A stretch of 64,000 nt of DNA, taken from positions 67,362-131,361 of the forward strand of contig CAWGTU010000004.1 in the NCBI GenBank assembly GCA_963825635.1, read 5' to 3'. Positions 1-64,000 of the stretch are shown here, in pieces (within the stretch, counting starts at the first letter, position 1; every line of letters starts with the position of its first letter). A program made the position numbers and the translations under genes. The stretch is from an uncultured Actinomycetes bacterium (GTDB lineage: Bacteria > Actinomycetota > UBA4738 > HRBIN12). The notes below the pieces were generated by a model. It had not been told where the DNA came from. It worked only from the letters and a program-made list of their open reading frames with translations, and did not search any database.

Positions 1-1240
1 GATCGGTCGCGGCCGGGGCCGCATGGGAACTCTCTTGCGGCGCGAAAGCCACCTTGAACGTGCCGAGCCGGCCGGCCGACATCGCGTGATCGATCGCGTC
101 GCGCCACCGCGCGAGCGGATAGGTCGCACCGACCATCGGCGCGAGCATCGGCCCGATCTGACTGGCCAGCTCGAGCGCGAGGGCGAACGAGTGGCGACGG
201 CCGCCCTCGGTGTCCTCCATGCCGGTGGTGTAGGCGCCCACCAGCTCGAGCTCGCGGAACCACAGCGGCGTGAGGTCGGCGCCGCCCGCGGGGATGCCGC
301 TCACGACGACCCGCCCCCCCGCCTTCGTGGTCCGCAGTGCCATGTCGAGCGCACGTTTCGAACCGGTGCACTCGAACACCACGTCGGCGCCGCCGAGCAG
401 GAACTCCTGGCCGCGTTCGGGCTTCAGCTTCACGGCGTGCCCGACACGGCGCACCGCTTTCAGCGCGTGCTCCGGGCGCACGACCTCGTCGGCGCCGGCC
501 ATCTTCGCGGCCGCTCGCTGCGCCGTGTGCTTCGCGGCCACGATCACGCGACCCGGTTGCGCGAACCGGCGGAGCGCGACCTGCGTGAGCAGGCCGACCG
601 TGCCCGAACCGATCACGAGCACGTCGGCGCCCTCGGGGACGCGAGCGCGGAACACCGAGTGGATCGCGGTTGCGAGCGGCTCGATCAAGACCGCCACGCG
701 GTCGTCGACGCCGTCGGGCACGGCCCACAGCTGCGACCTGTGGGCGAGCATCATGCGGCTCCATCCGCCACCGGTGCTCGCGCAGAACCCCGTCTGCAAG
801 CCGGGCTTCAAGGAACCGACCGTCACGCGGTCGCACCGTCCGTACTCCCCTGCGGCGCAGTGCTCGCAGAGCTCGGCCTGATCGCGGGCCGCGCACCCGA
901 GCACGGACGACAAGGTCACCCGCTGCCCCGCCGCGTGATCGCCGCAGTCGTCGAGCAGCTCGCCCACGACCTCGTGCCCCGGCACGAACGGCATCGAGAC
1001 GAGCGGTGAGAAGTAGAACGACGACTCGCCGGCGATCGTGGACAGGTCGCTGCCGCAGATGCCGGTCAACGTCGGCTTCAGGCGCGCCCACCCGTCACCC
1101 CGCGCTTCCGGATCGGGCTGGGTCACGAGGCGGAGCGGCGCGAGTGGCCCGCCGGCCACCAGCCCCGGCACGCGACGCCCGGCGACCTTGGATCCGACGT
1201 AGCGCGGCATCGATCGGAAGTACTCGAGCGCGAGGGCCAT
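1..1240 (-). CDS. Zn-dependent alcohol dehydrogenase (MDR family), partial; 3' end runs off the window
   Basis: Not in the ORF track because there is no stop in the window. The reverse-strand ATG at 1240 gives MALALEYFRS...LKPTLTGICGSDLS...FVPGHEVVGE, the MDR catalytic-zinc signature. The + strand ORFs here are Arg/Pro-rich antisense artefacts. Confidence 0.75.
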   Translation of the reverse strand, partial: MALALEYFRSMPRYVGSKVAGRRVPGLVAGGPLAPLRLVTQPDPEARGDGWARLKPTLTGICGSDLSTIAGESSFYFSPLVSMPFVPGHEVVGELLDDCGDHAAGQRVTLSSVLGCAARDQAELCEHCAAGEYGRCDRVTVGSLKPGLQTGFCASTGGGWSRMMLAHRSQLWAVPDGVDDRVAVLIEPLATAIHSVFRARVPEGADVLVIGSGTVGLLTQVALRRFAQPGRVIVAAKHTAQRAAAKMAGADEVVRPEHALKAVRRVGHAVKLKPERGQEFLLGGADVVFECTGSKRALDMALRTTKAGGRVVVSGIPAGGADLTPLWFRELELVGAYTTGMEDTEGGRRHSFALALELASQIGPMLAPMVGATYPLARWRDAIDHAMSAGRLGTFKVAFAPQESSHAAPAATD

Positions 1241-1257
1241 CTATCGCCTCACCGCCC

Positions 1258-3558
1258 TCACGTGCGCACCGCCGGCCTGGGGAAGCGCACCCGCGGCATG
1301 CCCTTGGTCATGCCCCATTCCTCGATCGGCCAGCGGCGGCGGCGCGCGTACCGATAGAGCGACGCGTCGGGCGAGACCGCCACCGGGTTGCCCACCGCCC
1401 GCAGCAGGGGCAGGTCGGAGTACGAGTCGGCGTATGCGTAGGAGTGCTTCAGCTCGATGCCTTCCAGCAGGGCGTACCGACGCAGCCACGCGGCGCGCGC
1501 CTCGCCCACCAGCGGCGGGGCCGACATGAATCCCGTGTACCGGCCGTCACGTTCCTCGAGCTCGGCGCCGATCACCACGTCGAACAGCGGTGAGAGCGGT
1601 CGCACGAACGCATCGGCGGCTGCGGTGATCAAGATCGTGCGGTGCCCGGCGGCGCGGTGCTCCCGGATGCGCCGGATCGCCGCCGCGCTCGCCTTCTGCA
1701 ACATGAACTCGGCGACGTGGCTCGCGACGAGTCGGTCGATGCCCTCGACGCTCGCACCCTCGTACCGCCGGAAGAACGAGCGCAGGAAGTCGCCGCGATC
1801 GCGCCGGTCGATCTGCAGGTAGCCGGGGATACGGCCGAACACGCTCGCGAGCTCACGCGGCCACTCCTCGGGGGTGAGGTCGGCCATGCGGGCCCACACG
1901 TAGCTCTCGACCACGTTCGACGAGATGATCGTGCCCTCCATGTCGAACAGCGCGAGCACGGGCTCCTCACGCTCGCGGATCCTCACGCTGGGTCGCTCGC
2001 GGTCGCGCTTCGAGAGCTCCCGCAGCGATTGGGTCACGGCCGGCGAGTGCACGTCCTGCAGGTAGTACTTCCAGTCGACCATCGCCGCGTCGAACGGGAA
2101 CCTCGCCTTGTCCTCGGCGCTCAGCGATTCGAAGAGCGCGAGCGTGCGGTCGTCGGTGTAGACGACCTCGGTCTCGGTGTACATGCCATAGAGGTCGCTG
2201 TAGCGCTTCACGAAGTCGACCCGCGCCTTGTCGCGGTCGACACGACGAACGGCGTCGCGCATCGCCTTCGACTTCGGCAGGTGGGTCACGACTTGCTCCG
2301 CGATGTCGGTGAGACGCTCGGCCCGGCGCAGCATGCGTTCCACGGTGAGGTTGCCCGGGAAGTCCCACTCGGGAACCTTGTGCTCGCCTCGGCCGCGCTC
2401 GGGCAAGGGATGCTCCTCGAAGTAGGCGCGGATCCATTCGTACAGCTCGAAGAACCGCAGCGGGTTGCGCGAGCCCGAGCTCACGTTGTAGTGATGCACC
2501 TCGCCGGCCGGCGGCGGACTCGCCGCGACGGCGAGCAACGCGTTCACGACGAAGTCGACCGGGATGATGTCGATGATGCCCTCGGGGATGCCGGGGAACT
2601 CGGGGATCTGCCCCAGCCCGTACGCCCGGATGATCGGGTCGGCCATCTTGAACCCGTCGATCCACCCCGGGAACGGGTGGGTGTAGGCCGACTCGATGAT
2701 CGACGGGCGCACGATGCTGAGCGGAAGGTTCGCCTCGGCGGCGAGCTCTTCGACCGCGCGCTCGCCCATCGCCTTCGTGAACGTGTAGACGTCAGGCCAC
2801 CCGAGCGAGCGGGCGCGGGTGCGTCCGTACTCGACGAGTCGTTTCGTCACCCACTTCTGACGGCGTTCCTCGGCGTCGTCGGCGACGGTCGTGGGCCCGG
2901 CGCGAGAGTGCTCGTCACGGGCGAGATCCATGAACGCGTTCAACATCTCGGGCTTGCGGCTGGCCGCCTCCACGTCCTTGCGAGCGGCCATCGCCAGCTC
3001 GAGCTCGAGCATGTAGTCGACCCGATGCTCGAGCGGTCCCTCGGGGATCACGCCCTTCTGCACCCCGGCGACATACGCGGTCGAGATGTGCACCAGGGCC
3101 GGGGTCGAACCGCTCGCGATCACCCCGCTGTAGAGGTTCATCGCCCCCTGCAGGTTCGTCATGAACCCCTCGTCGATCGGGGGATCGAAGCTGACCGTCG
3201 CCGCGGAGTGCATCGCGACATCGATGCCGGCGGGCACACTGGGTTGACCTCGCCCGAAGTCGCCGTCGATCACCTCGACGCGCTCGTCCAGCATCTCCGT
3301 GAGGCCCACCTCGCCCACACGCTCGCGCAACCCGTCGAACGCGGGCTTGCGGAAGAGGTACTCGACACGCTCACGGCTCGTGGCGCCGGTCTGGCTCCGC
3401 ACCAGCAGGACCACGCGGGTCTTGGGGAAGTCCGCCAGGAGGCGTTCGAAGACGACCTGCGCGAGGAAGCCGGTCACCCCGGTGAGCAACATCGTCTTGC
3501 CCGACAAGGCTTCGACGATCGAGGACGACGCGGGCGGGCGGGCCCCGCTCTCTACCAT
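1258..3558 (-). CDS. Fatty acyl-CoA/ACP reductase (NAD-binding, male-sterility type) fused to a C-terminal HAD-IB-like hydrolase domain
   Basis: 766-aa ORF. N-terminus has the Rossmann motif LLTGVTGFLAQ and a YTFTK active-site-like motif typical of FAR enzymes. C-terminus has LFDMEGTI ... ILITAAAD ... YADSYSDLPLL, the HAD motifs I-IV. Confidence 0.8.
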   Translation of the reverse strand: MVESGARPPASSSIVEALSGKTMLLTGVTGFLAQVVFERLLADFPKTRVVLLVRSQTGATSRERVEYLFRKPAFDGLRERVGEVGLTEMLDERVEVIDGDFGRGQPSVPAGIDVAMHSAATVSFDPPIDEGFMTNLQGAMNLYSGVIASGSTPALVHISTAYVAGVQKGVIPEGPLEHRVDYMLELELAMAARKDVEAASRKPEMLNAFMDLARDEHSRAGPTTVADDAEERRQKWVTKRLVEYGRTRARSLGWPDVYTFTKAMGERAVEELAAEANLPLSIVRPSIIESAYTHPFPGWIDGFKMADPIIRAYGLGQIPEFPGIPEGIIDIIPVDFVVNALLAVAASPPPAGEVHHYNVSSGSRNPLRFFELYEWIRAYFEEHPLPERGRGEHKVPEWDFPGNLTVERMLRRAERLTDIAEQVVTHLPKSKAMRDAVRRVDRDKARVDFVKRYSDLYGMYTETEVVYTDDRTLALFESLSAEDKARFPFDAAMVDWKYYLQDVHSPAVTQSLRELSKRDRERPSVRIREREEPVLALFDMEGTIISSNVVESYVWARMADLTPEEWPRELASVFGRIPGYLQIDRRDRGDFLRSFFRRYEGASVEGIDRLVASHVAEFMLQKASAAAIRRIREHRAAGHRTILITAAADAFVRPLSPLFDVVIGAELEERDGRYTGFMSAPPLVGEARAAWLRRYALLEGIELKHSYAYADSYSDLPLLRAVGNPVAVSPDASLYRYARRRRWPIEEWGMTKGMPRVRFPRPAVRT

Positions 3559-3576
3559 GCGGCAGATTATGCCTCG

Positions 3577-3592
3577 TCTACCGGTCGGTAGA
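3577..3592. promoter_or_regulatory. 16-bp perfect palindrome TCTACCGGTCGGTAGA upstream of the FAR-HAD gene
   Basis: Read directly. 7-bp arms with a 2-nt centre, too tight for a hairpin, lying 19 nt upstream of the start at 3558. Operator-like. Confidence 0.35.
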
Positions 3593-3608
3593 CAAATCGG
3601 TGGTCAGA

Positions 3609-4046
3609 TCACGACGAGAGCGCCGAGTCGCCGTCCCGCGACTTCGTGAGCTCCGACCAGCGGCTCACGTAATCGGCCGAGTCATCCGTCTCGGCTCCTT
3701 CTCCGACCGCGAAGGAGCCTTCCTCGCTGAGGTCGCTGAGCTGCGGGGCGGCGGTGACGGTGACCCTTCCGTTCCGGCCGGCCGATCGTGCACGGATCGA
3801 CTCGAGCCGAGAGATGTGGTCGGCGACGACGGCGAGTTCCTCCTCGAGGCGGTCACGCTCGTCGATCGACTTCCTGATCGCGTGGTCGAGCGTCGAGTCG
3901 AGCTCTGCCGCCGCCCTCGCGGCTTCGTCGGCGAGCCGGCGTCGTCGCTCCTCGGTCTCCTCCAGCTCGGCCTCGGCTCGTTCGAACCGCTGCAGGGCGT
4001 CGCTCAACGCGGGGTCGCCGGAGTGGTGCATCGTGTCGTCGGCCAT
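3609..4046 (-). CDS. Hypothetical acidic coiled-coil protein
   Basis: ORF 3609..4088 trimmed to the ATG at 4046 (MADDTMHH), which is preceded by GGGAGGGA. E/R/A/L-rich heptad-like sequence. No recognisable family. Confidence 0.6.
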   Translation of the reverse strand: MADDTMHHSGDPALSDALQRFERAEAELEETEERRRRLADEAARAAAELDSTLDHAIRKSIDERDRLEEELAVVADHISRLESIRARSAGRNGRVTVTAAPQLSDLSEEGSFAVGEGAETDDSADYVSRWSELTKSRDGDSALSS

Positions 4047-4109
4047 GATCCCTCCCGGATACAAGCGTTTCCTTCCCAGCATCGGCATGCGCGCACTCAG
4101 AACTTGACC
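4026..4109 (-). repeat. Leader repeat copy A: 5' UTR, RBS and first 7 codons
   Basis: GGTCAAGTTC..GTGC.CGCATGCCGA.GCT.GGAAGGAA....ATCCGGGAGGGATCATGGCCGACGACACGATGCAC. Near-identical to 5319..5417. Confidence 0.8.
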
Positions 4110-4142
4110 ACCTCGCTGACGAAAGCGTCGATCTTCGGCCGT

Positions 4143-5339
4143 TCACTCGATGTACTCGTAGGAACGCAGCACCTGACGGATGCACCGGAGCTTCTTGAGC
4201 CTCTTGGTCGATGCATTCACGCACGCCGCTATCTCGGCGACAGCCTCCTCTGCCGTGCCGGAAGGTGAGGGAGACACAGTGGGCGACGGCGAGACCGTCG
4301 GCGCCGGGCTTGGCGAGGACGAGGCACTTGGGTCGTACAGCGCCTCCGAGCATGATCCGAACGCCGTGCAGCCGTGACGGGAGAGCCAGCCGGCGCGGGC
4401 GTTGTCCCACACCGATCGGTCCGTCGTGAGCGTCATCCCCGGCAGGGTGGACATCGGGAACTTGCCTGCGCCAAGCCAGACCACTGTCACGTTCTGCATG
4501 GTGGTGCCGGGAGGCCAGTCACTGGGGGTGGAATCGCGGAACTTCTCGGCGGTGAACACGGAGTTGCGGATGATCGGCTCGTGCCGGCCACCGTCGTCGA
4601 ACTTCTTGAAGAACGACCCGTGACCCAGGATGGTCGGGTCGTTGGTGCTGTACGGCCCCGGCATCGGCTGCAGGCGCATCAAGACGCCGTCGAGGATCAA
4701 CGTCTCGCCGGCGGTCGAGCCCGCGTCCTGCTCCGACAGGCCCGTGTAGCACCCGTCGAACAAGGAGTCGTAGATCGCGCCGCCGAGCCGATCGTCGTTC
4801 TCCACGCAGTCGTCACGGATGTACTCGTAGTAGTTGTTGACCAGCGTCCAGTTCTCACCGTCCCTTGGCTGGTAACCGTCGGCGGTGTTGCGGATGCGCC
4901 AGCCGTTGACCACCGTGTCGGACGTGTAGGTGCGCAAGCCACCACCGTGGTAGCCGTCATGCATCTGGTTCCACGTCAGGTTCTCCGACTGCTGGCCCAC
5001 CGTCTTACCGCCCACGATGCACAGACCGGTCGGCACGCCGCCCTCGTCCTTGCTCCCGAGACTCACGGGGTATGGATCGGTGAACGGGTACCCGATGTTG
5101 GCATAGGTCCGGGCGTCGAACGTGTGGTTGGTGGGGAACGTCTCCTGCTTCCACCGGGCCGACTCGGTGCCCGACTTCACCGTCAGGGATGAGCGCTCCA
5201 GACAATCGACCGCTGACGGCTCTACCGCCGACACCGACTGGATGAGTGCTCCGACCAAGGCTGCGACTGCGATGAGCGTGAGGCTGCGCTTCATCGGTCC
5301 CTTCCCTTCTGCGGCGGCGTGCATCGTGTCGTTGGCCAT
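4143..5339 (-). CDS. Secreted hypothetical protein with a Pro/Ser linker and a small C-terminal two-Cys domain
   Basis: ORF 4143..5396 trimmed to the RBS-preceded ATG at 5339 (MANDTMH). An alternative start at 5294 (MKRSLTLIAVAALVGALIQSVSA) is a classic signal peptide. The C-terminus has SPSPAPTVSPSPTVSPSPSG followed by ~38 aa with 2 Cys. Confidence 0.65.
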   Translation of the reverse strand: MANDTMHAAAEGKGPMKRSLTLIAVAALVGALIQSVSAVEPSAVDCLERSSLTVKSGTESARWKQETFPTNHTFDARTYANIGYPFTDPYPVSLGSKDEGGVPTGLCIVGGKTVGQQSENLTWNQMHDGYHGGGLRTYTSDTVVNGWRIRNTADGYQPRDGENWTLVNNYYEYIRDDCVENDDRLGGAIYDSLFDGCYTGLSEQDAGSTAGETLILDGVLMRLQPMPGPYSTNDPTILGHGSFFKKFDDGGRHEPIIRNSVFTAEKFRDSTPSDWPPGTTMQNVTVVWLGAGKFPMSTLPGMTLTTDRSVWDNARAGWLSRHGCTAFGSCSEALYDPSASSSPSPAPTVSPSPTVSPSPSGTAEEAVAEIAACVNASTKRLKKLRCIRQVLRSYEYIE

Positions 5340-5417
5340 GATCCCTCCCGGATGCAGGCGTTCCCGGATGCAGGCATTCCTTCCTAGCCTCGGCATGCGA
5401 GCACCCGGAACTTGACC
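5319..5417 (-). repeat. Leader repeat copy B, with an internal 15-nt duplication
   Basis: Same element as 4026..4109. GCCTGCATCCGGGA occurs twice in tandem before the shared GGGATCATGGCCAACGACACGATGCAC. Confidence 0.8.
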
Positions 5418-5454
5418 GGAGCGACCGGGTTCGTCGCACTAGACTCCGACACCC

Positions 5455-5742
5455 ATGGAGATCCGCGACCTGCAGTCCTCGATGGCCCGTCTATACCTCG
5501 AGCGCGACCAGGCCCGGGGTCGAGACGTCACGTTCCGGTGGCTCACCGAGGAGGTCGGGGAGCTCGCGAGAGCGATGCGGACCGGCGACCGGGCGAACCT
5601 CGAGCACGAGTTCGGCGATGTCATAGCCTGGCTCGCCTCGCTCGCGAACCTCGAGGGCATCGACCTCGAGACCGCGGTCGCCAGGTACGCAGCGACGTGC
5701 CCGCGGTGCGGCGACGCACCATGCGACTGCCCCTTTTCATGA
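5455..5742 (+). CDS. MazG-like nucleotide pyrophosphohydrolase domain protein
   Basis: 95 aa. EEVGELARA...EHEFGDVIAWLASLAN matches the all-alpha MazG EEXXE/EXXD metal-binding helices. Cys-rich tail CPRCGDAPCDC. TAGACT lies 9 nt upstream of the ATG. Confidence 0.75.
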   Translation: MEIRDLQSSMARLYLERDQARGRDVTFRWLTEEVGELARAMRTGDRANLEHEFGDVIAWLASLANLEGIDLETAVARYAATCPRCGDAPCDCPFS

Positions 5743-6227
5743 GCGAGATCACGGTCCGCATGGCCTCGCCCGGCGACTGGGGCGCGGTCGCCGGCCTCCT
5801 CGTGGAGCTGGGCCGAGGGGTGGCGGCCGGCACCGCCGACGACCCCACGCACCGCCAGTCGTTCGCGGGGCGCCTCCGCCGACTCGGCAACGTCACGCTC
5901 GTCGCCGAACTCGACGGGGAGGTCGTGGGCGTGATCGACATGGAGTACCACCAGCGGCTCGGCGACCATCGGCCGCAGGCGCGGGTCAACGACGTCGTCG
6001 TGACGGAACGGGTACGAGGCACGGGGGCCGGCACAGCACTGCTGCGACGAGCGGAGGAGCTCGCTCGCAAGCGTGGCTGCTTCCGGATGGCGCTGGTCAC
6101 GGCCACGTGGCGCGAGGCCTCGATCGCGTTCTACCGGCGCGAAGGGTGGCAGGACTACGGCCAGTGGTTTGTGAAACCGCTCGTCACCGACGTGACGCCG
6201 GGGGGGCAACCGACGGACGATAACTGA
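5739..6227 (+). CDS. GNAT family N-acetyltransferase
   Basis: In-frame ATG at 5739 overlaps the MazG stop (ATGA). Contains VVTERVRGTGAGTALLRRAEELA, the acetyl-CoA binding Q/RxxGxG/A motif. The upstream part of ORF 5412..6227 is Arg-rich junk. Confidence 0.8.
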   Translation: MSEITVRMASPGDWGAVAGLLVELGRGVAAGTADDPTHRQSFAGRLRRLGNVTLVAELDGEVVGVIDMEYHQRLGDHRPQARVNDVVVTERVRGTGAGTALLRRAEELARKRGCFRMALVTATWREASIAFYRREGWQDYGQWFVKPLVTDVTPGGQPTDDN

Positions 6228-6234
6228 CGCGTCG

Positions 6235-6627
6235 TCAGTGCCCGCTGAGCCTGCGCGCCACGATCGGGAGCATCGTCGCGGCGATCGAGGGTTGGGCGTC
6301 GAGCAGCAGCGTGAACACGTGGCGCGAGATCGCGAGGCACCGCACGTCGGTCCGCGCCCGCACGCGGGCGTTCCGAGGTGAGTCGGTGAGGAGCGCGACC
6401 TCGCCGAAGAACTCACCAGGGCCGAGCTCGACCGAGACACCATCGGGCATGGCCACCTCGACCGTTCCCTCCTCGATGATGAACAGGCCGGAACCCGGCT
6501 GACCTCTCTCGGCGAGCACCTGTCCGGCCGGGGCGTGGAACTCCGTGGCGAGCCGGGCGACCACCTCGAGCCCGTCGTCGTCCAGATCGGCGAAGAGCGG
6601 GATGCCTCGAAGCGTCTCGATGTCCAT
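6235..6627 (-). CDS. Cyclic nucleotide-binding domain protein (single domain)
   Basis: Has GQPGSGLFIIEEG and FFGEVALLTDSPRNARVRA, the cNMP phosphate-binding cassette. Start taken at MDIETLRGIPLF (6627), 1 nt after the upstream stop. Confidence 0.8.
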   Translation of the reverse strand: MDIETLRGIPLFADLDDDGLEVVARLATEFHAPAGQVLAERGQPGSGLFIIEEGTVEVAMPDGVSVELGPGEFFGEVALLTDSPRNARVRARTDVRCLAISRHVFTLLLDAQPSIAATMLPIVARRLSGH

Positions 6628-6628
6628 G

Positions 6629-7000
6629 TCAGGCTCCCGTGCCGGCGTCACGCTCGGCCTTGCGCCATGGCACCACGCCGTCAACCTCGACGTCGATCGC
6701 GAAGCTCAGCAGGATCCGCACCACGACGATCACGCCGAGGGTCGCGGCGCTCTCGAGCGTGGGCTCGATGACGATCGTGCGAACGATGTCGGCGACCACC
6801 AGCACCTCGAGGCCGAGCAGGATCGCCCGGCCGAGCGATGCGCGGAGGTCCTGGAAGGCGACGAGTCGCGGGGCACGGCGCGTGAGGCGGACACCGTAGG
6901 CGCCGAACGCGAGCACGCTGCCCACGAGCAGGATGGCGACCCCGACGAGCTCGAACGCCCGGACGACGTCGGACATGAATCCCTCGTAGTTCAGGTCCAT
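6629..7000 (-). CDS. DUF1622 family small membrane protein
   Basis: 123 aa with hydrophobic helices. LGRAILLGLEVLVVADIVRT is typical of DUF1622. Confidence 0.7.
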   Translation of the reverse strand: MDLNYEGFMSDVVRAFELVGVAILLVGSVLAFGAYGVRLTRRAPRLVAFQDLRASLGRAILLGLEVLVVADIVRTIVIEPTLESAATLGVIVVVRILLSFAIDVEVDGVVPWRKAERDAGTGA

Positions 7001-7028
7001 GGGCGCACCCTACCGTGGACCCGCCCGC

Positions 7029-8060
7029 TCAGCGTGTGAAAAGGTGCTCGGCGATCTGGATCGCGTCCAGAGCGGCACCCTTCCGCAGGTTGTCGGCGCA
7101 GCTGAACAACGCCAACGCGTCGTCGCGGTCGGGTATCTGACGGATGCGCCCGACGAGGGCGTCGTCACCGCCGGCCGCATCGAGCGGCGACGGGAAGGTT
7201 CCGGCCGCGAGGTCGTCCATGAGCCGCACGCCGGGCGCTGCTTCCAAGAGTTCGCGGGCTTCCCCGACCGAGATCGGACGTGAGAACTCGGCGAGCATCG
7301 AGACGGCGTGCCCCGTCACGACCGGCACGCGCACAGAGGTCGCGACCACCTGCATCCGGGGGGCGTCGAGGATCTTCCGCGGCTCGGCCATCATCTTCGA
7401 CTCCTCGCCCGTGAAGCCGTCGGCCTCGAACTCACCGACCTTGGCCACCACGTTGAAGGCGATCGGTTTGGCGAACACCTCACCCTGCGGCAGGGCGTCG
7501 CGGTCGGGACGGGCGAGCGCCTCGACGTCGCCACCGAGCTTCTCGACCTGCTCCGCGAGCTCTCTGGTCCCCTTCCATCCCGCACCGCTCACGGCCTGGT
7601 AACTGGAGAGCACGAGCGACGTGCAGCCGGCCGCACGATGCAGGGGCCCGAGTGGCAGCACGGCGGTGATCGTCGTGCAGTTCGGCACCGCGATGATCCC
7701 GGGGTGCGGCCAGCCCTCGAGCGCCTCTGGGTTCACCTCCGGCACCGACAAGGGGACGTCGGGATCCATGCGGAACGCGCTCGAGTTGTCGATGCACACG
7801 GCCCCCGCGGCGGCGATGTCCGGCAGGAACGCCTTCGAGGTGGCTCCTCCCGCCGAGACGAACGCGACGTCGGTGCCGCGGGCCGCCTCGACCGTCAGCT
7901 CGCGAACCTCGTGCTCGGCACCACGGAACGTGACGAGGCGCCCGGCGCTGCGAGCACTGGCGAGCGGGACGAACTCGTCGACCGGGAATCGGCGCTCCTC
8001 GAGGATGCGAGTCATCTCCCGGCCGACGGCTCCGGTGGCTCCGATGACGGCGACCTTCAC
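7029..8060 (-). CDS. asd: Aspartate-semialdehyde dehydrogenase
   Basis: MKVAVIGATGAVG...NSSAFRMDPDVPLSVPEVN...AVPNCTT (active-site Cys). Full-length 343 aa. Confidence 0.95.
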   Translation of the reverse strand: MKVAVIGATGAVGREMTRILEERRFPVDEFVPLASARSAGRLVTFRGAEHEVRELTVEAARGTDVAFVSAGGATSKAFLPDIAAAGAVCIDNSSAFRMDPDVPLSVPEVNPEALEGWPHPGIIAVPNCTTITAVLPLGPLHRAAGCTSLVLSSYQAVSGAGWKGTRELAEQVEKLGGDVEALARPDRDALPQGEVFAKPIAFNVVAKVGEFEADGFTGEESKMMAEPRKILDAPRMQVVATSVRVPVVTGHAVSMLAEFSRPISVGEARELLEAAPGVRLMDDLAAGTFPSPLDAAGGDDALVGRIRQIPDRDDALALFSCADNLRKGAALDAIQIAEHLFTR

Positions 8061-8103
8061 GATCGAATCACCGTACCAGCGGGTTCCGGCCCGACGGTGG
8101 AGC

Positions 8104-8136
8104 GTGAAGGCCCGGGCTCCGAGCCCGGGCCTTCAC
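8104..8136 (-). terminator. Strong GC hairpin between the unknown gene and asd
   Basis: GTGAAGGCCCGGGC-TCCGA-GCCCGGGCCTTCAC, a perfect 14-bp stem. No U-tract, which is common in Actinobacteria. Confidence 0.6.
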
Positions 8137-8160
8137 GGCGTTCCAGACCCAGCCGTGCCG

Positions 8161-8703
8161 CTACTTGCGCGTGACCAGCGTCTCCATCAGGTTGGCTCCC
8201 TGGTGGATCTGGACGTTCCCCCGTTGGATGCGGCCGCGGTCGTTGCACCCTTCGGTGATCTCCACGCCCGTGTTGCACAGGGTGTTCCAGACGGCGGGGT
8301 CGCCGTTGGCGTCCATCGCGTACATGGCGTTGTAGGTGAAGAACGCGCGGATCGCATCGCGATCGCCCGGCTCGCCGCGATCGACGAAGTAGAACTCCGC
8401 CCACAGGGTCGTGCCCTCCCTGTCCTCGCACTCCGCGGTGACCTTCGTGCGCAGGGCGCCGCTCGGCGCGGGCTTCAGGTTGCGGTACGACGTGATCTCG
8501 TCGCACTGCACCCACCACGCGGTGCCGTCGTGCGTGACGTACGTGATCTGACCCTTGAGCGCGAGCTTGGCGTTGAAGCCGATCGTCGCACCGTTGTGCG
8601 TCTTCCCCGTCCCGTTCGTCTGTTGCACGGCGATCGCCGCCGTGGCGGCCAGGACCACGACCAACAGAGAGGCAACGACCACCCCGATCGAACGTCTCGT
8701 CAT
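8161..8703 (-). CDS. Hypothetical secreted or membrane-anchored protein
   Basis: Start at MTRRSIGVVVASLLVVVLAATAAIA, preceded by GAGGAGG. N-terminal hydrophobic anchor, 4 Cys. No recognisable family. Confidence 0.65.
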   Translation of the reverse strand: MTRRSIGVVVASLLVVVLAATAAIAVQQTNGTGKTHNGATIGFNAKLALKGQITYVTHDGTAWWVQCDEITSYRNLKPAPSGALRTKVTAECEDREGTTLWAEFYFVDRGEPGDRDAIRAFFTYNAMYAMDANGDPAVWNTLCNTGVEITEGCNDRGRIQRGNVQIHQGANLMETLVTRK

Positions 8704-8847
8704 CACGACCTCCTCTGCGGACGACTGGATGTCGGGTCGTCCGACACCCAACGGATCTCACGGCGTTGGGCCGAGGAACCTACATCGAACGTACGACCAC
8801 CATGAGGTCTTCGCAAGCAGGCGAAGGTCCAATCCTCGACCCCTCGG

Positions 8848-9474
8848 TCAGATGAACCGCCAGGAGTCCAGGAACTCGTCGAGCCGGCGCAGGTTGGCCT
8901 CGAACCCGACCTCCTCGTCGGCGAGGGTCACCCGCCATGCCACACCGTCCTTCGTGAACAACACCTCGCGGGAGCGCACGAGGCTGTCGGGTCCCTCGAC
9001 GGTCACGTCGAAGGCGACCGCTTCGGTCCCGTCGACCTCGAGCGACGAGGCGGCGCCCGTGCGACCCCCCGCATCCTCGTCGTATCCCCGCACGAACTGC
9101 TCGAAGCGGGCGAGATCCTGGCCCTTCGTGAGAGACACGGCACTCACCGTGATCGTGGCCGCGCCGTCCTGCAGCAGGAAGCGGTCGAGTGGCTCATCGC
9201 CGCCCTGGGCTGCCGAGGCGATCCATCCCCCCGGGGTTCGAGCGCAGTAGCCGAAGCGCACAGACTCGAAGTCGCCCGCGGCGCACCCCGACCCACCACT
9301 CGCCCACGACACGACGGCGAATGCGCCGACGCCCACGAGCACGGTCGCGAGGATCGCGATCACGATCGGCACAATCGTGCGGCGCTCGGGCTGGTCGGAA
9401 CCCTCGGGCGGCAGACCCTCCCCCCCTCCGCCCGAGCCCGGGGGCGGCGGCATCGGCGAGCCGCCCGACGGCAC
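8848..9474 (-). CDS. Hypothetical membrane-anchored protein with a Pro/Gly-rich N-terminus
   Basis: 208-aa ORF with one TM helix (IVPIVIAILATVLVGVGAFAVV) and a globular C-terminal domain. No recognisable family. Confidence 0.6.
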   Translation of the reverse strand: MPSGGSPMPPPPGSGGGGEGLPPEGSDQPERRTIVPIVIAILATVLVGVGAFAVVSWASGGSGCAAGDFESVRFGYCARTPGGWIASAAQGGDEPLDRFLLQDGAATITVSAVSLTKGQDLARFEQFVRGYDEDAGGRTGAASSLEVDGTEAVAFDVTVEGPDSLVRSREVLFTKDGVAWRVTLADEEVGFEANLRRLDEFLDSWRFI

Positions 9475-9555
9475 GGGGGCAGGGGGATCGACGACGTCGC
9501 TCCCTCGTGGGCGCCCTCCACGATCGCCTCGCCGAGCTCGTCGAGCGGCATGAGG

Positions 9556-10803
9556 TCAGCCCGTGGGGATGTCGGGCGACGAGCCCGACCGGTCGAGCGC
9601 GAAGCGCTCGTGCACGACGCGCACCGCACGCTGGCCGTCGCCGGCCCTGATCACGCACGAGATGCGGATCGGCGACGTCGAGATCATCTCGATGTTGATG
9701 CCCTCACCCGCGAGCGAGTCGAACATGTCGGCGGCGACCCCCGGATGGCTCTTCATCCCCGCGCCGACGAGCGAGAGCTTCGCGATGTCGTCGTCGATCG
9801 TGTAGGCGTCTGCCCCGATCTCCTTCACGAGCCGTTCCATCACGCCGTGCACGCGGGGAAGGTCGACCCGGGGGGCGGTGAACGAGAGGTCGGTGGCGCC
9901 CGCGTGCGACACGTTCTGCACGATCATGTCGATCGAGATGGCATCGTCGGCGATCGCCTTGAACACCGTGGCGGCGACGCCGGGCCGGTCGGGCACACGC
10001 TCGAGCGTCACCTTCGCCTCATCGGTGTCGAGCGCGACCCCGGAGATCAACACACCTTCCATCGGCTCCTCCACTTCCCGGATCCAGGTGCCCGGCTCGT
10101 CCTCGAACGAGGACCGGACGTGCAGCTGCACGCCGGTTCGCCGCGCGTACTCGACCGATCGGGACTGCAGCACGGTGGCCCCCGCGGCGGCCATCTCCAG
10201 CATCTCGTCGTAGCTCACCACGTCGAGCTTGCGAGCCCGAGGCTCGATCCGCGGGTCGGTCGTGAAGACACCCGCGACGTCTGTGTAGATCTCGCAGACA
10301 CCGGCCCCGATCGCCGCCGCCATCGCCACCGCCGTGAGGTCGGAGCCACCCCGCCCCAGCGTCGTGATCTCGTACTGACTCATGCTCAGCCCCTGGAAGC
10401 CGGCGAGCACCACGACGTTGCCGGACCCGAGCGCCTCCAGGATACGCTTGGGCCTGATCTCGACGATCCTCGCCGAGCCGTGCTGCGTGTCGGTCATGAT
10501 GCCGGCCTGCGAGCCCGTGTAGCTCGCCGCCCTGCATCCCCGAGCGTTGATCGCGATCCCCAACAGCGACATCGCGATGCGCTCCCCCGCCGTGAGCAAC
10601 ATGTCGAGCTCACGAGGGTCGGGCACGGTTGCGATCTCGTTCGCCATCGCGAGCAGCTCGTCGGTGGTGTGGCCCATCGCCGAGACGACGACCACCACGT
10701 CGTTGCCGCCCTCGCGCGCACGCACGACCCGGTCGGCCACCGCCAGGATCCTCTCGACCGATCCGACGGACGTGCCGCCGTACTTCTGCACGATGATGGG
10801 CAT
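9556..10803 (-). CDS. lysC: Aspartate kinase
   Basis: MPIIVQKYGGTSVG...VVVVSAMGHTTDELL...TLGRGGSDLTAVA plus C-terminal ACT domains. ORF 9556..11463 trimmed to this ATG. An internal RBS and ATG at 10062 mark a possible beta subunit. Confidence 0.95.
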   Translation of the reverse strand: MPIIVQKYGGTSVGSVERILAVADRVVRAREGGNDVVVVVSAMGHTTDELLAMANEIATVPDPRELDMLLTAGERIAMSLLGIAINARGCRAASYTGSQAGIMTDTQHGSARIVEIRPKRILEALGSGNVVVLAGFQGLSMSQYEITTLGRGGSDLTAVAMAAAIGAGVCEIYTDVAGVFTTDPRIEPRARKLDVVSYDEMLEMAAAGATVLQSRSVEYARRTGVQLHVRSSFEDEPGTWIREVEEPMEGVLISGVALDTDEAKVTLERVPDRPGVAATVFKAIADDAISIDMIVQNVSHAGATDLSFTAPRVDLPRVHGVMERLVKEIGADAYTIDDDIAKLSLVGAGMKSHPGVAADMFDSLAGEGINIEMISTSPIRISCVIRAGDGQRAVRVVHERFALDRSGSSPDIPTG

Positions 10804-10844
10804 GCCGGGGTTGGCTCCTGTCGCCGCCGGTGTCGACGTCGAGT

Positions 10845-12932
10845 CTATCCGGGGGGGCTCGGCCGTCCGGCAACGCCGAGCGCACGACGCAAGAAGTCCA
10901 CCTCGATCTGGAGCATCGCCTCGGCAGCAGCGGGATCGGTGGGGCGGTGGGTGATGCCGCTCAGGGGGATGAAGGAGTGTGGGCGACCGGCTTCCATGAG
11001 CGCCTTCGACATGCGCAGGGAGTGCGCCGCGTACACGTTGTCGTCGGCCAGGCCGTGGATCAGCAGCAGCTCGCCCTGCAGGTTCGGCGCATCGGGGATC
11101 AGGTCGGCGTTCGCGTACGCCTCGGCGTGGGTGTCGGGCATGCCGAGGTAACGCTCCGTGTAGTGCGTGTCGTACAGACGCATGTCGGTGACCGGGGCGC
11201 CGGAGATGCCGGCGTGGAACACGTCGGGCCGGCGGAGCAGCGCGCCGAGGGTCAGGTAGCCGCCGTACGACCAGCCGCGGATCGCCACCCGAGAGAGATC
11301 GAGGAACGGGTGTCCCTCGGCCGCGGCGTGCAGGCCATCCACTTGATCCTCGAGCGCGTGATCGAGGTAGTTGCTGTGCACGGACTGTTCCCATGACACG
11401 CCCCGGTACGGGGTGCCTCGACCGTCGATCACGAGCACGGCGAACCCCTGGTCGGCGAGCCACTGCGATTCGAGCAGCGGCCGCTGAGCACGTACCACCC
11501 GTCCGAAGTGCGGACCCCCGTACGGATCGAGCAGCACCGGAAGCGGCTGCGAGGGCTCCCGACCCGACGGGACGAACATCGCCGTCCTCAGATCGCGCGA
11601 ACCCGTCGAGAGGAACGTCGGTCGGCCGGTGATGACCGGGGTCTCAGCCACTCGGTCGAACGTGTGGAGGGTCCCGCCGTCATGGACCAGCCGCACGGTC
11701 GGCAGCGGCTCGGTGGCCGATTCGCTCACGAGCACGGCGAGATCGCCGCCGACCACCGCTCCATGCTGACCTTCACCGTCGCTCACCTGCACCGGCGTCG
11801 CGTCGGGTGCCATCCGCCACACGTGCAGCTCCGTCGGCTCCGGGGTTCCCAGGAACCACACGGCGTCGCCAGCCTCGAGCACGGAGTCGACCTGGAGCCC
11901 GACGGGAGAGGCGGGTTCGTCGTCGATCAGCAGCATGCGCGTATCGGCGCGGTGCCCCACCGTCAGCAGGCGGCCGCCCGGCAGCCATGTCGGCACACCC
12001 GGCGTCACGTGCGTCCACCGGTCGTCGTGGTCCCGCCAGACGACCTCGGTCGCCCCGGTGTCCGGATCGATCGCCAGCACCTGCACGTCGCGTTGATCGC
12101 GCGACTGCACCAGCGCCAACGGAGGGCCCTCCTCGGTCCACGACACGGCGACCACGTACTCGAACCCCGCCCGATCCCACGCCACGTCGACCCGTGAGCC
12201 GTCGACGCCCAGCACGTGCAGGGTCACGATTGCGTTCGGGGTGCCTGCCTGCGGGTATCGAACGACGCGAGGCGCAGCCGCAGGATCGATCGGCGAGGCG
12301 ATGTGCCACACCTGCACCGGACGGTCGTCGACCCGGCAGGCGATCAACCGCTCGCCGTCGGGCGCCCACCAGTGCCCGCGCCGCCGCTCCATCTCCTCGG
12401 CGGCGATGAACTCCGCGACACCCCATCGCACGTCGGGGTCCTCATCGTCGGCGAGCAGCACGTCGTCACCCGTGGCGAGGTCGAGCACTCGCAGGGATCC
12501 GCCCGCCTCGTATGCGACCCGGCCACCGTCGCGCGAGAGCCTCGGATCGAACGGCGCTCCCCGCGTCGTGAGCGTTCGCGCCGCCCCGGTGACGAGATCC
12601 ACATGCATCAACCCGTCGCTCGACACGAACACCGCCGACCGCACGTCGCGATCGGTCGTGTACGACGTGACCCCGCTCTGCTTCTCACCCGTGCGTTCGC
12701 GCCGGTCGATCTCTTCCTGCGAGAGGCGCTCCTCGGCGCCGGCTGGATGGAAGACCTCGCGCTCCGCCCTCCCGTCGACATCGAGCACCCACAGCCCGGC
12801 CACCGGGTCGTCGCCGGCCCTCGAACGCAGGAACGCCACCCGCGATCCGTCGTCGGCGATCGTGAACGCGCGGGGAAGTCCGAGATTGAAGTTGCGGGTG
12901 CGCGCGGCCTGACGCGGATACGAATCGCTCAT
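10845..12932 (-). CDS. S9 family peptidase (dipeptidyl aminopeptidase-like)
   Basis: 695 aa. N-terminal beta-propeller-like region. C-terminus has IRGWSYGGYL (the GxSxGG nucleophile elbow) and LIHGLADDNV. Confidence 0.85.
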   Translation of the reverse strand: MSDSYPRQAARTRNFNLGLPRAFTIADDGSRVAFLRSRAGDDPVAGLWVLDVDGRAEREVFHPAGAEERLSQEEIDRRERTGEKQSGVTSYTTDRDVRSAVFVSSDGLMHVDLVTGAARTLTTRGAPFDPRLSRDGGRVAYEAGGSLRVLDLATGDDVLLADDEDPDVRWGVAEFIAAEEMERRRGHWWAPDGERLIACRVDDRPVQVWHIASPIDPAAAPRVVRYPQAGTPNAIVTLHVLGVDGSRVDVAWDRAGFEYVVAVSWTEEGPPLALVQSRDQRDVQVLAIDPDTGATEVVWRDHDDRWTHVTPGVPTWLPGGRLLTVGHRADTRMLLIDDEPASPVGLQVDSVLEAGDAVWFLGTPEPTELHVWRMAPDATPVQVSDGEGQHGAVVGGDLAVLVSESATEPLPTVRLVHDGGTLHTFDRVAETPVITGRPTFLSTGSRDLRTAMFVPSGREPSQPLPVLLDPYGGPHFGRVVRAQRPLLESQWLADQGFAVLVIDGRGTPYRGVSWEQSVHSNYLDHALEDQVDGLHAAAEGHPFLDLSRVAIRGWSYGGYLTLGALLRRPDVFHAGISGAPVTDMRLYDTHYTERYLGMPDTHAEAYANADLIPDAPNLQGELLLIHGLADDNVYAAHSLRMSKALMEAGRPHSFIPLSGITHRPTDPAAAEAMLQIEVDFLRRALGVAGRPSPPG

Positions 12933-13474
12933 GCGGGAGCCGGTTGCGAGCTCTTCCTCACGATGTCACCGACGCGGACGATGCCGCCCTGCACCACCCT
13001 CGCGTTCATCCCTCGAAGGCGCGCGGCCCGGCCCTCGGCCGAGTTCACGAACCGCAGCGCCTCGGCCCCGAACCGCGCGGAGAACTTCGCGCACCCCGTG
13101 TGCGGCTTCGCGCTGACCTCGAGCAGCACGTCGCCGATGTGCAACCGGCTGCCGGGAGGCAGGTTCTCCACGCCGAGGTCCAGGTCGACGTAGAGCTGAT
13201 CGCCGGCGAGCGGCCATCGATCGACGTCGCCCGCGAGCAACGCGACGCAGCGCGCATTCATCAGCGTCACCTCGGCCTCGGGTGACGGCTTCGGCTCCGA
13301 GACCCACCGGTCGCCCACGACGCCCCTCCCCCGCTCGATCCGCGCCTCGGCCACGACCTCGCGCTTGTCCTCGGTGGGTCGCCGCACGACCATCTCGACC
13401 CTGCCCTCGTCACGCGGCGACCCCAGGATGTGCGCCAGGCCCCCCTGCAGTTCGTCGATCCCGAGCGCGGTCAT
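12929..13474 (-). CDS. MOSC domain-containing protein
   Basis: ORF 12929..14188 trimmed to MTALGIDEL (13474). Contains LLEVSAKPHTGCAKF and RGMNARVVQGGIVRVGD, typical of MOSC. The stop overlaps the start of the peptidase gene (ATGA). Confidence 0.75.
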   Translation of the reverse strand: MTALGIDELQGGLAHILGSPRDEGRVEMVVRRPTEDKREVVAEARIERGRGVVGDRWVSEPKPSPEAEVTLMNARCVALLAGDVDRWPLAGDQLYVDLDLGVENLPPGSRLHIGDVLLEVSAKPHTGCAKFSARFGAEALRFVNSAEGRAARLRGMNARVVQGGIVRVGDIVRKSSQPAPA

Positions 13475-13527
13475 CCCGAGGCCCCTTCCTTCGGTCCTGA
13501 GAGCACGCTCGAACGTACCATCGCGGG

Positions 13528-14550
13528 ATGCGCGCCTGGCTCCTCCACGACTCGGACGGCCCCGGCTCGTACGTGCTCGACGAGGTGTCCGAGTCGGAGC
13601 CCGGCCCGGGTGAGGTGCGCGTGGCGTTGCACGCGTCGGCCCTGAACCACCTCGACCTCTGGGTGGCCCGAGGCATGCCGGCCCCGCCATCGTTCCCGCA
13701 CGTGAGCGGGGCCGACGGCGCCGGGGTCGTCGACGCGGTGGGCGACGGGGTCGACGACCTGCGGACCGGCGACGAGGTGGTGATCGACCCGTCGACCTCG
13801 TGTGGCGCATGCCCCGCGTGCGCCCGCGGCGACGTGCCGTTCTGTCGGGACTTCCGCATCGTGGGCGAACACCGCTGGGGCACCCATGCCGACGCCGTGG
13901 TCGTGCCCGCCGAGAACGTGCGCTCGAAGCCTGCCTCGCTTTCCTGGGAAGCCGCCGCGGCGACCGGGCTCGTGACGTCGTCGGCGCTGCGGATGCTGCG
14001 CCGCGCCCGGTTCGAGCCCGGCGCCGACGTCCTCGTCGTGGGCGTCGGCGGGGGCACCTCGACGGCCGCGTTCCTCCTGGCAGGTGCGCTCGGAGCGCGC
14101 CGGCTGTGGGTGACGACGCGGGAGGTCGCCAAGCTCCGATGGGCAGCGGACCACGGGGCGACCGGCGGCTGGCGAACGTCGGAGCCATTCGATGAGCTCG
14201 TCCGAGCCGAGACCGACGGCCGAGGCGTCGACATCGTCGTCGACAACGTCGGCACGCTCACGTTCGACCGCTCGCTGCGATCGCTCGCGAGGGGCGGACG
14301 GCTCGTCACGAACGGCTCGACCACGGGCCGCACGGCCGAGTTCCACCTCCCGACCTTGTTCTGGCGCCAGCTCGAGGTGATCGGCGCCACCATGAACGAC
14401 CATCAGGAGTTCGCCGACGCGATGCAGCTCGTCGGCAGCGGGGCGATCGAGATCCCGATCGACGCGACGTTCGGCTTCGAGGAGTTCCCCGCTGCGCTCG
14501 AGCGACTCGAGGCGGGGCGTCAGCTCGGCAAGATCGTGCTCACCCGCTGA
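13528..14550 (+). CDS. Zn-dependent alcohol dehydrogenase / quinone oxidoreductase (MDR family)
   Basis: 340 aa. GADGAGVVDAVG, CGACPACARGD (structural zinc Cys cluster) and VVGVGGGTS. TACCAT lies 6 nt upstream of the ATG. Confidence 0.85.
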   Translation: MRAWLLHDSDGPGSYVLDEVSESEPGPGEVRVALHASALNHLDLWVARGMPAPPSFPHVSGADGAGVVDAVGDGVDDLRTGDEVVIDPSTSCGACPACARGDVPFCRDFRIVGEHRWGTHADAVVVPAENVRSKPASLSWEAAAATGLVTSSALRMLRRARFEPGADVLVVGVGGGTSTAAFLLAGALGARRLWVTTREVAKLRWAADHGATGGWRTSEPFDELVRAETDGRGVDIVVDNVGTLTFDRSLRSLARGGRLVTNGSTTGRTAEFHLPTLFWRQLEVIGATMNDHQEFADAMQLVGSGAIEIPIDATFGFEEFPAALERLEAGRQLGKIVLTR

Positions 14551-14556
14551 CTCGAG

Positions 14557-14582
14557 GGAACCGGGAGCACGCCTCGAGCGTC
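14557..14582 (+). promoter_or_regulatory. ECF-type promoter GGAAC-N17-CGTC upstream of the sigma factor gene
   Basis: GGAAC at 14557-14561, a 17-nt spacer, then CGTC at 14579-14582. About 95 nt upstream of the sigma start. Confidence 0.45.
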
Positions 14583-14675
14583 ACACCCCTGTCACACGCC
14601 CACGCTCCCGCGGCATGACCGGTCGGACGGACACCGCACGACCCCGCCCGCGGGACGGACACGAGAGGTGAGGCC

Positions 14676-15263
14676 GTGCCCGAAGAGCGCACCGACACGG
14701 AACTGCTGATCGCCTCGCGCACCGAGCCCGAGGCCTTCACCGAGCTGTACCGGCGTCACGCCGAGGACCTGCTGCGCTACTTCGCGCGGCGCACCCTCGA
14801 CCCGGAGACCGCCGCCGAGCTCACCGCGGAGACGTTCGCCGAGGCGTTCGCATCGCGGGCGACCTATCGAGACCAGGGAGTGAACGGCGTGGCATGGCTC
14901 TACGGCATCGCGCGGCACCGGCTGGGGCGATTCTTCCGCAACGGCAAGGTCGACGCTGCCGCCCGCCGCAGGCTCGGCATGCCGGAGCGCGACCTGCCGC
15001 CCGAGGACTACGAGCGCATCGAGGACCTGATCGACTTCGCGCCGATCCGCGCGGCGCTCGCCGAGGCGCTCGAGACGCTCAGCCCCGACCAGCGCGACGC
15101 GATGCGCCTGCGCGTGATCGACGGCCTCGGGTACGCCGAGGTCGCCGAGCGCCTGACGTGCACCGAACAGAACGCCCGGCAGCGGGTGAGCCGGGGGCTG
15201 AGGAAGATCGCGCTGTTGCTGCAGGAGCGGGGGATGCAGCTCACCACGGAGGTGGAGGCATGA
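14676..15263 (+). CDS. ECF (sigma-70 family) RNA polymerase sigma factor
   Basis: 195 aa. Region 2 (AWLYGIARHRL) and region 4 HTH (GLGYAEVAERLTCTEQNARQRVSRG). Confidence 0.85.
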   Translation: MPEERTDTELLIASRTEPEAFTELYRRHAEDLLRYFARRTLDPETAAELTAETFAEAFASRATYRDQGVNGVAWLYGIARHRLGRFFRNGKVDAAARRRLGMPERDLPPEDYERIEDLIDFAPIRAALAEALETLSPDQRDAMRLRVIDGLGYAEVAERLTCTEQNARQRVSRGLRKIALLLQERGMQLTTEVEA

Positions 15264-16453
15264 ACACGGACATCCGCTCGCTCCAGCTGCTGGAACGAGA
15301 TCTCGAGGCGGTGGCTGCGCATGAGCGCGACCGGCTCGCCTCGATCGATCGGTCGCTCGACGGTGGCTCCGGCGGACCGCGCCGCCTTCCTCGGCGCGGA
15401 CGCGGCGGAGGTCACGGGTGGGGCGGCATCGCGGCCGCCCTGGTCGCCGTACTGGTGCTCGCCGGAGGCATCGGATTCCTGGCACAGGGAGGCTCCGATG
15501 AGATGCAGGCGGCCGATGGCGGGATCGCTGAGGTAGGCGACGCCGTCTCGGGCGCCGACGGTGGCGACGCGGGAGGCGGCGGCTCCGGCCCTCAGGCCAC
15601 CACGGCCCCGGCCCCTGCCGACGCGCCCGGCGTCGGCGGCGCCAACGACGCTCTGGTCCCGACCATCGACTCCGGACGTGCAGCCCTTGGGGTCGGGGAT
15701 GAGGGGGCGCGAGACACAGCCGGGCCCCCCCTGCAAGGCGTCGGCGCCGTGCCCGAGCAGCAGGGCGACCTGGCGAAGATCATCCGGGACGGCCGCATCG
15801 GCATCGTGATCGCCGACGGGTCGTTCTCGAAGGGGGTTGCCGGTGTCACCCAGATCGCCCGACGCAACGGCGGGTTCGTGCTCGAGTCGAGCTCGCGCGA
15901 CGAGCGGAGCGGGGCGTTGACCCTTCGGGTGCCTGCGAAGCGATTCGACGACACGATGCTGGCGTTGCGCGCGCTCTCCGGTCAGCTCGACGGCGAGGTC
16001 GAGTTCCAGGACATCACGGGACAGGACGTGACCGCCGAGTTCATCGACCTGCAGGCTCGACTCGACATCCTGAAGGATCGGCGCGAGCTGCTGCTCGACA
16101 TCCAGGCCGACGCGACGTCGACATCGGAGATCCTGCGGCTCGCCGCGTTGATCGACGACGTGCAGCTGCAGATCGAGAACATCCAGGGCCGCTTGAACTT
16201 CCTGAAGGACCAGGTCGCCGAGGCGACGATCAAGGTCGAGGTGCGCGAGCGCGACGTGCAGGCCGAGGACCCGGGCTCCGACCCCGAGAATCCCAGCCTG
16301 GCCGACTCGTTCGAGCTCGCGGTGCAGGGGTTCCTGCGCATCATCGGCGCGGTCGTCATCGGGCTCGGCTACCTGATCCCGCTCGGCGTGATCGGGCTGA
16401 TCGGCTGGGGCGTGCTCAGGCTGGTGCGGCGTCGCGATCGCGGAGCCAGCTGA
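15260..16453 (+). CDS. Putative anti-sigma factor with an extracytoplasmic DUF4349 domain
   Basis: ATG at 15260 overlaps the sigma stop (ATGA). One TM helix (IAAALVAVLVLAGGIGF), a low-complexity linker, a DUF4349-like coiled region (DLQARLDILKDRRELL...) and a C-terminal TM helix. Confidence 0.7.
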   Translation: MNTDIRSLQLLERDLEAVAAHERDRLASIDRSLDGGSGGPRRLPRRGRGGGHGWGGIAAALVAVLVLAGGIGFLAQGGSDEMQAADGGIAEVGDAVSGADGGDAGGGGSGPQATTAPAPADAPGVGGANDALVPTIDSGRAALGVGDEGARDTAGPPLQGVGAVPEQQGDLAKIIRDGRIGIVIADGSFSKGVAGVTQIARRNGGFVLESSSRDERSGALTLRVPAKRFDDTMLALRALSGQLDGEVEFQDITGQDVTAEFIDLQARLDILKDRRELLLDIQADATSTSEILRLAALIDDVQLQIENIQGRLNFLKDQVAEATIKVEVRERDVQAEDPGSDPENPSLADSFELAVQGFLRIIGAVVIGLGYLIPLGVIGLIGWGVLRLVRRRDRGAS

Positions 16454-16982
16454 GCGCCCGGAATCGTTCGGCCGCCGCCGAGGCCACGTGCGCGTCTTCC
16501 CCCGCTCGGCCCTCGGTGGCGCCGAACCAGGCGTCGGCCTCGAGCCAGGCCGCCTCGATCTGCTCGTCGGGACGCAACCGTCCGTGGGTGCGGAACCCGT
16601 CGACCGATCCGTAGCGCGTCACCGCCTCGTCGAGGCGCTGCTGCTCGAACTCCAGCCCGTACCGCGGCATCTCCTCGAGGTGGGCGAGGGCCCACAGCAG
16701 GGTGCCGAGCGCCTCCTTGCGCCACATCGCGTCGGCGACGGCCTCACGGGGCCAGGAACCCGAGGGTCCCTCGAACAGCCGTCGCTCGGCCTCGGTCACG
16801 GCCGGCCATACGGCCTCGCGCTCGAGCCAGTCGTCGGTCTCGCGGCGAGCCGCCTCTGCCTGACGGATGCGACCGGGGTCGCCCTCGGTCTCGGCCACGA
16901 CGTACTCGATCGTGCCGCGGCGCACCAACGCGTAGAGCACGAGGGCACGGTCGCTGACCTCGCCGGCGGAGGGTCTGATCAT
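16416..16982 (-). CDS. DUF4272 domain-containing protein
   Basis: 188 aa. W-rich pattern AMWRKEALGTLLWALAHLEEMP is typical of DUF4272. The 3' end overlaps the convergent gene by 38 nt. Confidence 0.65.
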   Translation of the reverse strand: MIRPSAGEVSDRALVLYALVRRGTIEYVVAETEGDPGRIRQAEAARRETDDWLEREAVWPAVTEAERRLFEGPSGSWPREAVADAMWRKEALGTLLWALAHLEEMPRYGLEFEQQRLDEAVTRYGSVDGFRTHGRLRPDEQIEAAWLEADAWFGATEGRAGEDAHVASAAAERFRALSWLRDRDAAPA

Positions 16983-16995
16983 GCAGGGGTGACCC

Positions 16996-17589
16996 TCACA
17001 TCTCCCGGCGGCCGTCGAGGGCTTGCGAAAGCGTCACCTCGTCGGCGTACTCCAGGTCGCCGCCGACCGGCAGGCCACTCGCGAGTCGCGTGACTCGAAC
17101 ACCGATCGGCTTCAACAGCGCCGCGACGTACATCGCCGTCGCGTTGCCCTCGAGGTTGGGGTTCGTCGCGAGGATCACCTCGGTCACGTGGTCGCGCTCC
17201 ACGCGGTCGAGCAGCTCCTGCACGCGCAGGTCGTCGGGGCCGACGCCGTCGAGCGGGCTGATCGCACCGCCCAGGATGTGGAAGCGGCCCTTGATCAGCG
17301 CCGCCTTCTCGATCGTGGCGGCGTCCTTGGGCTCCTCGACCACACAGAGCAGCGTGCGGTCGCGGGATTCGTCGCGGCAGATGCGGCAGAGATCGCCCTC
17401 GGCGACGTTGCCGCACTCCCTACAGAACGCGATGCGATCTTTCGCCTGCACGATCGCTGCGGCGAGACGTTTCGCGTCGGCGGGGTCGGCCTTCACGAGC
17501 CAGAACGCGAGCCGCTGCGCGGACTTCGGCCCCACGCCGGGAAGCCTGGCCAGCTCGTCGATCAACTCTTGGATCGGGCCCTCGTACAC
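16996..17589 (-). CDS. recR: Recombination protein RecR
   Basis: [29 protein letters not shown], a C4 zinc finger (CRECGN...CRIC) and a Toprim domain. Confidence 0.95.
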
Positions 17590-17591
17590 GA

Positions 17592-19410
17592 CTACTCCGC
17601 CGGTTCCGTCTCGGCCGCGACCTGGGCGCCGAGCATCTCCTGCACCCGCCTGAGCGCCTCGGCCTCGTCGACCACCTCGTCCTCCTCGACGATCTCGACC
17701 GCGGCCGGCCCGGCGGCGTCACGGACCTCTCGCACGACGCACACGATGTCGGGTCTGACGCCGAACAGGTCGCCGAGCGCCAGCCTGCAGCTCCGGCTTC
17801 TTCCCCTCGACCTTCTGGGGGCCGACCTTGCGGTCGGGTGGGAACGCGAGCTCGAGCGTCGAGCCGTCGTAGCTCGCCACCGTCGCCGACTCGAGGATCG
17901 CCGCGAGGATCATCTGTCGGTTCGCGGAGAGGTGCTCGAGCAGGGACTGCCAGGAACGTCGCAGGAGCGCGACGTCGACGCTGCCGGCGTCGGCCGCGTG
18001 CGGTACCGGCATCTGGATCGTCGGTTCGTCAGGCCCTGCACCGTCGTCGACGGCGGTCGTCGAGGAACCATCGGGGACCGACGGCTCGGCGATCGCCCGG
18101 TCGCCATCCTCCGAGGAACCGTTCGCCTCGGCGACCGCCGCGGCGGCCGGGGGATCGACGGGGGCGATCGGCTCGACGTCATCGGCAGGTCCCCGAGGTG
18201 TCGGCGCAAGAGCGACGTCGGCCGCGGTGGGCACGACGGCCCCCGGGTCGAGGTGGGCGAGACGCTCGAGGCGCTCGAGACGCGTGAGGATCGCCGAAGG
18301 ATCGTCGTCGGTCTCGGGCATCGTCGAGCGCACGAGCGCGAGTTCGAGGGACAGTCGCGGGGAGGTCGTCCACCGCATGTCGTTCTGGGCCGCCAACAGC
18401 AGGGCCAGCACCCTGGCGAGCTCGGCCGGTGAGAACTTCTCGGCCTGGATGCGCAGCGTCTCGTAGGCGTCATCGGGCACATCGACGAGGTCGGTCTGGC
18501 CGGGGGCTGTCTTCACCAGGAGAAGGTTGCGGAAGTGCGTGAGGGCTTCGGCGGTGACGTTGCGCAGGTCCTGACCGTCCTGCACGAGACGCCCGACGAT
18601 CTCGAAGACTCCCTTGGCGTCGCCGATGGCCACGGCGTCGGCCAGCTCGTGCTGCACCTCGCCACGAGGGGCACCGAGGAGCGTGCGCACCACGTCGTCG
18701 TCGATCGTGGAGCCCCCGAGGACGCTGGCCTGATCGAGCATCGAGAGCGCGTCCCTGGACGAACCCTGCGCCTGTTGCGCGATGGCGTGGGCGGCGGAGG
18801 GGGTGAGCGTCGCGCCCTCCTGCGAGGCGATGGAGATCAGCTGGCCCGACAGGGTCTCGAGCGTGAATCGACGGAAGTCGAACCGCTGGCACCGCCCGAC
18901 GATCGTGGCCGGCATCTTGTGCGGCTCGGTGGTCGCGAGGACGAAGCGGACGCCCGTCGGCGGTTCCTCGAAGACCTTCAGCAGGGCGTCGAAGGCCTCA
19001 CGAGACAGGCGTTGGGCCTCGTCGATGATGTAGACCTTCTCGCGACCCTGCACCGGCGCCGTGGGCGCCTTCTCACGCAGCTCGCGGGCGTCCTCGACCC
19101 CCCCGTGGCTCGCCGCGTCGATCTCGACGACATCGAGATGAGTGCCGTCGCGCACGGCGACGCACTGCGAGCACGTGCCGCACGGCTCGGCCGTCGGTCC
19201 CTGCTCGCAGTTGACCATCTTGGCGAGGATGCGAGCGGTCGAGGTCTTGCCCGTGCCTCGCGGCCCGCAGAACAGGAACGCGTGGTGCAGTCGGCCCTCA
19301 CGGATCGCGCCGGTGAGCGCGCGCACGACGTGATCCTGCCCGAGCACCTCGGCGGGCGTCTGCGGTCGGTAGCGCCGGTACAGTGCCTGGTGCTGCGTCT
19401 CGTCCGCCAC
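17592..19410 (-). CDS. dnaX: DNA polymerase III subunit gamma/tau with an apparent +1 frameshift near 17781
   Basis: GTG at 19410 follows AGGAGG. YRRYRP...[18 protein letters not shown] is the Walker A region. The 0 frame stops at 17719 after an Arg-rich tail. The conserved tail [13 protein letters not shown]...[15 protein letters not shown] is read in the +1 frame from 17780 to the TAG at 17592. Confidence 0.85.
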
Positions 19411-19471
19411 GTGCCTCCTACCGCCTACAACGCCGTTCGCCCAGTTCACTTCGCCCCGCACGGGGGAGAAA

Positions 19472-19746
19472 GGTGGCCGTGCACCCGCCTTCGACCACGG
19501 ATGACTCGGTCGCTACCTGGAACGGCAGCTCCAGCCAGGCATCCCTGCGGCACCCACCGGCTTCCGCTTACGGCTGCTTCCTTCCGGACCTGACCGGGTT
19601 CGCGGGCCGATGTCGCGCAGGACCCGACCTTCAACGCTCCGTTCCGAGGGCTGCCCCGGACCTTCCGGGCCTCGGGCGGGGATTCAGCCCCGCTGAAGCG
19701 GATCGCGGGTACAGGGCACCGCTAGCTCCCCGCCTAGCACGGCCAC
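19472..19746 (-). ncRNA. ffs: Signal recognition particle RNA, large (Bacillus-type) form with an Alu domain
   Basis: Reverse strand carries the domain IV core GGUCAGGUCCGGAAGGAAGCAGCC. The 5' end GUGGCCGUGCUAGGCGGGGAGCUAGCGGUGCCCUGUACC resembles the Alu domain of large bacterial SRP RNAs. The 5' GUGGCCGUGC pairs with the 3' GCACGGCCAC. TATACT lies just upstream. Ends are approximate. Confidence 0.85.
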
Positions 19747-19803
19747 GGGCAGTATACGCAGGGTGCCGGACACGCCCGGCGGCCGCGGTACCCTGGGAGC
19801 CCC

Positions 19804-21552
19804 ATGCCCCCGTCGGCACCCCTGCGTAGACGTTCGATGTTGGTCACCGTGGTCGTCCTCGTGGCGATCGGCGTGACGGCGCTGGCATGGCCCGGGTCGG
19901 GCGGCTCGAGCCCAGCCGCGCCACCCGCCGCCGACCCCGCGACCGTGACGCCGGCTGCTCCGTCGGACACCGAGACGGTCGCCCCGAACCGCCTCGCGCG
20001 CCAGGTGTGCGAGGCCGTACCGAGAGAGGTGCTGGTCCGCACCGTCAACGGCACGCATCTCGTGCGCAGCGGCGATGTACAGATGATCACCCCGTATCCG
20101 GACTACGTCTCGTCCGGGCTCACGCACGCGACACCGTTCGACCACACGCAGGAGGTGCCGCTGCTGCTGTACGGGCCCGGCATCGTGAAGCCGGGCGTGT
20201 ACGAGGAACCGGCAACCCTCACCGACGTCTCGCAGACCGCGTCGTCGATCCTGGAGTTCGACGGGTTCACGGCGCCCGACGGCCGGGCGCTCGACGAGGC
20301 GCTCCTGCCCCCCGACGAGCGGACGCCACCGAAGCTGCTCGTCACGATGGTCTGGGATTCCGCCGGGGTCGACCTGCTCGAGCGGTGGCCTCGGTCGTGG
20401 CCCTACCTGCGGCAGCTGGCGCGGCAGGGTGCGTGGTTCACCGACGCGCAGCTGAACTCCGCGCCCGCGAACACCCCGCCGAGCCACGCCACGATCGGCA
20501 CCGGCGCCTACCCCCGTCACCACGGCTTCGCCGACGAGTACATCTGGATCAACGGATCCCTGCAGAAGCCGAACGCCGAAGGGCCGACGTTCATGAGGCT
20601 GCCGACCTTGGCCGACGCCTACGACCTCGCGATGGGCAACGAGCCGATCGTGGGCGGGGCCGCGAGCCTCTCGGCCCACCTGATGATGATGGGCCACGGG
20701 CTCGCGTGGCAGGGGGGCGACGACGACATCGCGATCGCTCGCGAGGTGCAGGGGGCGGCGACCGGCGGCGACGACACAGCGAACGAGTGGGGACTCACCG
20801 ACGGCATGCGCCCCTACTACCGGATGCCCGACTGGGTGAACGACGAAACGATCGACGCGTCGTTCGAGCAGGCGAAGGCGGCGCTCGACCAGCGTGACGG
20901 CAGCCTCGACGGCCTCTGGCGCGGCTTCTCGATCGAGCAGATGGCGAACGGCTTCAACACGCCGGCTCGGTCCCCGTACCAGACCACCCTCTTCGAGCAG
21001 CTCGTGGAACGGGAGGGCTTCGGACGCGACCGCGTGCCCGACCTGCTCTACCTGAACTACAAGATCATCGACACGATGGGTCACCAGTTCTCCGCCGACG
21101 GCGAGGAGATGGCCGACGGTCTCGAGGTCCAGGACGGCGAGCTCCGCCGCTTCGTCCGGTTCCTGAACGACGAGGTGGGCCGCGGCGAGTGGGCCATGAT
21201 CCTGACCGCCGACCACGGTATGCAGCGCGACCCCGCGGCGCTCGGTGCGTTCCTGATCGACATCGACCGGCTGAGCGCAGCGGTCGAGTCCGCGTTCGGC
21301 GGTACCCCCGGCCGGCCCGTGATCCTGAAGGCGCGTCCGACCCAGATGTGGCTCGACGAGAAGCTGCTCGAGCGCAAGGGCTACACGGTGGAACAGGTCG
21401 CCGAGTTCCTCGCCGGCCTCACGCAGACCGATGTCGCGACGACGGCGGGTACCCGGCCCGGCAGGGCGAACGATCCGGCGTTCCAGGCGGTCTTCCCGAC
21501 CTCGACGATCGAACAGCTGCCCTGCCTGCCCGCGTCGATGCGCACCGAGTAG
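19804..21552 (+). CDS. Alkaline phosphatase superfamily protein (nucleotide pyrophosphatase/phosphodiesterase-like), membrane-anchored
   Basis: 582 aa with an N-terminal TM helix. NTPPSHATIGTGAYPRHHG and DTMGHQF...LTADHGM are metal and nucleophile motifs of the family. Confidence 0.7.
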   Translation: MPPSAPLRRRSMLVTVVVLVAIGVTALAWPGSGGSSPAAPPAADPATVTPAAPSDTETVAPNRLARQVCEAVPREVLVRTVNGTHLVRSGDVQMITPYPDYVSSGLTHATPFDHTQEVPLLLYGPGIVKPGVYEEPATLTDVSQTASSILEFDGFTAPDGRALDEALLPPDERTPPKLLVTMVWDSAGVDLLERWPRSWPYLRQLARQGAWFTDAQLNSAPANTPPSHATIGTGAYPRHHGFADEYIWINGSLQKPNAEGPTFMRLPTLADAYDLAMGNEPIVGGAASLSAHLMMMGHGLAWQGGDDDIAIAREVQGAATGGDDTANEWGLTDGMRPYYRMPDWVNDETIDASFEQAKAALDQRDGSLDGLWRGFSIEQMANGFNTPARSPYQTTLFEQLVEREGFGRDRVPDLLYLNYKIIDTMGHQFSADGEEMADGLEVQDGELRRFVRFLNDEVGRGEWAMILTADHGMQRDPAALGAFLIDIDRLSAAVESAFGGTPGRPVILKARPTQMWLDEKLLERKGYTVEQVAEFLAGLTQTDVATTAGTRPGRANDPAFQAVFPTSTIEQLPCLPASMRTE

Positions 21553-21579
21553 CGATCGTCGGAACCCGGCAAGCCATCA

Positions 21580-22377
21580 TCACGGGAGCCGGGCGGCCTC
21601 GACGACGCCGTCCACGGCCATCGGTCCTCGGACCCACACTTCCCAATCGGACACCTGTTCGAAGCCGAGCCGCTCGTACATCGATCGCGCCTCGTCACTC
21701 GGATGCAGCCAGGCCAGGTCGGCACCGGGGAACGCCCGCGCCGCCCGCACGGTCATCGCCGATCCGAGCCCTCGCCCCCGCGCCGCCGGAACCACGCCGA
21801 CGCCCATCACGCCGGTCGTGGCGCCGTCGCGATACCCGGCGGCGATGGCGACAGGTTCGGCCCCGTGCCATCCGACGAACATCCGCGCGTCGGGTGCTCC
21901 GAGGGCGCCGGCACCGTAGAAGGCCCGTCCGATCTCGGGGTCGTCACCGAACGCGAGCACGTCCACCTGCACGAGGCCCTCCGCGTCATCGGGGCCGTCG
22001 ACCGCTCGGATCACGACGCCGTCGGGCACCGGCACCTCGGGCAGGGCGCCGAGATCGATCACCAAACCCGGCCGTTCGATGATGCGCGTGAGATCCATCG
22101 AGCGGACCGCCGCATCAACCTTGGCATGGCGCCCCACCTGCAGATCGATGCCGAACTGCAGCCCCCGACGCGCGAACTCTGCCTCGGCGGCCGCGAGCGC
22201 GGCCGCGGCATCACGCGGTGCCGCCTCGACCACGACGGAGCTGAGCGCGGGATCGGAGAGGTTCGCGAGCGCCAGCACGAGCCCGTCGATCTCGAGCACC
22301 TCGGCCCCTACGACGTTCGCCCTGCGAGCGCGCTCGGCACCGACGAGCCCGAGCGCGAGTCGTTCGGCCTGCTGCAC
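21580..22377 (-). CDS. GNAT family N-acetyltransferase
   Basis: C-terminal part of ORF 21580..23004. Contains GVGVVPAARGRGLGSAMT and YERLGF. The GTG start at 22377 is the first plausible in-frame start; the start is uncertain. Confidence 0.65.
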   Translation of the reverse strand: MQQAERLALGLVGAERARRANVVGAEVLEIDGLVLALANLSDPALSSVVVEAAPRDAAAALAAAEAEFARRGLQFGIDLQVGRHAKVDAAVRSMDLTRIIERPGLVIDLGALPEVPVPDGVVIRAVDGPDDAEGLVQVDVLAFGDDPEIGRAFYGAGALGAPDARMFVGWHGAEPVAIAAGYRDGATTGVMGVGVVPAARGRGLGSAMTVRAARAFPGADLAWLHPSDEARSMYERLGFEQVSDWEVWVRGPMAVDGVVEAARLP

Positions 22378-22431
22378 GAAGAGAGTCTGCCAGGGCGGGG
22401 GGCGGGCACGGCTCTCGATAGCATCGTGCCC

Positions 22432-23133
22432 GTGAAGGTCGGTGCGGTGGTCGTGGACTTCGACGGCACCGCCTGCCTGCACGACGTCGCCGAGCACCTG
22501 CTGCGGGCGTTCGCCCCGGGAGACTGGGAGTCGCTCGACGAGGCCTGGGAGCGAGGCGCCCTGGGATCGCAGGAGGTCGTCGCCGCACAGAGCGCGATGC
22601 TCGACGCCGACCGTGACACGCTCCTCGGATTCGTGCGGACGCACTGCGAGATGGACCCCACGTTCGCACCGTTCGTCGGGTGGGCGCACGACCACGGCGT
22701 CGACGTCGCCGTCGCGTCCGACGGCTTCGGGTTCTACATCGAGCCCCTCCTCGCCGCGGCCGGCGTGCCACCGATCCCCGTGATCACGAACGAGCAGGTC
22801 TGGAACGACGACGACCGACCCGGTGGACTGCGCTTCGTCAATCGGCACTCGGAGTGCCTCGGGTGCGGCACGTGCAAGATGCAGGCAGTGCTCTCCCGTC
22901 GCCGGGCCGACGTCGCCGTCGCGTTCGTGGGGGAAGGGTCGAGCGACCGGTACGGAGCGCTCTACGCCGACGTGACGTTCGCGAAGCTCGGGCTCGTCGC
23001 GCACTGCGAGCGCGACGGGGTTCCGTTCGTGCCTTGGACGGACTTCGACGACGTGCGCCGATGGCTCGAGGGCGAGGAGCCGCTCCCCGGACCCGTCGCG
23101 CCCGAGCCGTGCCCCGGCTGGACCGTACCCTGA
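22432..23133 (+). CDS. HAD-IB family phosphatase (MtnX-like)
   Basis: GTG at 22432 gives VKVGAVVVDFDGTAC (DxDGT motif I), then VASDGFGFYIE, FVGEGSSDRY and the Cys cluster CLGCGTCK. TAGCAT lies 7 nt upstream. Confidence 0.75.
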   Translation: MKVGAVVVDFDGTACLHDVAEHLLRAFAPGDWESLDEAWERGALGSQEVVAAQSAMLDADRDTLLGFVRTHCEMDPTFAPFVGWAHDHGVDVAVASDGFGFYIEPLLAAAGVPPIPVITNEQVWNDDDRPGGLRFVNRHSECLGCGTCKMQAVLSRRRADVAVAFVGEGSSDRYGALYADVTFAKLGLVAHCERDGVPFVPWTDFDDVRRWLEGEEPLPGPVAPEPCPGWTVP

Positions 23134-23137
23134 GCAG

Positions 23138-24064
23138 ATGCACCCGATCGACCTCCCCGACGGCTACATCGCACGGCCGTCGACGCCCGACGATCTGGAG
23201 CCGACGTTTCGCCTCGTCGCCGCGGCCGAGGAACACGACGACGGAGCGGCCGAGATCGCCCGCAGCGACATCGCGGCGGAATGGGAGCGCCCCGACTTCG
23301 ACCTCGAGACGATGTCGATCGCCGTGTGGCACGACGACGAGCTCGCGGCCAGCGGCGACGTCTTCATGGGGCGGGCCGAGGTCGACGTCGCCCCTGCCCA
23401 TCGCAGGCGGGGGATCGGATCGGCCCTACTGCCGTGGACATGGGCCGTCGCCCGGGCCGATGGACGGGACTCCGTCGGGCAGACGGTGTCGGACCGGCGC
23501 ACCGACGCCGTGACCCTGTTCAAGGCCCACGGGTACGAGGTCGGGCACACGGCGTGGGCGCTACGCATCGATCTCGACGACGAGCCGCCGCCGGCTCCCG
23601 CCCTGCCGGACGGCCTCACGTTCCGCGACTTCCGCCCCGGGGACGACGATCGAGCCGTCTTCGCGGTGATCGACGTCGCGTTCGACGAGTGGGACGACCG
23701 GGAATCGCACGGGTTCGACAATTGGGCGCCGGCGTTCCTGCACCGAGACGAGGTGCTGCCCGAGCTCGTGCCCCTCGTGGTCGACGGTGACCGCATCGTG
23801 GGCGTCGCGCTCAACTACCACTACGGCCTCGATGACGACGTGGAGGGCTGGACCCAGCAGCTCGCCGTCGATCGCGCGTACCGAGGCCGTGGGCTCGGTC
23901 GTGCCCTGCTGCAGGAGAGCTTCCGGCGGTTCCACGGCGTGGGCTACCGTCGCGCGGGCCTGTCCACGGACTCGCGGACCGGCGCGCTCGGGCTCTACGA
24001 GCACGTCGGCATGCGGGTGCGTTCGAGCTTCACGCGGTACACGAAGCAGCTCGCCGACGACTGA
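23138..24064 (+). CDS. Tandem-GNAT acetyltransferase (MshD-like architecture)
   Basis: 308 aa with two GNAT halves: HRRRGIGSALL and YRGRGLGRALL ... LYEHVGM. Confidence 0.75.
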   Translation: MHPIDLPDGYIARPSTPDDLEPTFRLVAAAEEHDDGAAEIARSDIAAEWERPDFDLETMSIAVWHDDELAASGDVFMGRAEVDVAPAHRRRGIGSALLPWTWAVARADGRDSVGQTVSDRRTDAVTLFKAHGYEVGHTAWALRIDLDDEPPPAPALPDGLTFRDFRPGDDDRAVFAVIDVAFDEWDDRESHGFDNWAPAFLHRDEVLPELVPLVVDGDRIVGVALNYHYGLDDDVEGWTQQLAVDRAYRGRGLGRALLQESFRRFHGVGYRRAGLSTDSRTGALGLYEHVGMRVRSSFTRYTKQLADD

Positions 24065-24085
24065 GCGTGGCGCCATCGTGATCGG

Positions 24086-24172
24086 CGGTGGCCGAGGGAT
24101 TCGAACCCTCGAGGGAGTTGCCCCCCTACACGCTTTCCAGGCGTGTCCCTTCGGCCGCTCGGGCAGGCCACC
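24086..24172 (-). tRNA. tRNA-Ser (anticodon GGA)
   Basis: Hand-folded. Acceptor GGTGGCC/GGCCACC. Anticodon arm CACGC-CTGGAAA-GCGTG. Long variable arm. T arm GAGGG-TTCGAAT-CCCTC. Confidence 0.9.
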
Positions 24173-24181
24173 GCGACGAGT

Positions 24182-24766
24182 CTAGCGAGCGGCTCCCGCG
24201 CGAAGCTCGGCCAGCACGTCGTCGACCTGCCGATCGACGAAGCGAACGAACACCGTGCGTCCCTCGGCGTTGAGGTGGTACCCGTCGTCGGCGAACCACT
24301 CGGGGTGGTCGTGGCTCTTCGACCACCAGCGGATCACGTGCACCTTGTCGTGGGCGTTCGCGCACGCGTTCAGCGTCTGGTTGTTCGGCTCCTCCCACGT
24401 GCGAGGCACCTTGATCGTCACGAGGAACACGCGCCGCTTCGAGCCGGCGTAACCGACGAGCCGATCGCAGTCGGCTGGGTCGATCGTGCCGTTCGTGCCC
24501 AGATGCACGATCACGCGCTTGGGAAGCGTGCCGTCCTCGGCCTTGCGCCGAACGATCCAGACTCCGGCACCGAACTGTCGGCCCACGCTGGCGTTCACCC
24601 CGTATCCGAGCGGTCGCAGCTCTGGCTTGGCCGAGAGCATGATCGAGTCGCCGACGCCGAGCCTTCCTCTGGGGGGCGATCCGGCGATCGCGGGAGTCGA
24701 GGGCAAAGTCGCGAACACGACGGCCATGAGCAACGCCGCAGCGACACGGAGGGGAGAGCGGTCCAT
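24182..24766 (-). CDS. SGNH/GDSL hydrolase family protein, secreted
   Basis: Start at MDRSPLRVAAALLMAVVFATL (signal peptide). Contains GVGDSIML (GDS block I), HLGTNG and DGYHLN (block V). Confidence 0.75.
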   Translation of the reverse strand: MDRSPLRVAAALLMAVVFATLPSTPAIAGSPPRGRLGVGDSIMLSAKPELRPLGYGVNASVGRQFGAGVWIVRRKAEDGTLPKRVIVHLGTNGTIDPADCDRLVGYAGSKRRVFLVTIKVPRTWEEPNNQTLNACANAHDKVHVIRWWSKSHDHPEWFADDGYHLNAEGRTVFVRFVDRQVDDVLAELRAGAAR

Positions 24767-24841
24767 GGTTCCCTTCAACGGTCTGTCGTCACGGTGACTT
24801 GAGTCGTACCCGTACCCGAGCCGGAGGCTGAGTACGCGCAG

Positions 24842-24861
24842 GGCCGGGGCGAGCCCCGGCC
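24842..24861 (-). terminator. GC hairpin downstream of tRNA-Ser(CGA)
   Basis: GGCCGGGG-CGAG-CCCCGGCC, a perfect 8-bp stem with a tetraloop, 13 nt after the tRNA 3' end. Confidence 0.5.
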
Positions 24862-24873
24862 CCACGGTCAGCG

Positions 24874-24963
24874 CGGAGGCGGCGTGATTTGAACACGCGA
24901 GGGGCGGTTTAGACCCCTAACCGCTTTCGAGGCGGTCCCGTTCGTCCGCTCCGGCACGCCTCC
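24874..24963 (-). tRNA. tRNA-Ser (anticodon CGA)
   Basis: Hand-folded. Acceptor GGAGGCG/CGCCTCC. Anticodon arm ACCGC-CTCGAAA-GCGGT. Long variable arm. T arm GCGTG-TTCAAAT-CACGC. Confidence 0.9.
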
Positions 24964-25061
24964 GTCGACGAGTCTAGCAACGCGCGCCACGCGGTTCCGT
25001 GGCATCATCGCGGCGACGGAAGCCGGGCGACGGAGCTCGGCCGGAACGCCGGAGGCGCTGC

Positions 25062-25463
25062 GTGGACGCGAAGGACCTCGAGACCGTGCCCCTGTTCGGG
25101 GGGCTGTCGAAGAAGGAACGTCAGCACGTCGCCGGGTACGCCGACGTCGTGGACCTGCCGGCGGGCTATCACCTATGCGATCAGGGCGCGTTCGCGCACG
25201 AGTTCTTCGTGCTGCTCGACGGGGGTGTCGAGGTCACCCAGGACGGGCGCCACCTCACCGACCTCGGCCCGGGTGACTTCTTCGGCGAGGTGGCGCTGAT
25301 CGAAGGGGACCGACGCACCGCCAGCGTCGTGGCGTCGACGCCGATCACCGCGATCGTGATGCACCAGCGCGACTTCGACGCGATGCAGCGGGAACTCCCG
25401 CATGTGGCCGAGAAGATCCATGAGGCCGTCCACGCGAGGTCCCCGCGTCACCCCGACGACTGA
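25062..25463 (+). CDS. Cyclic nucleotide-binding domain protein (single domain)
   Basis: FFGEVALIEGDRRTASVVA is the cNMP-binding cassette. GTG at 25062 follows GGAGG. The track start at 24999 would add an Arg-rich extension. Confidence 0.8.
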   Translation: MDAKDLETVPLFGGLSKKERQHVAGYADVVDLPAGYHLCDQGAFAHEFFVLLDGGVEVTQDGRHLTDLGPGDFFGEVALIEGDRRTASVVASTPITAIVMHQRDFDAMQRELPHVAEKIHEAVHARSPRHPDD

Positions 25464-25939
25464 TCCGCCGCGTCATCGCGACGCTCCCGGAAGAACGCAC
25501 GTAGCACGTCGCCGCACGCGTCGCCGAGCACGCCCGACGTGAGTTCCACGCGGTGATTCAAGCGCGGGTCGCGCACGAGATCGCCGAGTGAGCCGGCGAA
25601 GCCGGCCTTCGGATCGTCGGTGCCGAACACCACCCGATCGACCCGCGACAGCACGATCGCGCCGGCACACATCGCGCACGGCTCGAGCGTCACCACGAGC
25701 GTGCAACCATCGAGCCGCCACGATCCGGTGCGGCGAGCGGCTTCGCGCAACGCCAGGATCTCCGCGTGCGCGGTCGGGTCGCGCAGCCGCTCCCTCGCGT
25801 TGCCCGCAGCCGCGACCACGGCTCCCCGGCGCAGGACGACAGCGCCGACGGGGACGTCCCCCGACCCGACGCACGACCGCGCCTCGTCGAGCGCCAGCCG
25901 CATCGCGGCCTCATCGTCGAGGGTACTACTCTGTTTCAT
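25448..25939 (-). CDS. tadA: tRNA adenosine(34) deaminase
   Basis: HAEILALREA ... TLEPCAMCAGAI is the CDA zinc motif (H(C)AE ... PCxxC). Start at MKQSS, 1 nt after the upstream stop. Confidence 0.9.
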   Translation of the reverse strand: MKQSSTLDDEAAMRLALDEARSCVGSGDVPVGAVVLRRGAVVAAAGNARERLRDPTAHAEILALREAARRTGSWRLDGCTLVVTLEPCAMCAGAIVLSRVDRVVFGTDDPKAGFAGSLGDLVRDPRLNHRVELTSGVLGDACGDVLRAFFRERRDDAADQSSG

Positions 25940-25940
25940 A

Positions 25941-26324
25941 CTAGTAACGGTCGATCTCGTGCAGCCGATCATCGTCGATGCCGAAGTGGTGGGCGATCTC
26001 GTGCACGACCGTCTCGCCGATCACGCGCTTCAGCGCATCGTCGTCGGGCCCCGCTTCCGCGGCGATCGGCATCGCGAACAGCGTGATGCGATCGGGCAGG
26101 ACGCCCGAGTAGTCGCTGCCACGCTCGGTGAGCGGGATGCCCTCGTACAGCCCGAGGGTGTCGGGGTCGACCTCGTCGGGCGGATGGTCATCGACGAGCA
26201 CCTCGACGTTGTCCAGCGTGCGGTGCACCCACTCGGGCAGCGCGTCGAGCGCCTCGGCGACCAGGGCCATGAAGCGTTCTTGGTCGGGCACCGCTCGGCC
26301 TGACGACATGCGGCCGGATGACAT
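25941..26324 (-). CDS. Zincin-like metallopeptidase family protein (DUF1025 type)
   Basis: LGLYEGIPLTERG...LPDRITLF...VVHEIAHHFGIDDDRLHEIDRY, with an HExxH motif. Confidence 0.8.
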   Translation of the reverse strand: MSSGRMSSGRAVPDQERFMALVAEALDALPEWVHRTLDNVEVLVDDHPPDEVDPDTLGLYEGIPLTERGSDYSGVLPDRITLFAMPIAAEAGPDDDALKRVIGETVVHEIAHHFGIDDDRLHEIDRY

Positions 26325-26341
26325 GCGAGTAGCCTACGCGC
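26325..26341. promoter_or_regulatory. 17-bp near-palindromic intergenic region with overlapping divergent -10 boxes
   Basis: GCGAGTAGCCTACGCGC lies between the ATG at 26324 (-) and the ATG at 26342 (+). TAGCCT on the + strand and TAGGCT on the - strand each sit 6 nt from their own start codon. Confidence 0.5.
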
Positions 26342-27679
26342 ATGCCCGGGGGGCTCCTCACCGACCTGTACGAGCTCAACATGGCGGCCAGTTACCTGCG
26401 CCGCGACATGGACGGTCTCGCGACGTTCAGCCTCTACGTGCGGGGACTCCCGAAGGCTCGGGGATTCCTGGTGGCGGCCGGTCTCGAGTCGTGCCTCGAC
26501 TTCCTCGAGTCGTTCTCGTTCACCGACGACGAGCTGACGGCGCTCGGCTCGATGGGCTTCGACGATCGGGCGCTCGAGGACTTCTCGACCCTGCGGTTCT
26601 CCGGCGACGTCTGGGCGGTGCCTGAGGGGCGCGTCGTCTACTCCGAGGAGCCGATGCTCGAGGTGACGGCCCCGGTCGCGGTCGCCCAGGTGGTCGAGAC
26701 CGTGCTGCTGAACCAGATCACGCTGCACACCACCCTCGCATCGAAGGCCGCCCGTTACGTGCTCGCGGCCGAGGGGCGGCAGCTCGTCGACTTCGCCTTC
26801 CGTCGCACGCACGGGGTGGAGGCCGCGATGGCGATCGCACGGGCGAGCGCCCTCGTGGGGTTCGCGGCGACCTCCAACGTCGAGGCGGCCCGCCGTTACG
26901 AGCTCGCCGTAGCGGGCACGATGGCGCACTCCTTCATCGAGGCGTTCCCGACCGAGGGTGAGGCGTTCCGCGCCTTCGCCGAGGACCACCCGAACCGGAC
27001 GACGTTCCTCGTCGACACGTACGACTCGCTGGGAGGCGTGCGAGCCGCGATCGAGGTGATCCGAGATCTCGGGCTCGACGGAGCGCTGGGCGTGCGGCTC
27101 GACAGCGGTGACCTCGACGTGCTCGCTCGTGGTGCCCGATCGCTGCTCGACGAGGCGGCCCTGCCCGAGGCACGCATCTTCGCGAGCGGCGGCCTCGACG
27201 AGCTCGAGGTGCACGAGCTCGTGCGCGCCGACGCGCCCGTCGACGCGTTCGGGATCGGCACCCAGATGGGTGTGTCCGCCGACGCACCGTACGTCGACTC
27301 CGTCTACAAGCTCGTGGAGTACGACGGGCGGCCCGTCATGAAGCTCTCGTCGGCGAAGATGAGCCCCCCGGGCCGCAAGCAGGTCTGGCGCCCTCGGGGC
27401 GGTGAGCACGACGACGTGCTCTGCCTCCGCGACGAGGACGCTCCCGCCGGCGCGGAGCCGATGCTCGTACCGGTGATGAGGGAGGGGCGCCGGCTCGCCC
27501 CGTCGCCGTCGATCGCCGATGGTCGGTCTCGGTTCGAGGCGGACCTTGCTTGCGTGCCGCAGAAGGCCCGGCGCCTCACGCATCCCGAGCACGTGATCGT
27601 GACACACAGCGATGCCCTCCGCGCCCTCACCGATCGCACCCGCGACGAGGCCGAGCGGCGTGCGGGGGTCTCCGGATGA
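26342..27679 (+). CDS. pncB: Nicotinate phosphoribosyltransferase
   Basis: LLTDLYELNMAASY...FAFRRTHG...GTMAHSFIEAF...DTYD are family hallmarks. 445 aa. Confidence 0.9.
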   Translation: MPGGLLTDLYELNMAASYLRRDMDGLATFSLYVRGLPKARGFLVAAGLESCLDFLESFSFTDDELTALGSMGFDDRALEDFSTLRFSGDVWAVPEGRVVYSEEPMLEVTAPVAVAQVVETVLLNQITLHTTLASKAARYVLAAEGRQLVDFAFRRTHGVEAAMAIARASALVGFAATSNVEAARRYELAVAGTMAHSFIEAFPTEGEAFRAFAEDHPNRTTFLVDTYDSLGGVRAAIEVIRDLGLDGALGVRLDSGDLDVLARGARSLLDEAALPEARIFASGGLDELEVHELVRADAPVDAFGIGTQMGVSADAPYVDSVYKLVEYDGRPVMKLSSAKMSPPGRKQVWRPRGGEHDDVLCLRDEDAPAGAEPMLVPVMREGRRLAPSPSIADGRSRFEADLACVPQKARRLTHPEHVIVTHSDALRALTDRTRDEAERRAGVSG

Positions 27680-28887
27680 GCGACCCGGCGCCGCACCCCG
27701 CGGTCGGTCCAAGGCGTCGTCGCTGGCCATGGGTCGTGGGGACCTCGATCGTCGTGCTCGTGGCTCTCTTCTACCTGGGCGGCGGGTTCTACTTCTCGAA
27801 CGTGCTCGACGAACGTGCGCTCGATGCGACGACGATGCGGGCGGCGACCGCCGAGCTGGAGCCGAACGTCGAGGTCGTGGAGCTCTCCGATACCGGCGGG
27901 GTCGGCGCCTCCATCACCCTTCGGCCGCTCGAGGACGATCTGGGGGTGACCGCCGAGGGCGTGCAGGGATTGCGGTGGGCCGACGGGTACGGTCGCCTTG
28001 AGCCCACCGGCACGGCCGACGGCGAGACGCTCGTGCGTCGATTCGCCCTGGTGAACGGAGACCTCCCGCTGCCCGGCACACCCGCCGAGTTCGACGTGCG
28101 TGCGTACCCCATGGAGCCGGCAGACTCGGGGCTCGGCTTGGAGTCGCTCACGGTTGCCGGCCCCCTCGGCGAGTACCCCGCATGGCTCGGCCCGGCCGAC
28201 GGCCCGACGTGGGCGATCGTCGTGCACGGCAACTCGCTCTCACCGGCCGACGGGCTGCGCATGGTGCCGATCCTCACCGAGGCCGGATTCCCCACGCTGG
28301 TGACGACCTATCGCAACGACCCGGGCGCGCCCGAGGATCCGAGCGGGAAGCTGCGGTACGGCCTCACCGAGTGGGGGGACCTGGAGGCGATGGTCCGATA
28401 CGCGCTCGAGCAGGGATCCGACGGCGTCGTGCTCGACGGCTACTCCATGGGCGGGGGGATCGTGATGGCGTTCCTGCAGCGCTCGTCGCTCGCCGGCGAG
28501 GTGCGCGCGGTGATCCTCGACGCCCCGATGCTCGACTTCTCGACGACGGTCGACGACAACGCCTCGCGAGAGACGCTTCCCGTGCTGGGTCTGCCCCTGC
28601 CGCAGTCGCTCACCTCGGTCGCCAAGTGGATGGCCGACGCGCGGTTCGACGTGGACTGGCCTCAACTCGACTACCTCGCCGACACGAGCCGGTACGAGAC
28701 CCCGTTCCTGGTGTTCCACGGCACCGACGACACGACCGTGCCGATCGGCACGAGCCGCGAGTTCGCAGACCTGCTGCCCGAGCAGGTCGACCTGATCGAG
28801 TGCGACGGCGCCGAGCACATCGGCTGCTGGAACCTCGATCCGCAGGCCTACGGCACGACGGCGCAGGCGTTCGTGAGCCAGGTCTAG
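27676..28887 (+). CDS. Alpha/beta hydrolase with an N-terminal TM anchor
   Basis: ATG at 27676 overlaps the pncB stop (ATGA). TM helix WVVGTSIVVLVALFYLGGGF. Nucleophile elbow GYSMGGG and VFHGTDDTTVP. Confidence 0.8.
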   Translation: MSDPAPHPAVGPRRRRWPWVVGTSIVVLVALFYLGGGFYFSNVLDERALDATTMRAATAELEPNVEVVELSDTGGVGASITLRPLEDDLGVTAEGVQGLRWADGYGRLEPTGTADGETLVRRFALVNGDLPLPGTPAEFDVRAYPMEPADSGLGLESLTVAGPLGEYPAWLGPADGPTWAIVVHGNSLSPADGLRMVPILTEAGFPTLVTTYRNDPGAPEDPSGKLRYGLTEWGDLEAMVRYALEQGSDGVVLDGYSMGGGIVMAFLQRSSLAGEVRAVILDAPMLDFSTTVDDNASRETLPVLGLPLPQSLTSVAKWMADARFDVDWPQLDYLADTSRYETPFLVFHGTDDTTVPIGTSREFADLLPEQVDLIECDGAEHIGCWNLDPQAYGTTAQAFVSQV

Positions 28888-28970
28888 GCCGAACGCCGGT
28901 TGTGTCCAGGGCCTCGCAACCGTAGGGTTCCGCGAGACACCCGAACCGATCCCCCCGGGGGAGGGCGCAC

Positions 28971-29996
28971 ATGAGGACCGCGATCCGTCTGACGATCATC
29001 GCCGCGCTGCTGGTAACCGCTGCCCAGCCGGCAGCCTCCACGTTCATCAATCCCGATGTCGTGAAGGGCACCTCATTGTTCGAAGGATTCGGTGCAGGGA
29101 CGCACATCGGCTCCCGTCGCCTCTTCGCGTGGTCGAACGAGTCGGGTCGAGGCGGGAACGGCCTCGTGGCGTTCGCGGAGACGAACGGTGGGACCCTCAC
29201 CCGCATCAACGCTCGGCGGACCGAGGCGTTCGTCGGGGGATTCGATCAGGGCACCGACCGGATCGTCTATCAGCAGGTGCGTCGCGGGAACAGCGACCTC
29301 TTCCTCTTCGACATCAGCGCCCGAGAACGCACGGCCATGCGAGCCGTGAACGACGGACACTGGCAGTGGAACCCGTCGATCGATACGCACCGGGGAACCA
29401 CGTGGATGGTGTACGGCGTCAACCGCTTCGGCAGTCCCGCGGCGAAGTGGCGCCTCTACCTCTACAACGGCGAGACAGGGGAGCGGACCCTGCTCGATGA
29501 GACGACCAACCGATGCGGGTGTCTGTTCCCGGGCACGATCGCGTACCCCTGGGTGACGTGGGCGGTGGGGGCGGACGCGACCGCATGGCGATACGACATC
29601 AGGACGGGCGAGCGCGTTCCGCTGCTGCCGACCGATCGCGACGAGTACGGCGTCGCGATCGCGCCCGATGGCACGGCCTACGTCGCACAGGGCGGCGACC
29701 GGTGCGGCTCCAACGCGGAGCTCTATCGCGTCGAGCCCGACGGCACGCCCTTCCTGATCCACGAGTTCGCCGACGGCCGAGAGGGCACGAACCTGAGCCT
29801 GGACGTCACCGGCCCGAGGGATCGGCTCTACTTCGACCGCCGCATCTGCCGCAGCGGGGCCTCCGACATCCTGCGCCTACGTCGGGCCGAGTCGATCGGC
29901 GAGCCCGCCGGGCCGACGCGCCGACCGAGCGCGCCGGGGGCAGGCGTGATCAGGCGGTCGGGAGCCAGCTCGGGCGCGTCGCCTCGAACGCGCTGA
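28971..29996 (+). CDS. Secreted hypothetical protein, possibly beta-propeller (TolB-like)
   Basis: Signal peptide MRTAIRLTIIAALLVTAAQPAAS after an RBS (GGGGGAGGG). Repeated D/N-G-T/S-x-hydrophobic strands. The 3' end overlaps leuD by 47 nt. Confidence 0.6.
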   Translation: MRTAIRLTIIAALLVTAAQPAASTFINPDVVKGTSLFEGFGAGTHIGSRRLFAWSNESGRGGNGLVAFAETNGGTLTRINARRTEAFVGGFDQGTDRIVYQQVRRGNSDLFLFDISARERTAMRAVNDGHWQWNPSIDTHRGTTWMVYGVNRFGSPAAKWRLYLYNGETGERTLLDETTNRCGCLFPGTIAYPWVTWAVGADATAWRYDIRTGERVPLLPTDRDEYGVAIAPDGTAYVAQGGDRCGSNAELYRVEPDGTPFLIHEFADGREGTNLSLDVTGPRDRLYFDRRICRSGASDILRLRRAESIGEPAGPTRRPSAPGAGVIRRSGASSGASPRTR

Positions 29997-30534
29997 TCTT
30001 CTCCTCGTTCCGCAGCGACAGACCGATGTCGTCGAGCCCCTCGACGAGGCGCCAGTGCGTGAACTCGTCGATGTCGAACGTCTCGTCGAGCCCGGGCGCG
30101 CGCACGGCGCGGTCGGGCAGGTCGATCACGATCCGCGTGGTCGGGTCGTCGAGCGAGGCATCCATCAGCGCACGCACCGACTCGGCCCGCAGCTCCACCG
30201 GCAGCAGACCGATCTTGAAGCAGTTGTTGCGGAAGATGTCGGCGAAGCTCGGCGCGATCACGGCCCGGAACCCGTAGTCCTCGAGGGCCCACGGGGCGTG
30301 TTCACGGCTCGAGCCGCTCCCGAAGTTCGCGCCCGCGATCAGGATGCTCGCTCCCCGATAGCGCTCGTCGTTGAGGACGAAGTCTGGGTCCTTGCGCCAC
30401 TCGTCGAATAGGAACGGCCCGAACCCGGTGCGCTCGATGCGCTTCAGGTACTGCGCGGGGATGATCTGGTCCGTATCGACATCGGAACGGTCCAGCGGCA
30501 CCGCGGTGCCCTCGATCACGGCGATCGGATCCAC
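29950..30534 (-). CDS. leuD: 3-isopropylmalate dehydratase small subunit
   Basis: DVDTDQIIPAQYLKRI...GANFGSGSSREHAPWAL. GTG at 30534 lies 1 nt after the leuC stop. Confidence 0.95.
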   Translation of the reverse strand: MDPIAVIEGTAVPLDRSDVDTDQIIPAQYLKRIERTGFGPFLFDEWRKDPDFVLNDERYRGASILIAGANFGSGSSREHAPWALEDYGFRAVIAPSFADIFRNNCFKIGLLPVELRAESVRALMDASLDDPTTRIVIDLPDRAVRAPGLDETFDIDEFTHWRLVEGLDDIGLSLRNEEKISAFEATRPSWLPTA

Positions 30535-30535
30535 G

Positions 30536-31945
30536 TCAGAGCACCTCCTTGGCCGGCAGCTCGTCGGGCGTGCCGAAGCGCCCGAGCACGGCGGTGGCGG
30601 CAGCAACGGCGGGGCTCACGAGGTGCGTCCGTCCGCCCTTGCCCTGTCGTCCCTCGAAGTTGCGGTTGCTCGTGCTCGCGCTGCGCTCCCCCGGCTGCAG
30701 GATGTCGGGGTTCATGCCCAGACACATCGAGCACCCGGCGCCGCGCCAGTCGAACCCCGCCTCGGTGAACACGCGATCGAGCCCCTCGGCCTCGGCCTGC
30801 AGCTTCACCGCCACGCTGCCGGGCACCACGAGCGCGCGCAGGTTCGGGGCGACCGTGCGCCCGCCGACGATCTCGGCGGCGAGGCGCAGGTCCTCGATGC
30901 GCGAGTTCGTGCAGGAGCCGAGGAAGACCGTGTCGGGCCGGATCTCGCGCATGGGCGTGCCCGGTCTGAGGTCCATGTACGTCAGCGCGCGGGCCGCCGC
31001 GTCGCGCTTGGATGGCTCGACGAAGCCCTCGGGATCGGGCACGGCCTCGTCGATCGTGACCGACTGGGCGGGGTTGGTGCCCCAGCTCACGTAGGGCTTC
31101 AACTCGGTCGCATCGATCTCGACCTCAGCGTCGAACGGCGCACCGGGATCGCTGGGAAGGGCGCGCCACGAGTCGAGCGCCGCTTCCCAGTCGGCGCCCT
31201 TCGGCGCGTGCGGCCGGCCCTCGACGTAGGCGAAGGTGGTGTCGTCGGGCGCGACCATGCCGGCGCGGGCACCGCCCTCGATCGACATGTTGCAGATCGT
31301 CATGCGCCCCTCCATCGACAGCGCTCGGATCGCAGATCCGCGGTACTCGAGCACGTGGCCGACGCCGCCACCGGTACCGATGCGGTTGATGATGCCGAGG
31401 ATGATGTCCTTGGCGCCGACGCCCGCGGGCAGGTCGCCTTCCACGGTCACCGCCATCGTCTTCGCGGGGTGCTGCGGGAGGGTCTGGGTGGCGAGCACGT
31501 GCTCGACCTCGCTCGTGCCGATGCCGAACGCGAGGGCGCCGAACGCGCCGTGCGTCGACGTGTGCGAGTCGCCGCAGACGATCGTCATGCCAGGCTGCGT
31601 GTAGCCCATCTCGGGACCGATGACGTGCACGATGCCCTGGCCGGCGGATCCCCAGGGATAGAGCGTGATGCCGAACTCGTCGGCATTGGTCTGCAGCGCC
31701 TGCATCTGACGCGCGCTGATCTCGTCGGTGACCGGCCCGTCGGTCGTCGGCACGTTGTGATCCATCGTGGCGACGGTGAGATCGGGGCGGCGCACGGCGC
31801 GCTCGTGCATGCGCAGGCTCTCGAATGCCTGTGGACTCGTCACCTCGTGCACGAGGTGGAGGTCGACGTAGAGCAGGTCGGGCTCACCCTCGGCCCGATG
31901 CACCACGTGACGTTCCCACACCTTCTCGGCGAGCGTCTGTGGCAC
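30536..31945 (-). CDS. leuC: 3-isopropylmalate dehydratase large subunit
   Basis: [13 protein letters not shown]...[15 protein letters not shown]...CGDSHT...[11 protein letters not shown]...GCSMCLGMN are aconitase-family motifs. Confidence 0.95.
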
Positions 31946-32006
31946 GGTGGTCGCCTCCCTCGGATCGATCCGGTCGTGGGATGTCTGTCCCCGGTGCTGC
32001 TAGGCT

Positions 32007-32049
32007 GTTCCTGTTCCATTATCTGGAACTCAGTTCCGATATTTGGAAC
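32007..32049. promoter_or_regulatory. Two tandem GTTCC-N7-GGAAC palindromes plus an extra half-site in the leuC / IclR divergent region
   Basis: GTTCCattatctGGAAC (32013-32029) and GTTCCgatatttGGAAC (32033-32049), centres 20 bp apart. An extra GTTCC lies at 32007-32011. Confidence 0.55.
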
Positions 32050-32070
32050 AGACGAGGAGGACTCTAGCAG

Positions 32071-32922
32071 GTGAGCGAGCGGACGACCCCGAGGCGGGAG
32101 GACGACATCGCCGTCGCCTTGAGGGCTCGCGATCGCGAGCAGCTGCAGGCGTTCCGCGAGAGCGAGGCCCTCGAGCTCGCGAGGAACGCACCGACGACGG
32201 CCGTCGGCACGCTCGATCGCATCGTGGACGTGATGAACGCCGTCGAGGCGGGCGCACGCAGCTATACGGACATCACACGGGCGGTGGGTCTCTCCCGGCC
32301 CACCGCGCATCGGCTCATCCGAGCGCTGGAGCAGCACGGGTTCCTCGTGCAGGTCGGCGGCGCAGGGTACGCCCTCGGGCCTCGGCTCCTGAGCCTCGCA
32401 TCGTCGGCGATGCGGGAGCTCCCCCTCCGAGACCTGGCGCACCCCTCGCTCGAGCGACTGGCGAGAGCGACCGGCGAGAGCGCACAGCTCTACGTGCGCG
32501 ACGACGACGTTCGGATCTGCGTGGACGCGGTGGAGTCCGACAGCGAGCTCCGCGCGATCGTGGTGGTGGGTGCAGCGCTGCCATTGACGAGAGGCTCGGC
32601 CGGCAAGGTGTTCCTGGCGTGGGCCGCCGAGCACGATCGCCGGCGTCTCCTGGCGGCCATGCCGGCCGAGGAGTCGGTGCGACTGGCACGCATGGTCGCG
32701 ACCACGTTCCGGCGCGGATGGGCCGACAGCATCGGTGAGCGCGAGTCCGGGGTGGCCTCGGTGAGCGCCCCCGTGTTCGACGCGGGTGATTCGCTGGTCG
32801 CCGCCGTCTCGGTCTCCGGTCCCGCCAACCGCATCGCGACGCTCCGCGGCCGGCACTACGCACCTGCCGTCACCGCCGCCGCACGGGAGATCGAGGCCTC
32901 GCTCGGCGTGGCGCGGACCTGA
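32071..32922 (+). CDS. IclR family transcriptional regulator, divergent from leuCD
   Basis: wHTH segment SYTDITRAVGLSRPTAHRLIRALEQHGFL plus a C-terminal IclR effector domain (GVASVSAPVFD). Confidence 0.85.
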   Translation: MSERTTPRREDDIAVALRARDREQLQAFRESEALELARNAPTTAVGTLDRIVDVMNAVEAGARSYTDITRAVGLSRPTAHRLIRALEQHGFLVQVGGAGYALGPRLLSLASSAMRELPLRDLAHPSLERLARATGESAQLYVRDDDVRICVDAVESDSELRAIVVVGAALPLTRGSAGKVFLAWAAEHDRRRLLAAMPAEESVRLARMVATTFRRGWADSIGERESGVASVSAPVFDAGDSLVAAVSVSGPANRIATLRGRHYAPAVTAAAREIEASLGVART

Positions 32923-32947
32923 CGACTTCCCGTAAGCTCGATTTCAC

Positions 32948-34519
32948 ATGTCTCGCGTTCAGGCCCTGCAACGCTCGGTCGACGGCTGGCTCACGGGTCG
33001 CCGGGCGATCACCGCTTCGATCGCCACGTTCAGCGCCGTCGCCCTGATCGCAGCGACCCCCAGATCCCCGTACCACCCGGTACTGCCGGAGAGTCAGGGC
33101 AACGGCCCGATCGGGGTCCTCGCCGAACTGCTGTTCCTCGACCGATTGCCGCACGGCGTGCTGATCGTGATCGGGTTCGTCGCGATGATCGCGGCGGGGG
33201 TTGCGTTCCTGCTCGTCCTCTGGGCGACCGAACGCGGCGAGGTGTCGACCCGCACCGTCGTGTGGATGGCTGTGGCCTATCACGTCGTAGTGCTGATGCT
33301 GCCCTTGCTGCTGTCCCGTGACGTGTTCAGCTACGCCTTCTACGGCCGCATCCTCAGCCGCTACGGACAGAACCCGTACGTGAGCACCCCTGCGGACTAT
33401 CCGGCCAACGACATCTCGCGGTTCGTCTGGAACGGATGGCGCGACACCCCGTCCGTTTACGGCCCGGTGTTCGTGTGGCTCGCGGCCGCGATCACCGCGG
33501 TGTTCCGTGGCCTGGTGGACGTCATCGAGGCCTTCCGCGCGGTGGCCATCGCGGCCAGCCTCGGCTCGTTGTGGTTCGTGGTCCGGCTCGTCGGCCGTGT
33601 GCGGCCCCAACGACAGGCGTACGCGGCCGCGATGATCGGGCTGAACCCGATCGTCCTGTTCCACACGGTCGGTGGCGGCCACGTCGACGTGCTCGTCATG
33701 CTCGCCGTCGCCGCCGCGATCTACTTCGTCGCCACGCAGCGAGAGCTGCCCGCGACGGTGGCGCTCACCGTGGGGGCGCTCGTGAAGATCTCCGCGGCGG
33801 TGCCGCTCGTCCTGCTGATCGCCTACGTCGTGACCCGCGCAGAACCTTCACGGCGCTGGAAGGTCGCGGCTGCACACATCGGCACCGCCGTGGGCATCGG
33901 ATTCATCGCGGTCGTGCCGTTCATGCAGCGATCGAACCCCACGCTCGGCATGGTCGAGCTCGTGCAGCACGGCTCCTGGATCGCCCCGCCCGCCCTGGTC
34001 GAGCGGCTCTTCGAGGCGGCGGGCACCGTGGTCGCCGGCGATCTCGGCGCCACCGCCGGCATCGTGCTCGCTCGCCTCGGCATGTTCGCCGCGCTCGCCG
34101 CGGGCCTGTTCACGATCCTTCGGCAGGTTCTGCGCCACGCCCAGGAGGGCTCGGTCTCCTTCCTCGCAGCCGCGTGGGGATGGTCGTTCCTGCTGATGAT
34201 GCTGTTCTCACCGACGCTGTTCCCCTGGTACTTCGCGTGGATCCTGCCGGTGGCATGGGCCCTGCCGCGCGTGCCCCGGCGGACGCTCGAGTTCTCGTTC
34301 ATCGCGCTCGTCACGGCGCAGCTCACCACCGAGAACTTCCGCCTGCCCGAATGGATGCACGTCGATCTGGCGATCGGGCATCCGATCCTGGTGATCGTGC
34401 TCGTCTGGTTCCTGCGCGACCTGTACCTGCGTCTGAAGCACGACGTGCCGCTCGATGCCGAGACCGAGGACGTGCTGCTCACGCGCGCCGAGCCCCGGCC
34501 GAACGCCTACCAGGCGTAG
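32948..34519 (+). CDS. Polytopic GT-C type membrane glycosyltransferase (mannosyltransferase / DUF2029-like)
   Basis: 523 aa with more than 10 predicted TM helices. LLLSRDVFSYAFYGRILSRYGQNPY and WRDTPSVYGPVF resemble MptA/MptB-like enzymes. Confidence 0.6.
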   Translation: MSRVQALQRSVDGWLTGRRAITASIATFSAVALIAATPRSPYHPVLPESQGNGPIGVLAELLFLDRLPHGVLIVIGFVAMIAAGVAFLLVLWATERGEVSTRTVVWMAVAYHVVVLMLPLLLSRDVFSYAFYGRILSRYGQNPYVSTPADYPANDISRFVWNGWRDTPSVYGPVFVWLAAAITAVFRGLVDVIEAFRAVAIAASLGSLWFVVRLVGRVRPQRQAYAAAMIGLNPIVLFHTVGGGHVDVLVMLAVAAAIYFVATQRELPATVALTVGALVKISAAVPLVLLIAYVVTRAEPSRRWKVAAAHIGTAVGIGFIAVVPFMQRSNPTLGMVELVQHGSWIAPPALVERLFEAAGTVVAGDLGATAGIVLARLGMFAALAAGLFTILRQVLRHAQEGSVSFLAAAWGWSFLLMMLFSPTLFPWYFAWILPVAWALPRVPRRTLEFSFIALVTAQLTTENFRLPEWMHVDLAIGHPILVIVLVWFLRDLYLRLKHDVPLDAETEDVLLTRAEPRPNAYQA

Positions 34520-35478
34520 GCTTCGGGCGCCGGCCCGCCCGGCCCGGGGAAGATCTCGTCGAGTTTCGCGAGCACATCGGCGGGGAGCTTGATCTCGAGC
34601 GCGTGCATCGCGTGCAACAGCTGCTCCTCGGTGCGCGGCCCGATGATCGGAGCGGTCACGGCAGGCTGGTGCAGGAGCCACGCGAGGGCGACGTGAGCCG
34701 GGTCCTCGCCCATCTCGGCACAGAGGGCCTCCCACCGCTCCAGCGTGGAGCGGTGTGCCTCGATCTCGCCCTGCATGTACTCGGTACCTCGCCGACCCTC
34801 CTCGACCTTCGAGAGGGCACCGGCGAGCAGTCCACCCGAGAGCGGGCTCGAGGGGATCAAGCCCATCCCGTACTCGACGAGGGCCGGGATCACCTCGAGC
34901 TCGAGGGTCCGAGCGGTGAGGTTGTAGAGCGACTGCTCGGTCGCGAGGCCCAGCGAGTGGCGGTACCCGGCGATCTCGTTGGCGCGGGCGATGTGCCACC
35001 CGGCGAAGTTGGACGAGCCCACGTACAGGATCTTGCCCGTGCGCTTGAGCTGATCCATCGCCTCCCAGATCTCGTCCCACCACGCGTCCCGATCGATGTG
35101 GTGCATCTGATAGAGGTCGATGCGATCGGTGCCGAGGCGGCGGAGCGACTCCTCGCACTGGCGAACGATCGCGAGCTTCGAGAGGCGCGACTCGTTCGGC
35201 CAGTCGCCCATCGTGCCGTAGACCTTCGTGGCGAGCACGACCTTGTCGCGACGGCCGCTGCCCTTGGCGCTCCAGCGTCCGATGATCTCCTCGGTGGCAC
35301 CCACCCCCAGGTGGCGTCCGTACACGTTGGCGGTATCGAAGAAGTTGATGCCGTTGGCGATCGCGGCATCCATGATCGTGTGGGAGTCGGCCTCCGACGT
35401 GTGCGGGCCGAAGTTCATCGTGCCGAGGCACAGCCGGGAGACGACGAGGCCGAGCCGACCGACGTGGGTGTACTCCAT
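34507..35478 (-). CDS. Aldo/keto reductase
   Basis: LGTMNFG...INFFDTANVYG...VLATKV...IDLYQMH are AKR catalytic tetrad motifs. Confidence 0.9.
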   Translation of the reverse strand: MEYTHVGRLGLVVSRLCLGTMNFGPHTSEADSHTIMDAAIANGINFFDTANVYGRHLGVGATEEIIGRWSAKGSGRRDKVVLATKVYGTMGDWPNESRLSKLAIVRQCEESLRRLGTDRIDLYQMHHIDRDAWWDEIWEAMDQLKRTGKILYVGSSNFAGWHIARANEIAGYRHSLGLATEQSLYNLTARTLELEVIPALVEYGMGLIPSSPLSGGLLAGALSKVEEGRRGTEYMQGEIEAHRSTLERWEALCAEMGEDPAHVALAWLLHQPAVTAPIIGPRTEEQLLHAMHALEIKLPADVLAKLDEIFPGPGGPAPEAYAW

Positions 35479-35488
35479 GGCGACGAGT

Positions 35489-36832
35489 CTACGCCGGGCT
35501 CGATGAACGTTCGGTGAGCGGATCCGCCGGTCTCGTGGCCTCCACCGATCCGTCTCGTTCGGGAGCGCGCGACCCCGGCACGAGGTAGAGGAAGAGCAGG
35601 ATCACGATGCCGCCGACCGCTCCCGCGAGGATCAGCGTACCCCGCGTGCCGACCGTCTCTGCGAGCGGGCCGACGAGAGCGAACGACAACGGGACGCCGG
35701 CGACCGAGATCAGCCAGTCGAGGGACGAGACCCGTCCCAGGATCGACGACGGCACGAGGCGCTGCAGCAGCGTGTACCAGAGCACCAGCAACACCGTGAT
35801 GCCCGATTCCATGACGAAGCTCGCGAGCATCGCCTGCCAGATCGAACCGGAGACCCCGAACCCGATCATGGCGAACGCCGAGATCGCCCATGCCCAGTAG
35901 AGGCGCGTGATCGGGCGGCGCGGCAGGTCGCGCTGTCCCATCGTCACCGCTGCCATCACGGCGCCGGCGCCCCCGGCGGCGAAGACGAGTCCGAGTGACG
36001 TCGCGCTGCCGCCGAGCTCGTTCTTGACGAGGTAGGGCACCAGCACCTCCCACGGGCCCCACACGCAGAGCAGGCTGATCGTGGCGGCCGCCATGCCCGC
36101 CCACAGCCAGGGTCGCTGGAACACGAAGCGGAGGCCCTCACGCGCGTCGTGCCAGACCGAGGCATGCCCACCCTCGGGCGTCACCCGGGTAACCCCGCGC
36201 ATCATCAGCAGCATCAGGGCCGAGAACGCGAACGTGCCCGCGTCCACGTAGAACGCGAGGCCTGCGCCGACCGTGCCGACCAGCAGTCCCCCGAGGGCGG
36301 GACCCAGCAAGGTCATCGCGAACGGACGCGAGAACTGCGCCAGGGAGTTCGCCTGCACGAGCATCTCCTTGGGCACCAGGTCGGGCAGGATCGAATTATG
36401 TGCCGGCCCGTACAGGGACTGCCCGACGCCGAAGCACACCACCAGGGCGTAGACCTGCCACAGCTCGAGCACCCCGAGGGTGACGAGCGTTGCGAGGGCG
36501 GCGATCGAGAGGCCCCTGATGACATCGGCCGCGATCAGCAGCTTCCGTCGATCGAACCGGTCCGAGAGCACGCCCGAGAGCAGCACGAGCACGACCTGGG
36601 GAAGGCTCCACGCGATGCCGACGCCGGCGAGCGCCCCGGGTCGGTTCCACTGGTCGTACACCTGCCAGGCGATCGCCACGACGTAGACGCCGTCACCGAG
36701 GAACGAGACGACCGTGCCGAGCCAGAGCAGCCGGAAGTCACGGAGCGCGAGCGGTTTGACGATGCCGAGGCGGGCGAGCCTGGTCACGGCTCCCGAGCTT
36801 AGTGAACGTGGGGTAGCCTTCGTGGGCGTCAT
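35489..36832 (-). CDS. MFS transporter
   Basis: 447 aa with ~12 TM helices. FRLLWLGTVVSFLGDG and LSDRFDRRKLL are MFS motif A-like. The start is uncertain. Confidence 0.85.
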   Translation of the reverse strand: MTPTKATPRSLSSGAVTRLARLGIVKPLALRDFRLLWLGTVVSFLGDGVYVVAIAWQVYDQWNRPGALAGVGIAWSLPQVVLVLLSGVLSDRFDRRKLLIAADVIRGLSIAALATLVTLGVLELWQVYALVVCFGVGQSLYGPAHNSILPDLVPKEMLVQANSLAQFSRPFAMTLLGPALGGLLVGTVGAGLAFYVDAGTFAFSALMLLMMRGVTRVTPEGGHASVWHDAREGLRFVFQRPWLWAGMAAATISLLCVWGPWEVLVPYLVKNELGGSATSLGLVFAAGGAGAVMAAVTMGQRDLPRRPITRLYWAWAISAFAMIGFGVSGSIWQAMLASFVMESGITVLLVLWYTLLQRLVPSSILGRVSSLDWLISVAGVPLSFALVGPLAETVGTRGTLILAGAVGGIVILLFLYLVPGSRAPERDGSVEATRPADPLTERSSSPA

Positions 36833-36858
36833 CCACGAGCCGGGGGGAGTTCGACGAG

Positions 36859-37128
36859 ATGGGATGTCTGATCGTACTGATGGCCCTGATCGGGCCGCGG
36901 GTCGCGCTCGGATTCACGTGGTTGTTCACCAACCTCGTCGACCGCGCGTTCGACGAGTGGATCGTGCCGCTCCTGGGGCTGATCTTCCTGCCGTGGACGA
37001 CGTTCCTGTACGTGCTCGTCTACAACCCCGTCGAGGGCGTCTCGTTCCTCGGCTGGGTGTTCGTCGTGCTGGGCCTGCTCGTCGACCTGGGGTCGTATGG
37101 AGCCGGGGCCCGGAGCCGGAGGTCGTGA
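36859..37128 (+). CDS. Small hypothetical membrane protein
   Basis: 89 aa with three hydrophobic helices. An RBS (GGGGGGAG) lies upstream. Non-junk composition. Confidence 0.5.
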   Translation: MGCLIVLMALIGPRVALGFTWLFTNLVDRAFDEWIVPLLGLIFLPWTTFLYVLVYNPVEGVSFLGWVFVVLGLLVDLGSYGAGARSRRS

Positions 37129-37131
37129 GAG

Positions 37132-37206
<75 letters not shown>

Positions 37207-37253
37207 AGGGGGGACAGCATACCCGAGCCCGCTTGCCACGCTATCGTGGCGCG

Positions 37254-37715
37254 ATGACCCTCGCCGCTGGAGATCCCGCGCCTCCGTTCGCCCTCACCGA
37301 CCAGCACGGTGAGACCGTGCGGCTCGAGGACTTCCGGGGACGGAAGCTGCTCGTGTACTTCTATCCGAAGGCCGACACCCCCGGCTGCACCACGCAGTCC
37401 TGCGACGTGCGTGATCATCGCCAGGAGTTCGTCGACCTCGGGCTCGACGTGGTCGGCATCTCGCCCGACGAGCCGAGCGCGCAGCTCGCCTTCGACCGGA
37501 AGTTCTCGCTGGGGTTCCCCTTGCTCGCCGACACCGATCACGCAGTGGCCGACGCCTGGGGCACGTGGGGAGAGAAGAAGCTCTACGGCAAGGCGTACAT
37601 GGGCGTCGTCAGGTCGTCGTTCCTCGTCGACGAGGACGGCCGCATCGAGCAGGCCTGGTACAAGGTCTCGCCCTCGAAGACGGTGCCGAACGCCCATCGG
37701 GCGCTCGCCGGGTGA
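37254..37715 (+). CDS. bcp: Thioredoxin-dependent peroxiredoxin Bcp
   Basis: FYPKADTPGCTTQSC is the peroxidatic Cys motif. The start at MTLAAGDPAPPF aligns with typical Bcp N-termini. TATCGT lies 6 nt upstream. Confidence 0.9.
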   Translation: MTLAAGDPAPPFALTDQHGETVRLEDFRGRKLLVYFYPKADTPGCTTQSCDVRDHRQEFVDLGLDVVGISPDEPSAQLAFDRKFSLGFPLLADTDHAVADAWGTWGEKKLYGKAYMGVVRSSFLVDEDGRIEQAWYKVSPSKTVPNAHRALAG

Positions 37716-37752
37716 CGGCGACCAAACCGTCGCACCTGCGAAGATAGTCTCC

Positions 37753-38238
37753 ATGGCGACGGTGAGTGAGACCCCGCTGCCCGGGCTCGGGGTGCGGTTC
37801 GAGTTCGAGACGAAGGGCGGTAGCCGGCTCGGCGTGCTGCAGCATCAGACGGGACGGGTCGACCTGCTCGTCTACGATCCGCACGACCCAGACTCGGTCA
37901 GCGAATCGTTGGCGCTCGATGAAGAGGACGCGCGCACGCTCGCCGAGCTCCTGGGCTCATCCCGCGTGGTGGAGGACCTCGGCAGGCTTCGCCAGCGCAT
38001 CGAGGGCCTCGCGATCGACTGGCTGCCGATCGGCGACGACTCCCCGTTCGCCGGCCGCACGATCGGCGATACGGGAGCACGGACCCGCACCGGTGTCTCG
38101 ATCGTCGCGATCGTCCGTGGTGAGGACCCGATCCCTGCCCCAGGCCCCGAGCATGGGCTCGAGGCGGGCGACACCCTGGTCGTCGTCGGCACCCCGCGGG
38201 GTATCGAAGACCTCGTCGTGATCCTGCGGACCGGCTAG
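37753..38238 (+). CDS. TrkA-C (RCK C-terminal) domain regulatory protein of a cation:proton antiporter (KhtT-like)
   Basis: ATG at 37753 within ORF 37309..38238. FAGRTIGDTGARTRTGVSIVAIVRG...LEAGDTLVVVG is a TrkA-C fold. Sits immediately upstream of the CPA2 gene. Confidence 0.75.
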   Translation: MATVSETPLPGLGVRFEFETKGGSRLGVLQHQTGRVDLLVYDPHDPDSVSESLALDEEDARTLAELLGSSRVVEDLGRLRQRIEGLAIDWLPIGDDSPFAGRTIGDTGARTRTGVSIVAIVRGEDPIPAPGPEHGLEAGDTLVVVGTPRGIEDLVVILRTG

Positions 38239-38244
38239 ACACGC

Positions 38245-39429
38245 ATGGTCGAGCCGGCGTTCCTGCTGGAGCTCGGCGGGGTCGTGGTGGGGCTGGCGCT
38301 GCTCGCCCGTCTCGCGGCCCGGTACCGGCTCCCGGCGTCGCCGCTGTTCCTGCTCGCCGGCCTCGCGTTCGGCGAGGGCGGCGTCTTCCCCCTGCTGACG
38401 GCCGAGGAGTTCATCGAGCTCGGGGCCGAGGTCGGCGTGATCCTGCTCCTGTTCATGCTCGGGCTCGAGTACTCGGCCGCCGAGCTGACCTCCGGGCTGC
38501 GCCGCCACGCTCCCGCCGGCGTCGTCGACCTCGCGCTGAACTTCACGCCGGGGTTCGTGGCGGGGCTGCTGCTCGGGTGGGGACCGGTCGCGGCGGTATT
38601 CCTGGGGGGCATCACGTACATCTCGTCGTCGGGCATCGTCGCCAGGCTGCTCGACGACCTGCGATGGCTCGGGAACCGCGAGACCGCTGTCGTGATCTCG
38701 ATCCTCGTGATCGAGGATCTTGTGATGGCCGGGTACCTTGCGCTCATCGCCGTGCTCGTGAGCGGGGCAGGCATCGCGGAGGGAGCCCTCACGCTCGCGG
38801 TCGCTCTGACCGCCGTGATCGCCCTGCTGATCGTCGCGCAACGGTGGGGTCACGTCGTCAGCGACGCGCTCTTCCACCGGTCGGACCAGACACTCGTGCT
38901 CACGATCGTGGGGATCACGTTCTTGGTGGCGGGGCTCTCCGAGCTCGTCGGTATCTCGGCGGCCGTCGGCGCCTTCCTCGTGGGGCTGATGCTCTCGGGT
39001 CCGGCTGCGGAGCGGGCCCACGACCTGCTCGGGCCACTGCGGGACCTGTTCGCGGCGATCTTCTTCGTGTTCTTCGGCCTCTCGATCGACCCCGGCACGA
39101 TCCCGCCGATCATCGGCATCGCGGTGCTGCTCGGGGTCGTCACCGCCGCGACGAAGGTGCTGACCGGGTGGTGGAGCGCTCGGCGTGAGGGCATCAAGAC
39201 GAGGGGGCGCTTCCGTGCCGGGGTCGCGCTCGTCGCACGAGGCGAGTTCTCGATCGCGATCGCGGGCATCGGCACGGCCGGCGGACTCGAGCCGGAGCTC
39301 GCGTCGCTGGCCGGCGCCTACGTGCTGCTCATGGCGGTCGCCGGACCATTGGCCGCGAAGGTCGTGGACCCCGTCGTGCGAGGGTGGCAGACGCGGTCTG
39401 CGGCGCGGACGGCGATAGGGAGGGGTTAG
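38245..39429 (+). CDS. Cation:proton antiporter (CPA2 / Kef-type membrane domain)
   Basis: 394 aa, polytopic. ELGAEVGVILLLFMLGLEYS and AVGAFLVGLMLSG are Na_H_exchanger motifs. Confidence 0.85.
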   Translation: MVEPAFLLELGGVVVGLALLARLAARYRLPASPLFLLAGLAFGEGGVFPLLTAEEFIELGAEVGVILLLFMLGLEYSAAELTSGLRRHAPAGVVDLALNFTPGFVAGLLLGWGPVAAVFLGGITYISSSGIVARLLDDLRWLGNRETAVVISILVIEDLVMAGYLALIAVLVSGAGIAEGALTLAVALTAVIALLIVAQRWGHVVSDALFHRSDQTLVLTIVGITFLVAGLSELVGISAAVGAFLVGLMLSGPAAERAHDLLGPLRDLFAAIFFVFFGLSIDPGTIPPIIGIAVLLGVVTAATKVLTGWWSARREGIKTRGRFRAGVALVARGEFSIAIAGIGTAGGLEPELASLAGAYVLLMAVAGPLAAKVVDPVVRGWQTRSAARTAIGRG

Positions 39430-39451
39430 AGGATGCGCGCCGAGGCGGACC

Positions 39452-39497
39452 TTGACGACTCTACATCGTAGAGCTACGCTTCCTCTACATCGTAGAA
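39452..39497 (+). promoter_or_regulatory. Promoter with two copies of a 15-bp palindromic operator upstream of the ABC operon
   Basis: TTGACG (39452-57), 17 nt, then TACGCT (39475-80). CTCTACATCGTAGAG at 39459-73 fills the spacer. CTCTACATCGTAGAA at 39483-97 follows the -10. Confidence 0.6.
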
Positions 39498-39513
39498 GGG
39501 TCGAAGGAAGCGC

Positions 39514-40449
39514 ATGCTGCGGATCGAAGGACTCCGCAAGGCCTACGGGTCGAACGTCGCGCTCGACGGCGTCGACCTCTCGATCGAGCCGGGCGAGATC
39601 GTGGGTCTTCTCGGGCCGAACGGAGCGGGAAAGACCACGCTGGTCTCGATCGTGGCCGGGCTCCGCGCCGCCGACGCCGGGTCCGTGCGGGTCGGGGAGA
39701 TCGACGCGCTCCGGGAGCCGTCTCGGTGTCGGGAGCTGCTCGGTCTCGCGCCGCAGGACCTCGGCATCTACCCCATCATGTCGGCTGAGTCGAACCTCGC
39801 CTACTTCGGCCGACTCGCCGGACTCAGGGGCGATGAGCTCCGCACGCGCGTCCACGAGGTCGCCGAGGCGCTCGACCTGCTCCCGCTGCTCCCCCGGAAG
39901 GCCTCGAGCCTCTCGGGAGGCCAGAAGCGACGCCTCCACACCGCGATGGCGCTCGTACATCGCCCCCAGCTGCTGTTCCTGGACGAACCGACCGTGGGCG
40001 CCGACGTCCGCTCGCGAGGCAGGATCCTCGATGCCGTGAAGGAACTGGCGTCGGCGGGCTGCGCGGTCTGCTACGCGACGCACTACCTCCCCGAGGTCGA
40101 AGAGATCGGTGACTCGGTCGCCGTCATCGAACAGGGCTCCATCGTCGCGCGATCGAGCGTCGGCGAGCTCGTAGCCCGCCACGGGGCGGCCACGCTTCGG
40201 TTGACGTTCGACGGCCCCGCCCCTGAGCTCGACGGATTCGAGATCGACGGCTCGACGCTCACCAAGCGCTGCGAGGATCCGGCGGCGACCGCCGGCGCCG
40301 CGTTGCACGATCTCGGCTCGCTCGCCGCCTCGGTGCGGGAGATCGATATCGTCCGCCCGAGCCTGGAAGCCGCCTACCTGGCCCTGACGGGGCGGCTGTC
40401 GAGCGAGGTCGCCGCTGCGGAGTCGGAGGCTGCGGATGCTGCGGCGTAG
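39514..40449 (+). CDS. ABC transporter ATP-binding protein
   Basis: Walker A GPNGAGKTT, signature LSGGQKRR, Walker B LLFLDEPT. Confidence 0.95.
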   Translation: MLRIEGLRKAYGSNVALDGVDLSIEPGEIVGLLGPNGAGKTTLVSIVAGLRAADAGSVRVGEIDALREPSRCRELLGLAPQDLGIYPIMSAESNLAYFGRLAGLRGDELRTRVHEVAEALDLLPLLPRKASSLSGGQKRRLHTAMALVHRPQLLFLDEPTVGADVRSRGRILDAVKELASAGCAVCYATHYLPEVEEIGDSVAVIEQGSIVARSSVGELVARHGAATLRLTFDGPAPELDGFEIDGSTLTKRCEDPAATAGAALHDLGSLAASVREIDIVRPSLEAAYLALTGRLSSEVAAAESEAADAAA

Positions 40450-41209
40450 CTGGGTCGTCGTCGGTCAGAACGTCGCCCTGTTGCTGGCCGACCCGGCACC
40501 GATCGTCGTCACCACCCTGATGCCGCTGGTGCTGATGTTCTTCCTCAAGGGCACGAGCGAGGCCGTGCTCGTCGGCAGCGGTGTCGAGGGCGCGAACGGC
40601 GCCGAGCAGGTCGTTCCGGGCATGATCGTGCTCTTCGCCTTCTTCGGGGTCGGGTTCCTGGGGACGGCCTTCTTCAGCGAGCACAACTGGGGCACGTGGG
40701 ACCGGCTGCGGGCGAGCGCCGCTCGGCCGATCGAGATCGTGGTCGGGAAGATGCTCCCCTCCGCGATACTCATGCTGGGGCAGATGGTGGTCCTGTTCGC
40801 GGCCGGGGTGAGTCTCCTGGATCTCCACGTGCGTGGCTCTCTCACGGGCGTGGGAGTGATGATGGCGACCGCCACCGTGTTCCTGATCGCGCTGTCGATG
40901 CTCGCCGTCTCGTTCGTGCGAACCGCGAACCAGATGAACGCATTCGTGAACATGGGGGCGATGGTGGTCGCCGGGATCGGTGGCGCCCTCGCGCCGGTCG
41001 AGGTACTGCCCGGTTGGGCACAGACGATCGCGCCGCTGTCCCCCGCCTACTGGATGCTGGACGGATTCAAGCGGGTGGTGATCGAGCCGGGGACGGTGGG
41101 AACGACGCTCGTCCCGGCCGGGGTCACGTTGGCGTTCGCGGTCGGCGCCGCGCTGATCGCCTCCCGTCGATTCCGGATGACCGACGACAAGGTCGGCTGG
41201 GAGGGATAG
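40436..41209 (+). CDS. ABC-2 type transporter permease
   Basis: 257 aa with 6 TM helices. Overlaps the ATPase gene by 14 nt. Confidence 0.85.
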   Translation: MLRRSWVVVGQNVALLLADPAPIVVTTLMPLVLMFFLKGTSEAVLVGSGVEGANGAEQVVPGMIVLFAFFGVGFLGTAFFSEHNWGTWDRLRASAARPIEIVVGKMLPSAILMLGQMVVLFAAGVSLLDLHVRGSLTGVGVMMATATVFLIALSMLAVSFVRTANQMNAFVNMGAMVVAGIGGALAPVEVLPGWAQTIAPLSPAYWMLDGFKRVVIEPGTVGTTLVPAGVTLAFAVGAALIASRRFRMTDDKVGWEG

Positions 41210-41248
41210 GCGACGCTCTCCGAGGAGCAGGAGACGGTCGCGCCGCGC

Positions 41249-41887
41249 TTGACGCGCGAGCGCGTCGTGGCGGCGGCCCTCGCGATCCTCGATCGCGACG
41301 GCCCCGATGGCCTCACGATGCGAGCATTGGGTCGTGACCTCGGCGTCGATCCCATGGCCGCATACCACCACGTTCCCAACAAGGCGGCGATCCTGGACGG
41401 CGTGGTCGAGGCCGTCTGGCGAGAGGTCTCGATCCCCCCGACCGACGATGTCAGCTGGCAGAGATGGCTTCGCGAGCTCGGCGACTCCCTCCGGCGCACG
41501 CTCGTTTCGCATGCGAACGCGCTTCCCATCGTGGCGACGCGAACGAACCTCTCGCGGCCGGGCTTCGACTTGGCCGAGGCGGCGCTCTCGGTCCTCAGGA
41601 GGGCAGGGTTCCCACCCCAGGAGGCGGCACTGGCCCTGAACGCTCTCGGCCAGTTCGTCCTCGGGAGCGCGCTCGCAGAGGTCGGGCTGCCCGGGGAGAG
41701 CGACGACGACGTCTCGGACGAGCGCTTCTCGACAGCATTCGAGGCGGCCGGCGGAGCGGATCGGTACCCCTCACTCGCCGAAGGCCTTGGGCTCAACGTC
41801 GACTTCGACCCGGCCCAGGCCTGGGAGCTCGGGAACGAGGCGCTGATCCGCGGTCTCGAGAGCCGGCTGAGGGAGCTGCGGGAGTGA
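41249..41887 (+). CDS. TetR family transcriptional regulator
   Basis: HTH LTMRALGRDLGVDPMAAYHHVPNKAAIL with a TetR_C-like C-terminus. TTG start as given in the track. Confidence 0.85.
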   Translation: MTRERVVAAALAILDRDGPDGLTMRALGRDLGVDPMAAYHHVPNKAAILDGVVEAVWREVSIPPTDDVSWQRWLRELGDSLRRTLVSHANALPIVATRTNLSRPGFDLAEAALSVLRRAGFPPQEAALALNALGQFVLGSALAEVGLPGESDDDVSDERFSTAFEAAGGADRYPSLAEGLGLNVDFDPAQAWELGNEALIRGLESRLRELRE

Positions 41888-41891
41888 TCGG

Positions 41892-41910
41892 GGTCGGACA
41901 GAGCCCGACC
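41892..41910 (+). terminator. Hairpin after the TetR gene
   Basis: GGTCGG-ACAGAGC-CCGACC, 5 nt after the stop. Confidence 0.35.
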
Positions 41911-41996
41911 TACCGAGGCCGCCGAACCCGCGGGTCATGCGCTCACGCTGATCGCCGAGGCCCTCACGTTCATGGATCGAGCGGGGACATCACCCG

Positions 41997-42050
41997 CGGA
42001 GACGGTGAGATTCGAACTCACGAACCCTGTTAGAGGGTTGACCGCTTAGC
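41997..42050 (-). pseudogene. Degenerate partial copy of tRNA-Ser(GCU): anticodon through the 3' end
   Basis: GCTAAGCGGT-C-AACCCTCTAACAGGGTT-C-GTGAGTTCGAATCTCAC-CGTCTCC-G. The anticodon side and the acceptor 3' strand are identical to the intact gene at 46514-46602. No 5' acceptor strand and no 5' anticodon stem, so no cloverleaf can form. Confidence 0.7.
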
Positions 42051-42155
42051 TCCGTTGGGCCAAGCCCGCTACCTGCGGCGACGCTAGCAGCGCAGTTCAG
42101 CGGCGTGAACCCGGAGACGTCCCGGACCGGCCGGACGCTCTGAGACGCGCCTGAC

Positions 42156-42297
42156 GTTGCCCATCTGTTGCCCACTTCGTCTGCTCGGGCGATACCCGAG
42201 ACTCCTGGCCAACCCCGCAACAGCCACAATACTCGCAACGGACGCCGCAACGCCCTGAGCAGGCAATACGAGGCTGCTCGGCGGCTCGAGTGTTGCC
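42156..42297. repeat. Cluster of GTTGC(CCA)/GCAAC short repeats in a locally AT-richer non-coding stretch
   Basis: GTTGCCCA at 42156 and 42167 (11-nt phasing). GCAAC at 42217, 42235 and 42247. GTTGCC at 42292. Palindrome CTCGGGcgataCCCGAG at 42184-42200. Confidence 0.6.
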
Positions 42298-42319
42298 TGA
42301 ACCCCGCCGGAGAGGAGGC

Positions 42320-42664
42320 CGCCGGGCTCGCGCGGCTCGCGACGTACGTCAGGCCGAACGAGACCGAGCGCGTGGCGCTCGGCGACCTGCCGGTCGACGT
42401 GACGGTGATCGAGACGAGGGGTGCCGACGGGGTGCGGATCCACCGCGACCGGACGATCGAGCACATCGCCGCCTCGCTGGTAGAACCCGTCGACACCACG
42501 GCGCAGGCGATTGCTTCAACGGCGCGCTCGCGGCGCGGTTGCTCGAGAGACTCGAGCTTCACGACGCCCTCGCGAAGGCGGTCGCAGCCGCTGCCCGCTC
42601 CACGACGATCGAGGGGGCGCATGATGGCATGCCCACTCACGCCGACCTCACGCGCGACGACTGA
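42320..42664 (+). pseudogene. pfkB/ribokinase-family kinase remnant (C-terminal third only, frameshifted)
   Basis: One frame gives ..YVRPNETERVALG...VIETRGADGV...EPVDTT. After a 1-nt gap near 42500 the next frame gives GAGDCFNGALAARL...STTIEGA, the pfkB DTxGAGD signature split across frames. The N-terminal two-thirds are absent. Confidence 0.7.
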
Positions 42665-42686
42665 TCGGGCGGCTCGCCGACCAGCG

Positions 42687-45600
42687 TCAGGAGGTCATGG
42701 CGATGACCCTCGCGAGCAGGGTGTCCGTCTCCTCGAGCGCGGGGACCATCCCGCAGCGGTCGAAGATCCCTCGAGCCCGCTGCAGCGCCTCGGACGCTTC
42801 GCCAGGCCGGGAGAGCACGAGCAGGCAGCGGCCCCGGCCGAGCCGTGCGAACGCCTCCTCGATCACGACCCCGAACCCCTCCCAGCGCGCGGCCGCATCG
42901 GCGTAGGCCGAAGCCGCCGATCCGTGATCGCCGCGCGCCTCCGCCAGCGCCGCGCCCGCCGTGACGAGGGCGTGCTCGCCGTAGGGGCGCCGCGGCTGCA
43001 GGTGTCCGGCGATCCGCTCCGCGAGCTCGATCGCCCCGATCGCGAGCCCGGCGCGCACGACCCTCGGCAGGTCCGGGCCGAGCGCGTCCGCGTCACGGAG
43101 CCCGGGAGTGGTATCGATCGCGGTGAGCAGCTCCGCGGCTGCCTCGTACTGGCCCATCGCAGCGCGCACGGCGGCGCTGCACCCGAGGTTCGCGGCGATG
43201 AAGTCGGCGCGGCCGGTACGGGTGGCGGCCTCGACCTGCCAGTCGAGGTACTTCGCCGCCTCGAGGACAGAACCACGGAGCAGGAGCGCGCTCGCCCGAT
43301 TCGAACGAATCTCCATCAGGTCGAACTCGTCCGCCGCCCGCTCAGCGCGCTCTCCCAGCGTCGTCGCCGCCGCGAGCACCCCGTCCAGATCCCCGACGTC
43401 GAGCATCGCCGGGAGCGCGCTAGTCTGGATCGACAGCGCACCGTCCTGCAGCCCTCGCGCCTCGGCGAACCTGAGCCCCTCCCCGAAGACCTCGAGGGCC
43501 GCCGTCGGCCCCTCGAAGCTCCAGATCTCGACGCCGAGGTTGTTGTAGATCATCGATGTCGTCCGACCCTGGCCGGCCTGAGCTCCCAGCTCGATCGCTT
43601 CGCGGAAGTCCGCTAGGCCCCCGGCGTCGCCCTTCACGCATCGAGCGCCCGCCCGGTAGGCGAGGGCCCGAGCGGGGATCGGAAGGCCGGCCTCGGCGGC
43701 GAGCGTGATCGCCCGCTCTGCGAGCGCGATCGCCTCGTCCGGCTGACCGGTGCTGAGCAGATCGAACGCCACGGTCGCGAGCGCGTCCAGGAGCTCCGGG
43801 CTCGTGGGGAGGGACTCGAGCCACGAGAGCAGCTCGCGCCGGAGCTCGGACACGCCCTCGATGTTCAGGCGCTGGAGCACGGCCGAACGCGTGTTCTGCG
43901 CGCGGGCAGCGGCGAGCGTATCCCCGCGCGCAAGGAACATCTCGATCGCGCCCTCGAGCGCCTCGTTGGCATCGACGTACCGCGCGGCGTGGAACGCGGC
44001 CTCGCCGAACCGGGCCAGCGCGGCCGGGCGTTCCTCGTCTTCGTCCGGAAGGAGCGCCAGCGCTCGCTCGAACGCCTCCAAGGCCGCCGCGGTGTCCAGA
44101 TCCAGCGCTCGCTCGCCGGAGAGCGTGAGGAACCGGAACGCCGGTCCGCGGAGCTCGGTCGCCTGATCGTCCCGCCCGGCCGCGGTCACGAGCTCGAGCG
44201 CGGACGTGTAATGATGGGCGAGCACATCCGCGAGGTCCTCCAGGCGGTCCGGCGTCTTCGACTCGATCCACGCCGCCGCCGCCACGTGCCGGGCGGCCCT
44301 CGAGGCTCGGGGGATCTGCGCGTACGCGACGTCGCGCGCGAGCACGTGCCAGAACGCGTACTCGGTCTCACCTTCCATCGACGAGCGTCGGGACGGGCGG
44401 ACGAGTTCCTTGCGCGTCAGTTCGCGCATCACTTCGATGACTTCGGCTTCGGGCAGATCCCCCATCTGCGCCACCGCGCCGACCCAGAAGACCTTGCCGA
44501 CGACCGCCGCGTCGGCGACCATCTCCTTGCGCTCGCGGGGCAACGTATCCAGCCGGGCGGCGATCAACGCCTGCACCGATCCTGGGAGCGGGATCTCGGT
44601 GCCTCCCTCGAGCTCCCAGCTGGAGCCTTTGCGAACGAGGAGCTCTCGATCCTTGAGCAGCCGAACGTACTCCTCCGCGTACAGCGGATTGCCACCCGAC
44701 CGTTCCAGGATCGGGGTCTGTAGCTCCACCGGAATGACCGAGGTCTCGAGCAGAGCGGCGACCAGGCGGGTGGTCTCGTTCGCCGACAGCGGGTCGAGGT
44801 TGATCCGGTTCGCGTTGGGGAGGCCGGCGGCGAACTCCGGATGGCGCTCGAACAGCTCGGGCCGCGCGGTGCCGACGATCATGAGCGGAACCCCGTCGGC
44901 TCGATCGGCCAGATGCTCCACGAAGGCCAGCATCGCGGCATCGGCCCAATGCAGGTCCTCGAACACGACGATCGTCGGCGAGCGCTCCGCGACGTGCTCG
45001 AGGAACCTGCGCCACGCCGTGAAGAGCTCCTCGCGCTCGGCCGAGGACGACGCCTCGATCCCGAGCAGCGGATGGAGGCGTTGACGGAACCAATCCCGTT
45101 CGGGGCCTTCGGGCAGGACGATCTGCAGCTTGGTGTCGGCGGTCTCAGGATCGTCTGACTCCAGGATCCCGGCATGCGCCTTGAGGACCTCGCCCAGAGC
45201 CCAGAACGTGATGCCTTCACCGTACGGGAGGCAGCGACCCTGGCGCCACGCGATCAGGTCGGGTTTGGCATCGATGTACGCGCCCAACTCCGCGACGATC
45301 CTGGACTTGCCGAGCCCAGGCTCACCCACGACGGTCACGAGCTGAGGGGAGTTCGCGGCCACGGCCTTCTCGAAGATCCCTTCGAGAAGCGCAAGATCGA
45401 TCTCTCGACCCACGAACGGCGTGTCGTGGGAGCGGGTGATGTCGGTTCCGAGCCGGGCGAGCGGGCTCTTCGCCCAGAACACCCGGACGACAGCGGACTT
45501 CCCCTTGAGCTCAGCCGGCTCGAGCTCTTCGTAGTCGAAGACGCTCTCGGTCGCCTCATAGGTCCCGAGCCCGACCGCCACGCCCATCTCCGGGGCGACC

Positions 45601-46106
45601 GATTGGATCCGAGAGGCGGTGTTGATCGCGTCTCCGGCCAGCACCCGTTCGCCCGAGCCAGGGCTGGCGCCCAGGCGCACGAGGGTCTCCCCCGTGTTGA
45701 TCCCTACGCGGAGCCGGAGGGCGGCGCCACCGACCGCCTCGAGATCGTTGGCGTCCTCGGCGATCCTGAGCCCGGAGCGCACCGCTCGCTCAGGATCGTC
45801 CTCGTGCGCCGCGGGAACCCCGAAGATCCCGACCACCGCGTCCCCGATGAACTTTTCCACCACGCCGCCATGTCGCTCGATATGCCCTTTGGCCATCGCG
45901 GCGTAGGCCGAGAGCATCCGATCGACGTCTTCGGGATCCGCCGCCTCGGAGGCGCCGGTGAAGCCGACGAGATCGCAGAACAGCGCGGTGACGACCTTGC
46001 GTTCCTCGGCCGCGCCAGGACCCGGTCCCTGGAGCGGCGCACCGCACTCGCCGCAGAACTTCTGACCCGTGACGTTATCCGAGCCGCAGGAGGGGCAGGT
46101 CGTCAT
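42687..46106 (-). CDS. Zn-ribbon / class III adenylate-guanylate cyclase / P-loop (AAA_16, STAND-like) / TPR multidomain protein
   Basis: 1139 aa. CPSCG..CGECG. Cyclase motifs FCDLVGFT, KFIGDAVVG and AGDAINTASR. Walker A GEPGLGKS. Walker B VVFEDLHWAD. A long Ala/Leu-rich helical repeat C-terminus with no LuxR HTH. Confidence 0.85.
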   Translation of the reverse strand: MTTCPSCGSDNVTGQKFCGECGAPLQGPGPGAAEERKVVTALFCDLVGFTGASEAADPEDVDRMLSAYAAMAKGHIERHGGVVEKFIGDAVVGIFGVPAAHEDDPERAVRSGLRIAEDANDLEAVGGAALRLRVGINTGETLVRLGASPGSGERVLAGDAINTASRIQSVAPEMGVAVGLGTYEATESVFDYEELEPAELKGKSAVVRVFWAKSPLARLGTDITRSHDTPFVGREIDLALLEGIFEKAVAANSPQLVTVVGEPGLGKSRIVAELGAYIDAKPDLIAWRQGRCLPYGEGITFWALGEVLKAHAGILESDDPETADTKLQIVLPEGPERDWFRQRLHPLLGIEASSSAEREELFTAWRRFLEHVAERSPTIVVFEDLHWADAAMLAFVEHLADRADGVPLMIVGTARPELFERHPEFAAGLPNANRINLDPLSANETTRLVAALLETSVIPVELQTPILERSGGNPLYAEEYVRLLKDRELLVRKGSSWELEGGTEIPLPGSVQALIAARLDTLPRERKEMVADAAVVGKVFWVGAVAQMGDLPEAEVIEVMRELTRKELVRPSRRSSMEGETEYAFWHVLARDVAYAQIPRASRAARHVAAAAWIESKTPDRLEDLADVLAHHYTSALELVTAAGRDDQATELRGPAFRFLTLSGERALDLDTAAALEAFERALALLPDEDEERPAALARFGEAAFHAARYVDANEALEGAIEMFLARGDTLAAARAQNTRSAVLQRLNIEGVSELRRELLSWLESLPTSPELLDALATVAFDLLSTGQPDEAIALAERAITLAAEAGLPIPARALAYRAGARCVKGDAGGLADFREAIELGAQAGQGRTTSMIYNNLGVEIWSFEGPTAALEVFGEGLRFAEARGLQDGALSIQTSALPAMLDVGDLDGVLAAATTLGERAERAADEFDLMEIRSNRASALLLRGSVLEAAKYLDWQVEAATRTGRADFIAANLGCSAAVRAAMGQYEAAAELLTAIDTTPGLRDADALGPDLPRVVRAGLAIGAIELAERIAGHLQPRRPYGEHALVTAGAALAEARGDHGSAASAYADAAARWEGFGVVIEEAFARLGRGRCLLVLSRPGEASEALQRARGIFDRCGMVPALEETDTLLARVIAMTS

Positions 46107-46314
46107 CGGCCGAGCCTAGTACGCAGGCCCAGCCCCGACCCCGACGACGCTCGCTTCGGAGCATGCTCAGCTCCGGATCCCATCGATGGCACCCGGCATT
46201 CGAGCCTGCTCCCAGGATCCTCGGGGTGCCGCGAGGCTCCGGGGGGAAATGGTCACCACTGACTCGCAGAACGGCTCGCTCGCGGCCCCGATCGGGATGC
46301 TTCTGGTCCTCTAC

Positions 46315-46347
46315 CTCCAGACCACCGCCCTCTCCAGACCACCGCCC
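46315..46347 (+). repeat. Tandem 16-nt direct repeat CTCCAGACCACCGCCC x2
   Basis: Read directly within the ~400-nt non-coding stretch between the cyclase gene and tRNA-Ser(GCU). Confidence 0.6.
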
Positions 46348-46513
46348 CTACCGGAGCGCAGCCCTGACCGGGAGCATCGCGGAGGAAGAAGTGCCCCTCG
46401 AGGACCTCGCGTCGGCGGCCGACGTCTCGACGCCCAGCCCGGCCGAAGGGGCCCACGAGAAGGACCGCGGCCGGGGTGGGATCGGCAGGGAAGCCTTGAT
46501 GTCGTCCTACCAG

Positions 46514-46602
46514 CGGAGACGCAGGGATTCGAACCCTGGACGGAACTTTCACCCCGTAACCGCTTAGCAGGCGGCTCCTTTCGGCCACTCAGGCACGTCT
46601 CC
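46514..46602 (-). tRNA. tRNA-Ser (anticodon GCU)
   Basis: Hand-folded. Acceptor GGAGACG/CGTCTCC. Anticodon arm GCCGC-CTGCTAA-GCGGT. Long variable arm. T arm CAGGG-TTCGAAT-CCCTG. Confidence 0.9.
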
Positions 46603-46653
46603 GCCGTCGATTCTACCGGCGCGTTCGTGCCCCCCGCCGATAGGCTGCGCGAC

Positions 46654-47841
46654 ATGCCCGACGTGGTCATCGTGGGAGGCGGCGTGATCGGCGCCGCGTG
46701 CGCGTACGAGCTCACCTCCCGTGGCGCATCCGTGACCCTGCTGGAACGCGATCACCTCGCGGCGCACGCGTCGGGCCGCAACCAAGGGCTGTGGGTCCTG
46801 CCCGAGGACGATGTGAACGTGCCGATGGCCCGGGCGAGCCTCGAGACGTACCGGGGTGTGGCTGCCCAGGCGCCGATCGACGTGCAGCTCGACGACGAGC
46901 CGGTGGGCACGGTGCTCGTCGCGATGAACGCCCGCGACGTTCGCGCGGCCCACGAGGCCGTCACCCGCGCCGAACGCCACGGCTTCGTCGTCGACGACAT
47001 CTCGTCCCCGGGCGACATCCGCGAGCACGAGCCCGGAGTGACCCGCAACGTGGCCGGCGCGTGGCTCGTGCACGTCGGGCACCGGCTCGATCCCGGCGCC
47101 CTCACGGTGGCCCTCGCGCGCTCGGCCGCCGACCGAGGTGCCGAGATCCGTCATCACCTGCACGCTCGAGGACTCGCTGTCCGCGACGAGACCGTCATCG
47201 GGGTGGTCACGGACGACGGCGTGGTCGAGGCCGACACGACGATCGTGGCCGCCGGACCATGGAGCTCCCCGCTCCTCGAGCAGGTGGGCGTGCATCTTCC
47301 GATCGTGGGAGCGCGTGGATGGCTCGTGCGCGTGGCGCCTCGCCGGCCTCACCTGCTGACGCATCTCGTCGAGGCTGCAGGGCCGCACGCGGCCCTGCAC
47401 GACGACGGCCTTCCTCTCTGGCCGACGGCCGCCGACGTCGTCTCCGAGGGGGAACCCCGGAGTGAGATCGGGGCCCTGCTGCATCCCCACCGGGACGGCC
47501 GCACGATCGTGATCGGGTCGACCCGGCAGATCTGGCTGACCCCCGAGCCTCCGGAGGAGCGGATCGTCGCCCGGGTGCTCGAGGCCGCGATCGAGCTCGT
47601 GCCCGAGGTCGCCGAGGCGCGCGTGCGGTCTTCGTGGTGGGGGCTCAGGCCGCTGACGCCCGACGAGCGGCCGCTCGTGGGCTCGGTCCGAGAGGGGCTG
47701 CACGTCGCGACGGGCCACGGTTCCGAAGGCGTGATCCTCGGCGCCGGCACCGCGCAGCTCGTCGCCGCACAGCTCGCCGGCGAACCGCCACCCTTCGACG
47801 CCGCGCCGTACGACCCGCTGCGGTTCCAGGAGGAACGGTGA
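46654..47841 (+). CDS. FAD-dependent oxidoreductase (DAO family, glycine/D-amino-acid oxidase-like)
   Basis: MPDVVIVGGGVIGAACAYEL is the dinucleotide-binding motif. ATG at 46654 within ORF 46186..47841. TAGGCT lies 7 nt upstream. Confidence 0.85.
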   Translation: MPDVVIVGGGVIGAACAYELTSRGASVTLLERDHLAAHASGRNQGLWVLPEDDVNVPMARASLETYRGVAAQAPIDVQLDDEPVGTVLVAMNARDVRAAHEAVTRAERHGFVVDDISSPGDIREHEPGVTRNVAGAWLVHVGHRLDPGALTVALARSAADRGAEIRHHLHARGLAVRDETVIGVVTDDGVVEADTTIVAAGPWSSPLLEQVGVHLPIVGARGWLVRVAPRRPHLLTHLVEAAGPHAALHDDGLPLWPTAADVVSEGEPRSEIGALLHPHRDGRTIVIGSTRQIWLTPEPPEERIVARVLEAAIELVPEVAEARVRSSWWGLRPLTPDERPLVGSVREGLHVATGHGSEGVILGAGTAQLVAAQLAGEPPPFDAAPYDPLRFQEER

Positions 47842-47851
47842 GCGTCGCGGT

Positions 47852-48940
47852 TCAGTGGGCGAGGCGGCCGGCGCGATCGAGCGCCTCGAGCACGCGGTCG
47901 ACGGGCATGGCGAAGTACGTGTGACCGTGGCGCCCGACCGAGTCCTCGGCCGCGACCAGCGCGTTCACGGCCGCTTCCTCCGTTGCCTCCACCGTGGCAC
48001 GGAACAGCGCTGAGAGCGCGTACGTGTGCCGGACCGGCCCATCGACCACGGCGCGCACATCGCGCATCGCCTCGCTCGCATCGAGGCGGTTCGCCGTGGA
48101 GAAGGCCATCATCTGCTCGCCGCTACCGTTCGAGGCGTGTGAGCCGGTCGCGGCGAGCCCGAGGCCGGCCCGGCGGGCGACACGGGTGAGTTGGTGCGGC
48201 AGCAGGGGTGCATCGGTGCCGACCACGACCACGCACGATCCTTCGTGGTGCTCGCGCGGCATCAGGTCGGTCAGTTCCCGTCCGACCGGCACACCGTCGA
48301 TCCGCAGATGCTCGCGACTGCCGTAGTTCGTGAGCACGAGGGCCCCGACCGTGAACCCTCCCTCGTCGATGTCGAGCAGACGCGACGCCGTGCCGATGCC
48401 CCCCTTGAAGTCGAAGCACTGCATGCCGGTGCCTGCGCCGACGTTGCCCTCCTCGACGGGGCCGACGGCCGCCGCGTCGAGGGCGGCCGCGACGTCGTCG
48501 TCGACCAACGGGAACGAGAGCACGTCGGAGAGCCAGGAGTCGTCGCACTCGGAGACCACGGGCATGACCTCCTCGGCACCGATCGGGTCGCGACCGGCGA
48601 TCCAGCGGACCGTCGCGTCGTACGCCTTCCCGATCTGCAGCGACGAGGTCAGCACGATCGGGCTCATCAGCACGCCCCACTCCCGCAACTGGTTCACGCC
48701 GATCAACTCGCCGTACCCGTTGAGGATGTCCACCCCCGCGTAGACCCACTCGCGCCACGGGTATCCCTCGTGAGGGAACAACGCCGTCACCCCCGTGCGG
48801 ACCGCATGGGGATCGCCGCCGGCACCCCGCACCACCGTGCGATGGCCGACGCGCACACCCGACACGTCGGTGATCGCGTTGAGCGGCCCGGGTGTACCGC
48901 TGCCGATCGAGATACCGAGGTCCCGTGCACGGGGCGTCAT
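47852..48940 (-). CDS. P1/S58 family peptidase (DmpA-type aminopeptidase)
   Basis: ITDVSGVRVGH...GVTAL...GAGTGM...GGIGTAS...VVVGTDAPL are DmpA/Ntn-type motifs. Start taken at MTPRARDLG; an alternative ATG is at 48952. Confidence 0.8.
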   Translation of the reverse strand: MTPRARDLGISIGSGTPGPLNAITDVSGVRVGHRTVVRGAGGDPHAVRTGVTALFPHEGYPWREWVYAGVDILNGYGELIGVNQLREWGVLMSPIVLTSSLQIGKAYDATVRWIAGRDPIGAEEVMPVVSECDDSWLSDVLSFPLVDDDVAAALDAAAVGPVEEGNVGAGTGMQCFDFKGGIGTASRLLDIDEGGFTVGALVLTNYGSREHLRIDGVPVGRELTDLMPREHHEGSCVVVVGTDAPLLPHQLTRVARRAGLGLAATGSHASNGSGEQMMAFSTANRLDASEAMRDVRAVVDGPVRHTYALSALFRATVEATEEAAVNALVAAEDSVGRHGHTYFAMPVDRVLEALDRAGRLAH

Positions 48941-49033
48941 CGTGGGCCGCATCCTACCGGCGCTCCACCCCTGACCGTCCGGAGGGGGAGACACGCCGCG
49001 AGCTGCGGCGATACGATTCCTGGCCTACCTGCC

Positions 49034-50311
49034 ATGGCCATCCTCACCCTCGGGGTCTCCTTCCGTCGCGCGCCGATCGAGCTGCTGGAGCGGCTCGCGT
49101 TCACCGACGACGATCTCGCGAAGGCGTACCGCGTCGCCACCGATCTCGAGGGCGTCGACGGCGCGGTGATCCTGTCGACCTGCAACCGGGTCGAGGTCTA
49201 CGGTGAGGTCACCAGCTACCACGCCGGGTTCATGGCCTTGAAGCGCCTGCTCACGGAGGTGCGGGGCGTCGCCGCCGAGGAGCTCGCCGACCCGATGTAC
49301 GCGCAGTGGGAGCGAGACGCAGCCGACCATCTCTTCGCCGTCGCGAGCGGGCTCGACTCGATGGTCCTGGGAGAGACGCAGATCTACGCACAGGTGCGCG
49401 AGGCGCTGCGACGGGCCGAGGGCGAGGGCGCAGCCGCCCCGCCGCTGACAGGGCTCTTCCACTCGGCGGCACGCGCCGGGCGCCGGGTGCGCCAGGAGAC
49501 GTCGCTCGGCGCGGCACCCGATGCGTTCGTGGCACTCGGCGCCGACCTCGCCGAGGACGCGGCGGGCGGGTTGCGCGGGCGCGATGTGGTCGTCGTCGGA
49601 GCGGGCACGATGGCCGCCCTGGCCGTGAAGCACCTGCGCCAGCGCGGCGTGGGGCCGGTGCGCATCCTGAACCGTTCCCTCGAGCACGCGAGGGCGCTGG
49701 CCGACCGGACGAACGCCGAGCACGGCGACCTCGACGTGCTCCCCGACGCGATGCGGCACGCCGACCTCGTCGTGAGCGCCACCGGCGCCGCGGGCACGGT
49801 GATCCGACGCTCGGTCGTCGCCGACGCGATAGCGGACCGTGGTGGTCGGCCCCTCGTGCTGCTCGACCTCGCGGTGCCTCGCGACGTGGAACCCGAGACC
49901 GCCTATGTCGAGGGAACCCGCGTGATCGACATCATCTCGCTGCGCGAGCGCCTCGCCGAACACGACGCCGAGACGGCCGGCGACATCGAGCGAGCGCACG
50001 GCATCGTGGCCGACGAGGTGCGCCGCTACGTGGTGCGTCGGCGGGGCGACGAGCTCGCACCCCTCATCCGCGCGATGCGCCGGCGGGGCGAGGACGTCGT
50101 CCGAGGCGAGATGGATCGGTTCGGGGCGAGGCTCGCCGAGCTCACACCCGACGAGCGTGAGGCCGTCGAGGCGCTCGCACGCGGCATCGCCGCCAAGCTG
50201 CTGCACGACCCGATCGTCGCCCTGAAGGAGCGATCCGAGCCGGGCACCGACGGGATCCACGCCCGGGTGCTCGCCGAGCTCCTGGGCGTCGACCCCGACA
50301 CCACCTCGTGA
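49034..50311 (+). CDS. hemA: Glutamyl-tRNA reductase
   Basis: MAILTLGVSFRRAPIELLE...ILSTCNRVEVYG...GLDSMVLGETQI. ATG at 49034 within ORF 48191..50311. Confidence 0.95.
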   Translation: MAILTLGVSFRRAPIELLERLAFTDDDLAKAYRVATDLEGVDGAVILSTCNRVEVYGEVTSYHAGFMALKRLLTEVRGVAAEELADPMYAQWERDAADHLFAVASGLDSMVLGETQIYAQVREALRRAEGEGAAAPPLTGLFHSAARAGRRVRQETSLGAAPDAFVALGADLAEDAAGGLRGRDVVVVGAGTMAALAVKHLRQRGVGPVRILNRSLEHARALADRTNAEHGDLDVLPDAMRHADLVVSATGAAGTVIRRSVVADAIADRGGRPLVLLDLAVPRDVEPETAYVEGTRVIDIISLRERLAEHDAETAGDIERAHGIVADEVRRYVVRRRGDELAPLIRAMRRRGEDVVRGEMDRFGARLAELTPDEREAVEALARGIAAKLLHDPIVALKERSEPGTDGIHARVLAELLGVDPDTTS

Positions 50312-51210
50312 GCCTCCTGCGCATCGGCACCCGTCGCTCGCCGCTTGCGCTCGCGCAGGCGGAGGAGATCAGGGTCCGGCTCGAGGCGACCGGGGTGATC
50401 GCCGACATCGTGCCGATGAGCACCTCCGGCGACGAGGGCGCCCGGGCCGACTCGTCGCCGCAGGGCCTCAAGGGACTCTGGATCGACACGATCCTCGATG
50501 CCCTGGAGTCGGGCGAGATCGACCTGGCCGTGCACTCGGCGAAGGACCTGCCGGCCGAGGAGGACGAGGGCTTCACGATCGCGGCCGTACCCGAGCGCGA
50601 GGACCCGTCCGACGTGTTGATCTGCAAGGAACCGGGCGAGCTCCGGGGAGGGGCCCTGATCGGCACGTCGAGCGTGCGTCGACGTGCCCAGCTCCTGGCC
50701 GCTTTCCCGGGGCTCGAGGTCGTCGACCTCCGCGGCAACGTCGAGACGCGGCTGCGCAAGCTCGAGGAGGGCGAGGTCGACGCCGCGGTACTGGCGGCAG
50801 CCGGACTCTCGCGGCTGGGGCTCGCCCCCGAGCATGCTCGCGCGTTGCCGCTGGCGATGATGGTGCCCGCGCCGGGACAGGGCTGCCTCGCCGTCCAGGC
50901 ACGGGACGACGACGACGACACGATCGCCGCGGTGGCGCCGATCGACCACGCCGCGAGCCATCGGGCGCTCGACGCCGAGCGATCGCTGATGTGGCGCCTC
51001 GGGGGCGGCTGCGCGTTGCCGCTCGGGGCCCACGCGACCGTGGGCATGAAAGCGGTCTCGCTGACGGCTGTGATAGCGACGGCCGATGGCACCACCGTGC
51101 TCCGCGTCGAGACCGAGGGTGCGACACCCGAGGACGCCGCGGCCGACGCGGCGAAGGACCTGATCGCGCAGGGGGCCGAGCGTATCCTCGCCGAGGTCGA
51201 GACCGGGTGA
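50308..51210 (+). CDS. hemC: Hydroxymethylbilane synthase (porphobilinogen deaminase)
   Basis: LRIGTRRSPLALAQ...AVHSAKDLP...RGNVETRLRKL...GGCALPLGA. The start overlaps the hemA stop. Confidence 0.95.
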   Translation: MSLLRIGTRRSPLALAQAEEIRVRLEATGVIADIVPMSTSGDEGARADSSPQGLKGLWIDTILDALESGEIDLAVHSAKDLPAEEDEGFTIAAVPEREDPSDVLICKEPGELRGGALIGTSSVRRRAQLLAAFPGLEVVDLRGNVETRLRKLEEGEVDAAVLAAAGLSRLGLAPEHARALPLAMMVPAPGQGCLAVQARDDDDDTIAAVAPIDHAASHRALDAERSLMWRLGGGCALPLGAHATVGMKAVSLTAVIATADGTTVLRVETEGATPEDAAADAAKDLIAQGAERILAEVETG

Positions 51211-51992
51211 CGGGATCGGGAGCCGGGCCGGGCGGCGACACACCGCCTCGCCTACTCGCGGGACGCACGGTGATCGTCACGAGGCCAGCCGACCAGTCGG
51301 CCGCGCTCGTCACCCTCCTGCGGCGACTGGGTGCTCGCGCGATCGTGGCGCCGGCGATCGAGATCGTCCCGGCGCGGTCGGCGGCCCTGACCAGGGCGCT
51401 GCACGAGCTCGAACGTGGAGACTTCGCGTGGCTCGCCCTGACCAGCCGCGCCACCGTCGACATGCTGGCCTCGAGGTTGCCGGGGCCTCGCGCGCTCGGG
51501 GCCACCGAGGTAGCGGCGATCGGCGACGGCACGGCGGCGGCGTTCCGGCGATGGGCCCGACGCGACCCCGACCTGGTGCCGGCGACGTTCACCACGAACG
51601 GGCTCGCGCGGGCGTTCCCGCGCGGCGACGGCCGGGTGCTCTGCGCCCGGGCCGACATCGCGCCACCCGGCCTCGAGGACGCCCTCGCCGCGAAGGGGTG
51701 GACCCCCACCCGTGTCGACGCGTACCGCACCCGCTTCCCTCGTTCGCTGCCCGAGGACGCTCGTGACGCGCTGCGTCGCGGCGAGGTCGACGCGGTGACG
51801 TTCACGAGCGCCTCGACCGTGCGGGGGTTCGTCGGCGCGCTCGGGGTGGTCACGGGCAGCCCGAAGGTCGTGTGCATCGGTCCGGTCACCGCGAGGGAGG
51901 CGCGCGCCCACGGTCTCGTCGTGCACGCGGTCGCGAGGCCTCACACGATGGAAGGCGTGGCCGCGGCGGTCGTGCGGACGCTCGTCCGATGA
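51207..51992 (+). CDS. hemD: Uroporphyrinogen-III synthase
   Basis: GTG at 51207 overlaps the hemC stop (GTGA). Contains GRTVIVTRPADQ...WLALTSRATV...VTFTSASTVRGF. Stand-alone, not fused to a methyltransferase. Confidence 0.8.
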   Translation: MTGSGAGPGGDTPPRLLAGRTVIVTRPADQSAALVTLLRRLGARAIVAPAIEIVPARSAALTRALHELERGDFAWLALTSRATVDMLASRLPGPRALGATEVAAIGDGTAAAFRRWARRDPDLVPATFTTNGLARAFPRGDGRVLCARADIAPPGLEDALAAKGWTPTRVDAYRTRFPRSLPEDARDALRRGEVDAVTFTSASTVRGFVGALGVVTGSPKVVCIGPVTAREARAHGLVVHAVARPHTMEGVAAAVVRTLVR

Positions 51993-52035
51993 TCCGCGGT
52001 GGCGCGGGCGAGCGCGGCGCCGGTACCCTGGCGCC

Positions 52036-53022
52036 ATGAGCTTCCCCGAGCACCGGCCGCGGCGGCTACGACGTACGCCCGCCCTCCGAGCCCTCGTCCG
52101 CGAGACGCGGCTGCACGCCGACGATCTGATCGCGCCGATGTTCTGCAAGGAAGGCATCGACGAGCCGGTCACCATCTCGTCGATGCCGGGTCAGTTCCAG
52201 CACACCCTCGAGTCGCTCCGCAAGGAGGCGGTCGCGACGGCGGAGACCGGCGTCCGCGCCTTCATGCTCTTCGGGGTCCCGGCCGACAAGGATGCCGAGG
52301 GATCGCAGGCCTGGCACCCCGACGGCATCGGCCAGCGTGCGATCGGTGCGCTGCGTGAGGAGTTCGGCGACGACGTGGTCGTGATGAGCGACCTCTGCCT
52401 CGACGAGTACACAGATCACGGGCACTGCGGCGTGCTGAACGACGCGAACGACGTGGACAACGACGCCACCCTCGAGCGCTACCGGCGCGTCGCCCGTGCC
52501 CAGGCCGACGCCGGTGCGCATGTGATCGGGCCGAGCGGCATGATGGACGGCCAGGTCGGCGCGATCCGCGCGGCGCTGGACGAGACCGGCCGCGACGACG
52601 TCGCGATCATGGCCTACGCGGCGAAGTTCGCGAGCGCCCTGTACGGACCGTTCCGCGAGGCGGCCGAGGGTGCGCCTCGTTTCGGCGATCGCACCGGCTA
52701 TCAACAGGACCCGGCCAACGCCGACGAGGCGCTCCGCGAGATCCGGACCGACATCGACGAGGGCGCCGACATCGTGATGGTGAAGCCGGCGCTGCCGTAC
52801 CTCGACGTCGTGCATCGCGCGAAGGGCGAGACCGGCTTCCCGTTGGCCGCGTACCACGTGAGCGGCGAGTACGCGATGGTGAAGGCTGCCACCGCGAACG
52901 GCTGGCTCGACGAGCGGCGCACCGTGCTCGAGATCTTGACGTCGATCCGCCGCGCGGGCGCAGACATGATCCTCACCTACCACGCGAAGGACGCCGCGAC
53001 GTGGCTCCGCGACGGGGCATGA
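52036..53022 (+). CDS. hemB: Porphobilinogen synthase (delta-aminolevulinate dehydratase)
   Basis: RRLRRTPALRALVRET...GPSGMMDGQVGAIR...VKPALPYLD...YHVSGEYAM. TACCCT lies 6 nt upstream of the ATG. Confidence 0.95.
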   Translation: MSFPEHRPRRLRRTPALRALVRETRLHADDLIAPMFCKEGIDEPVTISSMPGQFQHTLESLRKEAVATAETGVRAFMLFGVPADKDAEGSQAWHPDGIGQRAIGALREEFGDDVVVMSDLCLDEYTDHGHCGVLNDANDVDNDATLERYRRVARAQADAGAHVIGPSGMMDGQVGAIRAALDETGRDDVAIMAYAAKFASALYGPFREAAEGAPRFGDRTGYQQDPANADEALREIRTDIDEGADIVMVKPALPYLDVVHRAKGETGFPLAAYHVSGEYAMVKAATANGWLDERRTVLEILTSIRRAGADMILTYHAKDAATWLRDGA

Positions 53023-54293
53023 CCGGTTCCGAGGAGCTGTTCGACCGTGCCCGGACCGTGATCCCCGGCGGGGTCGACTCCCCCGTGCGAGCGTTCGGAT
53101 CGGTCGGCGGCACGCCCGTGTTCATCGATCGCGGAGAGGGCGCTGAGATCGTCGACGTCGACGGGAACCGCTACATCGACCTCGTGCAGTCGTGGGGCGC
53201 GCTGCTGTTCGGCCACGCCCGCGCCGAGATCATCGAGGCGGCGAGCGCCGCTGCCGCTCGTGGCACCTCCTTCGGGGCGCCGACGCCGGGCGAGGTCGAG
53301 TTGGCGGAGCGCATCGTGGAGGCGGTGCCCGGCATCGACCGGGTCCGGCTCGTGAACAGCGGCACGGAAGCCGCGATGAGTGCGATCCGGCTCGCGCGCG
53401 GCTCGACCGGACGAGACCTGGTCGTGAAGTTCGAGGGGTGCTACCACGGGCATTCCGACTCGCTGCTCGCCAAGGGTGCCGGCAGCGGTCTCGCGACGCT
53501 CGGGATCCCGTCGTCGCCCGGGGTGACCGAGGGTGCCGCCCGCGACACGCTCACCGTCGCGTTCAACGACCTCGACGCCGTGCGCGCGCTGTTCGCGGAG
53601 CGTGGGAGCGACGTGGCGGTCGTCGCGGTCGAACCGGTGGCCGCGAACATGGGCGTCGTGGCGCCCGAGCCCGGCTTCCTCGAGGGGCTGCGTGCGATCT
53701 GCGACGAGCACGGGGCTTTGTTGCTCTTCGACGAGGTGATCACCGGGTTCCGCATCGCCTACGGCGGCGCCCAGTCGTACTACGGCGTCACGCCCGATCT
53801 GACCGCGCTCGGCAAGGTGATGGGCGGGGGGTTCCCGTGCGCCGCGTTCGGCGGACGCGCCGACCTGATGGCGCACCTCGCCCCGGACGGTCCGGTGTAC
53901 CAGGCGGGAACCCTCAGCGGGAATCCCGTGGCGGTCGCCGCGGGCATCGCCACGCTCGACCTCGCGCGTCTCGAGGATCCGTATCCTCGGCTCGAGGCCA
54001 CCGCGAGCGTGCTCACGGACGGCATCGAGACCGCACTCGCGGCGACCGGCATCCCGGCGACGGTCAACCGGGCGGGCTCGCTGTTCAGCGTCTTCTTCAC
54101 CGCATCTGCCGTGCGGAACTTCGACGGGGCGCGAGCGGCCGACCACGATCGCTACGGGCGGTTCTTCCACCACATGCTGGCCAACGGCGTCGCGCTGCCA
54201 CCGTCGGGTTACGAGCTGTGGACCCTGAGCACGACGCACGGCCCCGAGGAGACGGAGAGGATCCTCGGGGCCGTGGCGTCGTTCCGGGACTGA
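53019..54293 (+). CDS. hemL: Glutamate-1-semialdehyde 2,1-aminomutase
   Basis: ATG at 53019 overlaps the hemB stop (ATGA). Contains SEELFDRARTVIPGGVDSPVRAF...FDEVITGFR...LGKVMGGG (PLP lysine). Confidence 0.95.
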   Translation: MTGSEELFDRARTVIPGGVDSPVRAFGSVGGTPVFIDRGEGAEIVDVDGNRYIDLVQSWGALLFGHARAEIIEAASAAAARGTSFGAPTPGEVELAERIVEAVPGIDRVRLVNSGTEAAMSAIRLARGSTGRDLVVKFEGCYHGHSDSLLAKGAGSGLATLGIPSSPGVTEGAARDTLTVAFNDLDAVRALFAERGSDVAVVAVEPVAANMGVVAPEPGFLEGLRAICDEHGALLLFDEVITGFRIAYGGAQSYYGVTPDLTALGKVMGGGFPCAAFGGRADLMAHLAPDGPVYQAGTLSGNPVAVAAGIATLDLARLEDPYPRLEATASVLTDGIETALAATGIPATVNRAGSLFSVFFTASAVRNFDGARAADHDRYGRFFHHMLANGVALPPSGYELWTLSTTHGPEETERILGAVASFRD

Positions 54294-54365
54294 CGCGGCA
54301 GGCAGGCCGATCCCGGTTCGACCCCGGCGCCGGACGGGCGGTCGGACGCCGGAGACGCTCGTCGG

Positions 54366-54821
54366 TTACGCGACCGCGGCGGGCTCGGGGACCTCGCGCA
54401 GGTCCACCCGCTCCACCTTGATCGCCAGGCAGAAGGTGCCGATCACGCGGTCGAGCGCGTCGTGCGTCGGCGCGACCTGACATCGGACCGAGGCTCTCGC
54501 TCCCTCGAGCGTGAACTCCGCCGTCTCGCCGTTCAGGGCTGCCACGTGCGCGTCGAGCAGGTCCAGGTTCGGACCCTCCATGCCGAAGATCGCGATCACG
54601 TCTCGGCCTTCGACCTTCGAGCGAGACAACCCGACCACCTCCGACGCCGCGCCGGTCACCGTGCGCACACGCAGCGCGGTGTCGGTGCTCCAGAAGAACA
54701 CGGGACGCCCCTCCGCAGCCGCCCCGATCGTCTCCGCGTTCGCGAACCGCGAGCGCGGAGGCGGTGGTGCCTGCGGGGTCGGCACCGTGTCCGTGATACC
54801 GATCAGTTCCCACTGTCGCAT
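54366..54821 (-). CDS. Small PAS-like domain protein
   Basis: Start at MRQWELIG after GGGAGGGG. ~150 aa with a PAS-like pattern (FFWSTDTALRVRTVTG...VIGTFCLAI). Family assignment is tentative. Confidence 0.5.
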   Translation of the reverse strand: MRQWELIGITDTVPTPQAPPPPRSRFANAETIGAAAEGRPVFFWSTDTALRVRTVTGAASEVVGLSRSKVEGRDVIAIFGMEGPNLDLLDAHVAALNGETAEFTLEGARASVRCQVAPTHDALDRVIGTFCLAIKVERVDLREVPEPAAVA

Positions 54822-54931
54822 GACTCTCACCCCTCCCGAGGTTCGGGGACGCTTCGTTACCTGTTTTCGGGTAGCGGGGGGGTGGTTCCGCATAGGACCT
54901 TCGACGGTTCTTCCCGCATCGGCCGTTGGGC

Positions 54932-56683
54932 CTAGGTGGCGGGAGGACGTTCCTCCCAGTCGACCCATCCGACACCCGACGTCTGCACGTACCCGTCGAC
55001 GGCCGTGCCGATCGTCGGGAAGAAGCGCTCGTCGCCCACGCGCTCGTAGAGGCCGTACGCCCGCAGGCGGTCCTTCACGGGCCCCTTCATCTCAGCGAAG
55101 GCCAAGGCGATGCCGGCGGCATCGAGGTCGTCCATCAACTCGCCGAGCATGTCTGCGGCCGTGGTGTCGATATCGGTGATCGGCTCCGCGGCCACGACGA
55201 CCCAGCGCACCGGCTCCTCGGCTGCCGAGACATGCGCTCGCACCTCCCGTCGGAAGAAGGACGCGTTCGCGAAGAACAGGGGTGCGTCGAAGCGGTAGAG
55301 CAGCAGCCCGGGGATCGTCCGCCCCTCCGGATGACGATCGATGTCGTGGTAGCCCTTGAGCTCGTCGACACGGACGAGGGTGGCGTCGTGGGGCCGCCAG
55401 GCGCGGCGAACGAAGTCGACCAGAGACAACACGATCGCCACGAAGACGCCGGGGAGCACGCCGAGCACCGCGACCCCGAGGAACGCGGCCGCCCACAAGG
55501 CGAACTCGGTGCGCCGCATGCGCCAGAGCCGGCGGATCTCCGCGACGTCGACGAGGCGCGCGGCGGCCGCGACGACGACGGCGCCGAGCACAGCCTGTGG
55601 CAGGTCGCGGAGCAGCGCCGGCGCCACGACGAGCATGAGCGCGACGGCGATCGCACCGATCAGCGGTGCGAGCTGCGACCGGGCACCCGCCGCGATCGCG
55701 ACCGGCGTGCGCGAGGCGCTGCTGGAGATCGGGAACCCCTGGAACAGTCCGGTGGCGAGGTTCGCGACGCCCAACGCGACGAGCTCACGATCGGGGTCGA
55801 CCTCTTCCTTGCGCCGCGACGCGAGTGACTGCGACAGCACGCTCGTATCGGCCGTCGCCACCAGGGCGATCGCGAACGCCGCCGTGATCAACTCCGGGAG
55901 CACGTCACTCGGCACCCTGGGCAGGACGAACGACGGGAGTCCCTCGGGCAGCACCCCGACCGTATCGATCGACAGATCGAGCAACGCCACCGCGGCGATG
56001 CCACCCACGACCACGATCAGGGTCGCCGGGAGGCGCGGGGCCCACCGGCCGAGCACGACGATCACGATGAGCGCCGACGCCCCGACCGCCGCCGTGACCG
56101 GATCGACCGCCCCGCTGCCGATCGCGTCGGCGATCGCCTCGACCTGGTCCAGCAGATCGTCGGCGCCGATCGAGAACCCCAGCATCTTCGGGATCTGCCC
56201 GACGACGATCGTGAGGGCGATGCCGGTCAGGTAGCCGAGGCGGGTCGGTCGCGACAGGAGCTCGGTCACGAACCCGAGCCGGAAGAGCCCGGTGGCCGCG
56301 ATCACCAGCCCCGTGATCACCGCCAGCGCGCCGGCGACCTCGATCGACGCTGTCGGGGATCCGGCCGTCACGCCGACGACGACGGCCGCGATCACCGGCG
56401 CGAGGGACGAATCGGGACCGAGCACGAGGACGCGGGAGGGTCCGAACACGGCGTACGCCACGAGCGGCACGATCGTGGCGTACAGGCCCGTGATCGCAGG
56501 CAGCCCCGCGGCCTCGGCGTAGCCCATGCCCACCGGCACGAGGAAGGCCGCGAGCACGACCCCCGCGACCAGGTCCAAGCGCAGCCACTCGAGCCGGTAG
56601 CTGCGCAGCGCGTCGAGTCCCGGGAGCCAGGACGTGCGACCCGGCCCGGGGCCGAGCGTCGACGGACGATCCGATCCGCTCAC
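54932..56683 (-). CDS. SulP family anion (sulfate) permease with a C-terminal STAS domain
   Basis: 583 aa. AGLPAITGLYA and GFPISSSASRT are SulP motifs. The STAS tail has LLLYRFDAPLFFANA. Confidence 0.9.
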   Translation of the reverse strand: MSGSDRPSTLGPGPGRTSWLPGLDALRSYRLEWLRLDLVAGVVLAAFLVPVGMGYAEAAGLPAITGLYATIVPLVAYAVFGPSRVLVLGPDSSLAPVIAAVVVGVTAGSPTASIEVAGALAVITGLVIAATGLFRLGFVTELLSRPTRLGYLTGIALTIVVGQIPKMLGFSIGADDLLDQVEAIADAIGSGAVDPVTAAVGASALIVIVVLGRWAPRLPATLIVVVGGIAAVALLDLSIDTVGVLPEGLPSFVLPRVPSDVLPELITAAFAIALVATADTSVLSQSLASRRKEEVDPDRELVALGVANLATGLFQGFPISSSASRTPVAIAAGARSQLAPLIGAIAVALMLVVAPALLRDLPQAVLGAVVVAAAARLVDVAEIRRLWRMRRTEFALWAAAFLGVAVLGVLPGVFVAIVLSLVDFVRRAWRPHDATLVRVDELKGYHDIDRHPEGRTIPGLLLYRFDAPLFFANASFFRREVRAHVSAAEEPVRWVVVAAEPITDIDTTAADMLGELMDDLDAAGIALAFAEMKGPVKDRLRAYGLYERVGDERFFPTIGTAVDGYVQTSGVGWVDWEERPPAT

Positions 56684-56722
56684 GCCTGCCCCCCTCGCCG
56701 GTCGGGGACCGGCAGGGCAAGC

Positions 56723-58357
56723 CTAGCTCGGCATCTTCTTCTTCTTGTCGCGCAGGATCTCGCGCACGCAGTGGTGACCGGGCATACCCGTCACGCCCCC
56801 TCCCGCGTGGGTCGCGCTCGACGCCTGGTAGAGGCCGGCGAGGGGCGAGCGGTAGTCCGCATACCCCACCGCCGGCCGCATGTGGAACAGCTGATCGACC
56901 GTGAGCTCTCCGTGGAAGATGTTGCCACCGATCAGGCCCCAGCCGTCCTGCATCTGCTTCGGACCGATCACCTGGCGTGCTTTCACGCTCCCCTTGAACC
57001 CGGGCGCGACCGCATCCATGCGATCGATCAACCGGTCGGCGTAGGCGTCGAGGTCGGCCGTGTGATCGTCGTCGTCGTCCGCCCAGGTGTGCGGCACCCA
57101 CTGCGTGAACATCGACATCACATGCGTGCCCTCGGGAGCGAGCGTGCGATCGAACACCGTCGGGATCGCCGTGTCGCTGAACGGCAGCGTCGCGGGCTTC
57201 CCGGCGCGAGCCTCCTGGAACCCGCGCTCGAGGTACTCCATGTCGTCGAGCACCTGGATCGCGCCGCCGTGGATCTGCGGGTCGTACTCGGGATCGGCGG
57301 TGAACGTCGGAAGCCGGTCGATCGCGAGGTTGATCTTCACGGTGCCGCTGCGGGTCTTCCAGTGCTCGATGTCGTGCACGAACTCGCTGGGGAGCTCGTG
57401 GCGATCGATCTGGTCGAGGAACGTGATCTTCGGATGCACGGCGGTGACGACGAGTGGGGCCGTCAGCTCCTCGCCCCCCTCGAGCACCACGCCGTGTGCT
57501 CGTCCGTTCGTCGCGAGGATCGTCCGGACCCGCGCGTTCGTGCGGACCTCGGCGCCGAAATGGCGCGCGGACCCCTCGCACGCCGCGCTCACGGCGCCCA
57601 TGCCCCCCTCGGGGTAGCCCCACGAGGCGATCTGTCCGTCGCCGACGTCGCCGACCGAGTGATGCATCAGCACGTACGCCGTGCCGGGCGCCTCGGGGCC
57701 GGCCCACGTGCCGATGATGCCGTTGACGGCCATGAAGCCCTTGAAGACCGGGGACTCGAACCACCGGTCGAGCAGGTCGGCGGCGCTCATCGTGAACAGA
57801 CGGGTGATGTCGGCGACGGTGCGCTCGTCGAGCTCCTTGCGGAGCATCCACCCGAGCTGGCCGAGATCCTTGATGTCGCGGGGCGAGCGCGAACCGAGGT
57901 GCGGCGGGGTCTGCATCAGCAGCGGGCCAAGGATCTCGCCGATGCGGCCCATCCATGCCTCGTACTCGAAGTAGACGTCGGCGTCCTTCTTCGAGAAGGG
58001 CGCGATCGACTCTCGGGTCTTCTGCTCGCTCTCGTGGCGCACGATCGAGGAGCCGTCGGCGAGCGGCAGGTATCCCAGGCCCTGTGGGTAGACCTTGTAG
58101 CCGAAGCGCTCGAGCTGCAGATCGCGCTGGATCGTCGGCGGCATGAGGCTCATCACGTAGCTGAGCGTCGTGACCTTCACGCCGGGGAGCTCATCGGGCC
58201 ACGGTTCCATCGTGTCGGCCGCGCCGCCGGTCTTGTGCCGTGCCTCGAGCACCACGACGTCGGCGCCGAACTTCGCGAGGTACGCCGCCGTGATCAGACC
58301 GTTGTGGCCACCGCCGACGACGATCGCGTCGTATCGGTTCGCCTGCTGCTGTGCCAC
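56723..58357 (-). CDS. Phytoene desaturase-family (CrtI-like) NAD(P)/FAD-dependent oxidoreductase, copy 1
   Basis: YDAIVVGGGHNGL is the dinucleotide motif. 544 aa. The C-terminus ASSATHAGGGVTG is typical of the family. Confidence 0.85.
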   Translation of the reverse strand: MAQQQANRYDAIVVGGGHNGLITAAYLAKFGADVVVLEARHKTGGAADTMEPWPDELPGVKVTTLSYVMSLMPPTIQRDLQLERFGYKVYPQGLGYLPLADGSSIVRHESEQKTRESIAPFSKKDADVYFEYEAWMGRIGEILGPLLMQTPPHLGSRSPRDIKDLGQLGWMLRKELDERTVADITRLFTMSAADLLDRWFESPVFKGFMAVNGIIGTWAGPEAPGTAYVLMHHSVGDVGDGQIASWGYPEGGMGAVSAACEGSARHFGAEVRTNARVRTILATNGRAHGVVLEGGEELTAPLVVTAVHPKITFLDQIDRHELPSEFVHDIEHWKTRSGTVKINLAIDRLPTFTADPEYDPQIHGGAIQVLDDMEYLERGFQEARAGKPATLPFSDTAIPTVFDRTLAPEGTHVMSMFTQWVPHTWADDDDDHTADLDAYADRLIDRMDAVAPGFKGSVKARQVIGPKQMQDGWGLIGGNIFHGELTVDQLFHMRPAVGYADYRSPLAGLYQASSATHAGGGVTGMPGHHCVREILRDKKKKMPS

Positions 58358-58361
58358 GCCC

Positions 58362-59999
58362 CTACCTCTTCCTGTTCCGTGCCTTCTTGTCCCTGATGAT
58401 CTCGCGCACGCAGTGGTGACCGGGCAGGCCGGTCACGCCGCCACCAGCGTGGGTCGCGCTCGACGCCTGATAGAGGCCGTCGATCGGCGATCGGTAGTCG
58501 GCGTAGCCGACCGCCGGCCGCATGTGGAAGAGCTGATCGACCGTGAGCTCTCCGTGGAAGATGTTCCCGCCGATCAGATCCCAGCCCTCTTGCATCTGCT
58601 TCGGACCGAGGATCTGGCGCGCGAGCACGCTGTCGCGGAAGCCGGGGGCGACCTCGTCCATGTGGTCGATCAGGCGATCGGCATAGGCCTCGAGCTCCTC
58701 GGTGTGGTCGTCCTCGTCGTCGGCCCACTCCGCCGGGCACCACTGGGTGAACATCGAGACCGTGTGGATGCCCTCGGGCGCGAGCGTGGTGTCGACGACC
58801 GTCGGGATCTCGGTGTCGCTGAACGGACGCGTCGCCGCCTCACCGAAGCGGGCCTGCTGATAGGCCTGCTCGAGCTGCTCCACGTCGTCGAGCAGCTCGA
58901 TCGCTCCGCCGTGGATCTCGGGGTCGAAGTCCGGGTCGGCCGTGAAGGTCGGCAGCCGGTCGATCGCGAGGTTGACCTTCACGGTTCCGCTGCGGGTCTT
59001 CCAGTGCTCGATGTCGTGAACGAACGAGCTCGGCAGCTCGGCGCGGTCGAGCTGCTGAAGGAACGTGATCTTCGGGTGCACGGCGGTGACGACCAACGGA
59101 GCCCGGACCTCCTCGCCGCCGTCGAGGACGACGCCGGTGACACGGCCGTTCGACGTGGTGATCGTCTGGACCGCCGCGTCGACGCGGACCTCGGCGCCGA
59201 AGAACTTCGCCGACTCCTCGCAGGCCTTCGAGACGGCCCCCATGCCGCCTTCCATGAAGCCCCAGCTCGCCACCTGCCCGTCGCCGATGTCGCCGACGGA
59301 GTGATGCATCAGCACGTACGCCGTGCCGGGCGCGTCGGGGCCGGCCCACGTGCCGATGATGCCGTTGACCGCCATGAACCCCTTCATCTCGGGGGATTCG
59401 AACCATCGCTCCAGCAGCTCGGTCGCGCTCATCGTGAACAGGCGCGTGACGTCGGCCACGGTGGCCTCGTCGACGTGCGAGCGGAGCTTCCACGCGAGCT
59501 TGCCGAGGTCCCACAGGTCGGCGGGCTTCTTCGAGCCGACATGGGGCGGCGTCTCCATCAGCATCGGCCCGAGGATGTCGGAGATGCGCGAGATCCACCC
59601 GTAGAACTCGAAGTAGGCGTCGGCGTCGCGCTTGGAGACCTTCGCGATCGACTCCCGGGTCGTGCGATCGTCCTCGGCCTGGATGATCGAACCTCCCCCT
59701 CGCATCGGCATGTACCCCTGGCCGAGGGGGAGGAGCTTGAAGCCGAACCGCTCCAGCTGCAGCTCGCGGCGGAGCGACGGCGGCATCAGGCTCATCGTGT
59801 AGCTCAGCGTGTTGACCTTGACGCCGGGATACTCGTCGGGCCACGGCTCGCTCGTGTCGGCGGCGCCGCCGGTCTTGTGGCGCTTCTCGAGCACGAGCGT
59901 GCGCGCGCCACGCTTGGCTAGGAGCGCGGCGGCGACGAGTCCGTTGTGCCCGCCGCCGATCACGATCGCGTCGTACCGGTTCCCCTGCTGCTGCGACAT
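58362..59999 (-). CDS. Phytoene desaturase-family (CrtI-like) oxidoreductase, copy 2 (tandem paralog)
   Basis: ORF 58362..60182 trimmed to MSQQQGNRYDAIVIGGGHNGL (59999). Collinear with copy 1 over its full length. Confidence 0.85.
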   Translation of the reverse strand: MSQQQGNRYDAIVIGGGHNGLVAAALLAKRGARTLVLEKRHKTGGAADTSEPWPDEYPGVKVNTLSYTMSLMPPSLRRELQLERFGFKLLPLGQGYMPMRGGGSIIQAEDDRTTRESIAKVSKRDADAYFEFYGWISRISDILGPMLMETPPHVGSKKPADLWDLGKLAWKLRSHVDEATVADVTRLFTMSATELLERWFESPEMKGFMAVNGIIGTWAGPDAPGTAYVLMHHSVGDIGDGQVASWGFMEGGMGAVSKACEESAKFFGAEVRVDAAVQTITTSNGRVTGVVLDGGEEVRAPLVVTAVHPKITFLQQLDRAELPSSFVHDIEHWKTRSGTVKVNLAIDRLPTFTADPDFDPEIHGGAIELLDDVEQLEQAYQQARFGEAATRPFSDTEIPTVVDTTLAPEGIHTVSMFTQWCPAEWADDEDDHTEELEAYADRLIDHMDEVAPGFRDSVLARQILGPKQMQEGWDLIGGNIFHGELTVDQLFHMRPAVGYADYRSPIDGLYQASSATHAGGGVTGLPGHHCVREIIRDKKARNRKR

Positions 60000-60163
60000 A
60001 TTGAATCTCCGTTCAAACGGGTAGGCGAAGCCTACACCGGCCTCGCGAGCGGGGGTATCCGGTCCTGTGGAGTTCGTGCCATCGGGGTGAACCCACCGGC
60101 CGGCGTGGCGACCATAATGGCTGGGCCATAGGGTCTCCATACCGCCAGACGGAAGGATCGATC

Positions 60164-61522
60164 GTGAGCGACCAGGGAACACGCGTCGAGTGCCCGCGCT
60201 GCGGGCGCGCGGAGACCGACCCCGACATCAACTTCTGCCCCACGTGTGGGACTCCCCTGCGAGGCGAGCCGGCGCGCCTGAAGCTGCGCCGCCGACTCTC
60301 CGGGTTGTTCGTGTTCCTCACGGTGCTGTGCCTCGTCGTGACGGTCGTGGGTGCCTGGGCGCGCGCCGTGGCGCTCGACACCGACCGGTTCGTCGCCACG
60401 GTCGGTCCGGTGATCGACGACCCGGCCGTGCAGGAGGCCCTGAGCATCCGTCTGACCGACCGCGTCATGGAGGGCCTCCAGGTCGAAGATCGGGTCTCGA
60501 CCGCGCTCGCCGGCTTGGACCAGGGCGAGCTCCCCGTGTCGCCCGCGCTGCTCGCCGCGCCGATCGCCGACGGCATCCGCACCGTGCTGCTGAAGCGCAC
60601 CGAGCAGGCGATCTCGAGCGACGCGTTCCAGAACCTCTGGAACACCGCCCTGACGAGGGCTCACTCCCAGGCGATCGCGCTGCTCAGGGGCGAGAGCACG
60701 AACGCCACGATCGAGGGCGACGCGGTCTACATCAACCTGCTCCCGTTCATCAACGACGCACTCGCTTCCCTCGAGGGTCAGCTGTCGGAGATCTTCAACC
60801 GATCGATCGACATCCCCACGATCACAGAGCAGAACCTCGACCAGGCGGTGGGCCTGCTCGAGCAGCAGTTCGGCGTCGACCTGCCGGAGGACTTCGGCCA
60901 GATCAAGGTCTTCGAGTCCGATGCGTTGCCCGCCGCGCAGGCGGCGATCGCCACGATGGACAAGGTGGTCTACGCGCTTGTGGCGCTCACGATCATCCTC
61001 GCCATCGTCGCCTTCGTGCTGTCCACCCGCCGACTGCGGACCGCCTTGTGGCTCGGGTTCGGTGCCGCGATCGGGTTGATCGTGATCCGGCGCCTCGCAC
61101 TCCGGCTCGACGACGCGATCGTCGCCCGGGTGACCGGTGAGACGAACCAGGAGGCGGTGGGCGCGGTCACGAGCGACGTCTTCCAGGATCTGCGCAACTT
61201 CACGACCCTGATGCTGGTGGCGGCGATCCTGATCGGCGTCGGGGCCTATCTCGCCGGACGGCCACCATGGTTGACGCGCACGCTCGAGCGTGCGTCCGAC
61301 GGCACGCTGGTGCCACGCGATGCGGGGTGGATCCGCTGGATCGGTGAGCACGGGCTCGTCCTGCGCGTGATCGCCGTCGTGCTCGGGGCATTGGTCCTCT
61401 TCTTCGCCAACCTCGGTTGGATGTCGCTCCTGGTCGTGATGGCGCTCGTCGCCGCCACCTGGTTCGTGCTCACGTACCTGCACGAGCGGGTCACCGGCCA
61501 GGCCGACGTCGCGACGGGGTGA
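60164..61522 (+). CDS. Hypothetical polytopic membrane protein with an N-terminal zinc ribbon
   Basis: CPRCG...CPTCG, then a TM helix, a large soluble region and a C-terminal cluster of TM helices. No recognisable family. Confidence 0.65.
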   Translation: MSDQGTRVECPRCGRAETDPDINFCPTCGTPLRGEPARLKLRRRLSGLFVFLTVLCLVVTVVGAWARAVALDTDRFVATVGPVIDDPAVQEALSIRLTDRVMEGLQVEDRVSTALAGLDQGELPVSPALLAAPIADGIRTVLLKRTEQAISSDAFQNLWNTALTRAHSQAIALLRGESTNATIEGDAVYINLLPFINDALASLEGQLSEIFNRSIDIPTITEQNLDQAVGLLEQQFGVDLPEDFGQIKVFESDALPAAQAAIATMDKVVYALVALTIILAIVAFVLSTRRLRTALWLGFGAAIGLIVIRRLALRLDDAIVARVTGETNQEAVGAVTSDVFQDLRNFTTLMLVAAILIGVGAYLAGRPPWLTRTLERASDGTLVPRDAGWIRWIGEHGLVLRVIAVVLGALVLFFANLGWMSLLVVMALVAATWFVLTYLHERVTGQADVATG

Positions 61523-62433
61523 GCGACCGACCGACGCCGGAGCCATCGTCCGATCTCGAACGGGGCAGGCTCGACCGCCTGCGCCGCTCGGTGCACGAGG
61601 GCTCGGCGAGGCTGACCGCTGCTCGTGTCGATCACCCACTGATCGATGCGGCCTTCCAAGTGGTCAGCCGCGATCGCCTGCTGGCGGGCGGTCTCCTCGC
61701 GAGCGCGGTCGCCTTCCGCGTGTTCCTCTGGATCGTGCCGCTCGCGGTGGTCTTCGTGTCGGTGTTCGGTTTCTACTCCGCAGCAGACCCGTCCGAGGCC
61801 GCGGACCTCGCCGACGACCTCGGCGTGACCGCGTTCATCACGGGCTCGGTGAGCCAGGCCCTCGAGGCGTCTGGTCGTGGTCGGTGGCTTGCCTTGACGA
61901 TCGGTCTGGTCGCGCTGGTGTGGGCATCTCGGTCGCTCTCCGTCTCACTCCGCGCCGTGCACGCTCTCGCGTGGGAGATCCGCCCGGTCCCACCGATCAC
62001 ATGGACAGCCCGCGCCGTCATCGCCGTCTCGGGACTGATGGCCGGCATCGCGTTCGTGTTCCCGATGGTCAGCTGGCTCCGGGATCGATCGCTCGGCTTC
62101 GGCCTGATCGGCATGGCCGCGAGCATCGTCGTGATCGGCGCGATCTGGACCCTGACCTCGTCGATGCTCCCCCGCCCCGCCGACGTGCCGGTGCGAGCGC
62201 TCGTGCCCGGTGCGTTGCTCGTCGGCACCGTGGTCGAGCTGTTGCATCTTGTGAGCGTCCTCTACCTGCCTGGCCGCTTCGACCGGGCATCCTCCACGTA
62301 TGGGTCCCTGGGGGTCGCCGTCGTCGCCCTGGCGTGGCTGTACTTCTCGGGCAGAGCCGTCGTCGCGGGGGCCGTCCTGAACGTGACCCTGTGGGACCGC
62401 ACGCACGCGCGTAACGGAACGCCGCCCGACTGA
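61519..62433 (+). CDS. YihY/BrkB family membrane protein
   Basis: GTG at 61519 overlaps the upstream stop (GTGA). Contains LLAGGLLASAVAFRVFLWIVPL ... YGSLGVAVVALAWLYFSGRAVVAGAVLN, typical of YihY. Confidence 0.75.
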   Translation: MSDRPTPEPSSDLERGRLDRLRRSVHEGSARLTAARVDHPLIDAAFQVVSRDRLLAGGLLASAVAFRVFLWIVPLAVVFVSVFGFYSAADPSEAADLADDLGVTAFITGSVSQALEASGRGRWLALTIGLVALVWASRSLSVSLRAVHALAWEIRPVPPITWTARAVIAVSGLMAGIAFVFPMVSWLRDRSLGFGLIGMAASIVVIGAIWTLTSSMLPRPADVPVRALVPGALLVGTVVELLHLVSVLYLPGRFDRASSTYGSLGVAVVALAWLYFSGRAVVAGAVLNVTLWDRTHARNGTPPD

Positions 62434-62478
62434 GACGATGGTGATGCCTATCTCAACCAGCGCGAGGAGGTCCTGACC

Positions 62479-62997
62479 ATGCACGAGATCGCGACGTTCG
62501 GAGCCGGATGCTTCTGGGGCGTCGAGTGGGTGTTCCGGCAGGTGCCCGGCGTGATCGAGGCGGTCTCCGGCTACGCCGGCGGGTTCGTCGAGGACCCCGA
62601 CTACCGCCTCGTCTGCACCGGCACCACCGGCCACGCCGAGGTCGTCCAGGTCGAGTTCGACCCGGCGATCATCGGCTACGAGCAGTTGCTCGAGGTCTTC
62701 TGGGCGATGCACGACCCGACCCAGGTGAACCGACAGGGCCCCGACGTGGGCTCCCAGTACCGCAGCGTGATCCTCACCCACTCGCCCGAGCAGCGAGCGG
62801 CGGCCGAGGCGTCCCGTGACCGGGCGCAGGCGTCCTTCGATCGGCCGATCGCGACCGAGATCGTCGAAGCCGGCCCGTTCTACGCCGCGGAGGACTACCA
62901 CCAGCGCTACTACGAGCAGACCGGGCACGAGCCCTACTGCCACGTGCTCCCGACGGGGGTGCTCGAGCGCCTCGGGCTCATCGGCTCCCAGGCCTGA
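62479..62997 (+). CDS. msrA: Peptide-methionine (S)-S-oxide reductase
   Basis: [12 protein letters not shown]...[12 protein letters not shown]...[11 protein letters not shown]. An RBS (GAGGAGG) lies upstream. Confidence 0.95.
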
Positions 62998-63037
62998 GAT
63001 CGCTTCGACGAGGTCGGCCCGGCCCGCCGGCCCCGCG

Positions 63038-63496
63038 TCAGAGCGGCTCGCGGTACCCGACGATCTTGTGGGAGCCGTCGCAGAGGGGTTGGCACCGTGA
63101 CGCGCCGCACCGGCAGAGCGAGACTCGCTCGCCGGCGTCGACGACCACACCGGACGTCGCGTCACGGATCGGCACACCGCCCGCCAGCCGGACCGGACCG
63201 TTCGGCTTCAGCGCGATCTCCGGCCGCCTGCCGTCGGGGAGCTCCCAGGCGAACGGCTTCGGCAGCGCGCCGGTGGGTGTGTCCTCGTCGAAGCAGCCGT
63301 AAGGCACCTCGCGGTCGCAGAACGGCAGACCCGACGACCCGCCGCACCGGCAGAGGGCATACTCCGCGCCGGTGTCGAGCGGCGATGAGAGGGCCCAGCC
63401 GCCGTCGCGACGTTCGAGCCGCGCGAGCGGCACCCCCTCCACGATGAGCGGACCGCCTGGCACGACACGGACGTTCGGCGCCGGTCGATCGCTCAT
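63038..63496 (-). CDS. CDGSH iron-sulfur domain protein (two CDGSH-type motifs)
   Basis: CRCGGSSGLPFCD and CRCGASRCQPLCDGSHK. ATG at 63496 overlaps the upstream stop (ATGA). Confidence 0.8.
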   Translation of the reverse strand: MSDRPAPNVRVVPGGPLIVEGVPLARLERRDGGWALSSPLDTGAEYALCRCGGSSGLPFCDREVPYGCFDEDTPTGALPKPFAWELPDGRRPEIALKPNGPVRLAGGVPIRDATSGVVVDAGERVSLCRCGASRCQPLCDGSHKIVGYREPL

Positions 63497-64000
63497 CCGT
63501 CGCGGAACCCGGCGTGCACGTGGGAGCCGTCGCAGAACGGCTTGGTCTCGGAATGTCCGCATCGACAGAGGGTCACCCGGTTGCGGACCTCGTAGGTCTC
63601 CCCGTCTGCGCTCGTCACGGGGATGCCGCCACGGACCCAGTAGGGACCGTCGCGGACGACCCCGATGCTCACCGGAAGCGCCGGCTCGAGCTGCTCACCG
63701 TCGGTGTCCGGACGCATCTCGAGCGCGCCCGACGGACAGAGCCGCACCATCTGCATCAGTCGCTCCCGAACGGCGGGGTCCTCGGCCTGCCGGGCCAGCC
63801 GGCGCCAGTTCGTGAACCGGTCGCCGCAGTAGCCCGCGTGCTCGCACGTCGCGAGGTCGAAGCTGATGGTTCCGTCGCCGGCCGGGAACTCGTAACGCCG
63901 TTCGGCGATCGTCGATCGATCGAACGTCTCGGTCCCGTCGAAGTCGGCGGTCTCGTGGCTCCCATCGCAGAACGGCTTGTCGTTCGAGCGACCGCAGCGA
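63493..64000 (-). CDS. CDGSH iron-sulfur / divergent 4Fe-4S mono-cluster domain protein, partial; 5' end off the window
   Basis: The frame stays open to the window edge: ..CGRSNDKPFCDGSHE...CEHAGYCGDRFTNW...VRLCPSGALEM...CRCGHSETKPFCDGSH. The track lists only the last 87 aa. Confidence 0.75.
   Translation of the reverse strand, partial: RCGRSNDKPFCDGSHETADFDGTETFDRSTIAERRYEFPAGDGTISFDLATCEHAGYCGDRFTNWRRLARQAEDPAVRERLMQMVRLCPSGALEMRPDTDGEQLEPALPVSIGVVRDGPYWVRGGIPVTSADGETYEVRNRVTLCRCGHSETKPFCDGSHVHAGFRDG

Follow-up and report, generated by a model that had tools for sequence, protein, structure and literature searches.

Actinomycete integrative elements that target tRNA genes include pSAM2, which uses tRNA-Pro, and SLP1, which uses tRNA-Tyr, both of them carrying int, xis, rep and tra. 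From a more general perspective, the ends of a genomic island are marked by a regenerated tDNA and a displaced tDNA fragment, anticodon-centred sites being common (PMC4383910), and for Islander islands the sublocations at which such fragments start have been defined as the anticodon loop (the anticodon-centred class A site) and the T loop/acceptor junction (Hudson, Lau & Williams 2015, PMC4383910). CIMEs are decayed ICEs or IMEs that retain attL and attR and have lost their integration and transfer genes (PMC5704250).

The locus described here lies in a window of 64,000 nucleotides (the whole stretch of DNA analysed) on a 140.7-kb contig of an uncultured Actinomycetes bacterium, where an intact tRNA-Ser(GCU) gene and a relic of a tRNA 3' half enclose an interval referred to below as the islet (Table 1). 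As with pSAM2 and SLP1, the host is a high-GC actinobacterium and the 3' portion of the tRNA is duplicated at the ends of the insert, although int, xis, rep and tra are all absent from the islet; the Rep and FtsK/Tra-like genes that, together with an integrase, characterise an ICE or AICE are not found in it either. As in Islander islands, the tRNA appears to have been regenerated from a host 5' part and an element 3' part, a same-orientation 3' fragment starting at the anticodon marks the far end, the 3' parts of gene and fragment differ, and the site varies among strains. An intact tRNA with a same-orientation fragment, a canonical sublocation and an apparent host/element chimera with a host-derived fragment are all present, but a tyrosine integrase gene (PF00589) is not found inside the interval, and the islet would for this reason fail Islander's own filter; it also differs in being very short (4.46 kb), in an interior made up mostly of captured core-type chromosome, and in that no empty site was recovered. 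The likeness to CIMEs consists of att-type repeats at a tRNA 3' target, without recombination or transfer genes, at a site of accretion and replacement; integration and transfer genes are gone from 42051-46513. Both copies of the att core are present in the window, the relic copy with an adjacent T>C and a 1-nt deletion. In contrast to CIMEs, which were defined in Firmicutes, the islet belongs to Actinomycetota, its att relic has point changes, and no resident ICE or AICE of matching specificity was seen. The islet belongs to a well-known kind of genomic island, of which it is an ordinary and decayed case.

The tRNA gene and its displaced half

A sequence-only reading of this DNA had described a canonical tRNA-Ser(GCU) and, in the same orientation, a 54-nt partial copy of it with compensated stem changes, and all of this is borne out. 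ARAGORN places a tRNA-Ser(gct) at 46513-46602 (-), and 46514-46602 scores 55.8 bits (E 3e-10) with the tRNA model of Rfam. The copy, located 4.5 kb away on the same strand and extending from the anticodon to the 3' end, has the sequence first described, GCTAAGCGGT-CAACCCTCTAACAGGGTTC-GTGAG-TTCGAAT-CTCAC-CGTCTCC-G (minus strand), in which the variable-arm stem ACCCT/AGGGT and the T stem GTGAG/CTCAC are directly legible. Whether this copy might fold as a tRNA had been left as a check. It is no tRNA gene, being passed over by ARAGORN and giving no match to the tRNA model of Rfam at E values up to 10. The resemblance nevertheless exceeds chance: an nhmmer profile of tRNA-Ser(GCU) genes detects the copy at E 1e-7 and, in the window and all fetched loci, recovers as the sole other partial copy its orthologue in L037. 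Each relative has one gene at the locus. Rfam RF04351, antisense to a plastid tRNA-Ser 3' half, matches both the intact gene and the relic.

The provenance of the two halves can be read from the closest genome-level relatives, L001, L002 and L006, which are 92-94 % identical and carry one intact tRNA-Ser(GCU) each. The relic agrees with the 3' half of this gene in 53 of 55 positions (the span 41996-42050 aligning at 95-96 %), whereas only 40 of 58 aligned columns match between the relic and the window's own gene. Collinearity between the window and these three relatives begins at 46557, within the tRNA gene, and the two halves of the window's tRNA are visible in the alignment. The 5' half is invariant in all relatives. 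The 3' half seen in the window occurs as the native form in related Actinomycetota (18 metagenome contigs); it is a genuine, functional allele acquired from elsewhere. Because the relic matches the relatives' 3' half far better than it matches the window's own gene, the alignments show that the working tRNA combines a native 5' half with an imported 3' half, and that the relic is the native half thus displaced, of host origin and with its junction at the level of the anticodon. The crossover would lie in the identity block GCTAAGCGGTTA, which is common to the intact gene, the relic (42041-42050) and all relatives; the 3' halves part company after TTA.

The homology of the relic starts at anticodon base G34, with the edge GGA/GCTAAGCGGT. 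A chimeric gene with its native half displaced in this way is the signature of anticodon-loop integration, so that the islet reading is supported; the comparison also supports a displaced att-type tRNA fragment, not a paralogue. The D-loop-like TTGGCCCAACGGAG that had been noticed just upstream is indeed present at 42051-42064 and conserved in L037, but its resemblance to a D arm is not significant in a shuffle test of local alignments (p = 0.06 for the window, 0.39 for L037), and the candidate D-arm or promoter remnant was rejected accordingly. The two relic copies have each accumulated two private changes from the ancestral type, different ones in each case (in the window a T>C after GCGGT, adjoining the core, and a 1-nt deletion; in L037 an A>T in GCTAAG, inside the core, among others), which is consistent with the neutral decay of a non-functional fragment.

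Table 1. Features of the tRNA-Ser(GCU) locus in window coordinates
Feature	Position	Strand	Basis or remark
TetR-family regulator, distal-side flank	41249-41887	+	Pfam, blastn, protein search
Displaced native 3' half of tRNA-Ser(GCU), attR-type relic by alignment, now a pseudogene	41997-42050	-	Relatives' 3' half 53/55, nhmmer, no tRNA call
Conserved island end, 123 bp, adjoining the relic	42051-42173		Common to L037, whose cargo differs
Spacer, 128 bp, window only	42174-42301		Between captured block and conserved island end
Captured chromosomal block, 3.88 kb	42302-46180	-	blastn to L014-L018, breakpoints in alignments
pfkB-family kinase pseudogene	42303-42664	+	Pfam, tblastn
Cyclase-STAND-TPR gene, intact, 1139 aa	42687-46106	-	Pfam domains
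tRNA-proximal flank, about 332 bp, no gene	46181-46513		Absent from L014-L018 and L001-L013, present in L041
Intact tRNA-Ser(GCU), chimeric by alignment	46514-46602	-	ARAGORN and Rfam tRNA model
Imported part of the tRNA gene, by alignment	46514-46556	-	Variable arm ACGGGGTGAAAGTTCCGT, T stem CAGGG/CCCTG, 3' acceptor strand
Native part of the tRNA gene, by alignment	46557-46602	-	5' acceptor strand, D arm, anticodon stem-loop
Identity block GCTAAGCGGTTA	46557-46568	-	Anticodon GCT, A37, A38, 3' anticodon stem, two further bases
DAO-family FAD oxidoreductase, core flank, divergent from the tRNA	46654-47841	+	Pfam; orthologous loci L001-L007

Content of the interval

A piece of a conserved chromosomal neighbourhood, its ends illegitimate, makes up 3.88 kb of the 4.46-kb interval. 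In blastn alignments it is 91.1 % identical to positions 4806-8692 of L014 and 82.5 % identical to L015-L018, and the orthologues of its genes sit in a conserved chromosomal context in relatives, the canonical gene order being GCV_T, cyclase, pfkB, IU_nuc_hydro. The block comprises the last ~10 nt of an upstream DAO-FAO_M-GCV_T gene, a spacer of ~60 nt that has lost 10 nt in comparison with L014, the cyclase gene and, from the 3' end of pfkB, 363 nt. The cargo had been called unusual; since the block is a piece of a conserved chromosomal neighbourhood, it is instead a captured gene from a housekeeping context with a truncated neighbour, and by these alignments it is shown to be chromosomal in origin and truncated. 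The proposal that 42051-46513 is a decayed integrative islet therefore holds for the displaced att-type fragment but not for the interval as one decayed element, the interval being composite. Terminal repeats or target duplications at the block ends were also considered, and only a CTCCGG hexamer was seen by eye, which is absent from the repeat search and was put down to chance.

The sole intact gene in the interval encodes a protein with a Zn-ribbon, a class III adenylate/guanylate cyclase domain, an AAA_16 (STAND) ATPase and TPR repeats (Pfam), with full-length orthologues at 90 %, 82 %, 80 % and 76 % identity in a family of thousands of members. Multidomain class III adenylate cyclase-STAND proteins are represented in Mycobacterium tuberculosis by Rv0386, Rv1358 and Rv2488c. 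The cargo protein shares with them the succession of cyclase, AAA_16-type ATPase and helical repeats, but it has an N-terminal Zn-ribbon, ends in TPR and has no LuxR HTH. Membership of this cyclase in the Pycsar anti-phage system was rejected, as its matches to PADLOC PycC are weak and fall in the cyclase domain (best 55.6 bits over residues 34-168) and no effector gene is found in the 4.46-kb interval; its NCBIfam matches are far under the cut-offs. The only neighbour of the cyclase gene inside the islet is the pfkB pseudogene, which corresponds to residues 171-290 of an orthologue of 290 aa and is frameshifted once, near 42500. It matches positions 256-301 of the 302 in the Pfam PfkB profile, and a tblastn search with PfkB of L014 hits it as two HSPs that lie in different frames.

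Two short flanks (332 bp and 251 bp) are without any known match. Searches of both against phages and plasmids returned nothing beyond T-arm-like 27-40-mers, and their ORFs, followed by eye in six-frame translation and searched against Pfam, NCBIfam and PADLOC, revealed no family and no integrase remnant. The about 330 bp beside the tRNA and the about 250 bp beside the relic may still be element DNA, the tRNA-proximal flank being probably the remainder of the imported element's arm; compared with L041, this flank has an indel of 139 bp at 46275-46413, and a 15-nt unit is repeated in tandem at 46315-46346. On the relic side, L037 departs from the window at 42173 and L014 at about 42302, and the conserved island end contains two TGGGCAAC repeats, 11 bp apart (42156-42174, minus strand), which might represent candidate arm-type sites of an integrase. 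A third CGTCTCCG at 42112-42119, an inverted match (18/22) to the 5' end of the tRNA, was treated as chance, because by reading it is not conserved in L037 and because it is at the noise level of the interval's other repeats.

The earlier observation that no integrase remains stands: Pfam, NCBIfam and PADLOC searches for PF00589, covering all ORFs of at least 80 aa together with the flank ORFs, found none in the interval or in the neighbouring genes at 34.5-49 kb, and tblastn with the integrase of L007 had no match in the window. No excisionase or transfer gene was found in 42051-46513, and none of these, nor an integrase, adjoins tRNA-Ser(GCU) in any fetched locus. In L007, a Pfam-confirmed integrase is present beside the neighbouring tRNA-Arg(ACG), and a displaced fragment of that tRNA is likewise interrupted at the anticodon loop, which indicates that anticodon-loop integrases are active in the clade. 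As to a donor, the exact 37-nt imported variable and T arm is absent from viral and metagenome contigs, and a looser variable/T-arm pattern found native tRNA genes only. Viral contigs searched with a generic pattern for tRNA-Ser 3' halves, with the DAO protein and with the cyclase yielded no relevant match.

Variability of the site among relatives

Beyond the relic, the TetR gene forms with an ABC ATPase (39514-40449) and an ABC-2 permease (40436-41209) a module that is absent at the locus in L001, L002 and L006. Protein searches with TetR returned one relative at 99 % (L037) and the next at 67 % (L038), the latter in another context with no tRNA. The empty site that the sequence-only reading had suggested looking for, TetR followed directly by tRNA-Ser and the FAD oxidoreductase, was not found among the aligned relatives, every one of which differs directly after the tRNA. 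L001, L002 and L006 have an unsplit tRNA of the ancestral type and lack the 4.5 kb, their downstream DNA being unrelated to the window's TetR flank, and in L037, the sole close relative on the TetR side, the relic is already there.

L037 is 98 % identical to the window over 40742-42173, keeping the relic and the next 123 bp, with different cargo. On the opposite, DAO side, strains more than 99 % identical to the window carry two further 3' halves. For instance, L020 is 99.3 % identical over 14.35 kb, with a tRNA that differs in two bases of the variable loop, and is wholly different from 4 nt past the tRNA, its contig ending 196 bp past that gene; L040, otherwise 99.6 % identical, has a third 3' half, with 11 of 18 differences falling in the 45 nt of 46512-46556. 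Three contigs, L039, L040 and L042, end at the tRNA gene, the metagenome contig L042 stopping exactly at 46557. The variant strains come from JGI samples 3300014307 and 3300014295 (contigs Ga0075304_1000148 and Ga0075305_1006324), from Logan SRR10491656 and from JGI 3300025951. L041 possesses the islet: both the tRNA-proximal flank and the cyclase recur there, at 97 % identity (99 % over 1 kb), whereas its DAO side is 89-93 % identical except for 47649-47993, outside the islet, which is 98-100 % identical. Sequence comparison thus shows that strains vary at this site, which remains a hot spot with other 3' halves and other cargo in near-identical strains.

Proposed history and alternative explanations

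The history that we regard as likely is an integration into the anticodon loop by a tyrosine-integrase element, followed by decay and by replacement of the interior with chromosomal DNA. An element whose attP bore a tRNA-Ser 3' half of the other allelic type (T stem CAGGG/CCCTG) would have entered the anticodon loop of the chromosomal tRNA-Ser(GCU) in a soil actinobacterium, with strand exchange within GCTAAGCGGT(TA). The host 5' half and the element 3' half would thereby have been joined into the working chimeric gene at 46514-46602, and the host 3' half displaced to the far end of the insert as the relic at 41997-42050. The element would then have decayed, losing its integrase and any transfer genes, and in the window's lineage the interior would have been replaced, through illegitimate recombination, by the 3.9-kb chromosomal piece with the cyclase-STAND-TPR gene and the truncated pfkB. 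Three parts of this history are inferred: the role of an integrase at the junction, the descent of the short flanks from the element, and the order of the steps.

Some observations count against integration. The switch at 46556/46557 among strains is also expected from homologous recombination anchored in the tRNA. The junction is pinned to the anticodon by the left edge of the relic only. There is no integrase and no exact empty site, and both proposed remnant flanks are matchless.

An integrase-free origin, which we consider unlikely, would have circular or linear foreign DNA with a complete tRNA-Ser(GCU) recombining via the invariant 5' half, either by RecA in a Campbell-type insertion or by one homologous and one illegitimate crossover, so that the tRNA was duplicated and the distal copy later lost its 5' part; subsequent changes of cargo would have come about by homologous replacement, with the tRNA as one anchor and the relic plus its 123-bp end as the other. 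Since neither the 5' half nor the upstream flank varies among strains, homologous crossovers there would leave no trace; L041 is a mosaic of ~99 % and ~92 % blocks across the whole region, as is typical of homologous recombination, the cargo ends are illegitimate and an integrase is absent. A weak D-arm-like or promoter-like resemblance upstream of the relic, where the nhmmer match reaches model position 16, would also fit, but it is the resemblance that fails the shuffle test in both strains, and the upstream part would need to have lost all likeness even as the 3' half next to it stayed at 53/55. Moreover, the homology begins exactly at the anticodon, a classical integrase sublocation, and a 46-nt homology tract is short for a RecA-driven Campbell insertion.

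It is rather improbable that the locus is a tRNA-anchored site of cassette exchange, at which the distal end is kept while the interior and the tRNA 3' half are repeatedly swapped between strains by an integrase encoded elsewhere. The kept end would be the relic and the 123 bp with the paired TGGGCAAC, in a population of uncultured soil Actinomycetota. The interior differs between strains, one having the cyclase-STAND gene and a second a sulfatase-like gene in its place. Quite improbable, too, is a still-mobile integrase-less cassette of the CIME type, with working attL and attR and moved in trans by such an integrase, even though it would account for the presence of the islet in two lineages with flanks ~7 % apart, for the contrast in L041 between the tRNA-proximal flank and cyclase and the more divergent DAO side, and for the conservation of the 123-bp end with its TGGGCAAC pair between strains of different cargo. 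The identity mosaic of L041 reaches beyond the islet, so that ordinary homologous recombination explains it; in addition, the relics are mutated inside or beside the core, and no circular form, trans-acting integrase or second insertion site is known. Finally, the earlier alternative of two tandem tRNA-Ser(GCU) genes with the distal one degenerated is scarcely credible and was rejected: although the two sequences run in the same direction and the stems of the relic are still compensated, none of the relatives has more than one gene at the locus. In L001, L002 and L006, moreover, the 3' half of that gene is almost the same as the relic, while the window's working gene has the divergent half, and these three genomes lack the 4.5 kb that separate the copies.

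Implications

The current understanding of how islands form is unaltered by this islet. Under the likely history of integration, decay and interior replacement, it provides a clean illustration, drawn from uncultured soil Actinomycetota, of the record that past integrations leave in a tRNA gene, with the original 3' half surviving as a datable pseudogene and with strains more than 99 % identical differing in the 3' half of an essential tRNA. Should cassette exchange prove true, even captured chromosomal fragments would move as integrase-less cassettes. Island finders that depend on an integrase would overlook such islets, and cargo flanked by a tRNA may be secondarily captured chromosome instead of element DNA, a caveat that bears on calling tRNA-adjacent genes horizontally acquired or defence-related.

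A partial tRNA copy and a chimeric tRNA gene

Four tRNA genes were identified in the window by ARAGORN, including the intact tRNA-Ser(GCU) on the minus strand that the sequence-only reading had reported, and the Rfam tRNA model confirms that gene as well (see the table below). The 54-nt copy of its 3' part, here called the relic, has the sequence described in that reading, from anticodon to discriminator, and is real, not a chance resemblance; a profile of tRNA-Ser(GCU) genes recovers it with an E value of 1e-7, and across the window and about 0.5 Mb of DNA from related loci the only other partial copy is its orthologue in the related contig L037. The tRNA scan that had been suggested called the intact gene and not the relic, which receives no tRNA call from ARAGORN and no Rfam tRNA model match at E up to 10. 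The D-loop-like TTGGCCCAACGGAG noted upstream of the relic is indeed present, but its resemblance to a D arm is not significant when judged against dinucleotide shuffles (p = 0.06 and 0.39).

Coordinates of the tRNA gene, its partial copy and the contents of the interval between them
Feature	Position	Strand	Description
tRNA-Ser(gct)	46513-46602	-	ARAGORN
tRNA-Ser(GCU)	46514-46602	-	Rfam tRNA model, 55.8 bits
Relic, GCTAAGCGGTCAACCCTCTAACAGGGTTCGTGAGTTCGAATCTCACCGTCTCCG	41997-42050	-	Anticodon, paired variable arm, T arm, 3' acceptor strand and discriminator
Intact gene, 1139 aa	42687-46106	-	Zn-ribbon, class III cyclase, AAA_16 STAND ATPase, TPR repeats
tRNA-proximal remainder	46181-46513		332 bp
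Relic-proximal remainder	42051-42301		251 bp

When the FAD oxidoreductase (DAO) gene that adjoins the tRNA was used as a query, seven orthologous loci were retrieved (L001-L007, all from Actinomycetota MAGs), each with one tRNA-Ser(GCU) at the same position. The closest of them, L001, L002 and L006 (92-94 % identity), become collinear with the window only inside the tRNA, at 46557 and upward. At 95-96 % (53/55 positions, alignment A1), the relic matches the 3' half of the intact gene in these loci, whereas it agrees with the window's own tRNA-Ser(GCU) in 40 of 58 aligned columns. Thus, the working tRNA is a chimera, in which a native 5' part is joined to an imported 3' part (variable arm ACGGGGTGAAAGTTCCGT, T stem CAGGG/CCCTG), and the relic is the displaced native 3' half, of host origin. 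Other related Actinomycetota have the imported type as their normal tRNA-Ser(GCU) (18 contigs in a metagenome scan); it is a genuine allele from elsewhere. A regenerated tRNA accompanied by a displaced fragment is the configuration that defines tRNA-borne islands (PMC4383910). Homology of the relic starts exactly at anticodon base G34 (GGA/GCTAAGCGGT), giving it an edge at the anticodon, and the 3'-half alleles part ways after GCGGTTA, which places the junction in a 12-nt block with the anticodon loop and 3' stem at its centre.

A third CGTCTCCG, in tRNA orientation, is found at 42112-42133, at a distance of 62 nt from the relic. In inverted orientation it also matches the 5' acceptor and D region of the tRNA at 18/22 positions; as read from the L037 sequence, this element is not preserved in L037. 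A chance match is probable, though it could be the remnant of another att site. Two more serine tRNA genes, GGA and CGA (24084-24172 and 24873-24963, both on the minus strand, 700 bp apart), have no flanking tRNA fragments in the nhmmer scan.

Contents of the interval

The interval between relic and tRNA holds one intact gene, whose cyclase-STAND-TPR product belongs to a very large family. Its nearest orthologues (90 % and 82 % identity) are encoded in a conserved, non-mobile-looking neighbourhood in the order Rieske oxygenase, beta-lactamase, DAO-FAO_M-GCV_T, cyclase, convergent 290-aa PfkB kinase and IU_nuc_hydro. Window positions 42302-46180 are collinear with it at 91 % nucleotide identity in locus L014 and 82.5 % in L015-L018; the homology sets in some 10 nt ahead of the upstream gene's stop codon and stops within pfkB (alignments A2 and A3), of which only codons 171-290 remain, with one frameshift. 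The bulk of the islet is therefore an ordinary chromosome fragment with illegitimate ends, and its cargo, thought unusual from the sequence alone, is a captured core-type gene of chromosomal origin. Since its matches to the PycC cyclase domain are only weak, the cargo is not a recognised defence system.

The 332-bp and 251-bp remainders encode no recognisable protein and have no match in related loci, phages, plasmids or viral contigs. As had been noticed before, no integrase remains; the interval contains no integrase, excisionase or transfer gene, and the genes around it, between 34.5 and 49 kb, all carry other assignments. Within the tRNA-proximal flank, a 139-bp segment (46275-46413) with a tandem duplication of GGCGGTGGTCTGGAG at 46315-46346 is missing from the related contig L041.

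Variation among strains and along the wider region

The tRNA-Ser(GCU) site is polymorphic among strains. Over 14.35 kb, the contigs L020/L039 match the window at 99.3 % with no indel; they differ in two variable-loop bases, are unrelated from 4 nt past the tRNA and end 196 bp beyond the tRNA. L040, at 99.6 % identity with the tRNA left aside, has a third 3' half, with 11 of its 18 differences from the window falling within 46512-46556, and L042 (99.8 % identity) ends exactly at 46557. All three come from independent metagenome assemblies, of strains with over 99 % identity to the window, and all break in the tRNA or shortly after it (window 46509-46557): L020/L039 196 bp beyond the gene, L040 at the 3' end and L042 at the anticodon, as strain heterogeneity starting at the anticodon would give in an assembly graph.

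L041, with a DAO gene at 89-93 %, yet has the same tRNA-proximal flank (minus the 139 bp) and the same cyclase (97 %), and its identity profile is a mosaic reaching beyond the islet. On the far side, L037 matches the window at 98 % across the ABC-2 permease, TetR, the relic and a further 123 bp, after which a different gene follows. The relics of the window and L037 each have two private changes relative to the ancestral type, the 3' half of L001/L002/L006, as would be expected of a neutral fragment that goes back to a single event. Of the four TGGGCAAC copies in the 64-kb window, two lie 11 bp apart in the conserved 123-bp end (42156-42174, minus strand; L037 1415-1433), about 105-125 bp from the relic core and exactly where homology between the window and L037 stops; these paired repeats could be integrase arm-type sites.

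The whole region between tRNA-Arg(ACG) and tRNA-Ser(GCU) is prone to rearrangement. The two genes are 1 nt apart in L009 (adjacent), 2.3 kb in L005, 2.7 kb in L003, 8.4 kb in L007 and 9.3 kb in the window (37131-46602). The predicted empty site, with TetR, tRNA and DAO in order, was not found among the relatives, every one of which has different DNA past tRNA-Ser(GCU). In L003, AhpC and the Na+/H+ exchanger stand in swapped order. An ABC ATPase, ABC-2 permease and TetR module (39396-41996), located between the Na+/H+ exchanger and the relic, has no tRNA fragment at its bounds and is missing at the locus in L001/L002/L006, where its place is taken by either an ECF sigma gene or a 9.5-kb block that includes a WD40-STAND kinase. 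Among 5.8 billion proteins there is no TetR orthologue with an identity between 67 % and 99 %, and a 71 % DNA homologue is located near hemA in L038. At tRNA-Arg(ACG) (window equivalent 37131-37229), L007 (1428-7103) and L002 (2831-2894) show an anticodon-loop insertion in mirror-image configuration, the displaced piece, which ends in a cut after ..GACTACGGAT, being the native promoter and 5' half. The regenerated tRNA of L007 has a new upstream region, and a Pfam-confirmed tyrosine integrase (1564-2292) directly adjoins it. Islands with 5' fragments are a rare class in Islander (159/3919; PMC4383910).

Elsewhere, off-diagonal matches between L020 and the window revealed a pair of tandem paralogues on the minus strand (56723-60227), adjacent ORFs of about 570-620 aa whose nucleotide sequences are about 79 % identical; L015 16143-16774 is about 69 % identical to both.

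Origin of the islet

The earlier proposal of a decayed integrative islet is essentially right, except that the interval is a composite remnant, not one decayed element. In its likely history, a tyrosine-integrase element would have inserted at the anticodon loop, once or more than once, and lost its recombination genes; a captured chromosomal fragment would then have taken over its interior, while homologous recombination among strains would keep turning the region over. That an integrase made the junction is suggested indirectly by the relatives' tRNA-Arg(ACG) insertion, which is cut right after the anticodon, with the integrase of L007 adjoining. Since no relative varies in the 5' half of tRNA-Ser(GCU), homologous replacement anchored in the tRNA would account equally well for the switch point that the strains have in common, and it is only the relic that fixes a junction at the anticodon. 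The main competing explanation, in which DNA with a foreign tRNA-Ser gene was inserted by a RecA-mediated or illegitimate event and the distal copy then lost its 5' part by deletion, appears unlikely.

Compared with known systems, the interval shares the class A site and 3' fragment of an Islander-type tDNA island and lacks the integrase gene that defines one. It fits the description of a CIME, in which att sites are kept while integration and transfer genes are lost (PMC5704250), its own att sites being putative; that it is a still-mobile CIME-like cassette is possible, although unsupported and rather improbable. It does not belong to the ICEs or AICEs. A tandem tRNA paralogue, the alternative first offered for the partial copy, is rejected as highly improbable for a displaced native half that agrees at 53/55 positions with the 3' half of the relatives' single gene.

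The islet belongs to an already known kind of tRNA-borne island. What is useful in it is the chimeric tRNA and the 3'-half polymorphism among near-identical strains, together with a warning that genes lying between tRNA relics need not be element-borne.
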